A stretch of DNA of 63,842 nt, from contig DAIDAY010000002.1 of the NCBI GenBank assembly GCA_027310365.1, positions 1 to 63,842 on the forward strand, read 5' to 3'. Within the stretch, counting starts at the first letter, position 1, and the number at the start of each line of letters is the position of its first letter. A model generated the notes under the pieces. That model was not told where the DNA came from. It saw nothing but the letters and a program-made list of their open reading frames with translations, and did not search any database. Positions 1-63,842 of this stretch are shown piece by piece. Position numbers and translations under genes: made by a program. The stretch is from a bacterium (GTDB lineage: Bacteria; Patescibacteriota; Minisyncoccia; UBA6257; GWB1-50-10).

Positions 1-86
1 TCCCTGACCCCGTACCCTGCCCGGACCATCCGGACCGCTTCCATCCGGAGGCGGAGCAACCTTTTGTTTGTTTCGTACATACCCAT
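1..86 (-). CDS. possible 5' end of a gene running off the left edge (HTH-like N-terminus)
   Basis: Minus-strand ATG at 86..84 opens a frame that stays open to base 1: MGMYETNKRLLRLRMEAVRMVRAGYGVR. It resembles helix-turn-helix N-termini of IS transposases or regulators, but only 28 codons are visible. Confidence 0.2.
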   Translation of the reverse strand, partial: MGMYETNKRLLRLRMEAVRMVRAGYGVR

Positions 87-211
87 ATTCTAACCCTCCA
101 GTGTTTCCAAGCTATTGAACCATTACGTGGTATTGACCTTTGCATATATATGTTGTCCTAACCCGTTTCCACCCTCATCTTACTGACGCATCCCCACCTT
201 TTTAATTTTCA

Positions 212-247
212 TCCACAGTTATTTAGCCATGGCTAAATAACTGTGGA
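212..247. repeat. 36-bp perfect palindrome (candidate operator)
   Basis: TCCACAGTTATTTAGCCATGGCTAAATAACTGTGGA equals its own reverse complement. It is centred on CCATGG and lies 4 nt upstream of an extended -10 box. Confidence 0.9.
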
Positions 248-250
248 GAA

Positions 251-259
251 TGGTATAAT
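251..259 (+). promoter_or_regulatory. extended -10 promoter element TGGTATAAT
   Basis: Exact TGnTATAAT. It ends 12 nt before the ATG at 272, and no Shine-Dalgarno sequence lies between. Confidence 0.6.
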
Positions 260-271
260 ATTTGCATCACT

Positions 272-877
272 ATGGCAGATGACAAAAAGCGCAAAAACGA
301 AAACAGGAAGATGAGATTGCGAAAAAATTCCAACCCGCACAAAATCATGCGCCAACTTGTAGCGGGCGGAGGCATCTTGTTAATTTCACTCGCCTCGCCG
401 GTTGCTGGAGCTGCAATGATCAAGAATTTATTGCGCGGATATTTTTATAAGAGATCCTTTGAAAAAGAGAGGTTTTTAAGAGATTTGAAAAACTTGCAAA
501 GGCGTGAATTGATAGATTTTAAGGAACTGGACGGCGGCAGGGTTCAGATCGTGATCACACGGGCGGGGCGGCAAAAAATGCTTTCCTACGATATTGACGA
601 TATTCATTTAAAAAAGACGGGGAAATGGGACAAAAAATGGCGGCTCATTATCTTTGATATACCGGTCAATCAGAAGCAAGCCAGAGATGCATTCGGCAGG
701 AAATTGCGTAGCATGAATTTCTACCCCCTGCAGAAAAGTGTTTATGTTGCGCCTTATCCATGCGAAGACGAGATAGAGTTTTTGGCGATGATCTTCGATG
801 TGCGCAGGCACATCCTTATTCTGCATGTCAGTGATTTTGAGGGAGAGGAAAAACTCAAAAATCACTTTGGGTTATGA
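272..877 (+). CDS. PaaX-like regulator (wHTH plus Cas2-like ferredoxin-fold domain) with an N-terminal hydrophobic segment
   Basis: The N-terminus is a basic stretch followed by LVAGGGILLISLASPVAGAAMI. The C-terminal WRLIIFDIP...ARDAFGRKLRSMNFYPLQKSVYV matches the recalled PaaX/Cas2-like domain pattern. Not searched. Confidence 0.6.
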   Translation: MADDKKRKNENRKMRLRKNSNPHKIMRQLVAGGGILLISLASPVAGAAMIKNLLRGYFYKRSFEKERFLRDLKNLQRRELIDFKELDGGRVQIVITRAGRQKMLSYDIDDIHLKKTGKWDKKWRLIIFDIPVNQKQARDAFGRKLRSMNFYPLQKSVYVAPYPCEDEIEFLAMIFDVRRHILILHVSDFEGEEKLKNHFGL

Positions 878-892
878 TGCCTCTGTGTTTAA

Positions 893-928
893 TCCATAAT
901 TAAAAAGCCATGGCTAAATAACTGTGGA
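893..928. repeat. degenerate second copy of the 36-bp palindrome
   Basis: 907-928 (GCCATGGCTAAATAACTGTGGA) is identical to 226-247. The left arm (893-906) has 5 mismatches. It lies between the convergent genes 272..877 and tsaD. Confidence 0.85.
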
Positions 929-948
929 TATCGCACCGCGGATAATTT

Positions 949-2055
949 TTATAGAGTTAAATTTGCTTGGGCCGCGATGCGGCGGTTTTTCTTTTTCAAG
1001 ATTTGGATGTATGCGGCGGCGGCAATCATTGCGGCGTTATCGGTATTAAATTCCATGGGCGGCGCGAAGAAATTGACGTGTAGCTCGTGGCTTGCAGCCT
1101 GTAGCGCATCTCTCAATGCTTTATTTGCTGCGACGCCGCCGGCGAGAATGATCGATTTTGCTTTGAATTCCTTGGCGGCCTTGGCGGTTTTGTAAACCAG
1201 GGTTTCCACGGCCGCTGCCTGGAAACTCGCCGCAACGTCCTCGATGAATTTGTTGCTCTTAAATTGGCTCTCGTGGTCTTTTATATAGTAAAGCACCGAT
1301 GTTTTCAATCCCGAAAAACTGAAGTCGTAGTTCTTCCCTCTCATCATGGGGCGAGGAAAGTCTATCGATGCTTCGTCACCATTCTCCGCCATTTTTTGTA
1401 TCTCCGGACCACCGGGATAGGGGAGACCAAGCATCCTCGCCACTTTGTCGAATGCCTCCCCTACAGCATCGTCTCTCGTCTCGCCGAGTTTTTTCCACTG
1501 GGTCAGCGACTTCAAGAGGAGAAGAATGGTATGTCCCCCGGAAACCACGAGCCCGATTGCCGGGGAAATTTTCGCTCTTGAAAATTGGAAATGAGAAATG
1601 GGAAATTGGGATTTTTGGGTCAGCAGAAAGCTGTAGAGATGTCCCTCCATGTGGTTTACCCCGACGAGCTTCGATCCGGGGAAGTGATTGTGATGAATTT
1701 CTTTTGCGAAGTTGATGCCGGTCCAGAGTGCCGGTTCGAGTCCAGGGCCTACGGTCACCGCAACTGCGTCCACCTTCATATTCGGTGTTTTGCCGGCGGC
1801 ATTTTGCGCTTGTTTGGAACTTGAGATTTTGGATTCAGAATTTGCAAGGATCCGTTCAAGGATGACGGGCAAATTCTTGAGGTGTTCCCGCTTTGCGATA
1901 TTAGGAACCACGCCGCCGAAAGGTGCGTGAAAGGAGATTTGCGAAGAAACGATGTTCTCGAGAACCCTGAAGCGTGGCGCTTTTAATCCGCCGCTCGCTT
2001 CTACGATGGCGATTGCCGTTTCGTCGCAACTTGTTTCTATGGATAAAATTTTCAT
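949..2055 (-). CDS. tsaD: tRNA N6-adenosine threonylcarbamoyltransferase TsaD (Kae1/Gcp family)
   Basis: MKILSIETSCDETAIAIVE N-terminus, GVNHMEGH metal motif and GGVAAN near the C-terminus. Confidence 0.95.
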   Translation of the reverse strand: MKILSIETSCDETAIAIVEASGGLKAPRFRVLENIVSSQISFHAPFGGVVPNIAKREHLKNLPVILERILANSESKISSSKQAQNAAGKTPNMKVDAVAVTVGPGLEPALWTGINFAKEIHHNHFPGSKLVGVNHMEGHLYSFLLTQKSQFPISHFQFSRAKISPAIGLVVSGGHTILLLLKSLTQWKKLGETRDDAVGEAFDKVARMLGLPYPGGPEIQKMAENGDEASIDFPRPMMRGKNYDFSFSGLKTSVLYYIKDHESQFKSNKFIEDVAASFQAAAVETLVYKTAKAAKEFKAKSIILAGGVAANKALRDALQAASHELHVNFFAPPMEFNTDNAAMIAAAAYIQILKKKNRRIAAQANLTL

Positions 2056-2117
2056 ACAGCCGGTCGCAAGGTATATAATATAGTAAAAGTGAAAGGTCGC
2101 CTTTACAAGTTTTGCTC

Positions 2118-2522
2118 ATGATTCAATTTTTATTCATTTTCAGCGATTGGGGGCTCCTCATCTTGCGATTTGTCCTTGGACTTATCATGGCGAAGCACGG
2201 TTTTCCGAAGATGAAAGATTTGAAAACGACGGGCGCGAGTTTCGGGGATATGGGCTTTAAACCCGGCCGTTTTTGGGGGACGCTTGTCGCTCTCGCTGAA
2301 GTTGCCGGCGGTCTAGCGTTAATACTCGGATTTCTCACCCAGATTTTTGCCGTCATCCTCCTCATCGAGTTTGTGGTCATTCTTTTGAAAGTAAAACGGA
2401 AAGCGGGTTTCGTCGGCGGTTATGAATTTGAACTCCTGATTTTCGCAGCGCTTTTCCTCCTCGTGCTCTTCGGCGCTGGCTCCCGAAGTTTGGATTGGGC
2501 GCTCGGCCTCGTCGTTTTTTAG
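2118..2522 (+). CDS. DoxX-family membrane protein
   Basis: The track ORF begins at a TTG (2112); the first ATG is at 2118. LLILRFVLGLIMAKHGFPKM and four hydrophobic segments are typical of DoxX. Confidence 0.7.
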   Translation: MIQFLFIFSDWGLLILRFVLGLIMAKHGFPKMKDLKTTGASFGDMGFKPGRFWGTLVALAEVAGGLALILGFLTQIFAVILLIEFVVILLKVKRKAGFVGGYEFELLIFAALFLLVLFGAGSRSLDWALGLVVF

Positions 2523-4001
2523 ATGAGTTCTCGTATGCGTTTCTATGAAATCTTGCCCGGCCTCGCCGCTTGGCTGACGCTTTTGGTCTTGATGTTTGCT
2601 TCCTGGCAGTTGCCTCAGGCGGTTGTCGTGTTTATTTTACTCTACGATTTTTATTGGATCCTTAAATTGTTTTATCTCTTTCTTCACCTGCGTTACGCTT
2701 TCTCCAGGATGAGAAAAAATCTCAAAACCGATTGGCTGGAAAAGCTGCGCAGCGAGAATCTTGCGTGGGAAAATATTTACCATTTGCTTATTTTGCCGAC
2801 CTATCGGGAGCCGTACGCCGTCGTCGAGAGCAGTTTCGAAAGCTTGGCAAAAACCAACTATCCCCAAGAGAAGCTCCTTGTGGTTTTGGCGCTCGAGGAA
2901 CGCGCCGGCGCGGAAGACGTCGGGGTTGCAGAAAAAATAAAAAAGAAATTCGGCGAATCGTTCGGCGGATTTCTCATCACCGTTCACCCCAGTGGATTGC
3001 TCGGTGAAATTCCCGGCAAGGGTTCCAACGAGGCGTGGGCGGCGCGCCATGCCGTTCCCGCCTTGGTCGACCAGAGCGGCATACCGCATGAACGCGTCAT
3101 TGTGTCGGTTTTCGATATCGATACACGGACGGATTCGAATTACTTCGGCGTCTTGACGTATTCCTTCTTGAGGGCCGAAAAACCTCTCCGTTCCAGTTTC
3201 CAGCCGATACCTTTTTTCACGAATAACCTTACATCGACAAAATTTTTTGCGCGGCTCATTGGCTTCTCATCGACATTCTGGCAACTCATGCAATCCTCAA
3301 GGCCAGAACAGTTGGTTACCTTCTCTTCCCACAGCATCCCCCTTCAGGCTCTCATTGATGTCGGCTTTTGGGAAACCAACCTGGTATCAGAGGATTCGAG
3401 AATTTTTTTCCAGTGCCTGAATCGCTACGACGGCGACTGGCGGACCGTCCCGCTGTTCTACCCGGTTTACATGGATGCGGTTCGAGGAAGAAGTTTTTGG
3501 GACTCTATGGTCAGTTTGTATAAACAGCAACGCCGTTGGGCGTGGGGGGCCGAGAATTTTGCGTATCTCGTCCGCGACTTCAAGGTGAATGGGAAAGTGC
3601 CTGTCGAAAAAAAGAGATTTTGGATCCGAACGATGTTTGAAGGATTCTATTCTTGGTCGACCAGTTCCTTCATCATATTTTTCTTCGGCATCATGCCGAA
3701 CATCCTGGGAGGAGAAGGTTTCAAGAACTCCGTCTTGTCGTATAACCTGCCCCGGATGACAGGCGTTATCCTGAATTTGAGCACTATCGGCATCATCGTC
3801 TCGGCGATTCTGAGCTTGGTGCTTATGGTACCGCGGACCAAAGATTTTAAGAAAAAATACTATCTTTTGTATCTTTTGGAGTGGGCGCTTATGCCCATCG
3901 TCTTCATATTCTTCGGAGCCATACCAGCCCTGGATGCGCAAACGCGCCTCATGATCGGCGGCAAGGCGCGCCTCGGCTATTGGCGAACGCCGAAAAGATA
4001 G
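2523..4001 (+). CDS. membrane-bound family-2 glycosyltransferase (processive, cellulose/chitin-synthase-like)
   Basis: N- and C-terminal TM segments, FDIDT, and the QQRRWAWG (QxxRW) motif. Confidence 0.8.
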   Translation: MSSRMRFYEILPGLAAWLTLLVLMFASWQLPQAVVVFILLYDFYWILKLFYLFLHLRYAFSRMRKNLKTDWLEKLRSENLAWENIYHLLILPTYREPYAVVESSFESLAKTNYPQEKLLVVLALEERAGAEDVGVAEKIKKKFGESFGGFLITVHPSGLLGEIPGKGSNEAWAARHAVPALVDQSGIPHERVIVSVFDIDTRTDSNYFGVLTYSFLRAEKPLRSSFQPIPFFTNNLTSTKFFARLIGFSSTFWQLMQSSRPEQLVTFSSHSIPLQALIDVGFWETNLVSEDSRIFFQCLNRYDGDWRTVPLFYPVYMDAVRGRSFWDSMVSLYKQQRRWAWGAENFAYLVRDFKVNGKVPVEKKRFWIRTMFEGFYSWSTSSFIIFFFGIMPNILGGEGFKNSVLSYNLPRMTGVILNLSTIGIIVSAILSLVLMVPRTKDFKKKYYLLYLLEWALMPIVFIFFGAIPALDAQTRLMIGGKARLGYWRTPKR

Positions 4002-4065
4002 TTCAAAGTTAAAGAGTTTTGCATTCCAGCTTTGACGTTTGAGTATCGCATTTTAAACTAAGGTT

Positions 4066-4599
4066 ATGTCTGAATACATCACACGGGCGATCGTTTTGGG
4101 CTTTGAAGGAAAAAAAGAACACGACAAAGTGTTTGATCTCTACACAGAAAGCTTCGGCCGCATACGCGTGCAATCTCCCGGAGGCAGAAAAATACTCTCC
4201 AAGTTATCTCCCCATTTGGATACGGCTGATTTTGCCACGGTGAAAATCATTGAAAAGAACAATCTTACGCTTGCAGATTCCTTTCGGGAGGAAAAGATAA
4301 CGGAGAAAAATGGTAATGCCGTCTTTTTCGCCCGGATGCTGAGGGTGCTTTCACTCGTGAAGCGGCTTTCACCCGAAGGCTTGCCCGATGGAGGCCTGTG
4401 GCATTTCCTTGGAGATGCTCGTCGCCGGGGGGAGATCGATTTCCGCGCGTTGCTGGGACACTTGGGTTACGGTGTGGAAAATGCGTCGTGTGAAGAATGT
4501 GGATCTCGGCGCGTAACGGCCTTCAGCGAAGCGAGCCAGGAATTTTTTTGCGATGCATGTTGTTTAAAGCTGCCCGGAAATAACGTATTATACCTCTAA
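4066..4599 (+). CDS. recO: DNA repair protein RecO (short form)
   Basis: OB-fold-like N-terminus YITRAIVLGFEGKKEHDKVFDLYTESFGRIRV and a C-terminal Cys cluster CEECGS...FCDACC. Only 177 aa. Confidence 0.7.
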   Translation: MSEYITRAIVLGFEGKKEHDKVFDLYTESFGRIRVQSPGGRKILSKLSPHLDTADFATVKIIEKNNLTLADSFREEKITEKNGNAVFFARMLRVLSLVKRLSPEGLPDGGLWHFLGDARRRGEIDFRALLGHLGYGVENASCEECGSRRVTAFSEASQEFFCDACCLKLPGNNVLYL

Positions 4600-4618
4600 A
4601 CAGAAACAACGCGGGAAA

Positions 4619-6415
4619 ATGTCTCTCAAAGCTATAGAAAAAAGAATGAGGAAGTACCGGAAGAGTACGGAGAGGAATTACTTACCTCGCTGGATAAAAA
4701 GAACCCTTACGGGAGCGATCGTCGTCGGTTTGCTGATCATTGTCTTTGGCGCCGCTTTCATCGTGTATTATTTGAACGAGCCCCGAGGCGTCGACTTGGC
4801 AGTGTCAGCCCCTTCGGATGTCGCGCGGGGCGTTCCTTTTGAGCTGGACGTTAACATCACAAACATTTCGGGGGCCCCGATGCAAAATGGTTTACTCACC
4901 GTGACATTGCCGGAAGGTCTCCTCCTGTGGAGCTCGAAGATCAACGGCAATATTTATTCGGAGAGCATCGGCAGCGTCGGTACCGGCAGTCTGACGAAGA
5001 AGGTGTATAAAATCATTGCGGTGGGAGGCTTGAATTCCCGTCAGGACCTTGCGGTTTCTTTTTCTTATCTCAATCAAAACGGAACGCGGTTTGAAGTGAA
5101 AAGCGGCGCAGCCGTTCTCGTTTCGAGCGAGGTGGTGAGCGCGAGCGTCGTCAAACCCGACCAGATTCTGAACGGCTCATCCTTCTCTTTTACGGTGAAC
5201 TATGTCAACAATTCCGATTTCGATTTTCCCAATCTGGTATTGGAAGCCGATTTTCCTGATTCTTATACCTTTGATTCGGCTTCTGAGCCGCCTTCCTCGC
5301 TTTCGAATGTGTGGCAATTGGGATCCTCTCTTGCCCGTTCAACGGGAACCATTGCGATCAAGGGAAAATTTTCCAATTCCAGCGCTTCGTCGTTTGACAT
5401 CCCCCTCAAATTTTTCACCGTTTTGAACGGGAAGAACTATCAGGTCGCCGATTACGACGCTTCCTTTTCTCTCTCGCCGTCACCCATTGGGATAAGCATT
5501 TTTACCAACGGAATGGACCATTATGTCGCGAAGCCGGTGGACACTTTGAATTACGTCATCCAGTACAACAATATGAGCGGCATCGCCCTCACCAACGTCA
5601 CGGTGAAAGCTGCCTTGAGCGGTTTTGGCAATTGGTCGTCGGTGAAGACGGACGGCAGTTTCGATCCCAACGTTAGGACAATAACGTGGACGAGCGCCAC
5701 GACGCCCCCTTTGCAATTTATTTCCCCCGGCGGGACCGGGAGACTCAACTTCAGCCTGAACGTAAGTTCCGCAATCCCGACATCTCTCCAGGGATTGTCG
5801 ACCAAGAACCTGTACGTAAGAGTCGTCGCTTCCGTAAGTTCTCCCTCTGTGCCGTACTATGTTTCGGGCAACAGCACGTTCGCGGAGACGTCGGTCGAGA
5901 CGAAAATTTCAAGTTTGGTATATTTGAACGCTCGGGCGCTTTTGCAAGATCCGGGAAGCGGCATCGTCAATGCGAGGAGTTTCCCTCCGAAAGCAGGGGT
6001 GCCCACCACTTATACTCTCCACTGGCTTTTGAGCAATTATGGGAACGACTTAAGTGAAGTGAAAATCTCCGCGCCGCTGCCGCCGGGCGTTACTTTCACC
6101 GACATCGCAAAAAGTAACATTGCATCCTCGACGCCGGCGTACGATACCTCGACCCAGAGCATGGTTTGGAACGTCGGCGATGTTGTGGCGAACAGCGGCC
6201 TTATCACCGGTCCCATCGAGGGTATTTTTCAGGTGCAAGCGACGCCGGATGCGAGCGATATCGGTTCCTATAAAACGATTTTGGGAAAAACGATTTTGAG
6301 CGGCAACGACAATTTTACGGGGACGTCCGTCAACGCTTCGTATGAGCCGCTGACGACGCTTCTTCCCACCGACCTTACGGTTTCGCCCGGAGAGGGGGTC
6401 GTCACGCAGCGATAA
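4619..6415 (+). CDS. membrane-anchored extracellular protein with repeated beta-rich segments (function unknown)
   Basis: N-terminal TM (LTGAIVVGLLIIVFGAAFIVYYL) followed by a long Ser/Thr/Asn/Val-rich sequence with recurring 'L.Y.V.Y.N.S' style segments. No catalytic motif was seen. Confidence 0.6.
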   Translation: MSLKAIEKRMRKYRKSTERNYLPRWIKRTLTGAIVVGLLIIVFGAAFIVYYLNEPRGVDLAVSAPSDVARGVPFELDVNITNISGAPMQNGLLTVTLPEGLLLWSSKINGNIYSESIGSVGTGSLTKKVYKIIAVGGLNSRQDLAVSFSYLNQNGTRFEVKSGAAVLVSSEVVSASVVKPDQILNGSSFSFTVNYVNNSDFDFPNLVLEADFPDSYTFDSASEPPSSLSNVWQLGSSLARSTGTIAIKGKFSNSSASSFDIPLKFFTVLNGKNYQVADYDASFSLSPSPIGISIFTNGMDHYVAKPVDTLNYVIQYNNMSGIALTNVTVKAALSGFGNWSSVKTDGSFDPNVRTITWTSATTPPLQFISPGGTGRLNFSLNVSSAIPTSLQGLSTKNLYVRVVASVSSPSVPYYVSGNSTFAETSVETKISSLVYLNARALLQDPGSGIVNARSFPPKAGVPTTYTLHWLLSNYGNDLSEVKISAPLPPGVTFTDIAKSNIASSTPAYDTSTQSMVWNVGDVVANSGLITGPIEGIFQVQATPDASDIGSYKTILGKTILSGNDNFTGTSVNASYEPLTTLLPTDLTVSPGEGVVTQR

Positions 6416-6699
6416 AAAACCCCGATCCCCCGCAGAGACCTCCCTTCACCATCATGCATCCTCGCTCATCGTCATCCGCAGCGGAATATGCGGAGCTTCA
6501 CTCCGTCGCCTCAAAAATTAGTAGGTACTGAATTTTGAGGCGAGTTCGGGATTCAAACACAGTCCCAGTCCCAGTTGTTTTCTCGCCTCTTCCTCTTCGC
6601 CTTCCTGCGCAGGCGGGTCGCTCCGGAGACAGCCTGAGCGAGGGATGCCGGTTGAGTGGTTTGGCACGGGATAGGTTTTAATGTACCATTGAGACGAAC

Positions 6700-8025
6700 A
6701 TGGATATCGGGGAAAAGGTGGCGAGTTTGGCGAAGCGAAGAGGATTTATTTATCCGGGGAGCGAAATTTACGGCGGCCTTGCCGGCACGTGGGATTACGG
6801 CCCGTTGGGCACCGAGCTCAAGCGCAATATCAAGAACGAATTCTGGAAATCGATGATCCAGGAACGGAGCGATGTCGTTGGGCTCGATGCCGCGATCATC
6901 ATGAACCCGAAGGTGTGGGAAGCATCCGGCCACTTGGAATCGTTTTCCGATCCGCTCGTGGAATGCAAAAGGTGCCATCACCGGTTCAGGGCCGACCATG
7001 GTGAAGGAAAGAAATGTCCGGACTGCGGCGGAGAGCTCACGGCGCCCAAAAAGTTCAATTTGATGGTTGAGACGTACCTCGGCGTGATTGAGGGCGAAAA
7101 GCAAAAAACATATCTCCGGGGAGAAATAACCCAGGGTGTCCATGTCAATTTCAAAAATATTTTATCGTCCACGCGCGTGAAAATCCCGTTCGGTGTCGCC
7201 CAAATCGGTAAGGCTTTCCGGAATGAGATAACGCCCGGCGGTTTCACCTTCCGATCGCGCGAATTTGAACAAATGGAACTCCAATACTACGTGAAGCCCG
7301 ATGACAAGGAATCCATGAAGCAGTTTGAATACTGGAAAAAAGAACGGATGGATTGGTATGTTTCGCTGGGAATAAACAAGAAAAACCTGCGATTCAAGGA
7401 ACACGCGAAGGACGAACTGGCTCATTATGCCAAAGCCGCTTTCGACATCGAATACAATGCCAAAGGGGAATGGAAGGAGATGGAAGGAATCCATCATCGC
7501 GGCGATTGGGATGTGAGTCGGCATCAGAAATTCTCGGGCGAGGACATGACATACTTCGACGAGGAAACGAAGGAGAAATTTCTCCCCTATATTATTGAAA
7601 CATCCGGCGGTGTTGATCGGGCGACGCTCTTTTTTCTCATGGATGCGTACGAAGAAGAAAAAGTGAAAGAAGGGGAAACAAGAGCGGTTCTGCGCTTGCA
7701 TCCGAAGCTCGCGCCGTACAAGGTGGCGGTTTTCCCGCTCCTCGCAAACAAGCCGAAACTTGTCGATGTCGCGAAAAGAATCTACGACGATTTGAAAAAA
7801 GATATGATGGTTGCGTGGGACGAGCGGGGAAACATCGGGAAGCGGTACCGCACGCAGGATGAAGCGGGAACGCCCTTCTGCGTCACGGTTGACTTTGACA
7901 GTCTTGGGAATGATGACGTAACCGTACGCGACCGGGATACCATGAAACAAGATCGTGTAAAAATCAAGGAGCTTGATTGGTATTTAAAAGAAAAGATTGG
8001 GGGGAAGAGTAAAGAGGGTAAATAG
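6700..8025 (+). CDS. glyQS: glycine--tRNA ligase (alpha2-type)
   Basis: GSEIYGGLAGTWDYGPLGTELKRNIKNEFW N-terminal signature. Class II motifs and an anticodon-binding C-terminus (VAVFPL...). Confidence 0.95.
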   Translation: MDIGEKVASLAKRRGFIYPGSEIYGGLAGTWDYGPLGTELKRNIKNEFWKSMIQERSDVVGLDAAIIMNPKVWEASGHLESFSDPLVECKRCHHRFRADHGEGKKCPDCGGELTAPKKFNLMVETYLGVIEGEKQKTYLRGEITQGVHVNFKNILSSTRVKIPFGVAQIGKAFRNEITPGGFTFRSREFEQMELQYYVKPDDKESMKQFEYWKKERMDWYVSLGINKKNLRFKEHAKDELAHYAKAAFDIEYNAKGEWKEMEGIHHRGDWDVSRHQKFSGEDMTYFDEETKEKFLPYIIETSGGVDRATLFFLMDAYEEEKVKEGETRAVLRLHPKLAPYKVAVFPLLANKPKLVDVAKRIYDDLKKDMMVAWDERGNIGKRYRTQDEAGTPFCVTVDFDSLGNDDVTVRDRDTMKQDRVKIKELDWYLKEKIGGKSKEGK

Positions 8026-8240
8026 ATCGTCTTCGCGTCGCAAATGCTCCCGCAACGGTGACTCTCGATCTTGTTGCTTACGACTAATCTCCCCGATACG
8101 GGAAATTATGCTTGGCAATACGATTCCTCTATACCGAGGGGAAGCTATAAGATATCCATCGGTATCGATGGCAAGAGCGGAACGCCAGCCGTGAGCGGCG
8201 TTTTCACTCTTCAGTAGATCGAAAACAATCCGACGGAAAA

Positions 8241-8276
8241 CCGGCAAGCTTTTCTTTGAGCTTGCCGGTTGTGTTT
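8241..8276 (+). terminator. intrinsic terminator-like hairpin
   Basis: CCGGCAAGCT-TTTCTTTG-AGCTTGCCGG (10-bp stem) followed by TTGTGTTT. It lies 216 nt after the glyQS stop. Confidence 0.6.
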
Positions 8277-8285
8277 CCCCATCGG

Positions 8286-8291
8286 TATAAT
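8286..8291 (+). promoter_or_regulatory. -10 box TATAAT placed for a leaderless transcript
   Basis: A perfect TATAAT lies 6 nt upstream of the ATG at 8298. Confidence 0.5.
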
Positions 8292-8297
8292 GGAATC

Positions 8298-9566
8298 ATG
8301 ACAAAACCGCAAAGATTCAAGTTGAAGAACGGACTCCGCGTCATCCTCGTGCCGGAGTCCCAGAATTTGACGACAACCGTCATGGTTTCCGTCGAAGCCG
8401 GATCGGAATACGAAACGAAAGAAATCAATGGCTTGTCGCATTTTCTTGAACACATGTGTTTCAAGGGGACGCACAAGCGGCCGACGGCCATGGACATTGC
8501 TTCCGAACTCGACGGCTTGGGAGCGCAGTATAATGCTTTCACATCCCAGGAGTCCACGAGCTATTATGCGAAAGCCAAGAATGAAAATGCTGGAGAAATC
8601 TTGGATGTGGTCGCGGATATGTACCGAGATCCGATGTTTGAACATCAAGAAATTGAAAAAGAACGCGGTGTCATCATCCAGGAACTCAACATGTACGAGG
8701 ATACGCCGATGCGACGGGTGGCGGAACTCTTCATGAACGTCGTGTACGGCGACCAGCCGGCGGGATGGGATATCGGCGGGAAAAAAGAAATTATCCGGAA
8801 ACTTTCCCGCGACGACTTTATCGACTATCGGAGCAAGCACTATCTTCCGCAGGCGACGGTGGTCACTATCGCGGGGGGGCGCGCAAAGAAAGAGATGCTC
8901 AAAAAGGCCGAGGATTACTTCAAAGGATTGCCGGGCGGGAAAAAAGGAGCAAAACCGAAGACGAAAGAGTCGCAGCGGAAGCCAGCCGAACTCGTTTCGT
9001 TCAAAGATGTCGATCAATCTCACCTCGTTTTGGGCTTCCGGGCGTTCGACGTATACGACAAGCGGAAATACGCTCTCAGGGTCGCCGCCGATATTTTGGG
9101 CGGCGGCATGAGTTCGCGGCTGTTCCAAAAAGTGAGGGAAGAACTCGGCGCGGCGTACTACGTGCGCGCCGATGCGGATCTCTCCATTGATCACGGCCTC
9201 TTTGAAATGGCTGCGGGCGTCGAACACGAGAAAATCGACCTGGTGGTGAAAGCCGCTCTCAAGGAATTCAGTAGGGCGGGAAATGAAAAGATCGGCGCGC
9301 AGGAGCTCGCGCGCGCCAAAGAGCACCTCATCGGGAATTTATTTATGTCCCTCGAAGGATCCGACGAAATCGGTTCCTTTTACGCCGCACAGGAAATCTT
9401 TAGACTGGGCCTCTCGACGCCGCAGGAAGTCGCAAAGAAGATCAACGCCGTGACGGCGGACGAAATACGGAGCGCCGTACGGCAAATCGTCCGGAACGAC
9501 CGGCTGAATTTGGCGGTTATCGGGCCCTTCAAGAAGCGGAGTTTTCTTGATATATTAAGGGTGTGA
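8298..9566 (+). CDS. M16-family (pitrilysin/insulinase-like) zinc peptidase
   Basis: HFLEHMCFKGT (HxxEH) motif. The track ORF starts at a TTG (8256) inside the terminator hairpin; the ATG at 8298 (MTKPQRFKLKNGLRVILV) is the more plausible start. Confidence 0.9.
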   Translation: MTKPQRFKLKNGLRVILVPESQNLTTTVMVSVEAGSEYETKEINGLSHFLEHMCFKGTHKRPTAMDIASELDGLGAQYNAFTSQESTSYYAKAKNENAGEILDVVADMYRDPMFEHQEIEKERGVIIQELNMYEDTPMRRVAELFMNVVYGDQPAGWDIGGKKEIIRKLSRDDFIDYRSKHYLPQATVVTIAGGRAKKEMLKKAEDYFKGLPGGKKGAKPKTKESQRKPAELVSFKDVDQSHLVLGFRAFDVYDKRKYALRVAADILGGGMSSRLFQKVREELGAAYYVRADADLSIDHGLFEMAAGVEHEKIDLVVKAALKEFSRAGNEKIGAQELARAKEHLIGNLFMSLEGSDEIGSFYAAQEIFRLGLSTPQEVAKKINAVTADEIRSAVRQIVRNDRLNLAVIGPFKKRSFLDILRV

Positions 9567-10591
9567 ATCAATCGTCGCAAAAGTTGGAAGTAAGTTGGAC
9601 GGCGCTCTGGCGTATCTTCATTTTTGTTGGATTCGCCCTTCTCCTCTATTTCGCCCGTGCGGCCTTTGCGGTGCTTCTGATCGGCATTGTGCTTTCTTTG
9701 GGTATCGAACCGATCATCGCATTCTTGAGTGAAAAGCTGAAAATAGGAAGAGTGATGGCCACGGCAACCGTCTTCATAGTGGGCATTCTCACCCTTGCTC
9801 TCGTCGCATATATCGCCTTGCCGATCTTGATCGGCGAATTTGCAGGATTTCTCGCCAAGTTGAATCAGATCCTGCCGTCTTTGCCGGCAAGCCTGACCTC
9901 GATGTCCATCACGAGCGTCCAGTCGGGCATCAGTAAGGTCTCCGGATTTCTTGCGTCCATCAACTTGTCGTTCTCGGCAACCTTTCTTGCGATCTTGCAA
10001 AACATCGTTTTCATTTTTTCGACCATCATCGTCACGCTCTACCTTTCCATGGAGAAAAATGGAGCCGACCGGATGCTTCAAATCATCTTGCCCGAGAAAT
10101 ACGAGAAGGATGTCGTATCGATCTTCAGGGGTTTTGAAAAGAAAATGCGGCGATGGTTAGCTACCCAATTCGCCTTGAGCTTATTCGTCGGCGTCATGGT
10201 TTTCCTCGGCATGTTCTTGATCGGCGTGAAGTATCCCGCGATTCTGGGACTCTTAGCTGCCATTCTTGAAATCGTCCCCATCATCGGGCCGGTCATTACG
10301 GGCGCGCTTGCCTTTGTTGTCGCGGCGGGCGATTCCGTGGCGCTTGCGATTTACGCCGTGATTTTCTTCGTTTTGATACAGCAGCTCGAGAACCACGTTT
10401 TGGTTCCGCTCCTCATGGGAAAGAGCATGAAGGTACATCCGGTGGTGGTTCTCGTGTCAATCCTCGCGGGAAGCGAAGTCGCTGGCTTTACCGGCATCAT
10501 CCTTTCCGTCCCCATCGCGGTTCTCGTCCAGGAGATATTCAACTATCTTGCCGAGAAGCGATCCAAGAAACTGGAGCTGAGTATTGAGTAA
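9563..10591 (+). CDS. AI-2E (PerM/YhhT) family transporter
   Basis: GTG start overlapping the upstream stop. Multi-TM profile, with a C-terminal LENHVLVPLLMGKSMKVHP motif typical of the family. Confidence 0.8.
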   Translation: MNQSSQKLEVSWTALWRIFIFVGFALLLYFARAAFAVLLIGIVLSLGIEPIIAFLSEKLKIGRVMATATVFIVGILTLALVAYIALPILIGEFAGFLAKLNQILPSLPASLTSMSITSVQSGISKVSGFLASINLSFSATFLAILQNIVFIFSTIIVTLYLSMEKNGADRMLQIILPEKYEKDVVSIFRGFEKKMRRWLATQFALSLFVGVMVFLGMFLIGVKYPAILGLLAAILEIVPIIGPVITGALAFVVAAGDSVALAIYAVIFFVLIQQLENHVLVPLLMGKSMKVHPVVVLVSILAGSEVAGFTGIILSVPIAVLVQEIFNYLAEKRSKKLELSIE

Positions 10592-12060
10592 TGGAAAGGT
10601 TCTATCTGACAACAGCCATACCCTACGTGAACGCGCGGCCCCATGTGGGCCATGCGCTGGAATTTGTCGAGGCGGACGTTATCGCCCGCCATGAACGCTC
10701 GCGGAAGAAAGACGTTTATTTTTTGTCGGGGACCGACGAAAACGCCATCAAAAATCTCCAGGCGGCGGAGAAAGAGGGAATAAGCGTCGAAAAATTTGTT
10801 GCCCAAAACTCCGGTGCGTTCGAAGAGCTCCTCAAGGCGCTCAATGTGTCACATGATCAGTTCATCAGGACGACGGATAAAAAACACAAAGCGGGAGCGC
10901 AGGCATTGTGGCGCGCGACGGCAAAGGAGGATTTATACAAGAAGACGTACCGGGGATTATACTGCATCGGGTGCGAGCAATTTTATGAATCCGACGAATT
11001 GAATGAGAGGGGAGAATGTTCCGAACATCCCGGCAAGAAACTTGAAACCGTCGAAGAAGAAAATTATTTTTTCAAATTATCCCGCTACGAAGGATGGCTC
11101 CGCGAACTTATCGAGAGCGATCGCCTGAAGATCGTCCCCGAGGTTCGCAAGAACGAAATCTTGGCGTTTATCAAAAAAGGATTGAAAGATTTTTCCGTCT
11201 CGCGCCCGATTCAGCGGACGCACGGATGGGGGGTATCGGTTCCCGACGAGCCGCACCAGACGATGTACGTGTGGTACGACGCCTTGGCAAATTACATCAC
11301 GGCCTTGGGATATCCCGACGCCGGCGCTGAACTGTTCAAGAAATACTGGGCAAAAAGCGACGTTCGTCTCCACGTCATCGGGAAAGGAATCAGCCGCTTC
11401 CATACAGTCTATTGGCCCGCAATGCTCAAGAGTGCCGGGCTGCCCATCCCCACGGTGGAGTTTGTGCACGGATACGTGACGACGGATGGACAAAAAATCA
11501 GCAAAACGCTCGGGAACGTCATCGATCCCTCGGAGATCATCAAAAAATACGGAGCCGATCCGCTGCGCTATTATCTGCTCCGCGAAATCCCTGCGTACAC
11601 CGACGGCGACTTCACGTTCCGGAGACTGGAAGAGCGGTACAACGCGGACCTGGCGAACGGCTTAGGAAACTTTGCGGCGAGAGTTCTCGCTTTGGGAGAG
11701 CAGGTGGGGGATATGGCCGTTGCACGCGTAGAGAGGGAAGTGGACGAGAAGATCAAGGAAGAAAAAGAGATTTTGAAAAATAAGCTTGAAGAGTTCAAAT
11801 TTCATGAGTCGATCGGGGCGATCTGGGATCTTATCAAATGCGGCGATGAGATGGTGAACGACAAAAAGCCGTGGGCGATAGAGGGCCGGGAAGAAAAGGC
11901 GGCAGCAGTCTTCAATCTTGTCGCTATCTTGGACAATGTTGCGGTGATGCTGAATCCTTTCCTTCCGGAGACAGCGGCAAAAATAACCGAGAGCATTCAG
12001 TGGAGTGGCGATACGGTGAGGGTGAGGAAAGGCGGCCTCTTATTCCCCCGCTTGAAATAA
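10591..12060 (+). CDS. metG: methionine--tRNA ligase (short form, no C-terminal appended domain)
   Basis: PHVGHA (HIGH) and KISKTLGN (KMSKS) motifs. A Cys/His knuckle, CIGCEQF...CSEH. Confidence 0.95.
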   Translation: MERFYLTTAIPYVNARPHVGHALEFVEADVIARHERSRKKDVYFLSGTDENAIKNLQAAEKEGISVEKFVAQNSGAFEELLKALNVSHDQFIRTTDKKHKAGAQALWRATAKEDLYKKTYRGLYCIGCEQFYESDELNERGECSEHPGKKLETVEEENYFFKLSRYEGWLRELIESDRLKIVPEVRKNEILAFIKKGLKDFSVSRPIQRTHGWGVSVPDEPHQTMYVWYDALANYITALGYPDAGAELFKKYWAKSDVRLHVIGKGISRFHTVYWPAMLKSAGLPIPTVEFVHGYVTTDGQKISKTLGNVIDPSEIIKKYGADPLRYYLLREIPAYTDGDFTFRRLEERYNADLANGLGNFAARVLALGEQVGDMAVARVEREVDEKIKEEKEILKNKLEEFKFHESIGAIWDLIKCGDEMVNDKKPWAIEGREEKAAAVFNLVAILDNVAVMLNPFLPETAAKITESIQWSGDTVRVRKGGLLFPRLK

Positions 12061-12070
12061 TAAGAAAACC

Positions 12071-12943
12071 ATGACGCTTAAATTTTTTGATGCACATGCG
12101 CACGCGCACTTCGCGGCGTTCAAAGACGACTATCGCGAGACGATCCGGCGGGCGCTTGCGGCAGGCGTCGGGTTGATCAATGTCGGCACCCAAAAAAATA
12201 CTTCATGCCGCGCCGTCGAGGTCGCGCACGAGTTTGAGCGCAATCCGGTGTATGCGGCGATCGGATTGCATCCGATCCACACGGCGAAGTCGCATCACGA
12301 TGAGAATGAACTCGGCGGAGGCGAAGCGGCAAAGGCATTTACCAGCCGCGGTGAAGAGTTTGATTATGCATATTACAAAAAGCTGGCGCTTGATCTGAAG
12401 ACGGTCGCGATAGGAGAATGCGGCTTGGATTATTTTCACATCGAGGGAGATATTGAAGTGATGAAGAGGAAGCAAAGGGAGGCATTCCTGGAACAAATGA
12501 AGCTGTCGGGAGAGGTGAAAAAGCCGCTCATGATCCACTGCCGCGATGCGTTTAGCGATTTGATTGATGTACTAAGCGCTAACTACGAAACACTCAATAC
12601 CGGCAATCTGGGCGTGGTCCACTTTTTCACCGGCACTAAGGATGATGCGAAGAAACTCCTGGATCTTGGTTTTGGCTTTACCTTCGGCGGCACGGTTACC
12701 TACCCGCCGAAAGCCGGCATATCGGACTATAAAACCCTCGTCGAGTATTTACCTCTCGACCGAATTCTCTCGGAGACCGATGCGCCGTACGTCGCACCCA
12801 TCCCGTATCGCGGAAAGCGGAATGAGCCGGCGTACGTCGTGGAAACGGTAAAGAAGCTTGCCGAGATCAAGGGAATTTCCGTCGAAAAGATGGCGACGCA
12901 AACCGTCGAGAATGCCGAGAGGATTTTCGGAATCTCGCACTAA
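12071..12943 (+). CDS. TatD-family metal-dependent hydrolase
   Basis: FDAHAHAHF near the N-terminus and SETDAPYVAPIPYRGKRNEPAYV near the C-terminus. Confidence 0.9.
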   Translation: MTLKFFDAHAHAHFAAFKDDYRETIRRALAAGVGLINVGTQKNTSCRAVEVAHEFERNPVYAAIGLHPIHTAKSHHDENELGGGEAAKAFTSRGEEFDYAYYKKLALDLKTVAIGECGLDYFHIEGDIEVMKRKQREAFLEQMKLSGEVKKPLMIHCRDAFSDLIDVLSANYETLNTGNLGVVHFFTGTKDDAKKLLDLGFGFTFGGTVTYPPKAGISDYKTLVEYLPLDRILSETDAPYVAPIPYRGKRNEPAYVVETVKKLAEIKGISVEKMATQTVENAERIFGISH

Positions 12944-12959
12944 GTTATTTAGTCATGGC
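12943..12959. repeat. third (partial) copy of the palindrome core
   Basis: AGTTATTTAGTCATGGC matches 217-233 at 16 of 17 positions. It begins at the last base of the tatD stop codon. Confidence 0.7.
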
Positions 12960-12988
12960 CTTTTAACTTCGTGTAGAAAAAACAAAAA

Positions 12989-13018
12989 TCCCGCGGCGAA
13001 TCCATACCTGTCGCGGGA
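12989..13018. terminator. hairpin between convergent genes
   Basis: TCCCGCG...CGCGGGA (7-bp stem) flanked by A-runs on the plus strand, which read as T-runs on the minus strand. Confidence 0.5.
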
Positions 13019-13035
13019 GATTGAAAACAAAAAAT

Positions 13036-13058
13036 GAGCCAGTTTAAAGACGTGGCTC
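13036..13058. terminator. second hairpin between convergent genes
   Basis: GAGCCA-GTTTAAAGACG-TGGCTC. Confidence 0.35.
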
Positions 13059-13071
13059 GGGTCTGTTACTA

Positions 13072-14280
13072 TTATTTCCAGAAGAAATCTAAGATTTTCT
13101 TCTGGACATCCTCGGAGGGCGAGATAAATCCAGCAAAGCCGGATTCACTTCCGCCACCTACCCAATCACGAGGGTTACCAAGACCCGCATCATGAATCAG
13201 TTTGTTGATTTCATGATGCCGCGGGCCGAAATAAATCCACTTGTCCGGCGCAGCAACAATAAGCTCATCATAGGTGCCGAACATACGGTCGGTGTAGCAG
13301 GAAGTGTGTTTTTTGCATCGTACGATGCACTTCCTCCCGCGCCACTCCGCCGCTTGGATATCTCTGACCGCTTGGGCTTCCTCGTCGGGCGTTATGCCTT
13401 GAGCGCAGCGATCGGAGATGCGTATCGTTTCGATTTCCCCTTTCGTCGCGCCGGCTTTTTGAAGACCCGGTATCCACCACTTGTCGTTTACCGCGACAAG
13501 TTGCTGATACCGATTGAGTGGCACACCGAGTTCTTCAGCAACCTGCTCAATCGAAGATTTTTCACTCGAACGATCATCATCACTGTAAAAGTGATGATCG
13601 ATTGTCCTGCCACCCCAGCGGGCAGTGCCAGCAAGCTCCACCCCAACCACCTCGGTGTCGGGGTTTTGTGCAAGAACTTTCTCGACCCATTGCACAACCG
13701 GATTTTCCAGTTTCTCCCAGCTTGCTCCCCACGGCTGGGATGAGACAATCACGGTCTCACCGACGTCGTGAAGCAAGTTTATGATTTCGACCGCTTCAAG
13801 GTCGTTCCGGGGAACAACCCAAATTTTTTTCATTTCCTTTCCTTCCTTCGCGGAACCAGTAAACTGCATCTCGCCGTTTTCTTCCCAGGCGACACAATCT
13901 TGGTTCGCAAAAATTTTAATGTTGTAAGTAAGCTCCCTCATTCTATCGAGATCGCCGCATTTTCCTCGTGCAATCCAGATAGTTTCGGTTTGAACATCAC
14001 CCGTCGTCGAGAGTACCCACATCCCGCTTGCACATACAAGGTCAAGTAATCCGATTTTTGCAGCTTGTTGCTTAAAGAACTCAACAATTGCCACATCAAC
14101 CGGTTCGCCCGTTTTTTGAAGCGTTGGAATGTAGAGAGCGTCTCGACTATCATTTAATGCACGCCCAAACCTTTCTTGAGTTGGACCGCTTATTTGCGTC
14201 CACCAACCCATATCCGGCTCGAATGTGCATCCTCCTGTTTCCCGAACGGAAACAAAAGGATCAAAAACTAATCTCTTCAA
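13072..14280 (-). CDS. hypothetical protein, two-domain, with a DHH-like motif
   Basis: TTG start preceded by AAGGAG. The C-terminal half contains GVELAG...GGRTIDHHFYSDDD followed by SSIEQVAEELG, reminiscent of DHH phosphoesterase motif III. Motif I was not recognised, and the N-terminal 150 aa are unrecognised. Confidence 0.55.
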   Translation of the reverse strand: MKRLVFDPFVSVRETGGCTFEPDMGWWTQISGPTQERFGRALNDSRDALYIPTLQKTGEPVDVAIVEFFKQQAAKIGLLDLVCASGMWVLSTTGDVQTETIWIARGKCGDLDRMRELTYNIKIFANQDCVAWEENGEMQFTGSAKEGKEMKKIWVVPRNDLEAVEIINLLHDVGETVIVSSQPWGASWEKLENPVVQWVEKVLAQNPDTEVVGVELAGTARWGGRTIDHHFYSDDDRSSEKSSIEQVAEELGVPLNRYQQLVAVNDKWWIPGLQKAGATKGEIETIRISDRCAQGITPDEEAQAVRDIQAAEWRGRKCIVRCKKHTSCYTDRMFGTYDELIVAAPDKWIYFGPRHHEINKLIHDAGLGNPRDWVGGGSESGFAGFISPSEDVQKKILDFFWK

Positions 14281-14337
14281 TATTATTTTCTCCTTTTAAT
14301 TTGTGAGGTATGGCTTTTAGACCACACCTCGTTTTCG

Positions 14338-14775
14338 TCAATTTCCGGTTGGGGTTCCTTGACCCTCCGCTTGGAGGATCCAAACCTCCTCGCGATACCT
14401 GACGTACACGCGAGTTTGGCCCATTTTCTCACCAAGGTGGGAGGCGAGGTCATTTAACATTCCCTCGACCTCTTCGTTGGCGAGATGACTTCCGTAGAGA
14501 GGTGTAACCTCTCCTTGGAAGACAGCGTTCGGTTCGCTGCCACCGCCGGCCTTCCCATCGCCTTCCGGCCAGGCATAAACTACTTCGCCTGGCGTGAAAG
14601 TACCGGTGATGAAAGATTTCCCTAACGCGGCCCTCTCCATCATCCAGGACTTCGCCGCTTCGACCACCTCTATTAGGGTATGTTTCTTAGCGGAGTCACC
14701 GTACCCTTCCTGGGTGCCGACGGTGATGGCGAACGCGCGACGCTCGCCGCGAGAATTCTCAACAATTTTATACAT
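14338..14775 (-). CDS. hypothetical protein (145 aa)
   Basis: ATG at 14775 preceded by GGGGAGGAAAAT (a strong SD). MYKIVENSRGERRAFAITVGTQEGYGDS... shows no recognisable motif. It sits upstream of 13072..14280 on the same strand. Confidence 0.55.
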   Translation of the reverse strand: MYKIVENSRGERRAFAITVGTQEGYGDSAKKHTLIEVVEAAKSWMMERAALGKSFITGTFTPGEVVYAWPEGDGKAGGGSEPNAVFQGEVTPLYGSHLANEEVEGMLNDLASHLGEKMGQTRVYVRYREEVWILQAEGQGTPTGN

Positions 14776-14995
14776 ATTTTCCTCCCCAATATTTAACGTC
14801 GTTGGGACCGACTTTAATTGAAGAAAAAAGTTTAACATAAAGCCGAAACCTCAAGGATGTTTCAGCGCCTGCCCAGGTAGTGACCTGTTCCGCAAGCATG
14901 CCCGCTAGGGCGTAGGGAGGTTTCTTGTTTATTTTCTGGGTAAATTATGACATATATCAAGTCAAAAGTCAATATACAAATATCCTCATCGATAC

Positions 14996-15003
14996 TGCAT
15001 AAT
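14996..15003 (+). promoter_or_regulatory. candidate -10 region (TGCATAAT)
   Basis: CATAAT with an adjacent TG ends 7 nt before the ATG at 15011. No SD lies between. Confidence 0.35.
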
Positions 15004-15010
15004 ACGCTCT

Positions 15011-15682
15011 ATGCAAGCAGTCATACTGGCGGCGGGACTTGGCACGAGGATGAAAGATCTCACGGCAAGTACCCCAAAGCCGCTTTTGAAGATCGGCGAA
15101 AAAACGCTCCTCGAGTACAAACTGGAAAACCTCCCCGGTGAAATCAATGAGGTTATTTTGGTTGTGGGTTACCTCGGGGATCAAATCAAAGCGACGTTCG
15201 GCGAACGGCACCTCGGGAAGAAAATAACATACGTGGAACAGAAAGAACTGAAGGGTACCGGTCACGCTCTTTCTCTCTGCAAGCCTTTTCTCAGGGGAAG
15301 GTTTCTTATTTTGATGGGAGATGACCTTTACGCAAAAGAAGATTTGCAAAAGCTGATAAGCTATCCGCTGTCGGTTTTGGGATGCGAACTTCCGGAAGAT
15401 ATCCTCGGCGGGAAGCGGGCGGAAATAAAAGTGGATAGAGAAGGAAATATGATCGCAATAGACGAACGGGCGGAGGCAAAAAGGGGAATGCTCGAGAATG
15501 CAGCGGCATACGTCCTCGACGAAAGCTACTTCGACTACCCGCTCCAACTGGCCGACCCGACGTCGAGAGAATTCGGCTTGCCGCAGACGATGGCCCAGAT
15601 GGTTGAAGATGGTAAAGCGGTAAGGGTGGTGAGGGCGACATGGTGGAAGAAGATTGCTTGTCCGGAAGATTTGAGGTTTTAA
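15011..15682 (+). CDS. sugar-phosphate nucleotidyltransferase
   Basis: MQAVILAAGLGTRMKDLTASTPKPLL (GxGTR signature). Confidence 0.85.
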   Translation: MQAVILAAGLGTRMKDLTASTPKPLLKIGEKTLLEYKLENLPGEINEVILVVGYLGDQIKATFGERHLGKKITYVEQKELKGTGHALSLCKPFLRGRFLILMGDDLYAKEDLQKLISYPLSVLGCELPEDILGGKRAEIKVDREGNMIAIDERAEAKRGMLENAAAYVLDESYFDYPLQLADPTSREFGLPQTMAQMVEDGKAVRVVRATWWKKIACPEDLRF

Positions 15683-15892
15683 TCGAGGAGAGAATCATTT
15701 TCTCGGAACCGGGCGTTCGCTTGCTCCAGCGGCAAGCGCCACCCTGCGCTCTCGGCGCGTGACCCCCTGGAGACCAAGCTCACTCGCCTCCGAGGGCTTT
15801 CTCAAAAACAATTCTCTCCTCTCCTTTCTTTTTATTGGAATGAGCGAAGTAACCTTCAAAAAGAGGGTTTTTTTGGTTAGAATGAATCCATC

Positions 15893-18800
15893 ATGAAGAA
15901 GTATAATTTCAGCCGAATCGAGAAAAAGTGGCAGGCGAAGTGGCTGAAAGACAAGACGTACGAACCGAATATCGAAAAGCCCCGGAAGAAGGGGAAATTC
16001 TATAACCTTATGATGTTTCCGTACCCTTCGGCGGAAGGATTGCATGTCGGGAACATGTATGCCTTCACGGGGAGCGACATCTACGGCCGCTTCAAACGGA
16101 TGGAGGGGTACGACGTGCTCGAGCCGATCGGCTTGGACGGCTTCGGCATCCATTCGGAAAATTACGCACTGAAGGTAGGTACCCATCCGGTGAAACAATC
16201 GAAAGTTTCCGAGAAAAGGTTTTATCAGCAGCTCCGGATGATCGGGAATGGTTTTGCGTGGCAAGAACATGTTGAGACGTACGATCCCGAGTATTACCGC
16301 TGGACGCAATGGCTTTTCGTCCAGATGTGGAGGCACGGATTGGCGTACCGTAAGAAGCAGTCGGTGAACTGGTGCCCGAAGGATAAGACGGTCTTGGCCG
16401 ACGAGCAAGTCATCGCGGGAAAGTGCGAACGATGCGGCGCAGTCGTTGAAAAGAGGGAATTGGAGCAGTGGTTTTTTAAGATAACCGAATACGCCGGCAG
16501 GCTTTTGAAAAACTTGGATGCCATCGACTGGGCCGAAAAGGTGAAAATCGCCCAGCGGAATTGGATAGGGAAGTCCGAAGGTGCTCTTCTGAGATTTCGA
16601 CTGACGTCCGACGTCCCAAGTGTTGGCGTTAATATTAAGGACGTCGGACGTCCTTATCTTGAAGTTTTCACGACGCGGCCGGACACACTCTTTGGCGCGA
16701 CGTATGTGGTGCTGTCGCCTGAACACGAACTTGTTGAAAAGCTCAAAGATCGCATCTCAAATTTCAAAGAGGTTGCGGCGTATGCGAAGAAAGCGGCTGG
16801 TAAGTCGGACGAAGAACGGATTGCGGGGGGAAAAGACTTATCTTCGCATAAAGCTTCGGCGGAGCGCGGGAAAACCGGTGTTGAACTCAAGGGAATCAAA
16901 GCAATCAATCCGGCGAACGACGAAGAAATTCCCGTGTGGGTCGCTGATTACGTATTGGGCAGCTATGGCACGGGTGCGATTATGGCGGTGCCGGCCCACG
17001 ACGAGCGGGATTTTGAATTTGCGAAGAAGTTCGGCTTGCCGATCCGCCAGGTCATCGCTCTCGAGACCGGCATTCCCCGGCCCAGCGAAGAGCGTCGAGA
17101 TGGGGGATGTGGCGTCGTCTTCGACCCCCGGACTCAAAAATATGCCGTAGCCGTGCATCCCGACGGCATCGTGCGGCTCTTCGGCGGCGGATTTAATGAC
17201 GGGGAAGACGGAAGAGAAGGGACGCTTCACGAGATAGCGGAGGAAAGCGGCCTTTACGATTTCAGTCATGTGGAGGAAATCGGAACATGCTTCGCCCATT
17301 ACCGCAACCGCCGCAAGCAAGTATATCGATCGGGGTTGACGAAATGTTTTCTCGTCATTCTGCGGAGCGACAAAGTAAAAGAACGCCATCCTGAACCGCA
17401 CGAAGTAAACCTCCACCTTGAGTGGATGCCGGCGGCGGAGATTGTTAAAAATTGGAAAGGATACAACCAAGAACGCGACCTTGATCACTGGCTCGCTTTT
17501 CTTCGCGAGGGCGTAGCTCGTGCTATCGAACTTGGGTATGACACAACGAGCAATCCGGCTCATTTTCCTTCCGAGGCGCTTCTCGGTGTGGGCAAGGTTG
17601 TCAATTCGGGAAAATTCGACGGCGTAGATTCCGAAGAAGCGAAATGGGAAATCACGAAATTCGTGCATGGTGAAAAGAAAACGCAGTTCCATTTGCGCGA
17701 TTGGCTGATCTCACGCCAACGCTACTGGGGTCCGCCGATTCCGATGATCCGCTGCGAGGTGTGCGCCGCGGCAGGGAAGGGGGAAAACAAAGAAATGCCC
17801 GGCTGGTATGCCGTGCCTGAAAAGGATTTGCCGGTGAAACTTCCCATGGTCAAAGATTTCCGGCCGGAAGGGAAAGGAGAATCGCCGCTCGCTTCAGTGA
17901 AAACGTTTTACGAGGTGAAATGCCCTGCTTGCGGATCGAAAGCACAGCGCGAGACGGACGTTTCGGACACCTTTCTGGATTCTTCGTGGTACTATATCGG
18001 CTACCTCATGAAATGTAATAATGGAAAATTGAAAATTGGAGATTCCGCATTCGCGGAGCGAATGCGAGTTTGGTTGCCGGTCGACATGTACATCGGCGGC
18101 GCCGAGCATTCGGTTTTGCATCTGCTCTATTCCCGGTTCGTTTCGATGGCGCTCCATGACTGGGGGTTGGTTGATTTTGAAGAACCCTTCACGACATTCC
18201 GCGCTCATGGTCTCGTTATTAAGGAGGGTGCGAAGATGTCTAAGTCGAAAGGAAACGTGGTGAATCCCGACGAGTACATCAAGAAATTCGGGGCCGACGC
18301 GCTCCGGATGTATCTCATGTTCATGGCGCCTTTGGAGCAAGGCGGCGATTTCCGCGACAGCGGGATTTTGGGGATCACGCGTTTTCTCGATCGCGTGTGG
18401 AAGATAACTCAACGGGTGCTCGATCCGAAAAAGTCCGTGCATTCCGCTCCGGCGTTCGCCGACACGCATCATGTGCCCGATGGTTTCAAACGGATTCTCC
18501 ACAAGACGATAAAGAAAGTGACGGAAGACATCGAGAGCCTCCAATACAACACGGCGATCAGTGCCCTCATGATCCTTTTGAACGAAGCCGAGAAACAGGA
18601 AAAGGCGACCGGTTTGCCGCGTTATTTCTTCGAAGATTTTCTGAAACTGCTTGCGCCTTTCGCTCCGCACATAATGGAAGAATTGTGGCGCGAACTCGGA
18701 AACAAAAGTTCGATTCACCTTGAATCGTTGCCGGCGTATGAAGAAAAAATGCTGAAAGAAAATGCCGTCGAGGTAATCGTGCAGGTGAACGGCAAACGGC

Positions 18801-18949
18801 GCGGAAGCGTCATGGTTGAGGCGGGAACTTCGGAGGAAACTGTTCAAGACCGTGCGCTTTCGGTTGAAACCGTCGCGGCAGCCCTGAGAGGACAAAAGGT
18901 GAAGAGAGTGATATATATAAAAGGAAAGATTATTAATCTGGTTATTTGA
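15893..18949 (+). CDS. leuS: leucine--tRNA ligase with an inserted Nudix-box domain
   Basis: LHVGN (HIGH-type), [12 protein letters not shown] editing domain, [36 protein letters not shown] and KMSKSKGN. At 1018 aa it is longer than typical bacterial LeuRS because of the insert at about 17057-17596. Confidence 0.95.
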   Translation: [1018 protein letters not shown]

Positions 18950-19234
18950 GACCCTAATTTCACAGTATGCTTCAAACTGCGTTTTCAACTATTTTCACGA
19001 TGCCACAAGGCGGAGCAAGGAAGCTGTGCTTCACAGAAGTCCAGCGACGCAGCTCCAACGCTGTGGATCGAGAAAAGAGCGAAAACCCTTCGGGATACGG
19101 CCAATTTCCCCGAATCGCTGCTTCGCTCTTCCTCGGTGCATCGTCAGAGATTAATACACCTTCGTCATTGCTCATTGCGCTCAGGGAGATTGGTCAGTAT
19201 CACAGTCGAAGATACTTTGAAAATAGGGTCTAGC

Positions 19235-20194
19235 ATGTGGAAAACCATCTTTTTTATCGTAGCGATCATTCTGGTCATTGTGGCGCTGGTTTTCGTCGTG
19301 CGGCAGGTGAGCAAAAGTGCGCAGTTTGAGAACCTCGGTTCTCTCTTCAAAATTAATTTCCGCAGTCCTTCGCAGTACAACAACGGCAAGGGAAGCGTTT
19401 CGGTAAGCCAAACGAATCAGACGCCGAGTTCCAGGAGCACCACGGGCACTCTCTCATCCCCGTCATCGGGGCAAACTCCCGGCGTCGCGATCCGGAACCA
19501 AAGCTCGATAACGCCGCCGGCGGGGTTCACCGCTGCCGACCTCTCGCCCTCCTACGGCCAGGTGCGAATCGGTTCTGTCTCGGTATCCTCCGGAAGTTAT
19601 GCCCTCAAACGCGTTTCTCTCAATGCTTCATACACTCTCAAGGACCCTGTCGACGTAACGGGATGGAAATTGCAGTCAAATAAAGGAGCTATGCCGATTC
19701 CTCAAGCGATCGACGACTTTGTTCCGCCCGGATTCGGAGACAAGAAAAACATCGTTTTCCCGAGCGGCGGCCGGCTGGACATCTATAATTCATACAGCCC
19801 CGTCAGCGCCAATCTCAGAATGAACCAATGCGCCGGCTATCTGAACAATACCTACCGGTTTATTCCGACGCTCCCATGCACTTCCGTAAGCCTATACCAG
19901 CGCTCGGATATATCCACTTTCCCCGGCGACTGCCAAAGCTTTATCCTTTCTTTGGGGAGCTGCCGCATACCGACGCCCCAGCAGTTGAATGCTTTCACCT
20001 ATGAATACGAATGCCGCGCATTCCTGGATCGGTTCAACTATGCGGGCTGCTACACTCTCGAAAGAAGTTCTCCTGATTTTTTCATGAACCAATGGCTCAT
20101 CTGGTCTCCTGGCGCTTGGCCGTTCGATCCCAGCCACGATCGCGTCCTCCTCTTAGATGCCAAGGGTCTTCTCGTTGACGAATACATCTACTAA
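19235..20194 (+). CDS. membrane-anchored secreted protein with a lamin-tail-like (LTD) segment
   Basis: ATG at 19235 (MWKTIFFIVAIILVIVALVFVV signal anchor), then a Ser/Thr/Pro linker, then VRIGSVSV...VSLNASYTLKDPVDVTGWKLQS, which resembles LTD domains. Six Cys in the C-terminal half. Confidence 0.55.
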   Translation: MWKTIFFIVAIILVIVALVFVVRQVSKSAQFENLGSLFKINFRSPSQYNNGKGSVSVSQTNQTPSSRSTTGTLSSPSSGQTPGVAIRNQSSITPPAGFTAADLSPSYGQVRIGSVSVSSGSYALKRVSLNASYTLKDPVDVTGWKLQSNKGAMPIPQAIDDFVPPGFGDKKNIVFPSGGRLDIYNSYSPVSANLRMNQCAGYLNNTYRFIPTLPCTSVSLYQRSDISTFPGDCQSFILSLGSCRIPTPQQLNAFTYEYECRAFLDRFNYAGCYTLERSSPDFFMNQWLIWSPGAWPFDPSHDRVLLLDAKGLLVDEYIY

Positions 20195-20235
20195 AAATGA
20201 CCGATGAGCTGCATGGCTTTCGTGTAGCGGGAGTT

Positions 20236-20254
20236 CCCCGCCTCACAGGCGGGG
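20236..20254. terminator. hairpin between convergent genes
   Basis: CCCCGCC-TCACA-GGCGGGG. Confidence 0.5.
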
Positions 20255-20300
20255 AGTTTCATTGGAAATGAGAGCAATGAGAATAGCGGGAACTGAAGCT

Positions 20301-21356
20301 CTATTTCCGTTCGGCGAGCGTTACGGTGGCTTCCAGTTTCTCTTTGCCGCGGAGGAATTTCAATTTCACGTTGTCCCCGACCTTCGACTGGTCGAGCATA
20401 TCCTGGACAGAATCGCTCGTGAGGTGCTCACCGTTCCACTCGATGATGATGTCGTTTTCTTTGATACCGGCGATGTCCGCCGGACTTCCCGTTACCACAG
20501 CTTCATCCATGGGGTGCTCCTTCGTGACGTACACGCCATAGTCGACGGGAAGGGACATTTTTTCCATCATGTTCTTGTCGATCGTGACATAGCGGATGCC
20601 GAGGAGCGGCCGCTTGATTCTGCCGAACTTTTTTAAATCGTCGACATCGCGCTTCGCCGTGTTGATCGGTATGGCGAAGTTGATGTTTTGCGCTCCGGCC
20701 ACCACCGCCGCATTGATGCCGACGACATACCCTTTCAAATCAACCAAAGGACCGCCGGAGTTTCCCGGATTGATGGCCGCATCGGTTTGAATAAGGCCGC
20801 GCAGTTCTTGAATCGGTTCGCGGGGATCTGGTTTTGCTTTCACGGATCGCGAGAGTCCGGAGATGATTCCCATCGAAACCGTATTCTTGAAAATGCCTAA
20901 GGCATTGCCAATTGCCAAAACCGTCTGTCCTAACTCGACGTTCGAAGAATTGCCGAGTTTGAGGAAGGGAAAATATTCTCCGTGTTCGGGGAAGATTTTC
21001 AAGATGGCGACGTCATTGATTGGATCCCGCGCGAGAAGTTCCGCTTCGAAAACCTCCCCTTTGTCTGTGATTGCTTTGTAGGTAACCTTTGATTCCGCGA
21101 TGACGTGCTTGTTGGTAAGAATGATTCCTTTCTCGTCGACAAAAAATCCCGAACCGCCGCCGATCTCGACAGTGCCGTCGGCATTGATCTTGTCCTTGGG
21201 TATCTCATTTCTTTTCTTCGATTTCTTCCCGTATGATTCGTTCGATAACCCCAATTCTTTTTTTAGGTCCTCCACGTCCTTGGAGAGAACGATGGAAACC
21301 ACGGCCGGCATGGTCTTTTTGATGATTCTAATGGTTTTTGCGTCGTTGCCGAGCAT
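20301..21356 (-). CDS. htrA: HtrA/DegP-family serine protease with a PDZ domain
   Basis: GSGFFVDEKGIILTNKHV (His), GNSGGPL (Ser), and a C-terminal PDZ-like IAGIKENDIIIEWNG. Confidence 0.92.
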   Translation of the reverse strand: MLGNDAKTIRIIKKTMPAVVSIVLSKDVEDLKKELGLSNESYGKKSKKRNEIPKDKINADGTVEIGGGSGFFVDEKGIILTNKHVIAESKVTYKAITDKGEVFEAELLARDPINDVAILKIFPEHGEYFPFLKLGNSSNVELGQTVLAIGNALGIFKNTVSMGIISGLSRSVKAKPDPREPIQELRGLIQTDAAINPGNSGGPLVDLKGYVVGINAAVVAGAQNINFAIPINTAKRDVDDLKKFGRIKRPLLGIRYVTIDKNMMEKMSLPVDYGVYVTKEHPMDEAVVTGSPADIAGIKENDIIIEWNGEHLTSDSVQDMLDQSKVGDNVKLKFLRGKEKLEATVTLAERK

Positions 21357-21451
21357 GTGTTCATTTTACCCCCCATCTCATAAAGATTAAGTGCGCGCCG
21401 GAAGATGTGGATTTTCATTGGGTTCGATGGGAGAGTACCCAAGGAGCAAAA

Positions 21452-21483
21452 AATAATCGCCCCCCGTAAGGGGGACGATTATT
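21452..21483 (-). terminator. rho-independent terminator (minus strand)
   Basis: The minus-strand RNA reads AATAATCGUCCCCC-UUAC-GGGGGGCGAUUAUU followed by UUUUG. The stem is 14 bp with one G-U pair. Confidence 0.8.
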
Positions 21484-21491
21484 GAGCATGA

Positions 21492-21554
21492 TTATCTTCT
21501 CTTGCTCTTCTTGGCCTTCTTCGAAGACTTCTTTGCCTTCTTTTTTGCTGCCAT
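21492..21554 (-). CDS. candidate 20-aa lysine-rich micro-ORF
   Basis: ATG GCA GCA AAA AAG AAG GCA AAG AAG TCT TCG AAG AAG GCC AAG AAG AGC AAG AGA AGA TAA translates to MAAKKKAKKSSKKAKKSKRR. The stop lies 8 nt before the strong terminator. Below the track's size cut-off. Confidence 0.35.
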   Translation of the reverse strand: MAAKKKAKKSSKKAKKSKRR

Positions 21555-21731
21555 TGTTTTTTGTTTTTGCTTTAAGTCGTGATGTTGGATTGTCGACTCT
21601 CCAATCGCGTCAGACTCTTTTCTCTATATCTTTATTATAGAGTTTTCATTCGAAAAAAATCTGTGGATAACTATTTTCTCATGAAATATCTCCCCGCTCA
21701 GGCTGTCTCGAAAAAAATTATGGTTCGCCGA

Positions 21732-21827
21732 GGATATGATGTCGCGGCATTGAGGATCATCGCCGAAGAGGCTGGCGGGAAGGCCACGGACTTGAATGGA
21801 AAGGAGCAGCGGTATAACGAAGACGAC
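21732..21827 (+). pseudogene. C-terminal remnant of an inositol-monophosphatase-family gene
   Basis: GYDVAALRIIAEEAGGKATDLNGKEQRYNEDD matches the conserved WDxAAGxxIxxEAGGxxTDxxG C-terminal motif. No upstream IMPase sequence exists in any frame. Confidence 0.55.
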
Positions 21828-21978
21828 ACAGGCTCCACACCGAGATCTTGTCGCGCGTCCAAGATGGGAAATTTAAAAAAACGAACCGCACGGTGGGTAC
21901 TGTGCGGTTGTCGATGAAACTTGTGTGTTCTCTATTTGCCGTCTCGGTAAACTTGAGTTTCGAGGCGAGGAACATCGC

Positions 21979-22188
21979 CTAACCGTGGACTCGGTTTGGA
22001 GCCGAGTCGGATTCGGATTTTTCCGTGAACTCGTCCCAAGCGCTTTTGTAGCCATCTTTCTTGTCGCTTTCGGCGAGCGCGATGAGACGATCCCAGTCTG
22101 CTTCTACTTCTGCTATGTTTTCCGGCGGAACAAGAAGCTTGTGGAGTAGGTTGAGCTTCGCTTCAAGCAGTTCATTAAATGCAGCCAT
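21979..22188 (-). CDS. hypothetical small acidic protein (69 aa)
   Basis: ATG preceded by GAAGGAG. Acidic, predicted-helical sequence translationally coupled to the upstream gene. Confidence 0.5.
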   Translation of the reverse strand: MAAFNELLEAKLNLLHKLLVPPENIAEVEADWDRLIALAESDKKDGYKSAWDEFTEKSESDSAPNRVHG

Positions 22189-22190
22189 TT

Positions 22191-22997
22191 TTACTCCTTC
22201 TTTCTCATTTTTTCAATGACATCCCGTATTTCCTTGGGTAAATCCTTCGCATTGATGGCGATCCCGAGAACGCCGTGACCCTTTATCTCTTCAACAAGCC
22301 GGCTGAACATTTCTTGGATTCTGCCTGCCATCTCCGCTCCGGTGGTCTCTTCCGCATCCTTCTTTACCATATGGAGAATGATGCGGAAAATCTTAAAGCG
22401 ATCGAAGAGCGATGACTGCCGGTCCATGATATTCCAGAGAGCAACCGCGAGGGCAGTTTCGTCGCTGGAACCGCGATTCAGAAGGTTCATGATGAGAGCC
22501 GTCTCTTCGCGTTCGTTGGCGAGGCTGCCGTCTTCGGCAGGTGCGGCTGCCGGGGATTCGTCGAGGTCATCAATGAAATAGATGTCGTCCGGGATGCGGG
22601 TATAGGGTGTGTGGCTGTCTCTCAAAAGCGCGGTCAGAAAGAAATCTCTCTCATCGTCTTTTTCGAAACGCTTTTGATACGCCCATACTTTCTCTGCGAG
22701 GTACTCTTCCGTTGGGTTGTGTTTGATCCACACGTGAAAGACCTTGAGGGCATCGGTCAAGATGGTTTCACTGAGTTCCTGAAATCGCTCATTGGTCATC
22801 CTGCGCCCTTTATCTGTGAAATCACTCTCGAGTGCAAGGTGACTGGTGCGTAGTACGAATGCCAAGAGCGGTATCTGATCCGCTTCGGGTGCTGCGTCAA
22901 GTATGTCGATGATCTTGCTTGCCTTCTCGGTAGTGAGTTCAAAACTGCCGCCCAATATGTCGAGCAGCAGCTGCTCGATTTCCTTTCTGTCGTTCAT
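22191..22997 (-). CDS. hypothetical acidic protein (268 aa)
   Basis: Long open frame with a clean ATG. Asp/Glu-rich, and no recognisable motif. Confidence 0.6.
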   Translation of the reverse strand: MNDRKEIEQLLLDILGGSFELTTEKASKIIDILDAAPEADQIPLLAFVLRTSHLALESDFTDKGRRMTNERFQELSETILTDALKVFHVWIKHNPTEEYLAEKVWAYQKRFEKDDERDFFLTALLRDSHTPYTRIPDDIYFIDDLDESPAAAPAEDGSLANEREETALIMNLLNRGSSDETALAVALWNIMDRQSSLFDRFKIFRIILHMVKKDAEETTGAEMAGRIQEMFSRLVEEIKGHGVLGIAINAKDLPKEIRDVIEKMRKKE

Positions 22998-23165
22998 AAA
23001 AACCTCCTTTTTGGATTTCCGTCACTATTCTTTGTAACAATGAACACTGAGAACAAAATAATAAATTATTTATCTTGAGATGTCAATGGCATGTGTGAAG
23101 ATGACACCCGTTGAGTCTACGATACCGGACATCGTAAGATTGGCTTTGTGGTATGATAAAACAAT

Positions 23166-24104
23166 ATGAAATTCAAAAAAGCAGTTTTGATAAAAATCGC
23201 GGATACGCACCTTGACCCCAAGTATTGGGGCGAGATCGACGCTTTGGTCGAAAAGAGGGTATCCCTTGACGTTGATGATCCGAAATTGAAGGAAGAGTTG
23301 AAAGATTGTGATTGTCTCTTGGTCGGTTTCCAGATTCCCATTGACGAAGACATCATCGCTGCCGCGCCGAACTTGAAATACATCGGCATCCTCGCGACGG
23401 CGTACGGCATCGTCGATCTTGCCGCGGCGGCCAAACGAAACATCCCCGTCTGCAACCTCGGCGGATACAGCACGGAATCCGTCGCGGAGTTTGTGATCGC
23501 GGCGCTCCTCCACGAGATGCGGGGCATCAAAGAAGGTTTGAAGCGTTCCGAGTTGGGTAACTACAGTTTCGAGGGGATGTGCGCCCGGGAACTGAAAGGC
23601 AGCGACTTTGGTGTCATTGGTCTCGGGAATATCGGGAGGCGCGTCGCGGAACTCGCGGCGGGTTTCGGTGCCAACGTCAGTTATTGGTCCCGCACGAAAA
23701 AAGAATCCCCATTCCAGTACCGGGAACTCGATGATCTTTTGAGCCATTCAACCTTTATCTCCGTGAACGTCGCGGAGTCGGAAGGAACAAAGGCGCTCCT
23801 GAATGCCGAAAACCTGCCGCTCATGAAACCGGGGAGTATCCTTGTGAGTACGGTTCCGCCGACGGTCATCAATACGGATGCGCTGGTTGCCCGGCTTTCG
23901 AAGAACGACATGACGTTCGTTTTTGATCATCCGGACGAAATGCCGAAGGAAGAACTTGCGAAGCTTGTAAGGTTCAAGAACTGCGTTACCTATCCACCCA
24001 TCGCGTTCATAAGCGACGAGGCGCGAATCGCCAAGCAGGAAATATTTGTCGGGAACATGGCCGACTTTCTCGAAGGCAAAGCTCCGAGGAATAAAGTCAA
24101 CTGA
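23166..24104 (+). CDS. D-isomer-specific 2-hydroxyacid dehydrogenase family protein
   Basis: GVIGLGNIGRRVAELAAGFGANV Rossmann motif, with the catalytic-domain layout typical of PGDH/GDH-like enzymes. Confidence 0.85.
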   Translation: MKFKKAVLIKIADTHLDPKYWGEIDALVEKRVSLDVDDPKLKEELKDCDCLLVGFQIPIDEDIIAAAPNLKYIGILATAYGIVDLAAAAKRNIPVCNLGGYSTESVAEFVIAALLHEMRGIKEGLKRSELGNYSFEGMCARELKGSDFGVIGLGNIGRRVAELAAGFGANVSYWSRTKKESPFQYRELDDLLSHSTFISVNVAESEGTKALLNAENLPLMKPGSILVSTVPPTVINTDALVARLSKNDMTFVFDHPDEMPKEELAKLVRFKNCVTYPPIAFISDEARIAKQEIFVGNMADFLEGKAPRNKVN

Positions 24105-24127
24105 AGGTAGTGGAGTACAATAGAATC

Positions 24128-24700
24128 ATGGCGACGAACGTTCTCATCTTCCACGGTACGGAAGGATACCCCGGGGAGAATTGGTTTCCTTGGATGAAGG
24201 CGGAGCTCGAAAAGCACGGCTGCAAGGTTTTCGTTCCTCAATTTCCGTCGCCGCCCGTCGTGCCCGCGAAGATCGGCGAGTGGTTCGACGTGCTGAAGGA
24301 ATACGAGCAATATATCAACAAACAAACAATCCTCATCGGCCACAGTTTGGGAGGCAAGTTCCTTCTGCGGGTACTGGAGAAACTAAATCATCCGGTCAGA
24401 GCCGTCTTCTTCGTCGGAACGCCCATCGGCATTCCGCCCATCGCGAACAACGATCGGGACAACGCTTTCACAGGAAATGATTTCGCTTGGGACAACATTA
24501 AGAAGAAGGCGGAATATTTCGGCGTCTTCCAGTCGGACAACGATCCGTACGTCGGCCTTAGTAACGGCAAGGAGCTCGCAAAGCATCTCGGCGTCGAGCT
24601 TTTCTTCGTACCGAACGCGGGCCATTTCAACACGGCCGCCGGTTATACGAAATTCGAGGCCTTGTGTGATCGGGTGCTCGGAGTTCTCGTGAATTCCTAA
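24128..24700 (+). CDS. alpha/beta serine hydrolase (YdeN/RBBP9-like)
   Basis: The track ORF starts at a GTG (24110); the first ATG is at 24128. LIFHGTEG...NWFPW and the GHSLGG nucleophile elbow. Confidence 0.75.
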   Translation: MATNVLIFHGTEGYPGENWFPWMKAELEKHGCKVFVPQFPSPPVVPAKIGEWFDVLKEYEQYINKQTILIGHSLGGKFLLRVLEKLNHPVRAVFFVGTPIGIPPIANNDRDNAFTGNDFAWDNIKKKAEYFGVFQSDNDPYVGLSNGKELAKHLGVELFFVPNAGHFNTAAGYTKFEALCDRVLGVLVNS

Positions 24701-24778
24701 GCCCTTCCCCTCGGCGCGAAAGTGAAATTGAAGGCGGCGGGGTAGGTGAGGGGCTGTGTATAACTTTTGACATTGGTA

Positions 24779-24813
24779 TTGACAAATATTCTGACATGAG
24801 CTATCTTGATAGC
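24779..24813 (+). promoter_or_regulatory. promoter with an overlapping palindromic operator upstream of the TA pair
   Basis: TTGACA (24779-24784), a 17-nt spacer, then TATCTT (24802-24807). The perfect inverted repeat GCTATC-TT-GATAGC (24800-24813) overlaps the -10. Confidence 0.5.
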
Positions 24814-24839
24814 AAAGTCGAGATAATTCCTATTAGGCT

Positions 24840-25613
24840 ATGCTTTCAAAATTTATCCAACGACTGCGAGAAGAACGGGGCTTCACGCAGGAGTTTTTGG
24901 CGTCGAAACTTGGCATTTCCCGCCCGACATATATACAGATTGAAAGAGGAGAGCGAGATTTAACTGTTACTGAGGCGCAAAAGCTTGCAGATGTTTTTGG
25001 TATTACTCTTGAAAATTTTCTCGCACAAAAGGCGCCGAAGCATGAAGTTGTTATCGAACGTGGTAAAAAAATATCAGACGATTCAGCCGATCTCAAGATT
25101 CGTATCATGGAAAAGAACCTCGAGAAATTTAAGCAGGTGCTTTTATATATTCTAGAGAAAGTGGGAAGCAAACCGAATGTCGGCGAAACCGTGTTGCATA
25201 AGCTTCTTTACTTTATTGACTTCGATTATTACGAGAAATTCGAAGAGAATCTGATGGGGGCGACGTACATCAAAAACCATCACGGGCCGACATCGGTCGA
25301 GCTTGGAACCGTCATTGAAGATATGGAGAAGAGCGGCGAGCTTGAGGGGGTAAAAAGCCAGTACTTTAAATATGAACAGAAAAAATACCTGCCGCGGAAG
25401 CATCCCAATCTCAATATTCTTTCCGCGCGAGAGGTTGAACATATTGATGATGTGCTCGCGCGGCTTTCAGACAAGAATGCCAAAGAGATAGAAAATTATT
25501 CACACGAGGACATCCCATGGAAATCCGCGGAGGACGGCAAGCCACTCTCCTACGAAAGTGTCTTTTATCGTGATGAGAAATACTCCGTGAGGAACTATAG
25601 CGATGAACTTTGA
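24840..25613 (+). CDS. XRE-HTH plus DUF4065 (Panacea/SocA-like) antitoxin
   Basis: The N-terminus LREERGFTQEFLASKLGISRPTYIQIERGERDLTVTEAQKLADVFG is an XRE HTH. The C-terminus VLHKLLYFIDFDYYEKFEENLMGATYIKNHHGPTS matches the recalled DUF4065 pattern. Confidence 0.75.
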   Translation: MLSKFIQRLREERGFTQEFLASKLGISRPTYIQIERGERDLTVTEAQKLADVFGITLENFLAQKAPKHEVVIERGKKISDDSADLKIRIMEKNLEKFKQVLLYILEKVGSKPNVGETVLHKLLYFIDFDYYEKFEENLMGATYIKNHHGPTSVELGTVIEDMEKSGELEGVKSQYFKYEQKKYLPRKHPNLNILSAREVEHIDDVLARLSDKNAKEIENYSHEDIPWKSAEDGKPLSYESVFYRDEKYSVRNYSDEL

Positions 25614-25941
25614 TGAACTGCCAGAATTTCAAAAAGAGTTCAAGCGACTCGCCAAAAAATATCAGTCGCTGCCTGACGATATCCAGGAATTCAAGAAAGT
25701 CGTTTCGGTTATTCCTCTCGGCAACAGCAAGCACTTCAATATCATCACTCAGAATGAAACTTTCTGCGTCATAAAAGCGCGGTTGTTTTGTCGCTATCTC
25801 AAGGGTTCATCGCTCCGAGTAATCTACGCCTACCACGAAAAAGAACAACGGATTGATTTTATTGAACTGTATTTCAAGGGCGATAAGGAAAATGAAGATC
25901 GTGAGAGAATTAAAGAATATCTCGAAAGGGAAAAATTATAA
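25603..25941 (+). CDS. RelE/ParE-superfamily (Gp49/HigB-like) toxin
   Basis: Overlaps the antitoxin by 11 nt. FQKEFKRLAKKY...IKARLFCRYLKGSSLRVIYAYHEKEQRIDFIELYFKGDKEN follows the RelE/Gp49 fold pattern. Confidence 0.65.
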   Translation: MNFDELPEFQKEFKRLAKKYQSLPDDIQEFKKVVSVIPLGNSKHFNIITQNETFCVIKARLFCRYLKGSSLRVIYAYHEKEQRIDFIELYFKGDKENEDRERIKEYLEREKL

Positions 25942-25949
25942 CACCGATT

Positions 25950-26204
25950 ATGGCTAGCGCAAAATGTAAAATCTGTGGGGCGATGATAATTGCCAGTATG
26001 GGTTTGACCGTGGCTATGGAGTCGCTTCCCGCCATCTGCAGAAACTGCGATGCAAAACTACAACATCCGCCGGAGGAGAACACCTTAGTAAAAATAATCA
26101 CCGTATCAACAACAGGGACCACGGCATTTTTGGCAGCCGCCTCGGGCTTTACCCTGAACTCGAATCAAGATATTTACAGCCAGTGGCATCAGGTTATTGA
26201 ATAA
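25950..26204 (+). CDS. hypothetical zinc-ribbon-like protein (84 aa)
   Basis: CKIC...CRNC Cys pairs flanking a hydrophobic segment. Confidence 0.4.
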   Translation: MASAKCKICGAMIIASMGLTVAMESLPAICRNCDAKLQHPPEENTLVKIITVSTTGTTAFLAAASGFTLNSNQDIYSQWHQVIE

Positions 26205-26267
26205 CCCCGCAACTCTCCAGAAGGTCTTAAGCTAAAGTGCGTATGTCTCATTGAATTTAGACTGTCT

Positions 26268-27236
26268 ATGGGTAAAAAACCGCAAAGACGAAAATATAAA
26301 ATAATAAGAGAGGAATCTTATAGCTACCTCTCTTTTTCGTTTAGCAAAACAGATAAGAGGAAGCTGTTTAAACTACCGAATGAAATCTTCGGCGATGTAT
26401 GCGAGAAAAGGATCGCGGAACCAATATTAGCAAAAACATTTCAAGTTTATAAACCAGAGATGCTTATTCAAAAAGCATGGGATCGGTCATATTTTGAGAT
26501 GCTAAAACTATACAAGAAACACTACAAGAAGCCATTTAAGAAGGATCGCCATTTTCTTATCAATACATTCCTTTCTCCGTTTGGGATTTCCTTTAAAGAG
26601 AATCGAGACCTTCTCACAAATGACTTGCTCCCACGGAGACTTTTTACCAACAAAGAGATCAACAATAAATATTTCCCCGATTTCTTATCTGATCGGGTTA
26701 TTGAGAAAAAGTTAAGAACCGAAATAGAGTGCTTCGTACATTTTTGGGCGAATCGATTTTGGGTTTCTTCAGACCCAGATCTTGGAAGGCAATACAGGAT
26801 ACTCACTCCATGGGAGAAAATCGTGTTGTGTGAACTTGTACGCCGCAACCTCCGCCCTCGTCGCAGGGGGATGATTCCAGACAAGCTAGAAAAAATGATG
26901 ATAGGAGATATATACAAGGCTTATGGAAAAGTTGTTTTAGATCATCTTCCCAGTACTCCAGCTAAAGACATCAGTTTACTGAGACAGTGCCTATCTTCTT
27001 ACTCAACAAAAGAAGACTTTTTCTGTGTATCTAAATCCAAATCACGTTTCGAAAAACCATTTTATTTCGTGGAGGTAAAAGGCGAGAGGGTTAAAGCCAA
27101 CCATCCTACTTTTACGCTCAGCCAAAAGGAATTTTTCCATCAATTTAAGGGCAAGGTAGGCATCTTAATACTGCGGATATTCTTGGCTCAGAACAAGATA
27201 GAGGTAAAATGGCTTATTCCAAACTCGGAATCATAA
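26268..27236 (+). CDS. hypothetical protein with a C-terminal PD-(D/E)xK / VRR-NUC-like motif
   Basis: EDFFCVSK...FYFVEVKG...TLSQKEFFHQFKG fits a D...E-x-K...Q nuclease core. The N-terminal roughly 230 aa are unrecognised. The coding sequence is visibly AT-rich. Confidence 0.5.
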   Translation: MGKKPQRRKYKIIREESYSYLSFSFSKTDKRKLFKLPNEIFGDVCEKRIAEPILAKTFQVYKPEMLIQKAWDRSYFEMLKLYKKHYKKPFKKDRHFLINTFLSPFGISFKENRDLLTNDLLPRRLFTNKEINNKYFPDFLSDRVIEKKLRTEIECFVHFWANRFWVSSDPDLGRQYRILTPWEKIVLCELVRRNLRPRRRGMIPDKLEKMMIGDIYKAYGKVVLDHLPSTPAKDISLLRQCLSSYSTKEDFFCVSKSKSRFEKPFYFVEVKGERVKANHPTFTLSQKEFFHQFKGKVGILILRIFLAQNKIEVKWLIPNSES

Positions 27237-27308
27237 AGTTCGTCAAACCCTTCCTTGGAAGTTACTCAAAGTTTACAATCTCATTGAACCCAACGTACCA
27301 TTTCGGGT

Positions 27309-28370
27309 ATGCTTCTCTCATACATGGAGCAGAAGGCAGAAGGAATAAATCTCGGATTTTGGAAAAAGTTGAAGAAGCCGATTATGGCGATGGCGCCCAT
27401 GGCGAACGTTACGGACGCGGCTTTCCGGCGGATGTTTTCCGAGGTTCGCAAGGCGAACCGAGGAACCCTCCATAGCTTTAGCAGAGGAGGGAGGGGAGGA
27501 AGGTGCGGTCCCGACGTCTTCTGGACGGAATTCGTGTCGGTGGAAGGTCTCCTCTCGGAAGGTCGGGAGAAGCTTTTAATCGATCTTCAATATGGCAAGG
27601 ATGAGCACCCTATCGTCGCGCAGCTTTTTGGCGGGAAGCCGGACCAATTCGAGCGAATAGGAGCATTGATCCGCGACCTCGGCTTCGACGGTCTCGATAT
27701 CAACATGGGGTGCCCTGACAAAGGCGTCGAGAGGTCTGGCGGGGGAGCTGCGCTCATTAAGAACCCCACACTCGCGAAGGAGATCATCCGTGCCGCGAAG
27801 CGCAGCCTCGGCGACTTGCCCGTTTCCGTCAAAACCCGCATCGGATACCGGAAGAACGAGATCGAAACCTGGGTGCCGGCGCTTCTCGAAGAAAATATCG
27901 CAGCTTTGATCGTCCATTTCCGGACGCGGAATGAAATGTCGAAAGTCCCGGCGCACTGGAACCTCGCGCCGAAGATCGTGGAGATGCGGGATCGGATCGC
28001 GCCAAAAACGCTTCTCTTGGGGAATGGAGATATTGCGTCTCTCGATGAGGCAAAGCAGCGCGCAAAAGAAACCAGCCTCGATGGTATGATGGTGGGGCGC
28101 GGCGTTTTCGGGAATCCGTGGTTTTTCTCGGGGTACACGCCGAGCGTGAAAGAAAAGCTTGAACGCTTGGTCAATCACACGGAACTTTTCGAGAGGCTTT
28201 ATAAAAGTGACCAGCCCGTGAGATTAAAGAACTTCGAAGTCATGAAGAAACACTTTAAGGCATACGTTTCCGGTTTCGACGGCGCAAAAGAGTTGCGCAT
28301 CGAACTTATGAAAGCGAAAAATGCCGATGATGTCCGGCGGATAATTAAGCGGCTCCTGAGGGGAATCTAG
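27309..28370 (+). CDS. tRNA-dihydrouridine synthase
   Basis: MAPMANVTDAAFRRMF, DINMGCP and a TIM-barrel pattern. A Gly/Arg-rich insert sits near the N-terminus. Confidence 0.9.
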   Translation: MLLSYMEQKAEGINLGFWKKLKKPIMAMAPMANVTDAAFRRMFSEVRKANRGTLHSFSRGGRGGRCGPDVFWTEFVSVEGLLSEGREKLLIDLQYGKDEHPIVAQLFGGKPDQFERIGALIRDLGFDGLDINMGCPDKGVERSGGGAALIKNPTLAKEIIRAAKRSLGDLPVSVKTRIGYRKNEIETWVPALLEENIAALIVHFRTRNEMSKVPAHWNLAPKIVEMRDRIAPKTLLLGNGDIASLDEAKQRAKETSLDGMMVGRGVFGNPWFFSGYTPSVKEKLERLVNHTELFERLYKSDQPVRLKNFEVMKKHFKAYVSGFDGAKELRIELMKAKNADDVRRIIKRLLRGI

Positions 28371-28570
28371 CTTGCAGTGGCGGGAGGAATCAAACAACGA
28401 CCATCCGCTCTGCGGCAGATTGTCGTTCTAACACCCCTCGGTTTAGTACCTGCCTGCGCAGGCAGGTTTCCGCCGAGGGAGACCAACGCGTTCTCTCTTC
28501 GCCAACTCCTGTTCAAATCCTTCCCAGAAACCAAAACAAGACAATACAAGGCCGTCTCCTTTTGGTTTTG

Positions 28571-28657
28571 CGGAGGGTACAGGATTTGAACCTGTGAGGG
28601 GATTTCTCCCCAAGCGCATTTCGAGTGCGCCGCACTAGACCACTATGCGAACCCTCC
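28571..28657 (-). tRNA. tRNA-Ser (anticodon CGA)
   Basis: Folded by hand. Acceptor GGAGGGT/ACCCTCC, anticodon stem GCGCA/TGCGC with loop CTCGAAA, a long variable arm, and T-arm ACAGG-TTCAAAT-CCTGT. CCA is not encoded. Confidence 0.9.
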
Positions 28658-28686
28658 GTTATTTTCCATGAACAGAAGTTGGTATG

Positions 28687-28759
28687 TGCCCCCGGACGGA
28701 ATTGAACCATCATCATCCCCTTAGGACGGGGCCGCTACTGTCCGTTGAGCTACGGGGGC
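28687..28759 (-). tRNA. tRNA-Arg (anticodon CCT)
   Basis: Acceptor GCCCCCG/CGGGGGC, anticodon loop GTCCTAA, and T-arm GATGG-TTCAATT-CCGTC. The D-stem and the 27:43 pair are imperfect. Confidence 0.8.
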
Positions 28760-28940
28760 AAGATTTACCCACTCGCCGTCTCTTCATAGATACTATCGAT
28801 TTAAGAGCTTGTCAATTGGACCATTACGACTTTCTTGATGGGGATGCCGGCGTGGGGGTTATCATCAGAGCACTGCACCTTTCCAATATATCCCGCCATT
28901 CATTTACTAACCCCTGAGTATCGTAAGGAGGTGAATCGCA

Positions 28941-29312
28941 ATGCTGTCTCAAGACAAGCAACGCGATATTGTCACTGAAGCTCTTCGTCATCTCGGAAGA
29001 GAATATGATCGGGTACATTTCAACTGCCTCACGTTCGTGCGACTGGTGTATGAGAACGTTGGCCTCAAACTTCCCCCGCTTCGACTCAATATTCTGCCCT
29101 CTCAATTGACCAACCCACCAGTTGGCTTCATGCTGTATCTGAAACACAAGACCGCATCGAAGGATCGAAGATTCACTCATGTAGCCATTGTTTTGGATAA
29201 CTGCACCTGCATCCATTGTTCAAAGTTTTTCGGGAACGCAGTCGTCATAACAGAATACGAGAAACTCTTTGAGATGTACGACCTGGCCATGGAGCAAACC
29301 GGATCGGGATAA
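28941..29312 (+). CDS. NlpC/P60-like cysteine peptidase domain protein
   Basis: Strong SD (AAGGAGGTG). FNCLTFVRLVYENVG (catalytic Cys context) and THVAIVL (His). Confidence 0.6.
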   Translation: MLSQDKQRDIVTEALRHLGREYDRVHFNCLTFVRLVYENVGLKLPPLRLNILPSQLTNPPVGFMLYLKHKTASKDRRFTHVAIVLDNCTCIHCSKFFGNAVVITEYEKLFEMYDLAMEQTGSG

Positions 29313-29326
29313 TATCGCTTTTTAAT

Positions 29327-29352
29327 GGAAGTATCGGAACTACTTCCATTTT
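29327..29352 (+). terminator. rho-independent terminator
   Basis: GGAAGTA-TCGGAAC-TACTTCC followed by ATTTTT. Confidence 0.7.
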
Positions 29353-29792
29353 TATTCTCATTTTAATGAGCAAAGCTTAACACTCCATCTTTTTCCAAAG
29401 AAATAAGAGACCCCCCCAAAGGTCTCTTAAGTTATGTACAGCGGGCTGCACCCGTCTCCAATCTTCAGTTGGTGCCACTTCCTGGGTAAACAACTTTACA
29501 GTGGTCCCAGCAATGACTGAAGAAGTGGAGAGGGCTCGAGAATTATTTGTGATCAACAAAGAAACCCGGTTAGACAACTCTCAATACAACATCGAAGATT
29601 TCATCGAGGCCTGCTTGCGTTACCACGAAAATGACAGTAATATAGCTGTTGGGAAATTGAAGGAAGAAAAATAGTGAAGCTCTCCGCCTTCAAGCACGGG
29701 AGCTTCCCGGAAGCGGAATACGAGATTCGGGATGCCATCCGTTCATTCCTGCCGCACGGCGGCGGGGCTTTCCGGGCGGGGCTGGCAAAACG

Positions 29793-29864
29793 CACTCTTA
29801 GCTCAGTGGTAGAGCGTTCCCTTGACATGGGAAAGGCCGGGAGTTCGATCCTTCCAGGGTGCAC
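29793..29864 (+). tRNA. tRNA-Val (anticodon GAC)
   Basis: GCACTCT acceptor, D-arm GCTC-AGTGGTA-GAGC, anticodon stem TTCCC/GGGAA with loop TTGACAT, and T-loop TTCGATC. Confidence 0.9.
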
Positions 29865-29982
29865 ACAGATAGGATAAAAGATTCTCTTCGTGATTTTTTC
29901 ACATCAGCAGGGAAATGGGTAGCGCGAGAATCCGTTGACTCCGCATGCAAGCAGGGCTTCCTTCGGGGTATGGCCGAAGGCT

Positions 29983-30465
29983 CTAGAACCCTACCCATTC
30001 AATCAGCGTTTCAAGGAGTGTTTCTTCATACTCGCCCTCGTGAACACTCTTTCCTTCAAGAAATTTTTTTACCTCTCCCTCGATACCCTCCGCGAGGGGA
30101 ATTTTCAGATAAGGATTGGCGATCGCTTTCTTTTTCAATACCAGGATAGCGCTGCGGTGCGGCTTCGGCACAATGGCGAAGCCGCTTATGTCGGCATAGC
30201 GGTAAACCGTTTCGGAGTCGCCGATTTTGAATCCTTCACTGCTCAGTTTGAATTTCACGTTTTCCGGCTTTCGCTCACCGAGGTAGACGACCATGATGCC
30301 GCTGATAACCAGAAAAACGAAAAAAAAGAAATTCTTCTTCAGCAGCGCGAAAAGAATTATCAAGAAGAAAGCAACGGCGAAGATGGAATACCACCCTGCG
30401 CCTTTCGCCGAATAATTGAATTCGGGAGCTTCCCAAACTATTTCATTTTTTTCTGTCGCGTACAT
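29983..30465 (-). CDS. hypothetical membrane protein
   Basis: The track ORF starts at a TTG (30486); the first ATG is at 30465 (MYATEKNEIVWEAPEF). Two adjacent TM helices are followed by a soluble domain. Confidence 0.5.
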   Translation of the reverse strand: MYATEKNEIVWEAPEFNYSAKGAGWYSIFAVAFFLIILFALLKKNFFFFVFLVISGIMVVYLGERKPENVKFKLSSEGFKIGDSETVYRYADISGFAIVPKPHRSAILVLKKKAIANPYLKIPLAEGIEGEVKKFLEGKSVHEGEYEETLLETLIEWVGF

Positions 30466-30538
30466 GTAAGCCCCGAGGGGAATCAAACTCCTGTTTACGC
30501 GCTGCTGTGTTCCCCGCTTAAGTTAGACGATAAACTCT

Positions 30539-30616
30539 TGGTAGCCTCAATGGGATTCGAACCCATGTTACCGCCGTGAAAGGGCGATGTCCTGGACCGG
30601 GCTAGACGATGAGGCC
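30539..30616 (-). tRNA. tRNA-Glu (anticodon TTC), CCA encoded
   Basis: D-arm GTCT/GGAC, anticodon stem TCGCC/GGCGG with loop CTTTCAC, T-arm ATGGG-TTCGAAT-CCCAT, and 3' ACCA. The 1:72 pair is G-U. Confidence 0.85.
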
Positions 30617-30916
30617 ATTCTCACTCGATCTGAAGTAAGCGGAGTACTCATCATGTACAAACAGTATAAAGCTTTTTTGAGCTTCTGAAAAGAGACGGAT
30701 TTTCCGAGAGGGTTCGTCGAACGGAACAGTGGGCGGCCAACGTATTTTACGTTACCACAATGATTTTTTTCTGGGTCATGGTTTTCCGTGAACCAGAACC
30801 TTGCCCAACAGGCAAATCTGAAGGTATCCATCGCCGCTTCAAGGGATGTTTTCGGCTTCTCTCAAGATGCGGATGGATGCCGCCCGCTGTTTATAATCGT
30901 AATTGAGCAGGGAGGG

Positions 30917-31918
30917 CTATATGCCGCACCCGCTTTGCTGCCGCGGCTGGGCCGGCTGGCCGGCGCCGATGCCGCAGCTGCTTCCGCTGCTCTGCCCGCG
31001 TGGCTGGCCGACTTGGGCGGAAACAAGCGCGTATCCCGCAGCGCTTGAATAATCGGCCCCAAGCACTTCTTGCGGATTGATGTCTTTCCAATCGATGCCC
31101 TTATTTTTCAGGTATGTCGCGATAGTAAGATAGACATCGGGGAACCAGTAAGAATTGGCGGCAAGAGCTGCTTTCCACATCTGTTCTTCGGTTGCGCCTT
31201 GAGATGCCATGAGTTCCAGGAGACCCAGCATCGCCATGCCGTGGTTGCAGTCCGGGAAATGTGTTGAATTGCCGCAACAGGGGCGGTAGATGCCTCTTGA
31301 GATCTTATCGACAAGGGCTTGCTGTTCCGGTGTCAGCGTAAAGAACGAATGACGGCTGTAGTGATCCATTGCGCTGCCTTTGGCGATCGTCCAGCCGCCG
31401 GTCGCGGCGAAATTTTGCGTGCCGCCGTACTTCGGGTCGACCATTTCTCCGGATTCCAGTATTGGGTTTTTCTGGGCGAGACCGAGCGCCCAGAACAGGT
31501 TGAGGAGATAGCCGGCGTTGTCCTGCGTGATTTTTATTTTGCCGTCGTTTTTGCCCAGCAACAAATTGTTGTCTTCGTCGGTGAATGCGCCTCTCTGTTC
31601 GTAGATCGCCCTGAATTGACCGGCGTCAATCGCGCCTGCGCTCACGAGTTGCGCGCCGAGGTTGCCCCACGTGGCCGGCAGAACGACGCCCGCCGAGGGC
31701 ACGACGCTTTCCTCCAGTTCAGATCCCCGCACTCCCTGCGGAGAAGTCGGCGAAGTCGCCTGCCGTTGGGGCGTGTTCCGGAGTCCGGTGGTGTACACCC
31801 ATGCGCCGGCGATTATGGCCGTCGAGACAAGAATGCTCGCCGGGAGCAAATAATCTCTTTTGGATTTTGCGGCCGGCGGAGCATCTTTGCCTATTTCATT
31901 TCGCGTTTCTTCTTCCAT
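30917..31918 (-). CDS. membrane-anchored extracytoplasmic protein with a conserved Cys motif (YRPCCGNS..F.DCNHG), unknown family
   Basis: N-terminal TM (LLPASILVSTAIIAGAWVY). Clear paralogy to the C-terminal half of 58556..60217. The C-terminus is a Gly/Gln-rich tail ending SGCGI. Confidence 0.7.
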   Translation of the reverse strand: MEEETRNEIGKDAPPAAKSKRDYLLPASILVSTAIIAGAWVYTTGLRNTPQRQATSPTSPQGVRGSELEESVVPSAGVVLPATWGNLGAQLVSAGAIDAGQFRAIYEQRGAFTDEDNNLLLGKNDGKIKITQDNAGYLLNLFWALGLAQKNPILESGEMVDPKYGGTQNFAATGGWTIAKGSAMDHYSRHSFFTLTPEQQALVDKISRGIYRPCCGNSTHFPDCNHGMAMLGLLELMASQGATEEQMWKAALAANSYWFPDVYLTIATYLKNKGIDWKDINPQEVLGADYSSAAGYALVSAQVGQPRGQSSGSSCGIGAGQPAQPRQQSGCGI

Positions 31919-31923
31919 GGCTC

Positions 31924-32556
31924 TTATTTTAGTTTTGCGACTTCAGCGGCCAACTGATCGTTCCGGATGCCCATTTGCGGATCGTCGAGAACATACCTGA
32001 CTATCCCTCCTTTATCCATGAGCACGAAGGTGTGTCCTGGGAGCGATCCCGGGTGCATGGAAGACGGCATTCCCAGCATGTTGAATTTATTCGAAACCGC
32101 CGCTCCTGTGTCAAAGACTACGGTCGCTTGAGCCAGTTCCGGCATTTTATCGATTGCTTTCTGCCAGTCTTCTTTTGCGTCGACCAGCACTGTCAGAACG
32201 ACGGTGTCAGCCGTCCTGAACCGATCGTCTTTTGCTAAGGCGACGATTTGATTCCAGCATGCCGGATAGCACATCAACCCTTCGCTGAAGAAGAGAATGA
32301 CGTTTTTGCCGCGCAGGCTGTCGGATGAGTACGTGTTCCCGTTGCGATCAGCAAGCGAGAACGGCGGCGATTGTTTTCCCATCAAACCATTCAGGAACGC
32401 AAGCGAAGTATTTTGCTCCGCGTTGGCATGCATGGGATCGGCTGCCGAAGCGCCGGCCGGCGCACTGGTCTTGTTCCGGCCGCCGAAGTAAAACAGCGCG
32501 GCTACGATGAAGACCGCAACTGCAACGAATACTATTATTTTTGTGTTATTTTTCAT
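31924..32556 (-). CDS. membrane-anchored thioredoxin-fold (AhpC/TSA/redoxin-like) protein
   Basis: N-terminal TM. FSLADRNGNTYSSDSLRGKNVILFFSEGLMCYPACWNQ has the redoxin-type layout with a CxxxC. Confidence 0.7.
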   Translation of the reverse strand: MKNNTKIIVFVAVAVFIVAALFYFGGRNKTSAPAGASAADPMHANAEQNTSLAFLNGLMGKQSPPFSLADRNGNTYSSDSLRGKNVILFFSEGLMCYPACWNQIVALAKDDRFRTADTVVLTVLVDAKEDWQKAIDKMPELAQATVVFDTGAAVSNKFNMLGMPSSMHPGSLPGHTFVLMDKGGIVRYVLDDPQMGIRNDQLAAEVAKLK

Positions 32557-33445
32557 GTTGTTTTTTGTCCTCCGGAGCCTCTTCGACGGCGGAGGATTTC
32601 AATTGGCGTATCGCTTTTTTTACGATGAGAATGATCACCCCGATGAGGAGAATCGCCCAGACATATTCAGGTACGATCGTTATGAAGCCGTTGACCGAGT
32701 TCGAAATCCTGGTGAGAAATATGTTTACGCTTATCTGGCTCCCTGCATGGACAAACAGCCGATTCATCAGAGCCAAATAGAGAATCAATATCCCCATCGC
32801 CAAGAAGATGATCCCTGAGATGGCTTCGGAGACGGCGATGTCGATTTTTTTGTTGCCCAACGGGTATGCAATCCGTTTTTGGAACGTTCTCCTCAGCTTC
32901 TGTGCGACGCCAGTCTTATCTGCGACGAGAGAAAGGAGGAATAGGGGAGCGACCATGCCGAACACGTAGCTCAAGGTATAAACTCCTCCCCACACTATCG
33001 ATCCGGGAAGAATCGCGAGCGCCAGAACGCCGGCTAATACCGGCGCGCAGCAAGCGGAAGCGATGCCGGAAAAAACACCGAGAACGAAAACCGAGAACGC
33101 GTTGTGCTTCTTCAGAGTCGGGTTGACCCGAAACGGCAGCGGGAAGCGCTTGCCAGTAAGCAGAATCAGTCCCAGCAAGATTAAGAACAAGCTGCCGGCG
33201 GCGAAAATCGCGTTGTGGTAGCTGCTCACGAACTGGCCGAGCGCGGCGGCCCCGAGACCTATCGGCAGAAATACGGCGAGGATTCCCAAGAAAAACAGGA
33301 AAGTCATCAGGAACACTTTATACCGCTCCCGAAAGATAGAAGCGAAATACGCGGGCAAAAGCACCGTGATGCAGCACGGCGCAAAGAGCGCTGCTGCTCC
33401 AGCGATGAATGCCGCTATGATTGATGCACTGAGCAATAATTCCAT
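32546..33445 (-). CDS. CcdA/DsbD-family thiol-disulfide transmembrane electron-transfer protein
   Basis: Multi-TM, with FAPCCITVLLPAY in TM1 and SACCAPVLAG in a later TM. Confidence 0.65.
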   Translation of the reverse strand: MELLLSASIIAAFIAGAAALFAPCCITVLLPAYFASIFRERYKVFLMTFLFFLGILAVFLPIGLGAAALGQFVSSYHNAIFAAGSLFLILLGLILLTGKRFPLPFRVNPTLKKHNAFSVFVLGVFSGIASACCAPVLAGVLALAILPGSIVWGGVYTLSYVFGMVAPLFLLSLVADKTGVAQKLRRTFQKRIAYPLGNKKIDIAVSEAISGIIFLAMGILILYLALMNRLFVHAGSQISVNIFLTRISNSVNGFITIVPEYVWAILLIGVIILIVKKAIRQLKSSAVEEAPEDKKQHEK

Positions 33446-33477
33446 AATGTTCGTTCTGTAAATCTATAAAAGCAAAA

Positions 33478-33500
33478 ACCCGCCAGGTCGTTCGGCGGGT
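33478..33500 (-). terminator. rho-independent terminator (minus strand)
   Basis: Minus strand reads ACCCGCC-GAACGACCU-GGCGGGU followed by UUUUGCUUUU. Confidence 0.7.
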
Positions 33501-33521
33501 GCATGGACCTCGGATCAATCC

Positions 33522-34037
33522 TCAGTTCTCCCCGGCTGGACCCCGCTCAGCAGTCCATCTCTCCGCGAATCGGAGAGCTTTCTGCGGAATGGACCGGGAA
33601 CAGCCATGCACCCTTTGCGGTGCATGCGGATATTTTTTTTCGCGTAAGGCAATCCAGCGCAAAAGCCATCGTTTTGACGGATAAAGCTCCGGGTCGTCGC
33701 GCCGGCATCTCCCGCGAGAAGAAATTTGCAGCGGCGACGTTCTCTGCGCCACCGGCCCGAAAAGCGGGGATGCGGCGATCAATAAGACAAAAAGCGCCAG
33801 GAACGAGGCGCCGGCGCTCACCGCGCTTTGCGCAAAATTTTGCAGTCCGGAAATATGATGAAACGCCTCGGCGAGAGGGCCGCTGTTGGCGAACGGCGCG
33901 CAATTGTCACTCGACAGCGCGGAAAGAGGGCAGGAATGCCGGCCATTATAATTCGCCATGCTGATCCCGAATACTCCAAACAAGCCAACGGCTACCAAGC
34001 TGGCGACAACTACGACGGCAATGATTCCCGATCGCAT
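33522..34037 (-). CDS. small Cys-bearing membrane protein (paralog of 62169..62615), possibly frameshifted
   Basis: TM1, then SCPLSALSSDNC, then TM2, then RRDD, as in the paralog. The C-terminal part diverges, and a motif resembling the paralog's end appears in another frame. Confidence 0.45.
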   Translation of the reverse strand: MRSGIIAVVVVASLVAVGLFGVFGISMANYNGRHSCPLSALSSDNCAPFANSGPLAEAFHHISGLQNFAQSAVSAGASFLALFVLLIAASPLFGPVAQRTSPLQISSRGRCRRDDPELYPSKRWLLRWIALREKKYPHAPQRVHGCSRSIPQKALRFAERWTAERGPAGEN

Positions 34038-34148
34038 GGCATTGTCATTTTAGCATAGACCAATCACAATTTTCAATTGCGCCCGCCGGAAGTTCCCGCC
34101 GCGCCGAAGCCCGGCGGCGAAGCGCGGGAGACAGGGTGGATGCGGGGG

Positions 34149-36542
34149 CTATGAGCGCAAGCGGGGTTCCACGCGCTTTAAGAGAACCGCGTTCGTCGCA
34201 ACGATGATTGAAGATGCGGACATGAGGAGCGCGGAGATTTCCGGGCGCAGCGACCAGCCGAGTGCATGGTAGAATACGCCGGCGGCGACTGGAATTGAAA
34301 GCACGTTGTAAACCGCCGCCCAGAAAAGATTCTGTTTCATTTTGACAACGGTAGCCTTGCTCAAGCGGATTGCCGCTACGATATCGTAGGGATCGGATTT
34401 CATGAGCACAATATTGCCGGTTTCGATGGCTACGTCGGTGCCGGCGCCGATGGCGATGCCGATGTCCGCCTGCGCCAGCGCCGGCGCATCATTGATGCCG
34501 TCGCCGACCATCGCCACGAATTTACCCTCGCCCTGGAGTTTCTTGACCCATGTGGCCTTGTCGGCCGGCAAGACATCGGCGAAGACCCGGTCGATGCCGA
34601 GTTGCTCCGCGATCGCCCCGGCGGTGCGTTCGTTGTCGCCGGTAATCATGATGATTTCTATACCGTTCTTGCGAAGCTCCGCAACCGCCCGCTTGGAATT
34701 TTCCCGGGCCGTGTCTGCCACCGCGATTGCTCCAATAATTTCTTTGTCGAGCGCGAGGAGCATCGCCGTCTTCCCCTCGTTCTGCAGCTGCTCCAACTTC
34801 TGCCGCGCCTCGTCGCTCATCGGCACCGCATGCTCCTCCATGAGCCGCTGGTTGCCCAAGAGCACCAAGTGCCCTTCGGTGTCCACTTTGCCCTGCAGCC
34901 CGAAGCCAGGTTCCACTTTGAATTCCGCGACATCCGGCTTATCGGCATTCAGAATATCCGCTTCTTTTTGAATGGCGGCGTCGAGCGGATGAGAGGATTT
35001 TTTGCCCAAACCCGCTGCCAAACCCACGATGAATCCCTTCACGCCGTGGCCGGCGACCGCTTCGAATCGAGAAACGTTCAGCAGTTCGAGACTTTCTCTC
35101 GATGCTTTGTCCACGATCGTCTTGGCCAGCGGGTGTTCGGAGTGCTTTTCGATTGAGGCGGCAATGCGCAGGATCTCGGCTTGTACATTCTGGCTCTTCG
35201 CCTCGATGAACGAGGTGACATCCGTTACCGCCGGCTCTCCCTTGGTCAGCGTTCCGGTTTTATCCAGGATCATCGCGTCGATTTTGGAGGTTTTCTCGAG
35301 CGTCGTCGCGTCTTTGATGAGAATATTGTGCTTGGCGCCGAGGCCGGTGCCGACGGCGACCGCGGTCGGCGTGGCAAGGCCCAAGGCATCCGGGCAGGCG
35401 ATGACCACCGTGGAGACGGCGAACGTCAGCGCGGTGATGATGCCGGCGCCGGCGATGAAATACCAGCCGAAGAAAGCGGCGAGCCCTGAACCGATGGCGA
35501 CGATGACCAAGATTCCCGCAGCCTTGTCGGCAATGCGCTGGCCGGGCGCTTTGGAATTCTGGGCGGTTTCCACCATTTTGATGATCTGGGCGAGTACTGT
35601 CTCGCCGCCGACCTTCGTCGCCTTGAATTTGATCGCCCCGCGCTGGTTGATCGAGCCGCCGACGACTTGGCCGCCGACTTTCTTGTGAATCGGCAGGGAT
35701 TCGCCGGTGACCAGGGCTTCGTCGATGTAGGTTTCTCCTTCGATAACTTCGCCGTCGACGGGGATCTTGTTGCCAGGGCGAATGACGACGATGTCGCCTT
35801 TCGCCACTTCGGCGCTGGGGATGGTTACTTCCTTGCCGTCGCGAATGACGGTCGCGTGAGGCGGCACAAGATCGAATAAAGCCCTCAAGGCCTCTGACGT
35901 GCCCCGTCGGGAACGCATTTCCATCCAATGACCAAAGAGCACGAAGGTTACCAGGGCCGCCGCCGCTTCGTAGAATGTCCGTGCGTCCGGTTGCGTGAAG
36001 GTCAGTAACACGCTGAAAAGGTATGCCGCCAGCACGCCGGTGACCACGAGCACCGCCATGTTGAGCCGCCGCGCCTTAAGCGACCAATAAGTTCCGGCGA
36101 TGAAGATCGAGCCGGTCCAGAAAACGACCGGCGTCGTCAGGATAAAGAGGAGCAGGTTGACTGGGATCGGCGATGGCAACGCCAACTGAAGGTATTCGGT
36201 TGCCACTGGCGAATAAAGAAAGATGGGGATGAGGAGAAGAAACGAAATCCAAAACCTGCGCCGCATGTCGGCTTCCATTTTCTTCGCCATCCTCGGGTCG
36301 GTCATCGCCGCTTCGTGATCTTTATGGCTCATCTCCGAGGCGTCGTGCGTGCCGTGTTCTTGCGCCGCCCCCTCGCCTCTTCTTTCTCTCACGAGTTCCA
36401 TGCCGCAGCCGGGACAGCGGCCGGGCGCCGATTGCCGGACTTCCGGATGCATGGGGCAGGTGTAAACCACCGCCTCTTTTTCGGCGGACGGCGCATCCCT
36501 TCGTGGTGCGTGCTCCTTATGCATGTTGTTGTCATGATTCAT
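34149..36542 (-). CDS. P1B-type heavy-metal ATPase (CopB-like: His-rich N-terminus plus CPMHPE metal-binding domain)
   Basis: [17 protein letters not shown], the TM motif IACPDALGLATP, and an N-terminal YTCPMHPEVRQSAPGRCPGCGMEL. Start reassigned to the ATG at 36542 (MNHDNNMHKEH) because a promoter occupies 36558-36587. Confidence 0.9.
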   Translation of the reverse strand: MNHDNNMHKEHAPRRDAPSAEKEAVVYTCPMHPEVRQSAPGRCPGCGMELVRERRGEGAAQEHGTHDASEMSHKDHEAAMTDPRMAKKMEADMRRRFWISFLLLIPIFLYSPVATEYLQLALPSPIPVNLLLFILTTPVVFWTGSIFIAGTYWSLKARRLNMAVLVVTGVLAAYLFSVLLTFTQPDARTFYEAAAALVTFVLFGHWMEMRSRRGTSEALRALFDLVPPHATVIRDGKEVTIPSAEVAKGDIVVIRPGNKIPVDGEVIEGETYIDEALVTGESLPIHKKVGGQVVGGSINQRGAIKFKATKVGGETVLAQIIKMVETAQNSKAPGQRIADKAAGILVIVAIGSGLAAFFGWYFIAGAGIITALTFAVSTVVIACPDALGLATPTAVAVGTGLGAKHNILIKDATTLEKTSKIDAMILDKTGTLTKGEPAVTDVTSFIEAKSQNVQAEILRIAASIEKHSEHPLAKTIVDKASRESLELLNVSRFEAVAGHGVKGFIVGLAAGLGKKSSHPLDAAIQKEADILNADKPDVAEFKVEPGFGLQGKVDTEGHLVLLGNQRLMEEHAVPMSDEARQKLEQLQNEGKTAMLLALDKEIIGAIAVADTARENSKRAVAELRKNGIEIIMITGDNERTAGAIAEQLGIDRVFADVLPADKATWVKKLQGEGKFVAMVGDGINDAPALAQADIGIAIGAGTDVAIETGNIVLMKSDPYDIVAAIRLSKATVVKMKQNLFWAAVYNVLSIPVAAGVFYHALGWSLRPEISALLMSASSIIVATNAVLLKRVEPRLRS

Positions 36543-36927
36543 GGTTTTGTTTCCTGTATGATACCCCCCCTGGGTATTTTCTGTCAACGGCCAAAGCGAG
36601 CGCCATCGCCAGAAATCCCGATTCTTCCAAAATATCCAGCGGCGCGGCCCGCGCCGCCATCACGCCGACGATCCAGAGTGCAGCCCACACAGCGACGATC
36701 CGCACCTTCACGCCGCCAAATAACAGCATTGCCACCAATGCATCATTGACCCCGATGATCATTGCAAATGTCCCCGTGGATACCGGCACTATACCCGCGA
36801 AGAACGCCCGCTCGATGATTTCGCCGATCTCTTGCGGGGCGAAAAATGCCGCCAGGGAATTCGCCAGGAAGACCAGCGCGAGTCCGATGCGGATGAGAAA
36901 GGGAGGGGAAAAAAATTTATTCATCAT
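36532..36927 (-). CDS. DoxX-like small membrane protein
   Basis: FLIRIGLALVFLANSLAAFF and 3-4 TM segments. Its last roughly 19 codons overlap the ATPase promoter. Confidence 0.45.
   Translation of the reverse strand: MMNKFFSPPFLIRIGLALVFLANSLAAFFAPQEIGEIIERAFFAGIVPVSTGTFAMIIGVNDALVAMLLFGGVKVRIVAVWAALWIVGVMAARAAPLDILEESGFLAMALALAVDRKYPGGVSYRKQNHES
36558..36587 (-). promoter_or_regulatory. promoter with an embedded CsoR-type operator
   Basis: Minus strand reads TTGACA-GAAAATACCCAGGGGGGG-TATCAT. The dyad ATACCC-N5-GGGTAT (36561-36577) fills the spacer. An AGGAAA SD and the ATG follow. Confidence 0.65.
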
Positions 36928-36937
36928 CGTTGAAAAT

Positions 36938-38644
36938 TTATTTCGGCCGCTTGCCGAGTTTCACCACGAACCCGACGAACAAGATTGCCGACGCAGCGGC
37001 GCCAATGGTGCTTAACTGCATTCCCCAAATCGTTCTCGTCCCTTCCAGGTAAAAGAATCCGCTTGTCACAAAGAGGAGAGCGACCAGCACCGTTCCGAGA
37101 ATCCGCAGGTCGTTTTGACGGTCAAATTCCTTCTTGAATTCCAGGAGTTCTGTGGCGTCGAATTTCACGCTAACCCCCCCTTTTTCGAGTTTTTGCAGAA
37201 GACCTTGAGTTTGTTCGGGGAGCGTCTTTAAAAATTCCAGATAGTCGAAGACATCGGCCTTCAAGGTTCCGAGCGCCCGCCGCGGATCCAAGTAAAACCT
37301 GAGAGCCTTGTCGACAAAAGGCTGGAGTTCTTTGTTGAAGTCAAATCCCGGATACAGCTTCAATCCCATCGCTTCGGTGGTGATGATCGCTTTGCCGAAC
37401 AGCGCGAGGTCGGCGGGAAAACTGATGTGGTTCCTCGTCCCCTTATTGATGACGCGAAAAAATACCCAAGCGACGCTTGGCCGGGTCGGCGAGAAGAAAA
37501 GTTCGCTTAAAGCGCTCGACGCGTCTTTTTGAAAGCCGGCGACATCGCTCTTGTCGGAGATGATGGCGAGATGCATGAAATGTTTGAAAAAATTATCGAT
37601 GTCCTTATCCACGAACGCCACGAAGCAGCTCACCAGCTCTTTGCGCTGCTCTTGCGTAAGGTAGCCGACCATCCCGAAGTCATGCAGGCAAAGAACATCG
37701 CCTTTCATGGCGAAGAAATTGCCAGGATGAGGATCCGCGTGGAAGAAGCCATCAATGAGGAATGCCTGGAAGCTAGCCCCGACGCCGTGGAGAGCGAGTT
37801 CGCGCGCATTGATTTTGAGCCTCTTGATGCTGTCTAAGTCGTTGGCTTTGACGCCATGAACGAATTCCATCGTGAGGACCCGGCCGGAGGTGTAATCCCA
37901 ATGGATGTCGGGGATCTTGATGTGGGGATTGTCCTTGAACGCATAGCGGAAGCGCTCGGCATTGTACCCTTCGGCTTTGAAATCAAGCTCGCGGAGGGTC
38001 CAGTCGGCGAATTCTTTAACGATGCGCAGGGGTTGATAGGGACGCAACTCCGGTACAAAGCGTTCCGCGAGATGAGCAAGATAAAAAAGGATGTGGATAT
38101 CCTGCTCTATGATTTTTCCGATATTCGGCCGCTGCACCTTTATCGCCACTTCGGTGCCGTCCCGAAGATATGCCCGGTGCACTTGAGCCAGCGATGCCGC
38201 GGCAATCGGTTTTTTCTCGATAGACTGAAAAATCTTTTCAGGTTCCTGCTTCAGCTCCTCCGTCATAATCCGCCGCGCCTCGTCGTATGAAAAGGGAGTA
38301 ACGTCGCTTTGCAGCTTCGAAAATTCGCTGGAAATTTCTTCACCGACTAAATCCGCGCGCAGGCTCAGCACCTGCCCCAGTTTAACGAAAGTAGGCCCCA
38401 ATTTTTCCAGTACCTCGCGGAGGATATCCGCGGACACCACTCGCTCCTCTCCGGCCATCCGAATGAGGCACTGCTCGGATGAGCGGCGAGAGAAGAAGCA
38501 GTGAATCCGGCACGACCACGGCACGAGATATTTTAAGCGGATTTTTTCGACTAAAATCCCGCCGCCCGCCTCAAAGAGAACCGCGAGAATTCTGCGCAGA
38601 CGATTGAAATCGCTAACCTTGCTTTTGATGCGTCGTGGCGACAT
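36938..38644 (-). CDS. ABC1/UbiB-family atypical kinase with C-terminal TM helices
   Basis: PIAAASLAQVHRA, VAIKVQRP and FHADPHPGNF motifs. Confidence 0.9.
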   Translation of the reverse strand: MSPRRIKSKVSDFNRLRRILAVLFEAGGGILVEKIRLKYLVPWSCRIHCFFSRRSSEQCLIRMAGEERVVSADILREVLEKLGPTFVKLGQVLSLRADLVGEEISSEFSKLQSDVTPFSYDEARRIMTEELKQEPEKIFQSIEKKPIAAASLAQVHRAYLRDGTEVAIKVQRPNIGKIIEQDIHILFYLAHLAERFVPELRPYQPLRIVKEFADWTLRELDFKAEGYNAERFRYAFKDNPHIKIPDIHWDYTSGRVLTMEFVHGVKANDLDSIKRLKINARELALHGVGASFQAFLIDGFFHADPHPGNFFAMKGDVLCLHDFGMVGYLTQEQRKELVSCFVAFVDKDIDNFFKHFMHLAIISDKSDVAGFQKDASSALSELFFSPTRPSVAWVFFRVINKGTRNHISFPADLALFGKAIITTEAMGLKLYPGFDFNKELQPFVDKALRFYLDPRRALGTLKADVFDYLEFLKTLPEQTQGLLQKLEKGGVSVKFDATELLEFKKEFDRQNDLRILGTVLVALLFVTSGFFYLEGTRTIWGMQLSTIGAAASAILFVGFVVKLGKRPK

Positions 38645-39905
38645 GTGAACGATTGGCCGCTTTCTCCCTGCGCCGCAGATAGGACTGCAGTGAACCCTTG
38701 ATTTTCAACGCCCGGAGAACGTCTTTAAATTTTATCACTTTCAGAAACTCAAAGTCGAACCCCAGTTTGAATAATTCACTGGCAGAAAGGCCGGCGAGGA
38801 TCCGCATCAGGTATTGCCATTGATCTTCCGTCAGATCTCCATAGAGTTTCTCGGCGATGAGGTAACTGAGCCGCCATTTTTTACCGATGTACGCCGCCCA
38901 ACGATCATCGTATTCGGCGAGAGCTCTCCGGCTGACGTCGTTCGCCGAGAGTTTTCGGTCGATGATCTCGGCGGCCATTCTACCGGAATGAAGCGCGTGC
39001 CTGATCCCTTCGCCGGCAAGGGGATTGATTTGCATAGCCGCGTCGCCGATGACCAAGAAGCCATTCGAGGAATGGTTCTTGATTCCGCCGGTGATGTAGA
39101 TATTTCCCCCGTGCAAATCGACAGGTTCCGCGTCGCCGAACTGCGGGAATTTCTCCATAAATTTTTTCAACAGCGCCATCATGCCGGCCGTGCCGTGGTT
39201 GTCTTCCGGGATGCCGTGCTTGCTTGCGCCATAAACCGCTACGCCGACTTTACACTGGTGTTCGCCGAAGGGGAATATCCAGCCGTAGCCGTGGGGAACA
39301 TAGACGTCGCTGAAATAGAACGCCAGGACGTTCCTGAATTCCGGCGGAACGCCCTCGACGATCAGTTCTATGCCGATGGCGGCCGCTTCGGGTTCCGCTT
39401 CGCGCAGACCAATCTTCGAAGCGAGAACGCCGACAGGTCCGGAAGCGTCAACGACGACCTTCCCCCTGATGACCCCTTCTCCGAAAACGCCCTTGCATTT
39501 CACGCCGACGACAGAATCTCCTTCAAGAGTCGGTTCTTCTGCCGCGGTGCTGATCATCACTTTTCCGCCGTGTTTGACGGTTTCAGCGGCAAGAAACTGC
39601 TTCAGTTCATCGAATGCGAACACATAGCCGCGGGTTTCTCCGTAGTCCCATGTTTTCGCCCCGCCGCGCGCGGCAATGAGGACTTTAGACCACGTTCCGC
39701 GTCCGATCTCGAAAGGTAGATCGAAATCCTTGAAAGTTTCGAGGGGCGTGCCGCCGCTCGAGAAATTCGGCCGGCCGATGCCGGTCGACTTTTCCATCAA
39801 TAAAACCTTCCGTCCTCGTCGGGCAAGCTCTCTAGCGCATTCTCCGCCAGCCGGTCCCGAACCGACGACGATAACGTCAAATGCTTCGGAAAAATTGTTG
39901 TGCAT
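38613..39905 (-). CDS. FAD-dependent geranylgeranyl-reductase-family oxidoreductase
   Basis: FDVIVVGSGPAGGECARELARRGRKVLLMEK dinucleotide fold and a GDAA motif (IGDAAMQINPLAGEGI). Confidence 0.85.
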   Translation of the reverse strand: MHNNFSEAFDVIVVGSGPAGGECARELARRGRKVLLMEKSTGIGRPNFSSGGTPLETFKDFDLPFEIGRGTWSKVLIAARGGAKTWDYGETRGYVFAFDELKQFLAAETVKHGGKVMISTAAEEPTLEGDSVVGVKCKGVFGEGVIRGKVVVDASGPVGVLASKIGLREAEPEAAAIGIELIVEGVPPEFRNVLAFYFSDVYVPHGYGWIFPFGEHQCKVGVAVYGASKHGIPEDNHGTAGMMALLKKFMEKFPQFGDAEPVDLHGGNIYITGGIKNHSSNGFLVIGDAAMQINPLAGEGIRHALHSGRMAAEIIDRKLSANDVSRRALAEYDDRWAAYIGKKWRLSYLIAEKLYGDLTEDQWQYLMRILAGLSASELFKLGFDFEFLKVIKFKDVLRALKIKGSLQSYLRRREKAANRSHVATTHQKQG

Positions 39906-39917
39906 GTTTTTTAATTT

Positions 39918-40502
39918 TTATTTACCCCTCCTCCCGAGCGCTCGAACCTTTTTCAGCCAAGCGCGGCGTTCCTGGTCGGTGACAATCTCCGTCTCGCTGA
40001 AAAAGGTGATGGCGCCTTGGATGCCGGCGAGCGTCATCAGAGAACGCTCGATGCCGTTCCGGCAGTCGTCGCACGCGCACCAGTATTCTTCCGCTGCAGC
40101 ATGCGCGCCGGCCGTTACGAAAAACCGCGCCGTCCTGCCCTTCAGGCGTTGAATGGGTTTTTTCGACGTTTTGTCGAAATTGAAAGCGAAGCCGGGAAGC
40201 CAAGCGCGATCGAACAATCCTTTGAGAACGGCCGGCATGGCGCTCCACCAGCTGGGATAGATAAAGACAAGATGATCCGCCCACTTCACGTTTTCCTGGA
40301 ACAAAAGCAGGTCCGGTTCTACCTTTTGGACGACCTTGTAGCCGTCGTGTAAAACGGGGTCAAAGTGCATTGCCCCGACATCCATTCTGCGCACGCTGTG
40401 TCCCGCCGCCCTGGCGCTTTTTTCGTAAGCAGACGCCAGCGCTCCCGAAAACGAATCGGCATTCGGGTGGCCGCACAGGACAAACACTTTTTTTGCTGGC
40501 AT
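39918..40502 (-). CDS. flavodoxin-like NAD(P)H:quinone oxidoreductase (Flavodoxin_2/YwrO/MdaB-like)
   Basis: The track ORF starts at a TTG; the ATG at 40502 gives MPAKKVFVLCGHPNADSFSGALASAY. Confidence 0.75.
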   Translation of the reverse strand: MPAKKVFVLCGHPNADSFSGALASAYEKSARAAGHSVRRMDVGAMHFDPVLHDGYKVVQKVEPDLLLFQENVKWADHLVFIYPSWWSAMPAVLKGLFDRAWLPGFAFNFDKTSKKPIQRLKGRTARFFVTAGAHAAAEEYWCACDDCRNGIERSLMTLAGIQGAITFFSETEIVTDQERRAWLKKVRALGRRGK

Positions 40503-40522
40503 GGCGCTGCGTTTCAATCGCT

Positions 40523-40804
40523 TTAGTTTTTCGCGCGGCGCGAAAGTTTCTTCTCCAACGCTTTCAATTCGCTCCTCGTCGGCAGATCAAGCTCCTGAAG
40601 AACTTTTTTCACCAGCGCGCGCGCTTTTTGCTCCGCTTCCTGCCGCCGCGATTGCCCTTCTCTTGCCCAGGCATCGAGAGTCTTTCCCCACTCTTTCTCC
40701 GACGGATTTTTCCCGGCGATGGTCTTGAGTGTTTTCCGGATCTCCTTTGCCGAAGCGCCCGCAAGCCCCAAGCCCGCCAAGAGCATCTTTTCATAAATGT
40801 CCAT
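40523..40804 (-). CDS. small coiled-coil protein (phasin/COG3937-like)
   Basis: The ATG at 40804 (MDIYEKMLLAGLGLAG...) avoids overlap with the ABC gene. Ends with LPTRSELKALEKKL. Confidence 0.4.
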   Translation of the reverse strand: MDIYEKMLLAGLGLAGASAKEIRKTLKTIAGKNPSEKEWGKTLDAWAREGQSRRQEAEQKARALVKKVLQELDLPTRSELKALEKKLSRRAKN

Positions 40805-40829
40805 GTTTGATGAATGATTTATGTTTTCG

Positions 40830-41507
40830 CTATTCGACCTTTTCGATTTTTTCAATCAAACCGTCCGATATCCAAACAACTCGGTCGACGTATCGCCTGT
40901 CGTCCGGCTCGTGCGTTACCATCACGACTGTTTGCTTCAATTCCCGGTTCAGTTTCCGGAAAAGTTCCAGGACGGTTTTTGCCGATGCGGAATCGAGATT
41001 TGCGGTCGGTTCGTCGGCAAAAAGCACTTTCGGAGAATTAATTAAAGCGCGGGCAATGGCGACCCGCTGCTGTTCGCCGCCGGAAATTTCATTGGGGTAA
41101 TGGTCGAGGCGATGGCCGAGGCCCACCAAATCCAGGAGCTTGGCTGCGTGTTCCCAGCAGTGCTCCGGATCTTTGCCGTAGGCCAGCGCCGGCAACCAAA
41201 CGTTTTCTTGCGCCGTCAGTTCCGTGATCAAAGCGTACTCCTGGAAAATGTACCCGAGTTGCTGGAGCCGGAACTTCGTTTTCTCGGCATCGGAAAGCGC
41301 GGTCACCTCGAAATTTCCTATGCGTATCGTTCCCTCCGTGGGCGTATCGATGAGGCCGAGTTGGTGAAGCAGCGTCGATTTGCCCGAGCCGCTCCGGCCC
41401 ATGATCGCCACGAATTCCCCCTCGTTGATTTTGAAGGAGACGCCTTTGAGCGCCGGGGTGGGAACTTTCCCGGGATACGTTTTTTTCAGATTTTCTATTT
41501 GAATCAT
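40830..41507 (-). CDS. ABC transporter ATP-binding protein (MacB/FtsE-like)
   Basis: Walker A GRSGSGKST, signature ISGGEQQR, and Walker B LFADEPT. Confidence 0.95.
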   Translation of the reverse strand: MIQIENLKKTYPGKVPTPALKGVSFKINEGEFVAIMGRSGSGKSTLLHQLGLIDTPTEGTIRIGNFEVTALSDAEKTKFRLQQLGYIFQEYALITELTAQENVWLPALAYGKDPEHCWEHAAKLLDLVGLGHRLDHYPNEISGGEQQRVAIARALINSPKVLFADEPTANLDSASAKTVLELFRKLNRELKQTVVMVTHEPDDRRYVDRVVWISDGLIEKIEKVE

Positions 41508-41523
41508 GGTGGCGTGCCGAAAT

Positions 41524-42747
41524 TTATCCCCAAATAGCCGTGAGAATGTCTTTCCGGGCGACGAGCCGCGACGGCAGATACCCCGACAGGAAACCGGCCG
41601 CGATCAAGCTCACGATGCCGAAGATAATCCAGCCGGCGGTGAAATACAGGCTGATCGCGCCGAAATCAACATTCAGGGGATAGCGCAAGAACAGCGGGTA
41701 CAGCACGGCGAAAGTCAGGATGGAGCCGACCACCAGGCTGGCGGCGACATAGAATAAAGCCTGAAAGACATACGATGAGATGATGATTGTCCTTTTGATG
41801 CCAATGGCCCGCAGAATCCCTATCTGCCGGCGTTTATTGAGCGCGTTGACGTAAATAAGGACGAAAATGGTAACCGATGCGACGGCGACGGAAATGATGC
41901 TCACGATGACCGCGATCAAATCCAGCGCGTTCAAGAACCCGCCGAAGGATCCCAGAAAGTCTTCATATGTTTGGATCTTCAAAGTGGGAGCGAGCGCTCC
42001 GATCTGCGCTCGGTATTTTTCCAGCGTCTGCCGGTTCGGATCAAGCGCCACTAAAATCTGCGAGGCGCTGTCGCTCACGCCGATCACCGATTCGGCCTCC
42101 TTGGACGTAATGAAATTTTCATAGATACCCATCAGATCGCTGTAGATGCCCTTCACCTTATATGTCCGCATGATGCCGTTGCCGTAGGTCACGAGGATTT
42201 TGTCGCCCACGCGCGCGCCACCCAAGTCGCTTGGCGCGAGATTGCCGTAGCCGCCGGCCAAGGCGGAGCTCAGGATAATCTGATCAGTGTCGGTATCGGA
42301 CAAGAACGAACCATCTTTTATCAGCCCTTCGATGCCCATGATTTTCGCGTCTGCCGCCGGATCGATACCCATGATGCTCGATGAAAGCCGCTTGTATTGC
42401 CCGCTTTGATCCTTGTCGAACGCCAGCGATCCGGCGAGCACATACCGTCTGGTCGTTCTCAGGATACCGGGGATGGTGGCGATCTCCGCGCGCAGGGCGG
42501 ATTGGTTGGGAATGAATTCCTTGACGCGCGGCGTCTCTTGGGAGCTGACGGTGATGTAAGCGCTCACGTTCTTGATGATTACCTGCGGAAACAATTCCGA
42601 GAGTCCTTTCAGGATGCCGGCGATGAACATCATGTTGATGAACGACAAGGACAAGATGAGGATCATCAAAACGAGCGTAGATTTATGCCCGCGCCGAATC
42701 GATTTATAAGCGATGAAAGCGGCGGTTTTCAGATCGTTGGCGCTCAT
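41524..42747 (-). CDS. ABC transporter permease (FtsX/MacB-type)
   Basis: Start set at the ATG at 42747 (MSANDLKTAAFIAYKSIRR). The upstream 112 codons of the track ORF overlap the adaptor gene in another frame. Layout is 1 TM, a large loop, then 3 TM. Confidence 0.85.
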   Translation of the reverse strand: MSANDLKTAAFIAYKSIRRGHKSTLVLMILILSLSFINMMFIAGILKGLSELFPQVIIKNVSAYITVSSQETPRVKEFIPNQSALRAEIATIPGILRTTRRYVLAGSLAFDKDQSGQYKRLSSSIMGIDPAADAKIMGIEGLIKDGSFLSDTDTDQIILSSALAGGYGNLAPSDLGGARVGDKILVTYGNGIMRTYKVKGIYSDLMGIYENFITSKEAESVIGVSDSASQILVALDPNRQTLEKYRAQIGALAPTLKIQTYEDFLGSFGGFLNALDLIAVIVSIISVAVASVTIFVLIYVNALNKRRQIGILRAIGIKRTIIISSYVFQALFYVAASLVVGSILTFAVLYPLFLRYPLNVDFGAISLYFTAGWIIFGIVSLIAAGFLSGYLPSRLVARKDILTAIWG

Positions 42748-42752
42748 GCCGA

Positions 42753-44288
42753 TTATTTGCCGCCGATAACCACCTGATCCCCTTCGGAAACGCCCGAAAC
42801 CACTTCGACCGTCCCGTTGCCTCTCAGGCCAGTCGTGACGTTTTGATCGGTTGTTTTTCCGTTCTCGTAGATTTGGACGAAAGTATCCGAGCCGTTTTTC
42901 TGAATGGCGCTCGCGGGCACGATGAGCGTGCTCGAGGCCGATCCGGTTTTGATCCAAACGTCGGAAGTCATGCCAGCCTTCACCTGGTCGTTCGGTTCGT
43001 TGAACGTTATCGTGGTTTTGTAATACACGCTGCCGTCGATGACCGTGCCGGCGGGGTCGATTGCAGTTACTGTGCCTTGCCATTCGTTGGGGAGGGCATC
43101 GGCGGTGACCCGCGCGGTCTGGCCAACCTTGACGCCTACGACATTATCTTCCGAAAGATTGACTTTCACCTGAAGGGCGTCGGCGGAAATCATGGAGACA
43201 ACAACGGTGCTCGGGTCGATGATTTCTCCGATATTGCCGTTTGTTGCCGTAATGATCCCGGAAATGGGAGCGATGATTTCCATGTCCCTGATCTGCGCTT
43301 GCACTTGCTGCGCTTGGGCCTCGGCTTGTCTGATCTGCGCTTCAAATACCGCCGTATCGGTTGGACGCAAGGGAATCTTTACGAGGGTCAATTGATCCTG
43401 GGCGGTCTTGAGGGCGGATTCGGATGTGTCTAATTTTTCTTCCACTGCGCTGATGCCGGCGACAACGGCGTTCAGACTTGTTTTCGCGGTCGAGACGTCG
43501 ACTTTCCAATTGGAAGGCACGGCGACGGTTGCGCCGTTCACCGTGTAGGTGTCATTGGGGTTGTTGACCGCACCCGCGAGTTTATCCAGGAAAAGAGTGA
43601 TGTCACCGAGGTATTTCCTGGTCGTGCTCGCGTATTCGGAGAGGTTGCTGTCGACGGTCAGCTGGTAAACATACGGCTTCCAGATGCGGAAAACAGTGCT
43701 CTCGATAAGCGATCTGCTCCATTCGATATCGTTCTGTAAATTCGAATCGACGACCGAGAAAGTCAGTTTTGGATTCGTCGATAAGGGGTTAACGAACATT
43801 TGATCGGCCTTGTTTCTTACGGCATCATCCGCTTGCGTATACGCTTCCCGCAGCTTATCGACAAAATTCTGCCTGGCATCGATTACCGCTTGCTGGGCGT
43901 TTGCCACCGCTGTTTCGGCGACCGCAACGTTTTCCGGCGAAGCCCCCGCTTGTTGCTGGGCCAGTTTCGCTTTCTCGACGTCGATCCCCGCTTGCATAGC
44001 GGCTAATGCTGCATCGAGCGTCCCGGTTTCCTGTTTCGCCAACACCTGACCCGCCTCAATTTTCTTTCCGACTTTCGCCTTCAAAACAATCATTTTGCCG
44101 CTCGTTTTGAAATGCAAATCTATGCTGGTAGGCGCTTCGATTTTACCGCTGGCGAAGACTTCTTGAGTGATGTCGCCCTTTTGCACCGCCGCCAATTTGT
44201 AAGGCGGATTGGCCAACTGTTTGATGAAGAATCCGGCGCCGGCGCCGACGACAAGCAAAACCGCCGCGATGATAATGATTTTTTTCAT
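42753..44288 (-). CDS. HlyD/MacA-type membrane-fusion (periplasmic adaptor) protein with a long coiled coil
   Basis: N-terminal TM, a lipoyl-like segment (GKMIVLKAKVGKKIEAGQVLA), extended Ala/Gln-rich coiled coils and a beta-barrel C-terminus. Confidence 0.85.
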   Translation of the reverse strand: MKKIIIIAAVLLVVGAGAGFFIKQLANPPYKLAAVQKGDITQEVFASGKIEAPTSIDLHFKTSGKMIVLKAKVGKKIEAGQVLAKQETGTLDAALAAMQAGIDVEKAKLAQQQAGASPENVAVAETAVANAQQAVIDARQNFVDKLREAYTQADDAVRNKADQMFVNPLSTNPKLTFSVVDSNLQNDIEWSRSLIESTVFRIWKPYVYQLTVDSNLSEYASTTRKYLGDITLFLDKLAGAVNNPNDTYTVNGATVAVPSNWKVDVSTAKTSLNAVVAGISAVEEKLDTSESALKTAQDQLTLVKIPLRPTDTAVFEAQIRQAEAQAQQVQAQIRDMEIIAPISGIITATNGNIGEIIDPSTVVVSMISADALQVKVNLSEDNVVGVKVGQTARVTADALPNEWQGTVTAIDPAGTVIDGSVYYKTTITFNEPNDQVKAGMTSDVWIKTGSASSTLIVPASAIQKNGSDTFVQIYENGKTTDQNVTTGLRGNGTVEVVSGVSEGDQVVIGGK

Positions 44289-44809
44289 GTTGTTTTTCGC
44301 GTTTTGTTTTCCGATCTTCGTTGCGATCCCTTATCCTCCTTCCCATTATGCCGGAGTTGCTTGGTTTTTTGAAGATACTGCTCGAGCAGCCGCGAGCTCG
44401 ATTGCATTTTCCCGCCTTTGCCGACGTTAAAAACCATTTGACATCTTATCTCGCGGCATATTGCGACCTCCGGTATGTTGCGCAAATGGCGATCGCCGCC
44501 GTTGGCGAAGATATGGGGACGGAGATGTGCGAGCTCGCGGCAGACGCTCATGTCTTCCGGGTTCGGCAAATGTTTCGTTGCAATCACTTCATCGACGCAG
44601 GACAATGCCCGCAAAATTTCCTTCCGCTCGCGTTCCGGCATGAAAACATATCCTTTCTTTGCCTTCAGCCAATTGTCGTTATTGAGGATGACCACCAATA
44701 CATCGCCCAACTTTCTCGCTGCCTGGAGCAGGCGAACGTGGCCGATGTGGATCGGATCAAACCCTCCGCTCACCGCGACAACGATGTTCTTCTTGGATTC
44801 GTTCAGCAT
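44285..44809 (-). CDS. cytidylyltransferase-fold nucleotidyltransferase (RfaE-II/TagD-like)
   Basis: The ATG at 44809 gives MLNESKKNIVVAVSGGFDPIHIGHVRLLQAA (HxGH motif). Confidence 0.8.
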   Translation of the reverse strand: MLNESKKNIVVAVSGGFDPIHIGHVRLLQAARKLGDVLVVILNNDNWLKAKKGYVFMPERERKEILRALSCVDEVIATKHLPNPEDMSVCRELAHLRPHIFANGGDRHLRNIPEVAICREIRCQMVFNVGKGGKMQSSSRLLEQYLQKTKQLRHNGKEDKGSQRRSENKTRKTT

Positions 44810-46725
44810 CGGCACAATTTGAGAATCTTCAACAGCTTCCGGAATTCTACGGTTGCCGCGCCGACAACCTTGTCGGCGCCTCCGTAATAGACGAAAAGGT
44901 CTTTGCCGACGAGCGCGGCTCCGCACGGAAAAACCACGTTGGCGACTATTCCTTCTTTTTCATAAGGCGCTTCCGGTTCAAGGATGGGGTAATCGGTGCG
45001 GCCGATGATTTTGAGAGGATTGCGCCGGTCTGCCAGGACCGCTCCGACGCGATAAAACCCATCCTCGTCTGAAACTCCATGGTAGAGCAAAACCCACCCT
45101 TCGGCGGTCTTGATCGGCGGCGCGGCAACGCCGACTTTTTTCGAATCCCACCATCCTTTCCTCGGCCGGATCCAGCGGTATTCTTCCAGCCAATTCGTTC
45201 CGTCGAAATCCAAAGTTTTATGGAAAGAGAGATCGATGTCGTCGCCGCTGCGATGAATGATCAAATACTTCCCGCCGATTTTTTCCGGGAACAGGGCCGC
45301 ATCCTTGTCGTCCAGGTCCGGAGGGGAAATAAGCACAGGACGCTCCCAATTCCACTTGTGATCAAGAAAATCTTTTGCCGCAATGGAGGAGAGGGCCACT
45401 CGCGGCGGATTTTTCCCGTCGAAGGCTGTGTAGAACAGATGTATCCGACCGCCGATTTTCACGAGTCGCGGATCTTCTGCGCCTGAATTCCCGCCGGGCT
45501 GGAGCTTTTGTTCGAATTTTTCCCGAGGAACGTAAACCGGTTCCGAAGAGCGATGATCCACATGGATGCCGTCCCGACTCGATGCGTAGCCGAAAACCGA
45601 CGTGTTGTCTTCGGACATGGCCCGGTACAGAAGATGAGTTTTTCCTTCAAGATAAATCGCCGCCGGGTTGAAGGTAGCCTTTGCTTCCCAGGGATGGTTC
45701 TTAACGGGCCCGAGTATCGGATTTTCTTCGGCGCGGTTCAATTGTACGGCTCTTTTTTCCTTTCCCAGCAGCTGCTCTAAAAACGGATTGAGTTCTATCT
45801 TTGCCAGGCAGCACGTAGTGTCGGCCGCTCCATAGTAAAGATTGAGCCAGCCGTTGTCCGTGGTCGCCCCCGAAGGAAAGACGACGTTCGGCACCATCCC
45901 ATGCTTTTCGTAGTATTCTTCCGGGGAAAGGATGGGAAAATCGGTCCGGGCAATGATCTTGAGCGGATTGTCCGCCTTCAAAAGGACGGCCTCGACGCCG
46001 AAAGATTTTTGGGGGGAGAAGTAGTCCCTGATAGAGGAGTAGAACAAAAGCCACCCATACTTTGTTTTTATCGGCGGAGTCCCCACCTCGATGTGATCCT
46101 GAGGCCGGCGCCGGAGCGGCAAAGAATATTTATCGGAATCTTGATACCATTTCTTCCAGCGCGATTCTTGCCAGATTTCCTCCTCTTTGTCGAAAGGAGC
46201 GAGGCATATTTTCGCCGGCGGCCGATCAGTATTGATGGTCAAGACTGCCCACAATTTATTGCCGATTCTTTCCGGAAACAGAGCCATCGCTTTGGCGTTG
46301 AAGGGGGTGACGAGATGCTTTTCTTCAACCTTCTCAAGGTTTTTACTGATGGCGATCCCCACCCTGATGCTTTCCGCGTTTGGCGGCCAACTGCCGACCG
46401 CCGTGTAAAAAACGTAGTACGTGCCGTTCAGCTTCGTTATCCGCGGATCTTCGCAGCCGAACCTTTCCCATTCATATTCCGGGACGATTAATCGCCTCCG
46501 ATTGCTAAAATTCATTCCGTCTCTGCTTTCGGCGATTCCGATGTCGGAAACCATAAGCTTGGTCTTGGCTGCGCTGTGGTAATGGGGCAACGAAACCGCG
46601 CGATAAAGAAAAAAAATTTTTCCCCCTTTTCTTGCCGGGCAGCCATTAAAAACCGCCTCAGCTTCCCATGATTGATCTTTGTTCGGCGCCAGTACCGGAT
46701 TTTTGGCGTAGCGTTCGATGACCAT
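44803..46725 (-). CDS. tandem GH130-like (DUF377) glycoside phosphorylase/hydrolase
   Basis: Two repeats each begin with NP[VI]L.P....WEA.A.FN (residues about 8 and about 335). Confidence 0.8.
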   Translation of the reverse strand: MVIERYAKNPVLAPNKDQSWEAEAVFNGCPARKGGKIFFLYRAVSLPHYHSAAKTKLMVSDIGIAESRDGMNFSNRRRLIVPEYEWERFGCEDPRITKLNGTYYVFYTAVGSWPPNAESIRVGIAISKNLEKVEEKHLVTPFNAKAMALFPERIGNKLWAVLTINTDRPPAKICLAPFDKEEEIWQESRWKKWYQDSDKYSLPLRRRPQDHIEVGTPPIKTKYGWLLFYSSIRDYFSPQKSFGVEAVLLKADNPLKIIARTDFPILSPEEYYEKHGMVPNVVFPSGATTDNGWLNLYYGAADTTCCLAKIELNPFLEQLLGKEKRAVQLNRAEENPILGPVKNHPWEAKATFNPAAIYLEGKTHLLYRAMSEDNTSVFGYASSRDGIHVDHRSSEPVYVPREKFEQKLQPGGNSGAEDPRLVKIGGRIHLFYTAFDGKNPPRVALSSIAAKDFLDHKWNWERPVLISPPDLDDKDAALFPEKIGGKYLIIHRSGDDIDLSFHKTLDFDGTNWLEEYRWIRPRKGWWDSKKVGVAAPPIKTAEGWVLLYHGVSDEDGFYRVGAVLADRRNPLKIIGRTDYPILEPEAPYEKEGIVANVVFPCGAALVGKDLFVYYGGADKVVGAATVEFRKLLKILKLCRC

Positions 46726-46726
46726 A

Positions 46727-47818
46727 TTATTTTTTCTTTAAAGATTTTACTTTGAGTTTCGGCCTGGCTTCTTTGGCGAGCGCTCTCAAAAATTCTCCCA
46801 CATCGGCGTGAGCGACGCCGATATAACTATCGGCTGCTCCGTAATAAACCAAAAGTTCTTCATTTTTGACGACCGCTCCGGTCACATACACCACCCCGGC
46901 CTTAAAACCGTTATTTTCGTAATCTTCCTCCGGCTCCAACACTGGTTCTGGGGACCGATGAAGAATTTTTGCCGGATCGCGTAGATCGAGAAGCATGACG
47001 CCGACCTTATATTTGCCCGGGTCATTTTCATCCATGGCCTGATAGAACAAAAGCCACCCCGCCGCCGTTTTCACCGGCGGCGCGCCCGCTCCTCTTGGCC
47101 AATTATCCCAGCAATTTTTTCTTCGGAAGTCGCCGTCATGATGGCTTTCTATATACTCGCCTTCTTTGAATTCCAGAGTGTCGCGAAAAGCAATGGCTAT
47201 TTCTGGGCAGATGCTGTGCAAAATGGCGTATTGGCCCCGGATTCTTTCCGGAAAAATAACCCAGTTTTTATGAACTTCGCCGGGCCTTGAAATCAGTTGC
47301 GGCGGCTTCCATGCCCATTTTTTATCGAGAAAATTCTTGGTTGTAATTGAAGTAAGAGCAACACCCAGTCCGTTGTCGCAGGCGGTATATGTCATGTAGA
47401 GAACATCTTCCTCGTTGATTTGAACGATGCGAGGGTCCTCGGCTCCCCCCAGACTCCCGCCGGAAAAACAAGAAAAAACGGTGAAGGACGGTTTTTTTAT
47501 TTCGTGTTCATAAACGGGATGGGGGAGCCGGTTGTCAATGTGAAATCCATCCCTCGAGGCGGCATATCCTAAACGAGAAACCCCATCTTTTCCGATCGCG
47601 CGATAGAGAAAATGGACTTGAGCGTCGAGCAAAACGACGCCGGGGTTGAATGTTTGCCATGCCTCCCAGCCGTTTTCTTGATTCGGTAAAATGATCGGGT
47701 TTTCCGCGAACTTGGCCAGCTCAAGGCTGGTTTTTTTCTTCCGTTTGGGCGCCGCCCGTTTTCTGCCACGGGACACCCTTTTCGGTTTTGCGGCTTTTTT
47801 CATGTTGATCATTTTCAT
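46727..47818 (-). CDS. GH130-like (DUF377) glycosidase with a basic N-terminal tail
   Basis: ENPIILPNQENGWEAWQTFNPGVV and the matching five-bladed-propeller sequence pattern. Lys/Arg-rich first 30 aa. Confidence 0.8.
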   Translation of the reverse strand: MKMINMKKAAKPKRVSRGRKRAAPKRKKKTSLELAKFAENPIILPNQENGWEAWQTFNPGVVLLDAQVHFLYRAIGKDGVSRLGYAASRDGFHIDNRLPHPVYEHEIKKPSFTVFSCFSGGSLGGAEDPRIVQINEEDVLYMTYTACDNGLGVALTSITTKNFLDKKWAWKPPQLISRPGEVHKNWVIFPERIRGQYAILHSICPEIAIAFRDTLEFKEGEYIESHHDGDFRRKNCWDNWPRGAGAPPVKTAAGWLLFYQAMDENDPGKYKVGVMLLDLRDPAKILHRSPEPVLEPEEDYENNGFKAGVVYVTGAVVKNEELLVYYGAADSYIGVAHADVGEFLRALAKEARPKLKVKSLKKK

Positions 47819-47901
47819 TTTACAACTCTTCGCGGCTTTTATCTCGCGCTTCCCCTGAAAACCGCGTGCTCTTGCCGGGGAAGTGTTGAAGATTGACGCA
47901 G

Positions 47902-48117
47902 TTAATGAACATGATTGTTCCGGTCTTTATCGCCGTGTTTCGCCAGGTGATGAGGCAAAGAAAGGGAGATAATCATCGAGAGGATGAACACCCAGGCGCT
48001 TCCCAGATACAGATCCAGGCTGGTAATGCCCGATTTTGACAGAGCACCAACCACGAAGAGGGCTGTGAGAAACAGCGAGAGGCCGAGGGCGACGAAGAAT
48101 GGTTTGTTGTTCAACAT
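47902..48117 (-). CDS. small 2-TM membrane protein ending in a His-rich tail
   Basis: Two hydrophobic helices, with the C-terminus HHLAKHGDKDRNNHVH. Immediately downstream of copA. Confidence 0.45.
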   Translation of the reverse strand: MLNNKPFFVALGLSLFLTALFVVGALSKSGITSLDLYLGSAWVFILSMIISLSLPHHLAKHGDKDRNNHVH

Positions 48118-48133
48118 GATTTCAACCCATGAT

Positions 48134-50467
48134 TTATATGGGCTTCGGCTGGTAGCGCTTTAGCCGCAAGGTATTCAAGGTAACCGAAACCGAGCTGACG
48201 GCCATGAACAATCCCGCCAGTTCGGGGCTGACCAACAGTCGCAGGGGTGGATAGAGAATACCGGCTGCGATCGGCACTCCCAAGGCATTGTAGACGAACG
48301 CCCAAAAGAGGTTTTCCTTGATCTTGCTCATGGTCTTTTTACTCAAATCGAAAGCTGAAATAATGTCGCGCAAATCGTCCTTGACCAGGATGATCTGGCC
48401 GGCTTCTTTGGCGATATCCGAACCGCTGCCGATGGCGATGCCGACCTCCGCCTGCGTGAGCGCAGGCGCGTCGTTGATGCCGTCGCCGACCATCGCTACT
48501 TTATATCCTTCTTTCTGAATTTTTTTGATTTCTTCCGCTTTGCGTTCCGGTAACACCTCGGCCAGTACGTCCTTGATGCCGATCTTGGCCGCTATGGCTT
48601 TGGCGGTCCTCTGATTATCGCCGGTCAGCATCACTGCTTTCATGCCCAATGCCTGCAGTTTCTGCACCGCCTTTTTCGAATTCTCCTTGAGGGTATCCGC
48701 CACGCCGATGAGGCCCTGGATTCTGCCGTCTGCGGCGAGGATCATGACGGTCTTGCCCTCTCCCTCCAATGTTTCCATTTGCGCCGCCAGCGCCGCCGGT
48801 ACCGGAATGTTCTTGTCGGCCATTAGCGATCTGTTTCCTAAATAAATCTGCTTTCCGCCTACTCGAGCTTTTATTCCGTGCCCCGGAATTGCTTCAAAGT
48901 CGGAGATCTTTTCCATGACCATGCCTTTTTCCTCCGCTGCCTTGACGATGGCTTCGCCCAAGGGATGCTCGGAACCCTTTTCCGCCGAAGCCGCCAGGCG
49001 CAGGACTTCAGTTTCTTCCGCATCGGCGCTTTTCACCAGATCGGTGAGCGACGGCTGGCCCTTGGTCAGCGTGCCGGTTTTATCCAGCACGACCACTTGG
49101 ATTTTGGAAGCCCGTTCCAGCGCATCCCCGCCGCGGATCAGAATGCCCTTTTCTGCTCCTTTGGCCGTGCCGGCCATGATCGCACTCGGGGTGGCGAGGC
49201 CTACCGCGCAGGGGCAGGAGATGATGAGAACGGTGATGCTCAGGAGGACCGCGAACACGGAGGCCGGCACCGATGACAGCACCGTGCTCGAAAGCAGGAA
49301 TTTACTGCCCGCGGCAAAAAAGAGGTCATAACCGGCGAAAAACCAGAAAAGGAACACCAGGAGGGCGATGACATGGACGATGAGGATAAAATTGGCCGAT
49401 ACCTTGTCCGCCAACTTTTGAATCTTCGGCTTGGCGAGCTGAGCCTCTTCGATGAATTTGACGATCTGGGAAAGCATGGTGTCTTTCCCGATTTTGACCG
49501 CCTCGCATGTGATGAGGCCGCTCTTGTTGATGGTGGCGCCGATAACGGGATCGCCGGCTCTTTTCTCCACCGGAATGCTTTCACCGGTGATCATCGATTC
49601 GTCGACGGCTGAGTACCCTTCGCGAACGATGCCGTCCACCGGAATCTTTTCTCCGGGCTTGACGATGATCAAGTCGCCGACCACGATCGCATCGATGTCA
49701 ATCACGGCTTCCGCGCCGTTTCTCACCACCCGGGCTGTTTTGACCTTCAGGCCCATGAGTTTTTTGATAGCCTCCGAGGCGCGGCCCCGCGTCAGAGCCT
49801 CCAGATAACGGCCGAGCACCAGAAAAGCGATGAGCAGCGCCGCGGTTTCAAAAAACGCCACTTTCGGTCCGCCGAAGCCGGCATTGGGGAAGAGGGTGTT
49901 TATGATTCCCAAGATGTAAGCCGCGCCGGTGCCGGTGGCGACCAGTAAGTTCATATCGGTGAATCCGTGTTTGAGACCGCGATACGTGCCGACAAAAAAC
50001 TGCCGGCCGGGGCCGAACATCAAAGGCGTGGTCAGGAGCCAAAGCACATAGCTGTTGCTTAAAATTCCGGGCACAAACGCGCTCAAGCCAAGATATTCCC
50101 GGAAAGTTCCCAGCATGACCGGTATGGCGATCAGCCAGGAAATGACGGCGTAATTTCTTTGGCGTCTCACCTCTTCCCGGTGATTCTTCGCCTCTTTTTC
50201 GCCGGCGGTCTCTTCCTCCATTCCGCTTTCGGCAAAAGCCTTGTAGCCGAGGTTGGCGGTGATTTTCTGAGCCACTTCGGCGGCGCCGATCACGCTCCCG
50301 TCGAGCTCGACGAACGCTTTTTCCAGCGGGAAGCTGACCTCGACCGACCGTACGCCGGGGAGCGTTCTGATGAAACCTTCAATGTTCCGCGCGCAGCTTA
50401 CGCACGTCATCCCTTCGATGCTGATTTGCGTTCTTGAGGTCATCGATGTGTCATGATGGTCATTCAC
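48134..50467 (-). CDS. copA: copper-translocating P1B-1 ATPase
   Basis: HMA domain GMTCVSC, TM motif [18 protein letters not shown] and [10 protein letters not shown]. The track start is a GTG at 50467; an in-frame ATG lies at 50443. Confidence 0.95.
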
Positions 50468-50480
50468 GATTCCTTCCGAT

Positions 50481-50510
50481 AGGATATACCCCCACCCCCT
50501 ATATTGTCAA
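50481..50510 (-). promoter_or_regulatory. copA promoter with a C/G-tract operator in the spacer
   Basis: Minus strand reads TTGACA-ATATAGGGGGTGGGGGTA-TATCCT, followed by the GGAAGGA SD. The core ATATA-G5-T-G5-TATAT lies at 50484-50504. Confidence 0.6.
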
Positions 50511-50814
50511 GAGGCCGGAGACGTCCATCGTCCTCGCCCGGCGTCTCAACGATTGCCGTTCTTTTTTGCGCGATTGCGCGTCATGGCGCCGGTTTGCATT
50601 TTTTCCGGATTCGATGTTCATGGGTGCCCGATCACAAGAATGCGAAGATCGATGCGAACGACAGCTCCTCAAGCGGAACTCCCCGAAACCGAAACGCCCG
50701 AAACGGCTTTCAAATGCCATACCGCCTCGACAGAGCCGGGAGATACGGCGGTGAGCGCAAGAAAGCGATAAGAAGAAAAGGCCGAGAAGGCGCATATCGC
50801 ATGATGGTTGGGCG

Positions 50815-51963
50815 TTAACGCACGCTATTCCAGCCGCCGACAATGCCGTTTTTGGACAGGACGATTTGCCAAAGCTGTATTTTGCGCGCCCGGAACGCTC
50901 CGGCGCACGACAATAAATAGTATTTCCACGTTCTGTAAAACTTCTCGTCGTAGTTGCTCCTCAATCTTGGCCACGCTTTTTCAAAGTTGGCATGCCAGGC
51001 CATCAAGGTTTTATCGTAATCTGCGCTAAAATTGTGCCAATCTTCCATGACAAAAAGATTTTCGATCGCAGCGCCCAGTTGTTTGATTGAGGGCAGGTGG
51101 CTGTTGGGGAAAATATATTTTGCCATCCACGGATCTGTCGTTGTCGTCGATCGCTCTTTGCCAATGGTGTGCAACAAAAACAATCCATCATCTTTCAGGT
51201 TGCGATGAACCACCCGCAGGTACGTTTTGTAATTTTTATAGCCGACATGTTCGATCATTCCCACTGAAACAATGCGATCAAATTTTTCACCTGCGCCGAG
51301 CACAGTTGAGGAGTCGATATCCCGATAATCCTGCAAGCTGATCTCAATGGGCAAACCTTTGCATAAATCTCTCGCAAGCTCCACCTGCTCTTGGGAAACA
51401 GTAATGCCCACTGCGCGAACGCCGTACTTGAGAGCGGCATGTTTCATGAAAGTTCCCCAGCCGCAGCCGATATCGAGAATTTTCATGCCGCTTTTAAGGC
51501 CAAGTTTCCGGCACATCAGATCGAATTTAGCTTCCTGGGCTTTGTCTAAATCATTGGCCGGCGGATTACCGCTCCAATAGCCGCAGGAGTAAGCCATGGA
51601 TTTCCCCAGCATCGGGATGAATAAATCATTGCCCGTGTCATAATGCTTTTCACCGATGATAAAAGCGCGGTTACGAGACTGCTGGTTAAAAAGTTTCGCC
51701 GATACGGCTCGCCAAAGCAAGGGCCAGTTTCCTTTCACCTTTTCGTCCAGCCGGGAACGCAGTACCCGATAAAAAAATTCGTCCAGCCGGTCGGAATCCC
51801 ACCAGCCGTCCATGTATGCTTCGCCCAAACCCAAAGAGCCTTCGCGAAGCACGCGGTCAAATATCCGTTCGTCGTGAACGCGCATATCCCACGGATTATT
51901 GCCGTTCAGATGTATGCCGACCGAGAGAAGCAGCTTTTGGGCGATGATTTGGTTATTCGCCAT
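50815..51963 (-). CDS. cfa: cyclopropane-fatty-acyl-phospholipid synthase
   Basis: GEAYMDGWW and the SAM motif ILDIGCGWG. The track start is a TTG at 51987; the first ATG, at 51963, removes the overlap with the upstream gene. Confidence 0.9.
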   Translation of the reverse strand: MANNQIIAQKLLLSVGIHLNGNNPWDMRVHDERIFDRVLREGSLGLGEAYMDGWWDSDRLDEFFYRVLRSRLDEKVKGNWPLLWRAVSAKLFNQQSRNRAFIIGEKHYDTGNDLFIPMLGKSMAYSCGYWSGNPPANDLDKAQEAKFDLMCRKLGLKSGMKILDIGCGWGTFMKHAALKYGVRAVGITVSQEQVELARDLCKGLPIEISLQDYRDIDSSTVLGAGEKFDRIVSVGMIEHVGYKNYKTYLRVVHRNLKDDGLFLLHTIGKERSTTTTDPWMAKYIFPNSHLPSIKQLGAAIENLFVMEDWHNFSADYDKTLMAWHANFEKAWPRLRSNYDEKFYRTWKYYLLSCAGAFRARKIQLWQIVLSKNGIVGGWNSVR

Positions 51964-51968
51964 TCTTG

Positions 51969-52442
51969 TTAAAAATTCAGTTGCCAAGTAAAAACTCTCA
52001 CCGCATCGGCTATTCCGGTTATTTTCAATTCAATCGAACGGGAGGGTAGCGCAATTGGGTTGAACGCAAGCGTTCCTTCCCGGTGGTGGCCGCCGACGGG
52101 CCCGTCCCAGCTGATCGGTTTGTATTCTTTTCCTTGATCATCGATGAGAATCGCGGACTTCGTGAGATCTTGATCTAATGCCACCGAATGCGTATTCATG
52201 ACGATATCGAATTTCCACCCGCCAGGTTGGGCTGAAAGATCAACCGGCGTTACCGCGATCGTAACTCCGCTTTGATTATTGGTTTTCGTCTCCCACTGTT
52301 TTGGTTGAGAGCCGGCTCGTCCCCGGTTTTGCTCAACCGGCGGCGATTTCGCAAACGGAACGCCGTTCAAACCGGCGACTATCGCAACCGCCGCCCCAAC
52401 GACCGCGACGGCGGCCGAAAGATAAAGATATTTTTTATTCAT
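51969..52442 (-). CDS. secreted/anchored beta-rich protein with a GGHH motif (function unknown)
   Basis: A signal anchor, then VTIAVTPVDL...WKFDIVMNTHSVAL...ISWDGPVGGHHREGTLAF. Confidence 0.55.
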   Translation of the reverse strand: MNKKYLYLSAAVAVVGAAVAIVAGLNGVPFAKSPPVEQNRGRAGSQPKQWETKTNNQSGVTIAVTPVDLSAQPGGWKFDIVMNTHSVALDQDLTKSAILIDDQGKEYKPISWDGPVGGHHREGTLAFNPIALPSRSIELKITGIADAVRVFTWQLNF

Positions 52443-52875
52443 GGCGTTTCTTGAAACGAATTATTTTATTGCCGATAAAGGCGATCCCGCCGAGATTGAA
52501 AGCGAGTCCGATCCAGAAGAACTGCGTTTGGTACTGAGCGACAAAAGTGACGACCCCGATGGTTCCCAGAACCGGAAGGATGTTCACGAGATAATGCGTA
52601 CAGCAGGAAATCATCGAAAGCGCGGAGGTCGTTCCAGTTACAGCAACCGTCTTGCCCGCGCTGTTTCTTTCGACCAGTTGTTTCAAGCGGGAGTACAACC
52701 CGATTTGAATGCCGAAGCCGACTGCGAGGCTGACGATGAAGTACCAAAAAGCGGCGAACTGGCTTTGAGCGAAATTCCATCCCGAAACGAGCGTGAGCGC
52801 CGTAAAATAAATCCCGAGCAAGATCGCGCTGGCGGCAACCCCGTTTAAAAAAGGTTTTATGCGGTTGTTTGACAT
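52435..52875 (-). CDS. 4-TM membrane protein with an intramembrane SCCTH motif (same family as 60764..61315)
   Basis: The ATG at 52875 gives MSNNRIK.... VGFGIQIGLYSRL and TGTTSALSMISCCTHYLVNILP align with the motifs of the CxxC paralogs. Confidence 0.6.
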   Translation of the reverse strand: MSNNRIKPFLNGVAASAILLGIYFTALTLVSGWNFAQSQFAAFWYFIVSLAVGFGIQIGLYSRLKQLVERNSAGKTVAVTGTTSALSMISCCTHYLVNILPVLGTIGVVTFVAQYQTQFFWIGLAFNLGGIAFIGNKIIRFKKRHE

Positions 52876-52879
52876 GGCG

Positions 52880-53164
52880 CTATTTCGGCTTTTCGCCTTC
52901 GTGTTCTCTACGGCCGTTTCGGGTGGCGTCGCCGTGATCGACGGCCTCGTTTTCGGAGCCGTCGCGTTCGTGGTTCGGGGCACGATGTCCGCGCACCATT
53001 GCCCAGAAATGAACCAAGATGAAACCGGCAATAAGGATCGGCCACCAGGAGGATTTCCCGATGAACAGCTTATCTCCGCCGAAAAACAAAACGGCCAAAA
53101 ACAGGGCGCCGGGAATCATTGTCCATCGCATTGAAGAATTATTCTTGCCGTCGTGATGGTGCAT
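52880..53164 (-). CDS. small His-rich 2-TM membrane protein
   Basis: The ATG at 53164 gives MHHHDGKNN.... Two TM helices and a His/Asp/Glu-rich C-terminal tail (HRAPNHERDGSENEAVDHGD...REHEGE). Confidence 0.45.
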   Translation of the reverse strand: MHHHDGKNNSSMRWTMIPGALFLAVLFFGGDKLFIGKSSWWPILIAGFILVHFWAMVRGHRAPNHERDGSENEAVDHGDATRNGRREHEGEKPK

Positions 53165-53228
53165 GGAAGACAAACAGAGAGCCGTCCGGGCGATCATTGA
53201 GGCATCGCCGCCGGCCTGCGCAGAAACG

Positions 53229-53489
53229 TCATTTTTCCGATTTGACGATGCTGGCGTTGTGCATCCAGACGAAATACCAGGCGAAAATCCAGGCGAAGAC
53301 GAACACTCCGGCGGCTCCCGCGATAATGCTGCCCGCATTTATCCAGGTAAAACCGGGTAGAAGTTCAAACAACGAATGATGCAATGCAGCGGCTTTGCCG
53401 GCAAGAAGCAGGCCGTAAGCCAGGCAGAGCGCGTACAACGCCTCGAAGCCCAAAACACAGAACCATCCGTATCGTTTAGAGGAAAGCAT
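53229..53489 (-). CDS. small membrane protein (86 aa)
   Basis: Three hydrophobic segments and a conserved-looking LHHSLFELLPGF loop. Confidence 0.45.
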   Translation of the reverse strand: MLSSKRYGWFCVLGFEALYALCLAYGLLLAGKAAALHHSLFELLPGFTWINAGSIIAGAAGVFVFAWIFAWYFVWMHNASIVKSEK

Positions 53490-53655
53490 AAAATGAGATG
53501 TTATTAATTACCTTTTTCGTTTCTCTTCTCCTTGCGCGGCGATATCGGCCGGAGACGGATGTTCTGCCGTCTCCATCGCTACGGCGGGTAAAATTACTGA
53601 CACAAACAATTTTCCGGCGCTTTCATTGCTGGCGACAGCTGTATACATCGTTGCA

Positions 53656-53868
53656 TTACGCTCTTTGAAAAAATAACTGCAATGTTGCGCCCGCGATGAT
53701 CAGCAGGATACCCGCGAAGGTTAGCAGCCATTCCTTTCGCATCGTCCGCAGCACATCCGTGTCTATTCTCCGTTCTTTGGAAATATGTCGATGCACCGTG
53801 AACACAGCAAGGCCGATGCATACTTTCCCGACGGTATCCAGCACGAGGCCGATCGAAAATAAATTCAT
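53656..53868 (-). CDS. small 2-TM membrane protein (70 aa)
   Basis: ATGA overlap with the upstream thioredoxin-like gene. Confidence 0.45.
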   Translation of the reverse strand: MNLFSIGLVLDTVGKVCIGLAVFTVHRHISKERRIDTDVLRTMRKEWLLTFAGILLIIAGATLQLFFQRA

Positions 53869-54128
53869 GGCCGGTTCTTCAACGCATCCAATTTCCCGAT
53901 AAATTGGTCTTTATCCAGCGCGCCAGTGGAAAACAATTCGCCGTTGACGATAATGCCGGGGCTGGAAAATATGCCGTACTTTTGAACCAGTGCAACGCCT
54001 TCATCGGAGGTGGCGTCAACTTCCGCGATTTGCATTTCTGGATACTTCGGCTTTAACTCCTCGAAAACCTTCTTTGCCTTGGCGCACTCGTGGCATCCGG
54101 GCACCGTAACGAATTGAATGCTGATCAT
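53865..54128 (-). CDS. glutaredoxin/thioredoxin-like protein (CHEC active site)
   Basis: VTVPGCHECAKAKKVFEEL and the thioredoxin-fold length (87 aa). Confidence 0.75.
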   Translation of the reverse strand: MISIQFVTVPGCHECAKAKKVFEELKPKYPEMQIAEVDATSDEGVALVQKYGIFSSPGIIVNGELFSTGALDKDQFIGKLDALKNRP

Positions 54129-54131
54129 GCT

Positions 54132-54344
54132 CTATTTCTCGGCGATGGCGTAGCCCATCTGCTTAATTGTTTTTTCGACCTCCGGAAAACGAAATGCAGC
54201 GTCGTCGAACGTAACGACCGCCTCCTTATTCTCAAAACTTACTTTCGCCGATTTCACGCCGGGCTGGTTCTGGAGCAGCATTTCAATGGACGCCGCGCAA
54301 CTGCCGCAATCCATCCCGCTGATTGAATATGTTTTGGTTTGCAT
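54132..54344 (-). CDS. copZ: copper chaperone CopZ (HMA domain)
   Basis: YSISGMDCGSCAASIE (MxCxxC). Confidence 0.9.
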   Translation of the reverse strand: MQTKTYSISGMDCGSCAASIEMLLQNQPGVKSAKVSFENKEAVVTFDDAAFRFPEVEKTIKQMGYAIAEK

Positions 54345-54357
54345 TATGGCTTTTTAT

Positions 54358-55596
54358 TTATCCCATCTCGACTCCGATGGGCATGGTCAATAGTCCCCAC
54401 GCTATGAACAAAGAAAGCAGAATCCAGAACGCCTTTCGAGACATTGAATTTCTTTTTTTGAAATAATACCACAGAAGTACGGCTGGCGGCAGAAACACGT
54501 TGATCCACGCACCCAGCCAGACGAAGGGAACCGTGGTTTCAAACTGCTGGATCGGGATGTTCGCTTCCGTAACCGTGCCTCCTATTTTGCCAAAAAGCAT
54601 GTTTAACCCTTCGTGGAAAACGGAACCCTCGTACCAAAGATGTCCGAAAACGCCGTTCAAGATGATGAAAGATGCGATGACTATGAGCGCCCAGCCAGTG
54701 ATCTTGTCGACCGTGGCCCTCCGCTTCAAAAGACTCGTCGCGGCGTTCACTCCTATAATGCCGAGAACCGAAAGAAAGATGAGGGGCAGAACCCGGCCAA
54801 GGCCGTTCACCGCCATGTACCAGGCCCCGACAGCCGCGCTGCCCGTTCCGGCCGCAGCGGCGAGAATCAAATATGTAACGGGGTTTGGACAGCCGATGCC
54901 GGCGTTGCCGAGGAAAAGGCCCAAAAAGAGGGATTTCGCGTAATCCGACTGGCGCTGAATGAAAGCCGGCACCTTCGAGTACGAAGGCATTGCAAACGAA
55001 ATAAGTGCGAGTTCCGCAAGGCCGAAAATGAGAGCGGCGATTCCGGCAACGATGTAAAGATATTTCGTCGCTTGATCCAAACCGAGATACTTTCCCACCA
55101 GCGCGATGGCCGCTCCGTAGATCGCGAGCGTCACGACAAGTCCAAGGCTGAAAAGAAGAGCCATGGTCAGCCCCTTTTTGTATCCCTTGCCCATGGAAAG
55201 CGGCACGATGATGAAAACGAGCGGCAACGTGCAGGGCAGGACGATGTTTGATACGCCGCCCGCAAAGGAAAGGATGGTAGTCAGCGTCTTTGCCGGAGAG
55301 GTGGCAAGATAGGTGATTGCAATGATGATCGCCGTGAGAAGGCCGAAAGCAAGACTGACGAAAAATATTTTTGTTTTTTGGCTAGGTTTCAGAGCGACGT
55401 TTTCTTCCGGCGCCGGCTCTGCCGGCCCTGCCACAACTTCTTCCTTTGCCTGAAAGGCGGCGATGAAGCCGAACGTCAGGAGAAAAATCGCGATCAGTGT
55501 GTTCAGCGGGTGAATGCCGTGTGCAAAAAAACTCGTGAAGACAAAATAGAGAACGGCTCCGATGATGAGAAAAAGACCGGTTTTTTTCCGCTCCAT
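54358..55596 (-). CDS. large CcdA/DsbD_2-like polytopic membrane protein
   Basis: The ATG at 55596 gives MERKKTGLFLIIG.... IVLPCTLPLVFIIVPL and GIGCPNPVTY Cys-Pro motifs sit in TM helices. Confidence 0.6.
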   Translation of the reverse strand: MERKKTGLFLIIGAVLYFVFTSFFAHGIHPLNTLIAIFLLTFGFIAAFQAKEEVVAGPAEPAPEENVALKPSQKTKIFFVSLAFGLLTAIIIAITYLATSPAKTLTTILSFAGGVSNIVLPCTLPLVFIIVPLSMGKGYKKGLTMALLFSLGLVVTLAIYGAAIALVGKYLGLDQATKYLYIVAGIAALIFGLAELALISFAMPSYSKVPAFIQRQSDYAKSLFLGLFLGNAGIGCPNPVTYLILAAAAGTGSAAVGAWYMAVNGLGRVLPLIFLSVLGIIGVNAATSLLKRRATVDKITGWALIVIASFIILNGVFGHLWYEGSVFHEGLNMLFGKIGGTVTEANIPIQQFETTVPFVWLGAWINVFLPPAVLLWYYFKKRNSMSRKAFWILLSLFIAWGLLTMPIGVEMG

Positions 55597-55610
55597 GTTT
55601 TTATTCCTGG

Positions 55611-55781
55611 CTAATGGCAGCAGCTGTGGGATCCGTGGGACTGTTCCTTGACCGTTTTTTTCCGGTATTCTTCGCGGCAGTTTTCCGAGCAAAACTTTTT
55701 GCCCCACCCTTCCGGGTATTTTTTGTCTTTTTCCAGCGCCATGCCGCAGACCGGACACTTTTGTTTGAAAAGATTGATCAT
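55611..55781 (-). CDS. unannotated 56-aa TRASH/YHS-like metal-binding ORF
   Basis: Hand translation gives MINLFKQKCPVCGMALEKDKKYPEGWGKKFCSENCREEYRKKTVKEQSHGSHSCCH. It fills the gap between the repressor gene and the CcdA-like gene. Below the track's size cut-off. Confidence 0.6.
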   Translation of the reverse strand: MINLFKQKCPVCGMALEKDKKYPEGWGKKFCSENCREEYRKKTVKEQSHGSHSCCH

Positions 55782-55790
55782 GTTTTCCGA

Positions 55791-56102
55791 TTATTTATTT
55801 GACAGTGTGTAAACCCTGACGAGCTCCTGCACGGCTTTGTCTATCTCGTCCTTGCGGTTCATGTGGTTTCTCACGTGCGTGCGTAAATGATTTTCCAGCA
55901 TGTAGGCGTCAAGGCTCTTGAGCGACCTTTGGATGGAAAGCGACCGCTCCAGCAGAGTGGGACAGTACACTTCCTTTTCGATTGCCTGAATAAGGCCTTC
56001 AATCTGGCCCCGGATGATTTTCGCGCGGTGGACTGATCTCTTTTTAAGTTTTTGGTCCAATATGAGCATGCAATCCGTTTGCTGGCGGCGCTTCCGCCCC
56101 AT
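55791..56102 (-). CDS. CsoR/RcnR-family (DUF156) metal-sensing repressor
   Basis: HRAKIIRGQIEGLIQAIEKEVYCPTLLERSLSIQRSLKSLDAYMLENHLRTHV gives the family's helical layout, with Cys, His, His at the X, Y, Z ligand positions. Confidence 0.8.
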   Translation of the reverse strand: MGRKRRQQTDCMLILDQKLKKRSVHRAKIIRGQIEGLIQAIEKEVYCPTLLERSLSIQRSLKSLDAYMLENHLRTHVRNHMNRKDEIDKAVQELVRVYTLSNK

Positions 56103-56107
56103 ATCAT

Positions 56108-56136
56108 ATCCTATACCCCCATACCCTATATGTCAA
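56108..56136 (-). promoter_or_regulatory. repressor-operon promoter with a C/G-tract operator; near-leaderless
   Basis: Minus strand reads TTGACA-TATAGGGTATGGGGGTA-TAGGAT, then 5 nt, then the ATG (56102). It shares about 30 bp with the copA promoter. Confidence 0.6.
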
Positions 56137-56199
56137 GGGCCAGGATCCGCGCAACCAAAAAAGCCGATGCCGGAAAAGCGTAGGTATTGGATCCGCCCG

Positions 56200-56643
56200 T
56201 TACTCGACTTTGAGCGTGCCGACCATGCCTTGCTCTCGATGGCCGGCAACCGAACAGAAATACGTGTACGTTCCCGCTGGCAGCGAAAATTCCACCGTAT
56301 CGCTTTCTCCGGCGCCAATCGTCCGGGTGGCTATCGTCCGTCTGCCTGCCGCTTGCTGCTCGATCGTCCAGTTATGGATTGCTTGGCCGTTATTTATGAA
56401 AGTGACTCTCGTCCGCTCGCCGGCTTTCATGGTCAGCGTCGCCGGCGAGAATGAAAATTCCGCGCCGATGACGGTTATCGCCTTTGTGCTTGGTTGAGAT
56501 CCCTGCTGCTCCGGTGGCGTTTGCGGCGCAATCAAGCCCTGATTTGACGGCGGGGTCGGCGATTGATATCCGTCGCGCAGCAAAAAGTATCCACCGACGA
56601 GAATGACCGATCCAAGCACGATGATGAATGTTGTTTTAGTCAT
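56200..56643 (-). CDS. membrane-anchored cupredoxin (type-1 copper site)
   Basis: AIHNW plus YFCSVAGHREQGMVGTLKVE provide the His, Cys, His, Met ligands. Confidence 0.85.
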   Translation of the reverse strand: MTKTTFIIVLGSVILVGGYFLLRDGYQSPTPPSNQGLIAPQTPPEQQGSQPSTKAITVIGAEFSFSPATLTMKAGERTRVTFINNGQAIHNWTIEQQAAGRRTIATRTIGAGESDTVEFSLPAGTYTYFCSVAGHREQGMVGTLKVE

Positions 56644-56704
56644 GACATATTGATTTGTCGATATGGTTCAATGGACCAGGCTTGTTCGACCAGGCAAGCC
56701 GTTT

Positions 56705-57508
56705 TTACGCATCGTTTGCCGTTTTCATGCGCTCGTCCAATTCCCGCAGCAGAAACAAGCTGACTTCATCCATCGTTGTTTTCTCGCCGACGGAGAAGGG
56801 ATCGTCGATTTTGCGAATCAGCTTCAGAATGTAGATAAAAAGATACGAAACGACCGCAACGAGAATCAACCCGTCAAGCGGGGGCTCTATCTTCGTAAAA
56901 ATCAACAAGCCAATGATCAGGATAACGAACGTTTGCAGCAGGATGTAGGCGGAGGGGATGAACCTGATCCGCTGGATGTGGTAGATGCGCAAAAAGGCCT
57001 TGCGTATCGCGCCTTGCTCCTGCTTAAGTCTGACGATGTAATTGGCGGGAATGCCAAAACGTTCCATCTCCAGGAACGATGCTGAAAGTTGAGATGCCGC
57101 GGCGATTGCCGTCCTCCCTCCGGCGTCCAAATCCTCTTGCAGCGACTGGATAATCAGACGAAGCCTTTGACGCAGGAGCGCAAGGTTGAATTGCTTTCTC
57201 AATGCTTTGACATATACCCCGTCTTCGTATATAGCCTCGATGGACGCGACGATTTCAGCCGGCAGCCTGTCGCCTTCTTTGAAGTCGGCAATGACGCCCC
57301 CGAGAAGAATGCTCGCGATGAAAATGCCTCCGGCGATAACGCTCGTGAAAAGCGGGCTCAAGCTGAAAAATTCGAACGACAGCGATTCGACAGCCAGTAT
57401 CTTCAACAGCAGGATACCGGCAACTATGATTGCCGTATCGATAAGTAGTCTGCGGTTTTTATTGAGAATATCCGGCATAGATGCGTTCCTCGTTTCCTTG
57501 CTCGTCAC
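56705..57508 (-). CDS. 2+2 TM membrane protein with a central helical domain (function unknown)
   Basis: GTG start at 57508 or ATG at 57478. The topology recalls bestrophin-like/UPF proteins, but no diagnostic motif was found. Confidence 0.45.
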   Translation of the reverse strand: MTSKETRNASMPDILNKNRRLLIDTAIIVAGILLLKILAVESLSFEFFSLSPLFTSVIAGGIFIASILLGGVIADFKEGDRLPAEIVASIEAIYEDGVYVKALRKQFNLALLRQRLRLIIQSLQEDLDAGGRTAIAAASQLSASFLEMERFGIPANYIVRLKQEQGAIRKAFLRIYHIQRIRFIPSAYILLQTFVILIIGLLIFTKIEPPLDGLILVAVVSYLFIYILKLIRKIDDPFSVGEKTTMDEVSLFLLRELDERMKTANDA

Positions 57509-57513
57509 CGTCG

Positions 57514-58053
57514 TTATCCAATGAATGCTTTGATCGCCTTTTCGTCAAAACGTTCCAGTGTTTCCGATTGCCCCCGTTTGGTCAAAACGATTTTCGCGTC
57601 GTAGCCATTCGGGGCAAGATAAACATTGTCCGGATATCGTTTTATGAGGTCGGTGAGTTTGGCAACAAGATCGGATGCGCAGGAATATTTTTTACAGTTG
57701 TATTGCACGATAACGCCGGGTTTGCCTCTGCCATCGGCGTGTTCGAGCATGTGGCGCTGCGTTCCGTCAGGTAGGGGACGGTCGGTGATATGCGTCGCAG
57801 GCATATCCTCCGTGTGGCCCTGCACGATCGTCGGCGGCAGGATCGGGCGTGTCGAGATATACCAGCCAAGGCTGAAAATCGTTCCGCCCGCGATCAGAAC
57901 GGCCGAAGCGGCGCGCACCGCCGTTTTCAACGAGCGCTTACGCCGCAAAGCCAGGCGTCCTTCCGCTTTGCGCAGCTTCCTTTGCTGGTAGCGTTCCCGT
58001 CGGGACGGTTGCCCGGCCCCCGCATTGCGCGTTTTTTCCGCCGATTCGTTCAT
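57514..58053 (-). CDS. DUF3105-like membrane-anchored protein
   Basis: PPTIVQGHTEDMP...RHMLEHADGRGKPGVIVQYNC follows the recalled DUF3105 pattern (PPxxGxH...HxLEHG-V-Y). Confidence 0.65.
   Translation of the reverse strand: MNESAEKTRNAGAGQPSRRERYQQRKLRKAEGRLALRRKRSLKTAVRAASAVLIAGGTIFSLGWYISTRPILPPTIVQGHTEDMPATHITDRPLPDGTQRHMLEHADGRGKPGVIVQYNCKKYSCASDLVAKLTDLIKRYPDNVYLAPNGYDAKIVLTKRGQSETLERFDEKAIKAFIG
57611..57840. repeat. 230-bp near-identical repeat, copy 1
   Basis: Matches 60337-60566 at 228 of 230 positions by hand alignment (differences at 57638 and 57769). Confidence 0.9.
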
Positions 58054-58550
58054 TGGAGTTTCTTAATGATTGTGTAGCCGCTTTTCTCCCAATCGATCAT
58101 CCCGCCCGCCAGATGAGACACTTGGGTGTAGCCAAGATCCATCAGCTCCTGTGCCGCTCTTTCGCTCATCCGGCCGCTGCGGCAGTAGAGCACTATTTTT
58201 GCATTTTTGTCTTTCGGCAATTTGCCGAGATTGCCTGCTATTTCATTGTAGGGGATAAAGGCGTCGGTGTCCTGTATTTCGCCTTCGTAGGGAATGTGGA
58301 CATTCACAAAAAAGAAATCCTTCTTTTCGAGCATCGATGCCAATTCCTGGCTGGTAATAGAGGGGACGCTGGAGTTTCTTTGGGCTTGGTTGGTGCAGCC
58401 ACCCTGATTCAACCAGCAAACAGCGCTGTCTCCGATGAGTGTCTGGACGGATCGCGGCGGAGTTTCGCGCGATTGCGGAATGCTGAACAGCGCGATGCCG
58501 CCTGCCGCTGCTACCGCAATGCCAACAAGGATAATCGCCGTGCTCTTCAT
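58050..58550 (-). CDS. membrane-anchored rhodanese-domain sulfurtransferase
   Basis: The ATG at 58550 gives MKSTAIILVG.... The active-site loop is LYCRSGRMS. Confidence 0.85.
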   Translation of the reverse strand: MKSTAIILVGIAVAAAGGIALFSIPQSRETPPRSVQTLIGDSAVCWLNQGGCTNQAQRNSSVPSITSQELASMLEKKDFFFVNVHIPYEGEIQDTDAFIPYNEIAGNLGKLPKDKNAKIVLYCRSGRMSERAAQELMDLGYTQVSHLAGGMIDWEKSGYTIIKKLQ

Positions 58551-58555
58551 GGTGG

Positions 58556-60217
58556 TTATACGCCACACCCTCCGCCTCCTTGCTTTTGCGGCACCAAGTT
58601 GGGATTCTTGGCGATAATCTCTTGAAGCGGCCGGGCGATGTTTTTCGCCCAACCGGGGCCACTGGAATAATCGAAGCCAATAATTTCTTTAGGATCGACG
58701 TTTTCCCAATCGATGTTTTTGGCGAGCTTGTAATACAACGCAGTCTGGATGTAGGTTTGCGGAAACCAGAAGGAATTGAACTGCAGCGCAACTCGGTACA
58801 AATCGTCTGTGGAAAGCCCCTGCGCCGCGCCGAGTTCGATCAAGCCGAGCATGGCTGAACCGTGGTTGCAATCCTGGAAAAACGCGGAGTTGCCGCAGCA
58901 GGGACGGTAGACGTTTTGCGCCACCTCGAGGGCGACCGCCTCCTGTTCCGGCGTAAGCTGAACAATTTCGTATTTGTTAAAATACTTGCCGCCGTTGTCC
59001 TCCCGACCCAGCGTCCAGCCGCCGGTCGAAGCGAAGTCGAACAGCGATTTCCCGTTCACCGGGCTCTTTTCGTTGAATTGGGTTTTATTGGCAAGCCCGA
59101 GCGGCCATAGCAGATTGATCATGATGCCGGCATTGTCGGCGTTGATGGCAAGCGGCTCGCTGGAGGAGGTGGTGAGCAGCGCAAGCTCCTTCTCGGTTAT
59201 GCCGCGGTCTTTGTATACATCTTTGAATTTTGCGATATCGATGATGCCGTTCTGCGCCAATTTGACCACCGCGTCACCCAACACTATTTTCGTTTGAAAC
59301 CCCCGCCGGGGCAGCACTTTCGCGACCACTGCGCCGTAGAGCTGATTGCCGGTTCCGGCATTCCGGACGCCGCTCACCGCGTTCATCAGGAGCGTTCCAT
59401 CTTTTGCGGCTGCGCTTGCCGCGACTTGTTCTCGGCTCCACAGCGGCGCCGCTGAAAAAAGGATCAGGAAAAAAACCGCAAGAAGCGTCCGATAGGACAG
59501 CAATGAGTCGGATTGCTCCGGGGATTTTTGTCCGCCCGCCGCCGGCTCGACCGCGCAGGTCTCGCACGCTTTCGCTTGAGAAAGTTTCCTCGTGGAGAGG
59601 AAAAGCGCGGCTCCGAAGAACGCCGCGCTCAAGAATTTCAATTCGAGGCCCTTGAACGGCAGGACGGCAACGCCACCGGCGATGCCGATCGCCGAAAGAA
59701 GGAAAGAACCGCAGATGGGGCAGGCCGCCGCAAAGGCGCCGAATATTGCGCCGAACGCATTGCCACCTTGATCTTTTATGCTGTGCAGCCCGGAGTTCCG
59801 CCATGCATAAACGGCTACCGCCAAGCTCATGCCGAAAAGAATCATACTCAGAAGAGTGAAGAGGACATACGGCCAGAAATAGAGTGGCACGTTCCCGTAC
59901 ATCCCAGAGAAAGTGACCCACGTGGTGGTTTTTGAAAGCAGCCACCAGTAAAGAAGCCCGAGCGCCAGCGCGCCATCGATTGCCACGAAAAGATACAGCG
60001 GCTGCCCGAATATCGTTTTCAGGGGAGAAGCGTGAAGCTCATGCGCCGCTTTTTCTTCGTCGCCGCCATTCTCTGCGGCGTGTGTGGTGATCTCGATGTT
60101 GCAGGTATGGCGCTCCCTGCACCACGCCTCGCACTTTTCCGCCCATTCTTTTTCGGCATACCTTAATCCGCATTCCGCGCATTGATACGATGTTCCTTTC
60201 TTCGTTATGACTTGCAT
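58556..60217 (-). CDS. fusion protein: zinc ribbon plus 4-TM CxxC module plus extracytoplasmic YRPCCGNS domain
   Basis: The N-terminus is YQCAECG...CEAWCRERHTC. The TM region has ILFGMSLAVAVY and AAACPICGSFLLS. The C-terminal 300 aa are paralogous to 30917..31918 and end GGGGCGV. Confidence 0.75.
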   Translation of the reverse strand: MQVITKKGTSYQCAECGLRYAEKEWAEKCEAWCRERHTCNIEITTHAAENGGDEEKAAHELHASPLKTIFGQPLYLFVAIDGALALGLLYWWLLSKTTTWVTFSGMYGNVPLYFWPYVLFTLLSMILFGMSLAVAVYAWRNSGLHSIKDQGGNAFGAIFGAFAAACPICGSFLLSAIGIAGGVAVLPFKGLELKFLSAAFFGAALFLSTRKLSQAKACETCAVEPAAGGQKSPEQSDSLLSYRTLLAVFFLILFSAAPLWSREQVAASAAAKDGTLLMNAVSGVRNAGTGNQLYGAVVAKVLPRRGFQTKIVLGDAVVKLAQNGIIDIAKFKDVYKDRGITEKELALLTTSSSEPLAINADNAGIMINLLWPLGLANKTQFNEKSPVNGKSLFDFASTGGWTLGREDNGGKYFNKYEIVQLTPEQEAVALEVAQNVYRPCCGNSAFFQDCNHGSAMLGLIELGAAQGLSTDDLYRVALQFNSFWFPQTYIQTALYYKLAKNIDWENVDPKEIIGFDYSSGPGWAKNIARPLQEIIAKNPNLVPQKQGGGGCGV

Positions 60218-60236
60218 ATCGTTTTATTTTTGTTAT

Positions 60237-60749
60237 TCATGTGCCGATGAATTTCGCGATGGCTTGCTCGTCAAAGCCGCCGAGAACCTGCAAAGCGTCG
60301 AGTTTCGTCAAGATAATTTTACCATCATACTCGCCGGGGGCAAGATAAACATTGTCCGGATATTGTTTTATGAGGTCGGTGAGTTTGGCAACAAGATCGG
60401 ATGCGCAGGAATATTTTTTACAGTTGTATTGCACGATAACGCCGGGTTTGCCTCTGCCATCGGCGTGTTCGAGCATGTGGCGCTGCGTTCCGTCGGGTAG
60501 GGGACGGTCGGTGATATGCGTCGCAGGCATATCCTCCGTGTGGCCCTGCACGATCGTCGGCGGCAGATTGGGACGAGTGGAAGCGAACCATACGAGACCG
60601 CCCACTGCCCCGAGGGCCGCGGCGACGCCTAACGTTCGGGCGGCGGCTTTTGTGGAACGGTGTTTCATTGCGGCATCCTTTCGAGCCGCAAGCTTTTCCT
60701 GCTTTCTCGGCTCATGCCGATCTTGATTCGTCGATTGTCGAGATGTCAT
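60237..60749 (-). CDS. DUF3105-like membrane-anchored protein (paralog)
   Basis: The ATG at 60749 gives MTSRQSTNQ.... The central 77 aa are nearly identical to 57514..58053. Confidence 0.65.
   Translation of the reverse strand: MTSRQSTNQDRHEPRKQEKLAARKDAAMKHRSTKAAARTLGVAAALGAVGGLVWFASTRPNLPPTIVQGHTEDMPATHITDRPLPDGTQRHMLEHADGRGKPGVIVQYNCKKYSCASDLVAKLTDLIKQYPDNVYLAPGEYDGKIILTKLDALQVLGGFDEQAIAKFIGT
60337..60566. repeat. 230-bp near-identical repeat, copy 2
   Basis: See copy 1. The offset is 2726 bp in direct orientation, and both copies lie inside DUF3105-like genes. Confidence 0.9.
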
Positions 60750-60763
60750 GTTTTTGGAGAGGA

Positions 60764-61315
60764 TTATCGTCGGTTCGTTTTGCAGACCGCCGGATGCTGA
60801 ATTTGTTTTGCCGTGAGGTGAAGGGAAACGGCGAGTAAGACCACCGCCAAGATGCCGAATTCCCCGCCGCCGAGCGGCAGAAAAGCCAAGATGCCGGACG
60901 CGCCCGCGAGCGAGAAAATGCTCGTTAAGAAGAGCGATCCGCAAGCGGCGCAACCCATGCCCGAAACGCCGCTCGTTATGCCGAAAAAACCGATGCCGAA
61001 TCTCGCCCGCTCGATCCCGTCAATCCTGCGTCGCAAGAAGTAGAAAATCATGGCGACATTCATCCCGAACAGAATTGCCGTAGCAACGGTGTATGAGGCG
61101 GAAAGCAGGGTAAAATTCGTCGCGATTGATCCGATAAGATTCAATGGCAGTTCAAGTTTATCCGAAAAAGACATCCTGGGATGGCCCATGATGCGGATGA
61201 TGAGCGGAATGTTGGGGAGCCACGTGGCAAACACAAAAACCACCGTGCTTATGCCAAGGGCAAGAATGACGTATGTGGGTTTTCGGAAAACCTTTTGTAC
61301 GGCTTGAGGCGCCAT
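60764..61315 (-). CDS. 4-TM membrane protein with an intramembrane CAAC motif (unknown family)
   Basis: The ATG at 61315 gives MAPQAVQKV.... ILFGMNVAMIFYFL and GVSGMGCAACGSLFLTS, plus a C-terminal Cys after TM4. Confidence 0.65.
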   Translation of the reverse strand: MAPQAVQKVFRKPTYVILALGISTVVFVFATWLPNIPLIIRIMGHPRMSFSDKLELPLNLIGSIATNFTLLSASYTVATAILFGMNVAMIFYFLRRRIDGIERARFGIGFFGITSGVSGMGCAACGSLFLTSIFSLAGASGILAFLPLGGGEFGILAVVLLAVSLHLTAKQIQHPAVCKTNRR

Positions 61316-61316
61316 A

Positions 61317-62078
61317 TCATCCGCCCTGCAGGGCAAGTTCGATTAATTGTTTTATCGCGGCGTAAGGCTGTGCGCCGGCCAGCAACTGTTTGCCGATGAT
61401 AAACGACGGCGTGCCGGTCACGCCGAACGATTCGCCTTCCGCCCGGTCGGCATCCATTCCCTGCTGGTACCGATCTCCTTTGCTCTGCACAAGCGCCAAG
61501 ACTCTCGCGGCATCGCTTGCGCCGATGGCCTGCGTCGTGAAGCTCATAATGGCATCCTGCGTTGCCCAGCCGGTATTTTCTATGCCCTGATTATTGTAGA
61601 TCGCCCTGTGCCAAGCGTAGAATTTATCCGGCGCCGCTTCCCAGACGGCGCGGCCGAATCGGCCGAGCGTTTGAGAATCCGGCCCCAAGAACTGAAAATC
61701 CTTATAGACGAGCTTGATTTTCCCGGTCTTGACGTATTCTTCGTAAAGCTGGGGCATGGACTGCGTCTCGAACCTCCGACAGAAGGGGCATTGGTAGTCG
61801 AGCCAATAGGCCACCGCAAGCGGCGCGTTTGGGTTTCCGATGAAAGGCTGGCCTTCGATTTTCACCTTCGAGATGTCCGCGGTTTGCGCTGCCGGTTGCT
61901 GCGGTTGCGCTCCCGCATTACCGCTGGCGATCCCGGGGGCGGAGTTGTTTTTACCAACGGAGTAAATCACCGATCCGCTGATCAAAACGCCGGCGACAAG
62001 TATGGAAATCGGAAGCATCCAACTGCCGCCGCTCGGCCTTCCATTTTGCAATTTTTCCTCGTAGTTTTGATTTTTCAT
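61317..62078 (-). CDS. DsbA-family thiol:disulfide oxidoreductase, membrane-anchored
   Basis: The ATG at 62078 gives MKNQNYEE.... A signal anchor, then the YQCPFCRRFE active site. Confidence 0.85.
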   Translation of the reverse strand: MKNQNYEEKLQNGRPSGGSWMLPISILVAGVLISGSVIYSVGKNNSAPGIASGNAGAQPQQPAAQTADISKVKIEGQPFIGNPNAPLAVAYWLDYQCPFCRRFETQSMPQLYEEYVKTGKIKLVYKDFQFLGPDSQTLGRFGRAVWEAAPDKFYAWHRAIYNNQGIENTGWATQDAIMSFTTQAIGASDAARVLALVQSKGDRYQQGMDADRAEGESFGVTGTPSFIIGKQLLAGAQPYAAIKQLIELALQGG

Positions 62079-62168
62079 GAATGAAAATGACGTGCATGCA
62101 CAAACAAAATGCCAGCGCTTGCACGATCCGCGCCGCCGATGCAACTCGATGACTGCGCGAATCGCCCG

Positions 62169-62615
62169 CTAGCGGGCGGCGCCGGAGTCGTAGATTCGGG
62201 AATGTAAAATTCCTCGAGAGAATACCAGCCTCACATGGTCGAAAAGCGCCGCTTCGGGATGTTCCCGCGCATAGAGATGCAGGTCGGCCAGTTCCCGATC
62301 GTCGGCGTCCCGCCGGAACGGAAAATGCGCAAGAGCGAACATCAGCATGAAACCCAGCGCAAGCGACGTGAAAACATCGCGCGCTTCCCGCGGCGTCGCC
62401 AGCAGATTGTCTTTCCATGAGCCGATGTATTTTGAAATCGTCGTAGTGCAGCATTTCTGTTGACCGGTGGCGTTGAGCGCCGCTGCGTTGACGCTCGTGC
62501 TGTGCATCGGCGCGTGGCCGGCAAACCCCGCGCAGGCGAATCCAAAAACAAGAACACCGAGAACGATAAAAACTATGGGAAATTTTATCAATTTTTGGAT
62601 ACCTGCGAGAGCCAT
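62169..62615 (-). CDS. small Cys-bearing 2-TM membrane protein (paralog of 33522..34037)
   Basis: TM1, QQKCCTTT, TM2, then FRRDADD...VFSRGILHSRIY. It is the first gene of the right-hand operon. Confidence 0.5.
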   Translation of the reverse strand: MALAGIQKLIKFPIVFIVLGVLVFGFACAGFAGHAPMHSTSVNAAALNATGQQKCCTTTISKYIGSWKDNLLATPREARDVFTSLALGFMLMFALAHFPFRRDADDRELADLHLYAREHPEAALFDHVRLVFSRGILHSRIYDSGAAR

Positions 62616-62670
62616 AACTACATTATAGAAAACATTAACTGCGTTTTACAATGAGTTCGCCCGTAAAAAC

Positions 62671-62703
62671 GGGGTTATCCACAGCAACGTCGTGGATGAC
62701 CCC
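62671..62703. terminator. bidirectional hairpin at the right edge of the metal/thiol block
   Basis: GGGGTTATCCAC-AGCAACGTC-GTGGATGACCCC (12-bp stem, one G-U position). The plus strand continues TTTCTTTGTTT; the minus strand continues GTTTTTAC. Confidence 0.6.
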
Positions 62704-62789
62704 TTTCTTTGTTTCCAAAACAGCAAAGTAAAGTTATACACTTGATTTATCACACATTATCGTATTTGAGTCCCCAGATATTAGGACGA

Positions 62790-62867
62790 CTTAAGTCATG
62801 GGTGATTATTACCTCGACTGGCGCCTCAACTCGTATCGAGGGAGCAAAAATGACCGATGAGGAGATC
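62790..62867 (+). pseudogene. short fragment resembling a Fic-family N-terminal motif
   Basis: LKSWVIITSTGASTRIEGAKMTDEEI resembles the SSxIEG motif region of Fic_N. No Fic core follows. Confidence 0.3.
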
Positions 62868-63842
62868 GCGCTACCGGCAAATACGGTTACGATTCATTGG
62901 CGGCGGAATTGTCCAAGCGCGGCTTCAAAAGTAAGTATGGCAATCTAGTGAGGCGAACCTCGGTAGAGCATATCCTCATGAACCCGATTTATTACGGTCT
63001 GGTCAAAACCCGATCGGCGACATGTCAGGCAAGTTTCCCGACGCCCATCAGCAAAAAGCTCTTTGGACGATGTTCAGAAGATCATCCAACAGCATAATCA
63101 TTCTGCTGATCGAAGTCGCAAGCATGTGTATCCAATGGCCGGCTTTATGCGCTGTGCCGTTTGTGGCTCAACGTTGTGCGGTCAGGTGCAAAAGGGTCAC
63201 CTATATTACGCATGCACCCATTGGAACGATCGTAACTGCACCGAACGAAAATATATGCGCTGGGAGACTGTTGAGGAACAGGTAGCGAAGCATCTTTCCC
63301 ATGTCTATCTGCCGGATCGCTTCAAGAAAGTCTTGGATGCTTACTTCCAGCACTTCGCCAAGGAACGCTTGGATCAGGAAGAGAAGGAACGCAACAGTCT
63401 TAAACGCGAGCTCGTCCGGGTGCAACAGCAAATCCGCAACATTGTGGTGGACCGGTCAAAGAGAATTATTGATGCCGAGATGTTTATAAAGATTCAGGAC
63501 GAGCTTTTGAAAGAGAAGGAAATGTATCGGGAACGTCTGTCCATCCTTGAGGGCAAGTCGGATAAGTTCGTGCAAAAATTTAACGAGATTCTGGACTTCA
63601 CGGATCACGCTGACACACTGTTCCAAAAGAGCGGCATGTACCAGAAGCGGACGATTATGAAGCTGTGCTTCGAGGGCTTTACCGTACAAAATCAAAAACT
63701 GACGCCGATCTGGACGCCAGTCTTTGATATTCTCATGGACTTACAAGTTGCCAACTTCGATCCTCCGAAACCCCCAAAAGGAGGTAGCAAGGGCTCAAAA
63801 ACCCTTGCGATTCCATCGGTTCAAAGTTGCCAATCTGGCGGA
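62868..63842 (+). pseudogene. large serine recombinase remnant: catalytic domain missing, recombinase domain frameshifted, zinc-ribbon/coiled-coil part intact to the window edge
   Basis: YGNLVRRTSVEHILMNPIYYGLVK (frame 2), GKFPDAHQQ (frame 1) and DDVQKIIQQ...FMRCAVCGSTLCGQVQKGHLYYACTHW... (frame 0, open from about 63060 to 63842). There is no room upstream for a resolvase domain. Confidence 0.7.

Follow-up and report, generated by a model that had tools for sequence, protein, structure and literature searches.

Few enzymes have been studied as intensively as the aminoacyl-tRNA synthetases, and the CP1 domain of leucyl-tRNA synthetase (LeuRS) is a drug target (benzoxaboroles). The canonical LeuRS enzymes of Thermus thermophilus (1H3N/2BYT) and Escherichia coli (4AQ7) are collinear over their full length with the LeuRS described here (E = 9e-209 and 1e-170, respectively) and share with it a CP1 domain within the Rossmann fold, the T-rich and AHDxRD motifs, KMSKS and the C-terminal domain. 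The present enzyme differs from them in having HVGN for HIGH and in carrying ~170 extra residues of a Nudix domain where T. thermophilus LeuRS has ~10 (371–381). In a large survey from 2026, the CP1 editing domain of LeuRS is only ever an inserted domain and never a host (PMC13114784).

E. coli RppH (4S2X/6D1Q) and the Aquifex Ap4A hydrolase (3I7U) have the same Nudix fold as the insert (TM ~0.6–0.75), and the RppH/NudH and ApnA hydrolases share with it an X-loop aromatic residue ~16–18 positions past the Nudix box, but at only 13–18% identity and with 12–27 bits against equivalog cut-offs of 116–259; to our knowledge, RppH/NudH and the Nudix-type ApnA hydrolases are never nested in a synthetase. 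The bifunctional NadM-Nudix proteins (NMN adenylyltransferase/ADP-ribose pyrophosphatase; NF003791, NF003790), mentioned in PMC7824862, likewise combine a nucleotidyltransferase of the HIGH superfamily with a Nudix domain in one polypeptide, but as an end-to-end fusion of the ADP-ribose class in NAD metabolism, whereas the present domain is nested, is without the Pro marker of that class and belongs to an enzyme of translation. A precedent for the addition of a catalytic domain to a class Ia synthetase is provided by NCBIfam NF040702 ('isoleucine--tRNA ligase, N-acetyltransferase domain-containing'), in which the host is IleRS and the guest a GNAT domain, rather than LeuRS and Nudix.

Literature searches (LeuRS or aaRS with Nudix, CPR aaRS insertions, RNase PH-RdgB fusions) returned no description of a Nudix domain nested in LeuRS. 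The first-pass annotation of this DNA had supposed the fusion to be undescribed, with the caveat that it might prove common and already annotated in many lineages. The former stands for the literature searched, but a JGI automated annotation names one such protein 'leucyl-tRNA synthetase/ADP-ribose pyrophosphatase'; as for the caveat, the architecture is indeed common in uncultured bacteria.

Results

The features of the locus are given in Table 1, with positions counted along the window (the whole stretch of DNA analysed, 63,842 nucleotides), which probably comes from a Patescibacteria genome. The leuS reading frame is open throughout its 1018 residues, and the protein scores 891.1 bits against TIGR00396 (leuS_bact), passing the curated equivalog cut-off of 548.4; the full-length AF2 model has a pLDDT of 84.6 and a pTM of 0.75. 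Across 73 related LeuRS, H51 and G53 of the HIGH-type signature are invariant and V52 and N54 are at least 90% conserved, and on this comparison HVGN is the usual HIGH variant of the clade and no defect. The editing residues T260, T261, R262, T265, D370, R372 and D373 are invariant in the same set, as are K781, K784 and S785 of the KMSKS loop (M782 and S783, ≥90% conserved). Past the insert, CP1 aligns with T. thermophilus LeuRS from residue 381 on, with S572, F575 and G577 nearly invariant and R602–W612 invariant among the 73. The earlier statement that the synthetase and editing motifs around the insert are intact is therefore upheld for HVGN, KMSKS, TTRPDT and AHDxRD: the host retains all synthetic and editing motifs, and leucylation and editing activity are predicted for it.

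Table 1. Positions of leuS, its motifs and the nested Nudix domain in the window
Feature	Coordinates	Strand	Basis
leuS, bacterial-type leucyl-tRNA synthetase, 1018 aa, host of the nested Nudix domain	15893..18949	+	ORF, TIGR00396, T. thermophilus homology
HIGH-type signature, HVGN, aa 51-54	16043..16054	+	Column conservation
CP1 editing domain, part before the insert, aa 222-388	16556..17056	+	PF13603, 2e-52 over aa 222-393
TTRPDT editing motif, aa 260-265	16670..16687	+	Invariant columns
AHDERD (AHDxRD) editing motif, aa 368-373	16994..17011	+	Invariant columns
Whole inserted segment, aa 389-569	17057..17599	+	T. thermophilus alignment, loop lengths, DSSP
Nudix-fold domain proper, aa 394-558	17072..17566	+	hmmsearch 217.6 bits; pLDDT 93.4; Foldseek
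Nudix box GGFNDGEDGREGTLHEIAEESGL, aa 432-454	17186..17254	+	Sequence; conservation among embedded and free copies
His446 (CAC) at the canonical REUXEE Arg	17228..17230	+	Comparison with embedded and free copies
Tyr470, X-loop aromatic 16 residues past the box, ApnA-hydrolase marker	17300..17302	+	Tyr or Phe at +16..18 in 115 domains
CP1 resumed: VNSGKFDG..., C-terminal helix and beta linker as far as RDWLISRQRYWG	17600..17710	+	T. thermophilus alignment
KMSKS loop, aa 781-785	18233..18247	+	Column conservation
Anticodon-binding-type helical domain, aa 869-982	18497..18838	+	PF08264, 2.6e-23

The interval between the conserved CP1 motif ending at residue 388 and VNSGKFDG starting at residue 570, put at ~180 residues on first inspection, counts 181. 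The equivalent interval in T. thermophilus LeuRS is formed by residues 371–381, and in 66 insert-free relatives it spans 4–91 residues, mostly 14–50. By DSSP on the full-length model, the insert takes the place of a variable loop between strands 388–392 and 567–569, apparently a variable surface loop of CP1 at the tip of a β-hairpin; the junctions are identical in a pair of Clostridia LeuRS of which one has the insert and the other does not. The pLDDT of the model stays at 91–97 across both linkers, which suggests that the Nudix domain would be packed rigidly on CP1. The GC content of the insert is 0.554 vs 0.516 in the rest of the gene, with a codon-usage distance of ~2 SD.

Pfam NUDIX (PF00293), the only Pfam match in the insert, passes its gathering cut-off of 21.1 bits both in the full protein (26.3 bits) and in the insert alone (27.3 bits), and the resemblance goes well past what chance would give. 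The AF2 model of the insert (pLDDT 93.4, pTM 0.89) gave 524 Foldseek matches in the PDB at E ≤ 1e-3, and the best 50 of these are all Nudix-fold proteins with a probability of 1.00. The first-pass annotation had considered the length of the insert suitable for a complete Nudix fold and had named a Foldseek search with an AlphaFold model as one check; that search returned the Nudix fold, and with Pfam, model and Foldseek in agreement the insert is confirmed, in its predicted structure, as a complete α/β/α Nudix-fold domain.

The box of this domain fits GX5EX7REUXEEXGU at every specified position but one, the Arg, where it has His, exactly as originally read. The numbers of copies, among 54 embedded ones, that conserve each box residue are G52, E48, R48, E52, E54, E53 and G54, and the predicted metal-binding and catalytic glutamates of the embedded Nudix domains are shown at the sequence level to be under purifying selection; a few embedded copies have degenerate boxes; L005, for instance, has Q for E and S for R. 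Arg is found at the position of His446 in all 24 other class A embedded copies and in 120/120 free-standing copies, and in these alignments His446 is private to the window's copy and no family trait. A change from CGC to CAC is a one-base transition. Replacement of the Arg may weaken the predicted activity of the window's Nudix domain, or may be a base-call error. The lack of Arg in the window's own box was counted against the best explanation given in the Discussion.

A search for orthologs with the same insert, which had likewise been proposed, found a Nudix domain at this loop in 54 of the 120 closest LeuRS clusters and a Nudix-carrying LeuRS in ~25 of 80 GTDB species loci among the matches listed. 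The same junctions recur in dozens of LeuRS sequences whose assemblies come from NCBI, JGI, ENA and Logan. The closest relative (P0122, 77% identical), whose box has the Arg, is present in at least two independent assemblies with the same gene order.

Free-standing Nudix homologues of the insert were found in a search of 5.8 billion proteins with a best E of 5e-51, and free-standing ~170-aa Nudix proteins of Paceibacterota are 48–56% identical to it over ~91% of its length. This end-to-end homology indicates that a whole gene has been nested at the CP1 loop. The free-standing Paceibacterota/Minisyncoccia proteins (P0001, P0002, P0119) have EERRDGGCGVVFDP, HY.N, DHW, ELGYDTTS and the Nudix box in common with the insert, but they are encoded by separate genes and all have the box Arg, whereas the window's domain is nested and has His. 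Their genes lie in a MetAP-DUF8128-NUDIX-NDK-CYTH-ADK neighbourhood in two of the three genomes examined; the neighbours are NDK, CYTH, ADK and MetAP, and neither leuS nor tRNA genes were found beside them in these genomes. The 64-kb window contains no free-standing copy of the insert-type Nudix and no MetAP-DUF8128-[NUDIX]-NDK-CYTH block.

The Nudix lineages that occupy the LeuRS loop, each with its own free-standing relatives, number at least two and probably three; we infer this number of capture events, because the trees are NJ trees without support values. Pairs of LeuRS show almost no correlation between insert identity and core identity (Spearman 0.07 in class A and 0.17 in class B): P0179 and P0140 are 71% identical in the core and 30% in the insert, and for L013 and L014 the values are 49% and 56%, respectively. 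Judged by these identities, the histories of the insert and the host LeuRS are decoupled, and a single capture followed by vertical inheritance is rejected; the distribution of the Nudix domain on the LeuRS core tree is patchy. Some Bacillota-type LeuRS also carry it, with cores 81–83% identical to insert-free sisters, and RNase PH and an IleRS-like (IleRS-type) enzyme likewise contain nested Nudix domains that are related to these. In relatives, the LeuRS loop also hosts a Y1-transposase-like domain or segments of 90–140 aa with no family match, and a second CP1 site hosts a Ham1/ITPase or a serine hydrolase.

A Tyr in the X-loop ~16–18 residues past the box marks ApnA hydrolases, a Pro ~15–16 past the box marks ADP-ribose pyrophosphatases, and SQPWPFPxS downstream of the box marks NADH diphosphatases (PMC5389931). 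Tyr is present at +16..18 in 23/25 embedded and 27/30 free class A domains and in 30/45 embedded and 14/15 free class B domains, and either Tyr or Phe in 115/115 (embedded and free, classes A and B); the Pro at +15/16 and the SQPWPFPxS motif were each found in 0/115. The insert's best structural matches (Foldseek) include both RppH and Ap4A hydrolase. The RppH models are the curated models matched most consistently (49/49 class A and 26/26 class B members), a ranking that may be generic because the NCBIfam matches are mainly to the box region and because RppH is represented by five models. The window's insert scores 12.2 bits against the curated RppH equivalog and does not reach its cut-off of 118, and the best family member (E = 1.2e-7) is still far under it. 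Even the nearest relatives that have been solved or curated are distant (≤24% identity; 12–27 bits vs equivalog cut-offs >100), and substrate assignment by solved structures or curated models gave remote matches only. An ApnA-hydrolase or RppH-like class, for which the X-loop marker is a single residue, is weakly favoured by these sequence features over ADP-ribose or NADH pyrophosphatases.

Discussion

In the present LeuRS, a further enzyme sits within CP1, which is itself an inserted domain, so that three domains are nested one inside the next. The explanation that we prefer, with a probability of roughly 0.6, is that a Nudix domain from a free-standing Patescibacteria gene is nested in the CP1 loop of an otherwise normal LeuRS and acts autonomously, with ApnA/RppH-like specificity. 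The source would be a free-standing Patescibacteria gene for a Nudix protein of ~170 aa, and the nested domain would work as an autonomous nucleotide-pyrophosphate hydrolase for which LeuRS serves as scaffold and co-expression partner. Its putative role is house-cleaning of the nucleotide pool or of dinucleoside polyphosphates, a theme in keeping with the Ham1/ITPase or serine hydrolase at the second CP1 site of relatives. The likeliest substrates would be of the ApnA/RppH-like class, that is, NpnN and possibly NDP/NTP or RNA 5' ends, and not ADP-ribose or NADH. A pure scaffold reading leaves unexplained the presence of at least two or three Nudix lineages in one loop, together with the RNase PH and IleRS-like hosts; this pattern of several lineages and several hosts hints at a tRNA-linked role.

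An alternative, unlikely but deserving serious consideration, is that there is mechanistic coupling between the Nudix domain and LeuRS or tRNA, with the domain placed on CP1 for the tRNA acceptor end or for by-products of LeuRS. Its candidate substrates would be Ap4A/Ap3A formed from Leu-AMP and ATP, released non-cognate adenylates, or 5'-tri/diphosphate or NpnN-capped (pre-)tRNA in an RppH-like reaction. Coupling would fit the capture of distinct Nudix lineages at an identical loop and across phyla, Bacillota-type cores included, the confidently ordered linkers in the model and the RppH/ApnA-like resemblance, and both of the other hosts, RNase PH and the IleRS-type synthetase, also handle the tRNA 3' end. 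However, the free-standing relatives adjoin NDK, ADK and CYTH rather than leuS or tRNA genes, aminoacyl-AMP is not a nucleoside-diphosphate-X compound in established Nudix chemistry, and the unrelated inserts in the same loop fit a merely permissive site. A broader form of this idea, which we regard as doubtful, is that Nudix domains have been recruited repeatedly (LeuRS loop, IleRS-type enzyme, RNase PH) for an undescribed quality control at the tRNA acceptor end or of synthetase-made nucleotides. Such a step could be the RppH-like removal of 5'-tri/diphosphates or NpnN caps from tRNA, or the destruction of Ap4A or aberrant adenylates on the enzyme. If this is true, a synthetase would have gained a third catalytic activity, beside the nested Ham1/ITPase and serine-hydrolase domains of relatives.

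It is rather improbable that the window's own Nudix domain is impaired or non-catalytic, through the Arg-to-His change in REUXEE, and has been kept as a CP1 module with a structural or ligand-binding (regulatory) role. The change is seen only once in a set of 25 embedded copies of class A and 120 free ones, and the few degenerate boxes elsewhere indicate that the domain can persist without a canonical one. Against this, the box retains all four of its glutamates and both glycines, the closest relative has the Arg, His can partly replace Arg in hydrogen bonding, a single transition could be a sequencing or consensus error, and the family overall is clearly under catalytic-site selection in these alignments. 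Very unlikely, in turn, is a passenger cassette, either self-propagating or neutral, that moves from one leuS gene to another by recombination through the highly conserved flanks and brings the host no advantage: the decoupled histories and the patchy distribution are consistent with such a cassette, but neutrality would not lead one to expect that catalytic residues stay conserved in deeply diverged copies. An intein or mobile element is rejected, as no Hint/splicing, homing endonuclease or transposase domain was found in the insert and its composition is close to that of the rest of the gene; both observations also speak against the passenger cassette. An assembly chimera, which the first-pass annotation had named as a possible refutation, a frameshifted pseudogene or a mis-called ORF is hardly credible and is rejected, for although an exact-sequence look-up placed the window's LeuRS protein in a singleton cluster on one contig, with no second contig found, the frame is uninterrupted, the junctions and P0122 with its gene order recur in independent assemblies, 54/120 clusters carry the Nudix domain, and the antisense ORF at 16838..17692 has no family match.

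The hosting of a guest enzyme by CP1 recurs across phyla, with different Nudix lineages. A link between the Nudix activity and tRNA or the by-products of synthetases would mean that quality control in translation has a further, new level in these organisms, whose genomes are minimal. Without such a link, this LeuRS would still be a clean natural case of a streamlined genome that keeps a housekeeping enzyme within an essential protein, and would also reveal a permissive site that is useful in LeuRS engineering.

Host synthetase and position of the insert

By sequence, leuS unambiguously encodes a leucyl-tRNA synthetase of the bacterial type, scoring 891 bits on TIGR00396 (equivalog cut-off 548) and matching the LeuRS of T. 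thermophilus at E = 9e-209 and that of E. coli at ~1e-170. Query residues 398 (Tt 371) and 567 (Tt 381) mark where collinearity with the T. thermophilus enzyme stops and restarts. With aa 388 the last residue of the conserved motif preceding the insert and aa 570 the first of VNSGKFDG, 181 residues lie between the flanking motifs. The coordinates that the first-pass annotation had given for the insert are correct. Its description of the synthetase and editing motifs as intact also holds, with HVGN (the form of HIGH usual in this LeuRS clade), TTRPDT, AHDxRD, RDWLISRQRYWG and KMSKS all invariant or nearly so across 73 aligned LeuRS relatives.

In the full-length AlphaFold2 model (pLDDT 84.6, pTM 0.75), the inserted domain is placed between strand 388–392 and strand 567–569, and the pLDDT of 91–97 across both linkers suggests that its attachment to the editing domain, CP1, is fixed rather than floppy. 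The antisense ORF that spans the insert matches no family and runs opposite a conserved sense frame, and is therefore almost certainly spurious.

Features of the leuS region and other loci of the window
Feature	Position (nt)	Strand	Description
leuS	15893..18949	+	ORF; LeuRS, 1018 aa
Nudix insert	17057-17599	+	aa 389-569
Nudix box	17186-17254	+	aa 432-454
His446 codon, CAC	17228-17230	+	box position of the canonical Arg
Second CP1 hot spot	~16604-16648	+	after aa 238-252, just before TTRPDT; no insert in the window
Antisense ORF	16838-17692	-	284 aa
Two ORFs	13072-14838	-	402 aa and 166 aa, no Pfam match; between TatD and NTP-transferase
ORF	19136-20194	+	352 aa, no Pfam match; directly downstream of leuS
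Four clustered tRNA genes	28570-30616		Ser-CGA, Arg-CCT, Val-GAC, Glu-TTC

Nudix identity of the insert

The insert had been read as a Nudix fold, and profile and structure searches bear this out. The Pfam NUDIX model gives the full protein 26.3 bits and the insert alone 27.3 bits (gathering cut-off 21.1), and the AlphaFold2 model of the insert, built with 48 homologues, has a mean pLDDT of 93.4 and a pTM of 0.89. Comparison of this model with the PDB using Foldseek returned 524 matches at E ≤ 1e-3, the best 50 of which all have the Nudix fold; the leading matches, to which the insert is 12–24% identical, include E. faecalis MutT/nudix 2AZW, AtNUDT7, E. coli RppH, Aquifex Ap4A hydrolase, DR1025 and ADP-ribose pyrophosphatases. 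When PDB sequences were searched by profile, remote relatives only were found (AtNUDT7, 2e-5; NUDT6, 2e-4; lupin Ap4A hydrolase, 1e-3). Sequence and predicted structure together identify the insert as a Nudix domain.

The box sequence and its Arg-to-His deviation were both reported correctly in the first-pass annotation. Box residues are conserved among 54 embedded Nudix domains (G in 52, E in 48, R in 48, E in 52, E in 54, E in 53 and G in 54). The His is found in the window only, Arg occupying this position in all 24 other embedded domains of class A (the set that includes the window's insert) and in all 120 free-standing copies; a single transition, CGC to CAC, separates the two. Judged from these motifs, host LeuRS and guest Nudix both look functional.

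Distribution of the LeuRS–Nudix architecture

The exact LeuRS of the window is a singleton, present on one contig. A full-length search with it showed PF00293 in many of the closest LeuRS clusters, and a MAFFT alignment of the 120 closest LeuRS revealed a loop of at least 130 residues in 54, insert-free members having mostly 14–50. Of 80 LeuRS loci returned by a scan in which a single genome stood for each GTDB species, ~25 have a Nudix-sized insert; the earlier caveat that the insert may be common was thus well placed. The nearest relative, P0122 (77% identical), occurs on an 805-kb contig and, independently, in a Logan assembly, and shares with the window the gene order AI-2E transporter, MetRS, TatD, NTP-transferase, LeuRS–Nudix, unknown gene, HtrA. 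On the strength of these long loops and of the independent assembly of P0122 in the same gene order, an artefact is rejected: the architecture is neither artefactual nor rare. The GC content of the insert is close to that of the rest of the gene (0.554 and 0.516), as is its codon usage, at a distance ~2 SD above that of equal-sized gene chunks.

TatD and NTP-transferase are adjacent in the closest relative, L085, and the intervening ~2 kb in the window may be a lineage-specific insertion. The ORF downstream of leuS has a hydrophobic stretch at its N-terminus and a region rich in Ser and Thr; in L085 its position is taken by an unannotated gene of 309 aa. Beyond the four tRNA genes, the Rfam gathering score was reached nowhere else in the window.

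Free-standing relatives and probable repeated capture

A search of 5.8 billion proteins with the 180-aa insert gave 217 hits, the best 120 of which are all free-standing proteins of 165–185 aa, 48–56% identical across ~91% of the insert, from Paceibacterota, Minisyncoccia, Nomurabacteria and Uhrbacteria. Homology to them runs from insert residue 3 through ELGYDTTS near its end, so that the nested unit is in effect a whole gene. The free-standing relatives are separate genes, and in two of the three genomes inspected they belong to a MetAP-DUF8128-NUDIX-(NDK)-CYTH-adenylate kinase block; in none of the three does leuS adjoin one, and the window holds no free-standing copy. Class A is a small family, with 88 hits at E ≤ 1e-3 (38 at E ≤ 1e-10) when 1.84 billion representatives were searched exhaustively with HMMER; at least 13 of these hits are LeuRS.

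Embedded class A domains (~180 aa) are 44–72% identical to the window's insert, and those of class B (~156–167 aa) only 18–31%. Class B has its own free-standing relatives (~160 aa, 36–47% identity) and comprises at least two groups, ~25% identical to each other. All-against-all identities are 52% between embedded and free A, 35.5% between embedded and free B and ~28% between A and B, and the best free-standing partner is of the same class for 25/25 class A and 42/45 class B domains. Pairwise identities of cores and inserts show essentially no correlation (Spearman 0.07 for class A, 0.17 for class B): the LeuRS pair P0179 and P0140 have cores 71% and inserts 30% identical, and L013 and L014 have cores 49% and inserts 56% identical. 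L018, a LeuRS from a Clostridia MAG whose core is 81–83% identical to five insert-free Clostridia LeuRS, has a Nudix of 165 aa that sits precisely between LPIKQVI and the NS motif, in place of a 30–45 aa loop. These comparisons indicate that host and guest histories are decoupled. From them, and from neighbor-joining trees that carry no support values, we infer that Nudix domains were repeatedly captured, replaced or moved laterally at one LeuRS loop; a single ancient insertion, with later fission back to free-standing genes, is a possible alternative.

Other inserts and other hosts

The Nudix loop also accepts other sequences. A Y1/IS200-transposase-like domain of ~230 aa lies in frame there in two Verrucomicrobiota genomes (L025, an Akkermansiaceae MAG, PF01797 at 37 bits; L069, a Verrucomicrobiota MAG, with the same HxHVLF...SWKSYT motif). 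Other LeuRS lineages have mid-sized inserts of 90–141 aa (P0145 and P0157, ~90 aa; P0202 and P0223, ~131–137 aa; L034 and L054, 117–141 aa), with no Pfam match in the two scanned, P0145 and P0202. Because of the transposase-like domain and the 90–140 aa inserts without a family match, the CP1 loop is regarded as a permissive site, but one strongly biased toward Nudix.

The second CP1 hot spot holds an alpha/beta serine hydrolase in ~20 relatives and Ham1/ITPase in one. The hydrolase (~190 aa; PF06821/PF12697/PF00561) occurs with or without a Nudix at the other site; carriers of second-site inserts include P0130, P0138, P0139, P0142, P0151, P0171, P0173, P0176, P0185, P0187, P0188, P0193, P0221, P0227 and P0230. 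P0156, a 1172-aa LeuRS from ENA, has Ham1/ITPase (PF01725, 59.7 bits) before TTRPDT together with a class B Nudix in the later loop, and thus nests two nucleotide house-cleaning enzymes in one synthetase.

Related Nudix domains have further hosts. Four RNase PH representatives (P0277, P0293, P0298 and P0300; 424–531 aa; phmmer E = 4e-21 to 2e-9 against the window's insert) have one between RNase_PH and RNase_PH_C. P0325 (1345 aa), an IleRS-type class I synthetase (Anticodon_1 + DUF5915), contains a nested NUDIX at aa 270–396 and a nested histidine phosphatase at aa 665–809, and P0285 (1318 aa) is a GNAT-NUDIX-GNAT-M17 aminopeptidase multidomain protein.

Putative function of the nested Nudix

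Specificity markers of Nudix enzymes lie in the X-loop, ~17 residues past the box, where ApnA hydrolases have Tyr, ADP-ribose diphosphatases Pro and NADH diphosphatases the sequence SQPWPFPQS (PMC5389931). The window's domain has Tyr at +16; in four groups totalling 115 domains, all have Tyr or Phe at +16 to +18 and none has the Pro marker or the NADH motif. Among curated models, NCBIfam RppH/NudH (RNA pyrophosphohydrolase) was hit most consistently (49/49 class A and 26/26 class B members), although scores of 12–27 bits, against cut-offs above 100, and matches centred on the box denote resemblance, not membership; the top ranking of RppH may be generic, as several RppH models exist. RppH and an Ap4A hydrolase are also among the best structural matches. 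These resemblances, together with NDK, ADK and CYTH as neighbors of the free-standing genes and with Ham1 as a co-insert, point to an autonomous, ApnA/RppH-like nucleotide-pyrophosphate house-cleaning hydrolase that would be tethered to a working LeuRS, a reading to which we give a probability of about 0.6. The main rival, that the Nudix is truly coupled to tRNA or to synthetase by-products, draws on its recurrence at one LeuRS loop and on RNase PH and IleRS as further hosts, but unrelated inserts at that loop and the gene neighborhoods of free-standing relatives speak against it, and we consider it unlikely.

Novelty and meaning

A literature search found no published description of LeuRS, or of another synthetase, with a nested Nudix; a 178,000-character Nudix review (PMC5389931) makes no mention of tRNA synthetases, and a 2026 survey of 213 events (PMC13114784) includes no instance with the LeuRS editing domain as host. 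The first-pass remark that such a fusion is not known to be described agrees with this search, but the JGI pipeline had already named one such protein 'leucyl-tRNA synthetase/ADP-ribose pyrophosphatase'. The component families are well known and the architecture is already visible in public databases; the main interest lies in its recurrent, multi-lineage, cross-phylum capture and in the question of what the Nudix does.

Follow-up and report, generated by a model that had tools for sequence, protein, structure and literature searches.

The window, a stretch of 63,842 nt, encodes two proteins, A and B, that carry paralogous copies of one unnamed domain of ~240 residues. Both open reading frames lie on the minus strand and exist exactly as an earlier note on this DNA had described them, with lengths of 333 and 553 aa. 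Protein A comprises the following features:

30917..31918, minus strand: paralog A, a membrane-anchored protein of 333 aa composed of an N-terminal transmembrane (TM) helix, a helical domain and a Cys-tipped tail
31796..31852, minus strand: sole N-terminal TM anchor of A, aa 23-41
31013..31723, minus strand: conserved extracytoplasmic domain of A, aa 66-302, mostly α-helical with a small sheet
31238..31285, minus strand: invariant loop of A, R212-P-C214-C215-G-N217-S-T-H-F-P-D223-C224-N225-H226-G227
30920..31012, minus strand: disordered Gly/Gln/Pro/Ser linker of A with two S-C-G-I units (SSCGIG...SGCGI), the second of them C-terminal

The anchor of A, located by hydropathy scan, corresponds to helix 24-44 of the AF2 model, whose core is predicted with pLDDT >90. 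Values of 84-98 extend across aa 70-300 and of 87-97 across the invariant loop, in which the candidate ligand residues all fall within 13 positions in sequence, and C224 is placed directly N-terminal to helix 225-239. Beyond the domain, aa 307-333 drop to pLDDT <50. Protein B adds two N-terminal modules to a domain of the same kind, and one of these modules has a smaller relative in the same gene block:

58556..60217, minus strand: paralog B, 553 aa, composed of a Cys4 ribbon, a 5-TM domain, an A-like extracytoplasmic domain and a Cys tail
60083..60217, minus strand: N-terminal cytoplasmic Cys-rich ribbon of B (C13, C16, C29, C33)
59417..60061, minus strand: membrane domain of B, aa 53-267
58607..59347, minus strand: extracytoplasmic domain of B, aa 291-537, paralogous to A (40% identity)
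58859..58906, minus strand: loop of B, R438-P-C440-C441-G-N443...D449-C450-N451-H452-G453, formed by invariant columns
58559..58606, minus strand: linker and C-terminal GGGGCGV tail of B
60764..61336, minus strand: 190-aa 4-TM protein with a GCAACG motif, paralogous to the B membrane domain, no Pfam match

BLASTP aligns A aa 72-297 with B aa 301-524 at 40% identity and 62% positives over 229 residues, and the E value of 3e-57 places their kinship far above chance. The earlier note had described this likeness along the length of A and a C-terminal part of B; the likeness holds, and the span is ~230-260 aa instead of "roughly 300 aa". All the shared blocks that it listed (DNAG..NL.W.LGLA.K, A(T/S)GGWT, LTPEQ, YRPCCGNS..F.DCNHG.AMLGL.EL, WFP..Y and IDW....P.E..G.DYSS) occur in A and B alike, and the tails ...SGCGI (A) and ...GGGGCGV (B) are both found.

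The B model (AF2, pLDDT 83.7) resolves the ribbon into strands within residues 2-12 and a helix at 23-36, all with pLDDT >90. Weak hmmscan matches to zinc-ribbon/DUF7128 profiles in 28 of 93 aligned family members fall on this ribbon part of B-type proteins. In the membrane domain, TM3 is predicted to be broken at an invariant A-C166-P-x-C169-G, with helices at 151-164 and 167-176, an arrangement that we take to resemble the CPC metal site of P1B ATPases. The invariant columns of this domain are C166, P167, C169, G170 and C221; the C218-x2-C221 pair, in the TM4-TM5 loop, would be cytoplasmic on a 5-TM topology with the N terminus inside. The membrane domain has no match in Pfam by hmmscan or in the PDB by Foldseek. 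Neither it nor its 190-aa relative matches the DsbB or VKOR profiles (PF02600, PF07884), and a Foldseek search with the B model returned neither; a functional analogy to DsbB/VKOR is possible. The free-standing paralog of the membrane domain is the 190-aa protein at 60764-61336: a profile of the B N-terminal domain matches its counterpart in locus L006 with E=1e-24. The extracytoplasmic domain of B is 44% identical to a plasmid-borne homolog from Burkholderia contaminans (WP_027810704.1; E=4e-70). At the C terminus, aa 546-553 are predicted with pLDDT <50, and tail residue C551 is invariant. B has ~990 homologs, and its fused architecture is common to the best ones listed.

Each gene lies in a same-strand block. 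The genes next to A are:

31924..32556, minus strand: TM-anchored Redoxin/AhpC-TSA protein, thiol reductase-like, with an MCYPAC motif (Pfam)
32546..33445, minus strand: CcdA/DsbD-like membrane protein with PCC and SACCAP motifs in TM helices (PF02683)
33522..34037, minus strand: small unannotated TM protein with a Cys pair, cassette member c2 (no Pfam match)
34149..36587, minus strand: P1B-type heavy-metal ATPase with an N-terminal HMBD domain and a C-P-D TM motif (Pfam)

Those around B, and downstream of it on the same strand (54358..56643), are:

54358..55758, minus strand: DsbD_2 membrane protein (Pfam)
55791..56102, minus strand: CsoR-family repressor (Pfam)
56200..56643, minus strand: cupredoxin (Pfam)
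57514..58053, minus strand: DUF3105-like, His-rich protein with C-x4-C, downstream flank of B-rhodanese (weak PF11303; synteny with L006)
58050..58550, minus strand: TM-anchored single-domain rhodanese with a CRSGRMS loop (PF00581)
60237..60953, minus strand: second DUF3105-like paralog, upstream flank of B (direct repeat)
61317..62144, minus strand: DsbA-like thioredoxin-fold protein at the head of the B operon (PF13462, PF01323; conserved in L006)

Pfam matches bear out the neighbours that had been named for A (CcdA, redoxin and an ATPase) and for B (DsbA, rhodanese and DUF3105). The ATPase had been called CopB-like: the P1B class and HMBD domain were found and the C-P-H motif of CopB was not, and because the motif is C-P-D the label is only loosely right. 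The stop codon of the redoxin gene lies 5 nt upstream of the A start, and the redoxin gene is itself overlapped by the CcdA/DsbD-like gene. The rhodanese likely starts at the ATG at 58550, 5 nt past the B stop codon, and the adjacency of B and rhodanese recurs in L006. The second DUF3105-like paralog shares a 280-nt direct repeat of 92% identity with positions 57576-57855. The CsoR-family repressor carries a C-H-H fingerprint in place of the C-H-C of copper-sensing CsoR, so the cognate metal may not be copper.

The shared domain belongs to no family or fold that we could name. Searches by hmmscan with A, B, 93 family members and three Burkholderia homologs gave no Pfam or NCBIfam match to the domain at E up to 10, and phmmer and profile hmmsearch gave no sequence or profile match in the PDB at the same threshold. 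Foldseek with the confident AF2 models found no significant structural counterpart either: in the PDB the best E values were 6 (A) and 0.3 (B), with TM-scores ≤0.16 relative to the query, and in BFVD the best match to the A model had E=1.6. All named homologs carry the label "hypothetical protein". The domain is thus as uncharacterized as the earlier note had it, and the HMM, PDB and Foldseek searches brought up no characterized family with another function. A literature search of limited reach found no description of the family, and prior publication is possible. We rate the unnamed family as new and the kind of system that houses it as known.

Several specific candidates were rejected. Sco1/SenC is excluded by the absence of a PF02630 match, by the mostly helical predicted fold and by the motif, which is CC-x8-C-x-H and not CxxxC. 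The domain has no PF00403 match (HMA/CopZ/MerP), HMA being present solely as a separate N-terminal fusion partner in homolog P0251, and no PF04214 match (CopG/DUF411), the genuine DUF411 gene being a separate neighbour in Burkholderia islands. CueP, of which the structure is solved, is matched by neither PDB sequence, profile nor Foldseek searches. The UniRef name of the Paraburkholderia fungorum homolog, DUF1266, is not borne out: PF06889 is unmatched at E up to 10 and in 0 of the 93 scanned members, and the sole Pfam match of that homolog by hmmscan at this threshold is a weak Tat signal. A c-type cytochrome is excluded because A and B contain C-x8-C-N-H in place of CxxCH, and LanC-like zinc sites by motif spacing and the lack of matches. 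The CCG iron-sulfur domain (PF02754; HdrB/GlcF-type) shares the literal C-C-G tripeptide in a Cys-rich motif; the domain gives no PF02754 match, however, and the CCG spacing of CX31-39CCX35-36CXXC differs from the C-C-x8-C-x-H seen here. The extracytoplasmic location, with Sec export in most lineages, further argues against an iron-sulfur cluster.

The family is large and widely distributed. A-type relatives form >6,400 close homolog clusters; at 50% identity the family comprises 747 clusters, with at least 599 matches in GTDB species genomes, and homologs at 60-80% identity are found by the thousand across candidate phyla. Members occur in Patescibacteria and DPANN archaea, and on plasmids carried by cultured Burkholderia and Paraburkholderia; phage genomes, searched by tblastn, yielded none. 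That CPR bacteria and DPANN archaea alike possess the family suggests either a common need or an exchange of genes between these episymbionts. The extracytoplasmic placement proposed in the note agrees with three kinds of targeting: exactly one TM helix N-terminal to the domain in 117 of 120 A-type proteins by hydropathy scan, a lipobox in the lipoprotein homolog P0294, and twin-arginine signals in the Burkholderia homologs. Two fusions extend the architecture, with a CopZ-like HMA domain followed by a TM helix and the domain in P0251, and a lipoprotein rhodanese followed by the domain in P0294.

Alignment of ~394 sequences shows that the R-P-C-C-x-N...D-C-N-H-G loop is essentially invariant: C214 and C215 are present in 394/394, N217 in 393/394, D223 and C224 in 393/393 and H226 in 390/393. 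The CC...C-x-H cluster is kept in archaeal and proteobacterial homologs too, so loss of the motif among homologs, which would have counted against the earlier proposal, is not seen. Conservation extends to >25 positions that do not vary between domains of life, among them N, D, R, T and W as well as those of an F-A-S-T-G-G-W loop. The tail is conserved as well. Of 486 members, 449 have a Cys at position -3, and the tail has a median length of 21 aa. In most members a Gly/Gln/Ser linker, predicted to be disordered, closes in C-G-[V/I/A]; the S-C-G unit occurs two or three times in some.

Gene order around the family is conserved in a cassette. Across 80 GTDB species loci, the same-strand order is c2, DUF1573, DsbD/CcdA-like, then c8, c13 or Redoxin, then the family gene, often headed by CsoR and a P1B ATPase and often trailed by HMA-DsbD_2 and a cupredoxin. 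The DsbD/CcdA-like gene (c1) lies at position -1 or -2 from the family gene in 69/80 loci. Of the 80, 54 have a P1B ATPase (c3), 41 have CsoR and 68 have one or more explicit metal genes. The c2 gene is found at position -3 or -4 in 62/86 loci (60/80 when its relative c20 is counted). Thioredoxin-fold genes, Redoxin c14 in 16/80 and Trx c29 in 5/80, are mostly located just upstream of the family gene; 12 of the 17 loci with c14 have it at position -1 or -2. ICMT-like methyltransferases occur in 12/80 loci and in B. contaminans. For B-type genes, the order DsbA, TM CxxC protein, B, rhodanese is conserved in L006.

Linkage to P1B ATPases and copper regulators extends over bacteria, archaea and plasmids. 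In a Micrarchaeota genome the family gene adjoins a pair of YHS proteins and a P1B ATPase with a YHS domain, and at another locus a cupredoxin/COX2 protein and a Fer4_5 protein are encoded ahead of it; the cassette partners c1, c2, c4 and c14 were looked for at the archaeal loci and none was found. On a conjugative plasmid of B. contaminans, a P1B ATPase gene precedes the family gene by 70 nt, in an island that also contains cueR, a thioredoxin, an ICMT-like gene, and a CcdA and a redoxin homologous to those of the window: the CcdA-like proteins are 33% identical (E=8e-41), and the window redoxin is 32% identical to the "peroxiredoxin family" gene of the island. A plasmid of P. fungorum places the family gene amid HMA genes, P-type ATPases, a MerR-type regulator and merA/merB, with DsrE genes nearby. 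All three Burkholderia-type loci include an adjacent gene for a class I SAM methyltransferase. Cytochrome oxidase was seen neither in the window nor in the related CPR loci examined, and the CPR loci contain no mercuric reductase. As neighbours, rhodanese, DsbA and DsrE point equally to sulfur or thiol chemistry, and in this respect do not favour a metal carrier.

The suggestion of a metal or redox centre, made in the note for this domain, gains support at the sequence level from the invariant CC...C-x-H cluster, the linkage to metal and thiol genes, and the HMA and rhodanese fusions. In the reading that we put first, and to which we give an even chance, the domain is a core component of copper (soft-metal) homeostasis islands and an extracytoplasmic thiolate site that handles Cu(I) or some other soft metal, with a swinging Cys arm to serve it and with CcdA and redoxin to maintain it in the reduced state; we infer metal binding, the identity of the metal, the mechanism of the arm and the direction of transfer alike. 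The R-P-C-C-x-N...D-C-N-H-G loop, with C224 directly before the start of a helix, would form the Cys/His metal site. The disordered linker of ~20 residues with its terminal C-G-[V/I/A] would act as the swinging arm, catching the ion as it exits the membrane at the P1B ATPase, at the CPxCG membrane domain fused in B or at the DsbD-like proteins, which are candidate exit points. The arm would then hand the ion to the domain site, or on to acceptors such as the co-encoded cupredoxin. The exposed thiols would be kept reduced by the co-transcribed CcdA-like protein and redoxin, in parallel with the action of TlpA on Sco and CoxB. Besides the sulfur- and thiol-type neighbours and the C-H-H fingerprint of the local repressor, two features weigh against a carrier of this kind: invariance at >25 positions is seen more typically in enzyme active sites than in passive chaperones, and Tat export in Burkholderia may signal a cofactor loaded in the cytoplasm, not an apo-protein that collects periplasmic copper.

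Known systems offer partial parallels to such a site. TlpA reportedly, from the title of a study, reduces the copper-binding cysteines of the chaperone ScoI. It also reduces those of CoxB, and PCuAC passes copper via a C-terminal extension (PMC7558416). Like Sco1/SenC and PCuAC with TlpA-CcdA, the family has Cys and His on an extracytoplasmic protein whose gene accompanies those for a CcdA-like membrane protein and a TlpA/redoxin-like protein of thioredoxin fold; it differs in having no thioredoxin fold, no CxxxC and no PF02630 or PF04314 match. CueP, a Cys/His copper protein in the periplasm of Salmonella, acts together with the P1B ATPases CopA and GolT, and its crystal structure has been solved (PMC7558416). 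CueP and the domain are alike in being extracytoplasmic, in a conserved cluster of Cys and His with P1B ATPases alongside, and in a Cu(I)-responsive regulator, cueR being present in the B. contaminans island. CueP differs in that it is small, with α/β and β-sheet parts and no C-terminal Cys arm, whereas the domain here spans ~240 aa and is mostly helical.

The cysteines of B run from the cytoplasmic ribbon through the TM CPxCG motif to the CC/C/H loop outside and the terminal Cys arm, an arrangement reminiscent of Mer relays. In the Mer thiolate relay, MerP passes the ion to a vicinal Cys pair of MerT and on to the cytoplasm, and MerA has a C-terminal Cys pair. One homolog, that of P. fungorum, lies beside merA and merB, but there is no real homology to MerT or MerP, with weak MerT matches in 2 of 93 members at E ~0.09. 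Cys tails in eukaryotic copper proteins, the CxC of CCS domain 3 and the HCH C terminus of Ctr1, hand over Cu(I). By analogy, these may resemble the family tail as short, flexible, Cys-bearing extreme C termini; they belong to unrelated proteins in other compartments, and the tail here has a single Cys at -3 (S/G-C-G-V/I/A), sometimes repeated.

A tentative alternative, of clearly smaller probability, is that the domain is a thiol-based redox enzyme and not a metal carrier. C224, near H226 and D223 and in front of its helix, would be the nucleophile, with C214-C215 or the tail Cys as resolving or shuttle residues; MsrA, 2-Cys peroxiredoxins and thioredoxin reductase have shuttle cysteines of this C-terminal kind. 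The disulfide would be carried to the CcdA/redoxin pair in A-type systems or to DsbA and the TM CxxC protein in B-type systems, and possible substrates are Cu(II), which would make the domain a cupric reductase, copper-damaged envelope thiols, or persulfide or polysulfide sulfur from the adjacent or fused rhodanese. This would fit the tight coupling of A to the redoxin and CcdA-like genes (a 5-nt gap and overlapping genes), the DsbD/CcdA-like gene in 69/80 loci and the mostly immediate upstream placement of c14 and c29 where carried. It would likewise fit the conserved synteny of DsbA, TM CxxC protein, B and rhodanese, the rhodanese-domain fusion with the DsrE genes near the P. fungorum homolog, and the enzyme-like residue conservation with C224 directly before helix 225-239. 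On the other hand, archaeal loci keep the ATPase and YHS linkage and have no CcdA/DsbD-like or redoxin partner, pure thiol chemistry leaves the HMA fusion and P1B ATPase adjacency unexplained, and no known oxidoreductase fold resembles the domain.

The two chemistries could also be combined, although we consider this unlikely, in an extracytoplasmic metallo-thiol enzyme of new fold whose Cu- or Zn-loaded Cys3His centre acts on or through its own Cys arm. It might reduce Cu(II), act as a Cu(I)-thiol oxidase, or modify the tail or a partner in connection with the recurrent ICMT-like and SAM methyltransferases. To our knowledge, CPR bacteria and DPANN archaea typically lack quinones. Such an enzyme, if real, would provide them with a copper-coupled surface thiol/disulfide or copper redox route, and the same module would have been acquired by the copper-island plasmids of Burkholderia.

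More improbable still, in our judgement, is that the Cys3His loop binds Zn(II), for structure or for catalysis, in a surface protein with another job. Cys3His and Cys2His are the commonest structural and catalytic zinc sites, and the protein could be a thiol-alkylating or tail-modifying enzyme, a sensor or a binding protein, located in the islands by envelope-stress co-regulation. Tat export in Burkholderia would permit zinc loading in the cytoplasm, away from periplasmic copper, and many invariant polar and aromatic residues lie beyond the Cys loop. The ICMT-like genes (12/80 loci and B. contaminans) and the SAM methyltransferase at all three Burkholderia-type loci would suit a modifying enzyme. 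Most members, however, have Sec-type TM anchors or are lipoproteins and fold outside the cell, and a strictly conserved free Cys arm would be superfluous for a structural zinc site. Linkage to P1B ATPases and copper regulators in three very distant lineages, together with the HMA fusion, makes hitchhiking hard to invoke. That the A/B likeness and motif are incidental features of fast-evolving hypothetical open reading frames is scarcely conceivable in view of the paralogy at E=3e-57, the thousands of homologs, the near-absolute motif invariance and the confident models, and no point in its favour was found.

The family probably fills a gap in the copper-export operons of monoderm bacteria and of the ultra-small CPR and DPANN lineages, for which few extracytoplasmic partners are recognized. 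It is abundant, extremely conserved and nameless, has no fold match and keeps a fixed place in its islands; the structure of the domain is probably a new metal- or thiol-binding fold. Homologs on plasmids of the cultured species B. contaminans, B. thailandensis (AW34-19p) and P. fungorum make its function directly testable. The cassette contains further unannotated Cys-motif proteins, namely c2, c8, c13, the CPxCG membrane family and the c10/c12 pair, which together suggest a larger undescribed thiolate relay. The TM CPxC protein c13, often encoded upstream of A-type genes, was rejected as a free-standing B membrane domain (hhalign probability 3%), and the "SCCAHY" TM family c12 is weakly related to that domain (hhalign probability 60%).

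A domain of ~240 aa, predicted to lie outside the cytoplasm, is present in two window proteins and belongs to an unnamed family. Both open reading frames occupy the positions that an earlier note had assigned to them:

30917-31918, minus strand: protein A, 333 aa, membrane-anchored
58556-60217, minus strand: protein B, 553 aa, a fusion protein with the domain in its C-terminal part

The similarity reported there is reproduced by BLASTP, which aligns residues 72-297 of A with residues 301-524 of B (40% identity, E=3e-57), and all quoted sequence blocks are found, as are the Cys tails (…SGCGI in A and …GGGGCGV in B). The B domain shares more with a Burkholderia homolog (44% identity, E=4e-70) than it does with A, indicating that the two window copies are old paralogs. 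Several family paralogs per genome seem to be common. Two tandem family genes (about 8001-8999 and the adjacent gene) are present in a Candidatus Sungbacteria locus (L076), and an A homolog is carried by CAYXSS010000004.1 (63,180 nt; locus L007), the window's closest relative.

The domain has no match in Pfam or NCBIfam even at E=10 (93 members scanned) and no sequence or profile match in the PDB, in agreement with the earlier note, which could assign no named family. Foldseek searches of the models against the PDB returned best E values of 6 (A) and 0.3 (B), with TM-scores ≤0.16 relative to the query; a BFVD search with the A model gave no fold match. All named homologs are labelled "hypothetical protein"; a DUF1266 label attached to one homolog in UniRef was not reproducible. 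A literature search of limited reach found no description of the family, and earlier publication is possible. In the libraries searched, the family and its predicted fold appear undescribed. Accessory thiol proteins in copper-resistance islands are, as a type of system, already known.

Word-indexed searching yielded >6,400 clusters of A type; for B it gave about 990 relatives, and the best of those listed share its fused architecture. Among 50%-identity representatives, an exhaustive search gave 747 clusters at E≤1e-3, of which 284 reach E≤1e-30. GTDB species genomes contain at least 600 matches, 599 of them confirmed; the best 80 are all from Patescibacteria, mainly Paceibacteria/Parcubacteria lineages. 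Starting from a divergent member, a further search recovered homologs in DPANN archaea (Micrarchaeota including ARMAN-1, MAGs labelled "Marsarchaeota", and Aenigmarchaeota), and tblastn located others on plasmids of the cultured Burkholderia contaminans, B. thailandensis, and Paraburkholderia fungorum (33-36% identity, E 6e-24 to 4e-30).

AlphaFold2 models, computed from 93- and 80-sequence alignments, predict a mostly helical fold with a small sheet (pLDDT 84-98 over residues 70-300 of A; mean pLDDT 83.7 for B). The CC...C-x-H motif proposed as invariant proves essentially so over about 394 aligned sequences, and is kept in the archaeal and Burkholderia homologs. In A numbering, the loop residues are R212 (391/394), P213 (393/394), C214 and C215 (394/394 each), N217 (393/394), D223 and C224 (393/393 each), and H226 (390/393); W143 is conserved in 393/393, and an F-A-(S/T)-T-G-G-W loop, N255, W258, and F259 are nearly invariant. 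The loop reads SYRPCCDNPTxFPDCNHGAA in archaea and (F/Y)RPCCDNSTxxQDCNHGSA in Burkholderia. In the A model, C224 directly precedes helix 225-239, with the CC pair in the loop before it. The fold is followed by a Gly/Gln/Ser/Ala/Pro-rich linker (median 21 aa, pLDDT <50) that is predicted to be disordered. A C-x-x terminus, mostly C-G-V, C-G-I, or C-G-A, closes 449 of 486 members; two S-C-G units are present in 106 members, including A, and three in six. Burkholderia tails keep an A-S-C-G unit, followed by 3-19 more residues.

Exactly one N-terminal transmembrane (TM) helix precedes the domain in 117/120 A-type proteins, and one member (P0294) begins with a lipoprotein signal (…LISGC). Burkholderia homologs carry N-terminal twin-arginine motifs (TRRRFL, RRRFLG, and TRRDFI), with a weak Tat-signal Pfam match in one Burkholderia-type homolog. 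The B model comprises a cytoplasmic Cys ribbon and five predicted membrane helices, a layout in which the domain lies outside the cell; the third of these helices, TM3, is interrupted at an invariant A-C-P-x-C-G. This membrane domain is homologous to a free-standing 190-aa TM protein whose gene lies two positions upstream (its equivalent in locus L006 matches at E=1e-24). Together they define an unannotated family of small 4-5-TM proteins with an intramembrane C-x-x-C-G at a helix break, found beside DsbA or fused to the Cys domain in B, and matched by no Pfam or PDB entry; a role as a metal path or as a partner similar to DsbB is conceivable. The window copies are:

59417-60061, minus strand: residues 53-267 of B (ACPICG)
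60764-61336, minus strand: free-standing protein (GCAACG)

The gene neighbors previously named for A and B are recovered by Pfam. A closes a minus-strand run in which it is preceded, in order, by a P1B ATPase, a 171-aa TM protein, a CcdA/DsbD_TM-like protein, and a Redoxin/AhpC-TSA protein, with an 11-nt gene overlap followed by a 5-nt gap; tRNA-Glu comes after A.

34149-36587, minus strand: P1B ATPase with an HMBD domain (Pfam)
32546-33445, minus strand: CcdA/DsbD_TM-like protein (Pfam)
31924-32556, minus strand: Redoxin/AhpC-TSA protein (Pfam)

The ATPase had been called CopB-like. It is a P1B ATPase with an N-terminal HMBD (CPMHPE...CPGCGM), but its membrane motif (A-C-P-D-A-L-G-L-A-T-P) contains C-P-D instead of the CopB C-P-H, and differs from the CPC or CPH of classical Cu-class ATPases. 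A second window ATPase (48134-50467) is of standard CopA type (HMA and CPC), adjoined by a CMAS-type methyltransferase (50815-51987).

The B run encodes a DsbA-like protein, the 190-aa TM protein, a DUF3105-like protein, B, a rhodanese, a DUF3105-like protein, a 267-aa protein, a cupredoxin, a CsoR-family repressor (55791-56102, minus strand), and DsbD_2. Cu-sensing CsoR has a C-H-C fingerprint and the persulfide sensor CstR C-C; the window repressor has C-H-H (C47...H72-x3-H76), resembling the Ni/Co sensor RcnR, so the B operon may be induced by a signal other than copper. A 280-nt direct repeat of 92% identity (57576-57855 and 60302-60581) lies inside the DUF3105-like genes flanking B and the rhodanese. 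Two small unannotated genes likewise flank the B homolog and rhodanese in L006; if these are the same paralog pair, the close DNA identity of the window genes would point to gene conversion. A 521-kb contig retains B-type synteny (DsbA, TM CxxC protein, small unannotated protein, B, rhodanese, second such protein, cupredoxin … CsoR … YHS … ATPase), with the small unannotated protein replacing the DUF3105-like gene.

Calling of open reading frames in 86 loci, BLASTP clustering (clusters c1, c2, and so on), and gene order around the family gene reveal a same-strand cassette: c2/c20, DUF1573 (with a T-S-C-M-C-T motif), DsbD/CcdA-like, one of c8, c13, or Redoxin, and the family gene. A CsoR-family repressor and P1B ATPase often head it, and HMA-DsbD_2 and cupredoxin-like genes often follow. 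Occurrence in 80 GTDB species loci is as follows:

DsbD/CcdA-like: 69/80
c2 or c20: 60/80
DUF1573: 54/80
P1B ATPase: 54/80
CsoR: 41/80
ICMT-like methyltransferase (c16): 12/80
At least one explicit metal gene: 68/80

The unannotated c2/c20 (small TM proteins with a Cys pair), c8 (soluble and helical, ending ...N-C-C-x-E), and c13 (TM, with CPICAG, ending ...C-C) hold fixed positions upstream of the family gene (L007-L086); window genes of this set are 33522-34037 and 62169-62615. An unannotated gene pair, c12 and c10 (52435-53031 and 51969-52442, both minus strand), recurs in 17-19/80 related loci. The first encodes a TM protein with S-C-C-(A/T)-H-Y, weakly related to the B TM domain (hhalign probability 60%), and the second a secreted protein with G-G-H-H-R-E-G. 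The domain is also fused to a CopZ-like HMA (P0251), a GlpE/PspE-like rhodanese (P0294), and BNR repeats (P0319).

In a Micrarchaeota genome, the family gene is followed by two YHS proteins and a YHS-domain P1B ATPase; at a locus whose protein groups with the archaeal homologs, the genes before it encode a cupredoxin/COX2 protein and a Fer4_5 protein. Searches of both loci found none of the bacterial thiol partners. A B. contaminans conjugative plasmid carries, in this order, cueR, DUF2933, CcdA, a peroxiredoxin-family protein, thioredoxin, an ICMT-like protein (L091 4592-5251), peroxiredoxin, a P1B ATPase, the homolog, and a class I SAM methyltransferase, with a SCO, TlpA, CcdA, DsbD, DUF411 block close by. 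Its island CcdA and redoxin are homologs of those beside A (33% identity, E=8e-41, with S-x-C-C-A-P-V-L-A-G in both; and 32%, E=2e-16, respectively). Around the P. fungorum homolog are P-type ATPases, HMA proteins, three DsrE, a MerR-type regulator, thioredoxin, CcdA, merB, and merA. A class I SAM methyltransferase directly adjoins the homolog on 3/3 Burkholderia/Paraburkholderia plasmids (L089 9925-10491, L090 8189-8806, and L091 9871-10485), and ICMT-like membrane methyltransferases occur in both CPR and B. contaminans loci.

No association other than that with export and sensing of thiophilic metals is shared by all three lineages; bacterial loci add a membrane thiol-reducing pair. The domain may well provide a thiolate site outside the cytoplasm, with Cu(I) or a related soft metal as its ligand and the flexible arm serving it. 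This reading fits a Cys/His loop that is invariant, an arm with a free Cys, a fusion to HMA, and, in B, the fusion to the CPxCG membrane domain and cytoplasmic Cys ribbon. Known analogies are CueP, a partner of P1B ATPases; TlpA, which reduces the cysteines of CoxB and, according to the title of a study cited in the same source, of Sco; and PCuAC, which transfers copper via its C-terminal extension (PMC7558416). The main rival, possible if rather unlikely, is an enzyme of thiol redox chemistry, for example a cupric reductase or one acting in thiol repair or persulfide handling. In its favor are invariant polar and aromatic residues as numerous as in an enzyme, the place of C224 just ahead of a helix, the partners DsbA, rhodanese, and DsrE, and Tat export of the Burkholderia homologs. 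A structural or catalytic Zn site in a protein with another surface function is improbable.

Beyond the thiolate-site candidate itself, four tRNA genes (Ser, Arg, Val, and Glu; region 28570-30616) lie directly downstream of A, and GC content, 0.46-0.49 ahead of these, reaches 0.53-0.59 over the metal-gene block (30000-45000), which would fit insertion of an island next to tRNA genes. Directly upstream of the HMBD ATPase (36938-40517, minus strand) are genes for an ABC1/UbiB-type atypical kinase, an FAD-dependent geranylgeranyl-reductase-like protein, and a flavodoxin-like NAD(P)H (quinone) reductase. These functions are associated with quinones or isoprenoids, here in an apparent Patescibacteria genome. 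Two adjacent GH130 genes (beta-1,4-mannooligosaccharide phosphorylase family; 44803-47818, minus strand) lie between the two metal-gene blocks.

Follow-up and report, generated by a model that had tools for sequence, protein, structure and literature searches.

An unnamed four-helix membrane protein as the probable partner of a CPFC DsbA-like protein in Patescibacteria, and its possible role as a thiol relay

The thiol chemistry of the envelope is generally attributed to a few membrane proteins, with DsbB, VKOR and MauE serving oxidation and DsbD, CcdA and ScsB serving reduction. The locus described here raises the question of what a small, cysteine-bearing membrane protein from an unnamed family does directly behind a DsbA-like gene. 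Within the 63,842 nt stretch analysed (the window), a DsbA-like thiol-disulfide oxidoreductase of 253 aa, read from the ATG at 62078, is encoded on the minus strand at 61317..62078 (ORF and Pfam evidence). It is followed on the same strand by tm4, a 183-aa four-helix membrane protein at 60764..61315 (ORF and AlphaFold2 model). The original prediction described the two genes as translationally coupled and tm4 as a candidate re-oxidase of the DsbA. The adjacency stands, however the genes do not overlap; the TGA stop of the DsbA-like gene (61319–61317) is followed by one base and then by the tm4 ATG at 61315 (TGAtATG), leaving them 1 nt apart. Together the two genes span 1.3 kb. The ATG at 61315 is taken as the tm4 start because relatives align from the same position (M..QALQKVF).

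The arrangement is not particular to this genome. Among 80 species-representative tm4 loci surveyed, a DsbA-like gene lies directly upstream of tm4 in 76, with gaps of approximately 2–20 nt, and 75 of these 76 DsbA-like proteins have a CPFC active site. Two further loci (L049 and L067) have tm4 without a neighbouring DsbA but with copper proteins. The DsbAs upstream of tm4 are only 22–60 % identical to each other; in a tree they form their own CPFC clade, with the DsbB/VKOR-adjacent DsbAs lying across a branch with 100 % support. A positional parallel is found in the same class, where VKOR follows DsbA as tm4 does. The recurrence of the DsbA-like gene immediately before tm4 in 76/80 loci gives good support to a functional pairing, and tm4 very probably serves the CPFC DsbA-like protein as a dedicated partner in the membrane, as gene order and the tree both suggest. 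The partnership first proposed from the single locus is strengthened. To our knowledge, all membrane proteins obligatorily paired with a DsbA/thioredoxin-fold protein are redox partners (DsbB, VKOR, MauE, DsbD, CcdA and ScsB). For MauE, this role towards its paired protein is described in a recent preprint (bioRxiv 10.64898/2026.03.05.709764).

The DsbA-like protein itself is readily assigned (Pfam Thioredoxin_4, E 5e-26; DSBA, E 6e-13). A TM segment anchors it at the N-terminus, the CPFC occupies residues 97–100 (61779–61790) and Thr-cisPro residues 223–224. The closest solved structure is TsdA of C. diphtheriae (4pwo/7unn, also CPFC; E 1e-20 over 175 residues), followed by BdbD, S. aureus DsbA and ScsC. 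No dedicated membrane partner of TsdA is known to us. Like the protein described here, TsdA is a membrane-anchored DsbA fold with CPFC and Thr-cisPro (PDB 4pwo/4pwp, 7unn/7uno), and it has reductase/isomerase activity in vitro (PMC9974433); unlike it, TsdA is actinobacterial and stress-induced and is not described in a copper island. ScsC proteins bind Cu(I) (PMC8900818; PMC10907172), and tightly so (PMC8900818).

No such assignment was obtained for tm4. The family is large, with 860 word-indexed relatives and 1012 representative clusters (more than 1000 at 50 % identity), almost all from Patescibacteria. The window's tm4 is 45–77 % identical to its relatives and has all of the family motifs, combining a length of approximately 180 aa, four helices, G-C-x-x-C-G, the P147/G150/E152/F153 loop, a C-terminal Cys and an upstream DsbA. 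Pfam and NCBIfam scans of tm4 gave no match, and likewise no match was found in Pfam scans of 58 relatives at E values up to 1, including to MerC, MerT, DsbD_TM, VKOR, MauE and DsbB (PF02600). A sequence-profile search of the PDB returned a chance match only (E 0.43) and no DsbB. Foldseek with the AlphaFold2 model against the PDB gave a best E of 1.3, TM-scores of 0.13–0.26 and no DsbB/VKOR fold. Profile comparison by hhalign (tm4 profile A1) gave probabilities of 0.3 % against eight Patescibacteria DsbBs, 1.0 % against six VKORs (PF07884) of the same class, 0.4 % against an island HMBD-MauE protein (PF07291) and 0.7 % against the window's CcdA (PF02683, PF13386). Against MerT (PF02411) the value was 0.2 %, and against MerC (PF03203) 6.9 % over 13 residues only, the MerC and MerT queries having been taken from annotated plasmids. 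The profile check suggested alongside the original prediction thus finds tm4 non-homologous to DsbB, VKOR, MerT and MerC. No description of the family was found in the literature on DsbA/DsbB/VKOR in CPR/Patescibacteria and on DUF3105; MdbA-like proteins with an adjacent VKOR are noted as common in CPR, and nothing further (Méheust et al. 2019; PMC6744442).

The AlphaFold2 model of tm4 (mean pLDDT 86.5) has long helices at residues 13–43, 70–104, 110–145 and 151–173 and a loop helix at 50–67, in agreement with the earlier description of a 183-aa four-TM product with CAAC in TM3 and another Cys just after TM4. The CAAC comprises residues 122–125 of helix 3 (60941..60952, minus strand) within the aligned motif G-x-G-C-x-x-C-G-S. 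G121, C122 and C125 are kept in 58/58 diverse members, and the CxxC region is the least confident part of the model (pLDDT 59–68). The third cysteine, Cys178 (60782..60784, minus strand), lies in a conserved P-x-V-C tail five residues past helix 4, and 57 of the 58 members have a Cys at this position. Near-invariance also extends to the P147, G150, E152 and F153 columns of alignment A1, which form the outer loop motif L-P-x-x-G-x-E-F (60859..60876, minus strand). The N-terminal amphipathic helix is conserved as well and is modelled at pLDDT 95.

Charges and natural fusions bear on the orientation of these features. Net charges over the 58 members are +2.1 for the N-terminus, +3.6 for loop 94–108 and +1.5 for the C-tail, and +0.5 and −0.8 for the outer loops. 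A C-terminal SAM-methyltransferase is fused to tm4 without an extra TM, and outside domains are joined only via an added fifth TM (p553; P0278/P0275). In a fusion search by region (8000 candidates), methyltransferase and Cys-rich-domain fusions were the only kinds among the matches listed, which contained no DsbA, thioredoxin or HMA fusions. Cys178 is placed on the cytoplasmic side because the charges follow the positive-inside pattern and three kinds of natural fusion agree with it. The C-terminus would then also be cytoplasmic and the CxxC would lie in the inner part of helix 3, and tm4 is predicted to have no extracytoplasmic Cys pair. On the charge distribution, LPxxGxEF, W-L-P-N (32–35) and G-S-I-x-T-N-F-T (62–69) would together form a conserved, Cys-free extracytoplasmic surface.

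A paralogous tm4 module, with CPIC and CETC, is found at 59558..60028 (minus strand) within p553, a 553-aa fusion (58556–60217) that consists of an N-terminal Cys-rich zinc ribbon, the tm4 module, a fifth TM and an extracytoplasmic Cys/His domain. The module matches tm4 by hhalign at 98 % (E 2e-13, 157 columns), and these two were the only matches when the whole genome was searched with profile A1. Three paralogs had been counted in the window, of which two are supported; the SCCTH protein at 52435–52878 was ruled out as the third (hhalign 7 %).

The first gene of the array, at 62169..62615 (minus strand), encodes a protein of 148 aa with two TM segments, a CC motif and a C-terminal LAFxRGILNPKIY-type tail that is conserved; relatives lie directly upstream of the DsbA gene in 18/80 loci (tblastn). 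Upstream of 62615 only a plain −35/−10 is present, and the G-tract boxes of 56113–56139 and 50486–50514 (CsoR-type operator search) are missing. Starting 17 nt after tm4 is an anchored His-rich DUF3105-like protein (60237..60746, minus strand), so named from the weak DUF3105 match of its 68 % identical paralog at 57514–58053. The genes most often found after tm4 encode His-rich, Cys-rich or DUF3105-like surface proteins (36/72 loci), whose vicinal cysteines (CC/CCC) more likely bind metal than form structural disulfides. In at least 49 of the 80 loci a P1B ATPase or CsoR is encoded within 6 kb of tm4, and the neighbours also include CDF transporters, DUF305, cupredoxin-like and His-rich proteins. 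The window carries CcdA and a TlpA-like protein, as such islands often do, and the Cys/His surface domain p333 adjoins CcdA-TlpA, adjoins DsbA-tm4 or is fused to a tm4 module. The best explanation places the DsbA-tm4 pair on a mobile element, as part of a stress island concerned with metals, mainly copper.

Our leading reading, held tentatively and at somewhat less than an even chance, is that tm4 may be a minimal trans-membrane thiol relay supplying reducing power to the DsbA-like protein, by analogy with ScsB and CcdA. We infer which way electrons would flow, and to which clients, as follows. With both tm4 termini in the cytoplasm, reducing equivalents from a cytoplasmic thiol donor would be accepted by Cys178, where helix 4 ends on the cytoplasmic side, and by the CxxC, which lies in the inner half of the long glycine-zipper helix 3. 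tm4 would hand these across the membrane to the CPFC site, and the anchored DsbA-like protein that carries this site would dock on the Cys-free outer face (WLPN, GSIxTNFT, LPxxGxEF). Once reduced, the DsbA-like protein could keep the island's Cys-rich or Cys/His surface proteins as thiols able to bind Cu(I); alternatively, it could repair wrong disulfides induced by copper.

The ScsB-ScsC systems of Salmonella, Proteus and Caulobacter, and CcdA/DsbD with TlpA, ResA or DsbC, likewise combine an outside DsbA/thioredoxin fold with a membrane partner that has its cysteines accessible from the cytoplasmic side. ScsB-ScsC also shares the copper-stress setting (PMC10907172, PMC5524982, PMC8900818). 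These systems coexist with a separate DsbA-DsbB/VKOR oxidative arm, as the tm4 pair does. In sequence and profile, however, tm4 shows no similarity to CcdA, DsbD or ScsB (the CcdA comparison is given above; DsbD_TM matched 0/58 members). It has four TM helices rather than 6–8 and no fused thioredoxin or Ig relay domains, and its cysteines form a CxxC in one helix plus a tail Cys, in place of one Cys (P-C motifs) in each pseudo-symmetric helix of CcdA/DsbD_TM.

The predicted cytoplasm-side cysteines of tm4 are as in reductant conduits and are counted for the thiol relay. Also counted for it are the settings in which p333 occurs, the Cys- or His-rich surface proteins encoded after tm4, the in vitro reductase/isomerase activity of TsdA and the Cu(I) binding of ScsC proteins. 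Several observations are counted against it. Three cysteines are an odd number for a dithiol-disulfide cascade, and model confidence is lowest exactly at the CxxC. The DsbA-like sequence is nearer to Gram-positive oxidases and TsdA than to classical reductases. CcdA and a TlpA-like protein are often present on the islands already, which may make another reductant conduit seem superfluous. A search of the genome at E 1e-5 detected no classical thioredoxin (PF00085), although the genome's CcdA homologues need a donor too. Finally, the fusion partners (cytoplasmic zinc ribbon, outside Cys-rich domains, methyltransferase) fit metal or metalloid hand-over equally well or better.

That last point leads to the best-surviving alternative, a metal or metalloid cysteine relay of the MerT/MerC/MerF kind, which we regard as unlikely but live. 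Here a thiophilic ion, Cu(I) or one of Hg/As/Cd, would be captured outside by the DsbA-like protein together with the Cys-rich surface domains; it would pass to the intramembrane CxxC and on to Cys178 and could then reach CopZ/CopA or a modifying enzyme; the opposite direction could also apply. The resemblance to Mer importers lies in a TM Cys pair in a G/A-rich context (GMGCAAC in tm4, AMGCAAC in MerC TM1), in the cytoplasmic cysteine(s) and in a metal-resistance island on mobile DNA. The fusions are in keeping with this, joining tm4 to a Cys4 zinc-ribbon/HMBD-like domain (p553), to outside domains of the CCCKCW or CC..C..H types, or to the SAM-methyltransferase, the latter in an ArsR-headed operon. 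The same can be said of the P1B ATPase/CsoR neighbourhood, of the two loci with copper proteins and tm4 without an adjacent DsbA, and of the tight Cu(I) binding by ScsC-type DsbA folds.

The differences from Mer systems are considerable, however. Homology to MerC and MerT is absent beyond the 13-residue motif. The tm4 CxxC is in helix 3, that of Mer importers in helix 1, and the outside partner is a DsbA fold instead of the HMA-fold MerP. CsoR and P1B ATPases take the place of MerA and MerR in the setting; a MerA tblastn search of the genome found HMA-domain matches only, and among the 80 loci one partial catalytic-domain match (L071), a possible MerA fragment, with HMA-domain matches only in L060 and L043. 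The conserved outer face offers only hard or neutral side chains (N, S, T and E) rather than a Met, His or Cys entry site, and copper import would be counter-productive for a cell without an outer membrane. We also know of no metal transporter that needs a DsbA-fold partner. The MerT-type transporter once offered as an alternative therefore fails as homology and survives as a working analogy.

The proposal that tm4 is a non-homologous analog of DsbB, VKOR or MauE, re-oxidising the CPFC DsbA-like protein and passing electrons to some acceptor, now appears improbable. Its starting observation was upheld and extended: neither the block nor the rest of the 747-kb genome (98.8 % complete) yields a DsbB or VKOR, and the genome has two CPFC DsbA-like genes, no Cys-bearing MauE and only a Cys-free DoxX/MauE-like ORF. 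The relatedness of the DsbA-like protein to oxidase types (TsdA, BdbD, SaDsbA) and the gene order shared with DsbA-VKOR are also in its favour. DsbB/BdbC, VKOR and MauE are, moreover, small four- or five-helix proteins with CxxC or CXC beside a DsbA-like gene. Four cassettes continue from DsbA-tm4 into a DsbA(CEAC)~His-rich fusion, and the part of them inspected shows no DsbB-like ORF. New re-oxidase classes are still emerging, as MauE shows, and about a fifth of bacterial species are without any known oxidative partner (bioRxiv 10.64898/2026.03.05.709764).

The distribution argues otherwise. Among related genomes, DsbB/VKOR is present in 13/16 with tm4 and in 73/135 without it (odds ratio 3.7), a positive trend and not the complementarity expected of a replacement, and 62 of the 65 genomes that are without both DsbB and VKOR are also without tm4. 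The DsbA-tm4 pair is an accessory trait borne on islands and is present in approximately 11 % of the class's genomes. A second, DsbB/VKOR-type DsbA (CEAC) lies beside the pair in 13/80 loci, and in at least six of these a BdbC-type DsbB directly follows tm4, some cassettes reading DsbA(CPFC)-tm4-DsbB-DsbA(CEAC)-PrsA. Such two-arm loci resemble DsbA/DsbB alongside DsbC/DsbD. The cysteines differ as well. DsbB has two redox-active Cys pairs in extracytoplasmic loops, and in VKOR a loop Cys pair accompanies a CxxC at the outer end of TM4; tm4 has three conserved Cys, of which the third is predicted to be cytoplasmic, and no outward pair. The MauE active site is CXC(F)(G) rather than CxxC, and tm4 resembles none of these proteins in fold or quinone site. 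The re-oxidase reading is weakened because of the co-occurrence with DsbB/VKOR, the DsbB within cassettes, the predicted cytoplasmic position of Cys178 and the accessory islands, which together suggest that the role of tm4 is distinct from that of DsbB/VKOR.

That tm4 is instead a scaffold, insertase or sensor without thiol chemistry towards DsbA, its cysteines forming a cytoplasm-facing metal or Fe-S, regulatory or structural site, is quite improbable: all three cysteines may come together on the cytoplasmic side (122–125 being level with K170–Q173 by hairpin register), the outer face is Cys-free and the amphipathic helix is conserved, but tm4 has no output domain and its invariant CxxC beside the neighbour's invariant CPFC suggests shared thiol chemistry.

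Returning to the relay, it is in our estimate about evenly balanced whether tm4 represents a new, non-homologous class, the smallest known, that is the standard partner of the CPFC clade and moves electrons (or Cu(I)) without quinones. With four helices, one intramembrane CxxC and one cytoplasmic Cys, such a class would stand beside DsbB/VKOR/MauE and DsbD/CcdA/ScsB. The Patescibacteria hosts are ultra-small, not culturable alone and without respiratory chains. Among them tm4 forms a large, conserved family with no Pfam or NCBIfam model, tied to DsbA more tightly than is VKOR in the same lineage. Whichever way electrons or metal ions move, tm4 would add a new protein architecture to the short list of thiol partners, and it would explain how ultra-small bacteria protect their surface thiols under copper stress.

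The gene for tm4, a 183-aa four-helix membrane protein, is third in a tight minus-strand array. It is preceded by genes for a 148-aa two-TM protein (62169–62615) and a DsbA-like protein (61317–62078), lies at 60764–61315, and is followed by genes for a His-rich DUF3105-like protein (60237–60746), a 553-aa fusion protein (58556–60217), an anchored rhodanese, a second DUF3105-like protein and, last, a 267-aa membrane protein. One base separates the TGA stop of the DsbA-like gene from the tm4 ATG, a start residue common to tm4 relatives. The DsbA-like product is anchored at its N-terminus, carries CPFC at residues 97–100 and a Thr-cisPro loop, and matches Thioredoxin_4 (E 5e-26) as well as DSBA. 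The two-TM protein belongs to an unnamed family present in the window and 18 related loci, whose members carry FGF.C.G in helix 1, CC or C..C in a loop and, at the C-terminus, a strongly conserved LAF(A/S)RGILNPKIY. Upstream of the array (62616–62720, minus) are a plain TTGTAA-18-TATAAT promoter-like site and a hairpin with a 12-bp stem and T-run. No G-tract CsoR-type box, as at 56113–56139 and 50486–50514, was found there, and the DsbA–tm4 operon may not be copper-regulated in the window.

A DsbA-like gene is directly upstream of tm4 in 76 of 80 species-level loci, typically 2–20 nt away; the four exceptions include a contig end and a stretch of masked sequence. These partners are only 22–60 % identical to the DsbA of the window, yet CPFC is kept in 75 of the 76. 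In a tree, a fully supported branch (100 %) separates all tm4-linked CPFC proteins from the DsbAs adjacent to DsbB (CEAC) or VKOR (CPAC). tm4 thus goes with a DsbA clade of its own, and the genomic evidence for a dedicated partnership is strong.

The predicted four-helix protein with CAAC (122–125) and Cys178 following the DsbA gene was borne out by the ORFs and by an AlphaFold2 model built from a 58-sequence alignment (mean pLDDT 86.5; long helices 13–43, 70–104, 110–145 and 151–173, plus a loop helix). Neither tm4 nor 58 diverse relatives matched Pfam or NCBIfam, the PDB held no meaningful match by sequence profile or fold, and no description of the family was found in the literature searched. 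A word-indexed search returned 860 relatives, all labelled ‘hypothetical’, an exhaustive search 1012 clusters at 50 % identity, and a pattern scan 295 species-representative genomes, almost all of which carry the label Parcubacteria, Paceibacterota or Patescibacteria. Every member aligned has G121, C122 and C125, and G112, G119, G126, P147, G150, E152, F153 and C178 are at least 90 % conserved. Profile comparison (hhalign probability) revealed no homology to VKOR (1.0 %) or DsbB (0.3 %), in line with the original prediction, nor to CcdA (0.7 %) or a MauE-containing protein (0.4 %). Of three paralogs proposed for the window, the evidence extends to one further copy only, within the TM portion of the 553-aa protein (98 %; the sole other match in the genome); relationship to the SCCTH protein at 52435 was not demonstrable (7 %).

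Net charges over 58 members are +2.1 at the N-terminus, +3.6 in loop 94–108 and +1.5 in the C-terminal tail, against +0.5 in the loop after helix 1 and −0.8 in loop 147–153. By the positive-inside rule tm4 is therefore predicted to be N-in and C-in, and natural fusions agree with this prediction. In P0234 (locus L105, 6001–7146), within an ArsR (HTH_5)/DUF302-glutaredoxin/YgaP-like_TM/DsbA operon, the tail Cys leads directly into a cytoplasmic SAM-methyltransferase, no further TM intervening. Domains on the outside come only with an added fifth TM, for example in the 553-aa protein, where the domain is of the Cys/His type and has a stand-alone paralog bearing a signal anchor, and in P0278 and P0275 (L107, 3599–4756; L108, 6001–7158), which carry the CCCKCW Cys-rich surface domain and are both encoded after CopA and DsbA. 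Helix 4 has about 19 hydrophobic residues and helix 3 has 36 residues; a hairpin register would set C122–C125 roughly level with K170, within the inner half of the bilayer, and leave Cys178 on the cytoplasmic side, immediately outside the membrane. The conserved motifs WLPN, GSIxTNFT and LPxxGxEF form an outer face that is Cys-free. DsbB, VKOR and MauE, with their outward-facing catalytic cysteines, have a different geometry; that predicted for tm4 resembles the one established for DsbD/CcdA, or that of Mer transporters.

The tm4 genes sit on mobile DNA amid metal-stress functions. At least 49 of 80 tm4 loci encode a P1B ATPase or CsoR within 6 kb, and the window itself has two P1B ATPases, CopZ, CsoR, CcdA with a TlpA-like protein and a Cys/His surface protein, a DsbD_2 protein, and a serine-recombinase fragment at its right edge. 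The commonest gene after tm4 encodes a His-rich, Cys-rich (SCSG..GSCCSPM..CCCKCW) or DUF3105-like surface protein. Only 16 of 151 genomes of the class (about 11 %) carry tm4, which is thus an accessory trait. This context, the fusion partners and a MerC-like motif would suit a metal or metalloid cysteine relay, the strongest rival reading but still rather unlikely: assignment to MerT or MerC, the alternative first proposed, fails (0.2 and 6.9 %, the latter aligning only 13 residues around GCAAC), MerA is absent, the outer face lacks soft ligands and a DsbA-fold partner would be odd. Among the 80 loci only L071 has anything comparable: at 3–368, on the edge of its contig and some 3.6 kb upstream of a DsbA–tm4 pair, it encodes the last 120 residues of a pyridine-nucleotide disulfide oxidoreductase with 39 % identity to MerA.

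By the general view, the tiny genomes of this class encode neither quinone synthesis nor respiratory chains. The original prediction that tm4 re-oxidizes its DsbA has local appeal: no DsbB or VKOR was found beside the DsbA or anywhere in the source genome, and its sole MauE-like ORF (2112–2522, plus strand; DoxX/MauE-like, 136 aa, membrane; MauE HMM 23.6 bits, below cut-off) has no cysteine and so cannot be a CXC-type oxidase of the kind by which MauE replaces DsbB (bioRxiv 10.64898/2026.03.05.709764). With a second CPFC DsbA-like gene elsewhere in the genome, these absences make re-oxidation attractive here, as do gene order and the oxidase-like relatives of the partner DsbA. Across the class, however, substitution for DsbB or VKOR does not hold, and a true re-oxidase appears improbable. 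VKOR occurs in 69 of 151 genomes (46 %) and DsbB in 26 (17 %); one or the other is present in 13/16 genomes with tm4 vs 73/135 without (odds ratio 3.7, p 0.06), and 62 of the 65 genomes without both also lack tm4. At least six loci place a BdbC-type DsbB directly after tm4. Méheust et al. 2019 (PMC6744442) noted no more than an enrichment of MdbA-like proteins in CPR and their occasional adjacency to VKOR; DsbA–VKOR gene pairs overlap by 29–44 nt at L089 and L092.

The recurrent cassette is DsbA(CPFC)–tm4–DsbB (BdbC-like, CVLC or CELC)–DsbA(CEAC)–PrsA-like foldase, at about 5250–7640 in each of L031, L037, L040, L041, L058 and L078 and also listed for L099 (2737–6662) and L100 (2484–6417). Genomes G088 and G144 have the order p148 (the 148-aa two-TM type)–tm4–DsbA(CEAC)–DsbB–PrsA–DsbA(CPFC). 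Often a DUF305-like protein precedes the DsbB-bearing cassette and a P1B ATPase or CDF transporter follows it. Class-1 DsbA (CEAC) shares the tm4 cassette in 13 of 80 loci; in DsbB-bearing cassettes each DsbA type adjoins its own membrane protein, resembling the classical split between oxidative and reductive/isomerase arms. Fusion proteins of ~397 aa directly after tm4 (L029, 6570–7766; L043, 6576–7769; L048; L051, 6563–7768) combine class-1 DsbA (CEAC or CEVC), a His-rich ‘HxHADFAVYLNG...HLHDGNGDVTHKH’ domain and a Cys-rich tail; no DsbB-like ORF was found in ~3.5 kb after tm4 in L029, L043 and L051.

The reading of tm4 as a non-thiol partner or scaffold also appears improbable. All membrane proteins known to pair obligately with a DsbA or thioredoxin fold do so in redox chemistry. 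This favours a trans-membrane thiol relay feeding reductant to the CPFC DsbA-like protein, which we tentatively prefer. Co-occurrence with DsbB/VKOR, the cytoplasmic side predicted for the cysteines, and the Cys/His domain, which lies beside CcdA–TlpA, beside DsbA–tm4 or fused to a tm4 module, point the same way. So does TsdA (CPFC), the closest solved relative of the partner, which has reductase/isomerase activity in vitro (PMC9974433). The logic would be that of ScsB–ScsC or CcdA–TlpA (PMC10907172, PMC5524982, PMC8900818). Against it, such a cascade would not be expected to use an odd number of cysteines, here three; many islands have CcdA already; and the whole source genome yielded no PF00085 thioredoxin at E 1e-5 and no WCGPC motif, although it does have a TrxB-like gene and CcdA homologues. 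In that genome, a TrxB-like reductase adjoins the second CPFC DsbA-like gene (contig C2, 4249–5202 and 5863–6720), and housekeeping CcdA accompanies an anchored CPHC thioredoxin-like protein (contig C5, 12325–13939).

Under the thiol relay, tm4 would pass cytoplasmic reducing equivalents across the membrane, and the reduced DsbA-like protein would keep the Cys-rich metal-binding surface proteins of the island reduced, or repair copper-induced disulfides. Judged from sequence, context and predicted structure, members of the family would be membrane-bound partners for an envelope thiol-disulfide oxidoreductase, built on an unrelated protein.
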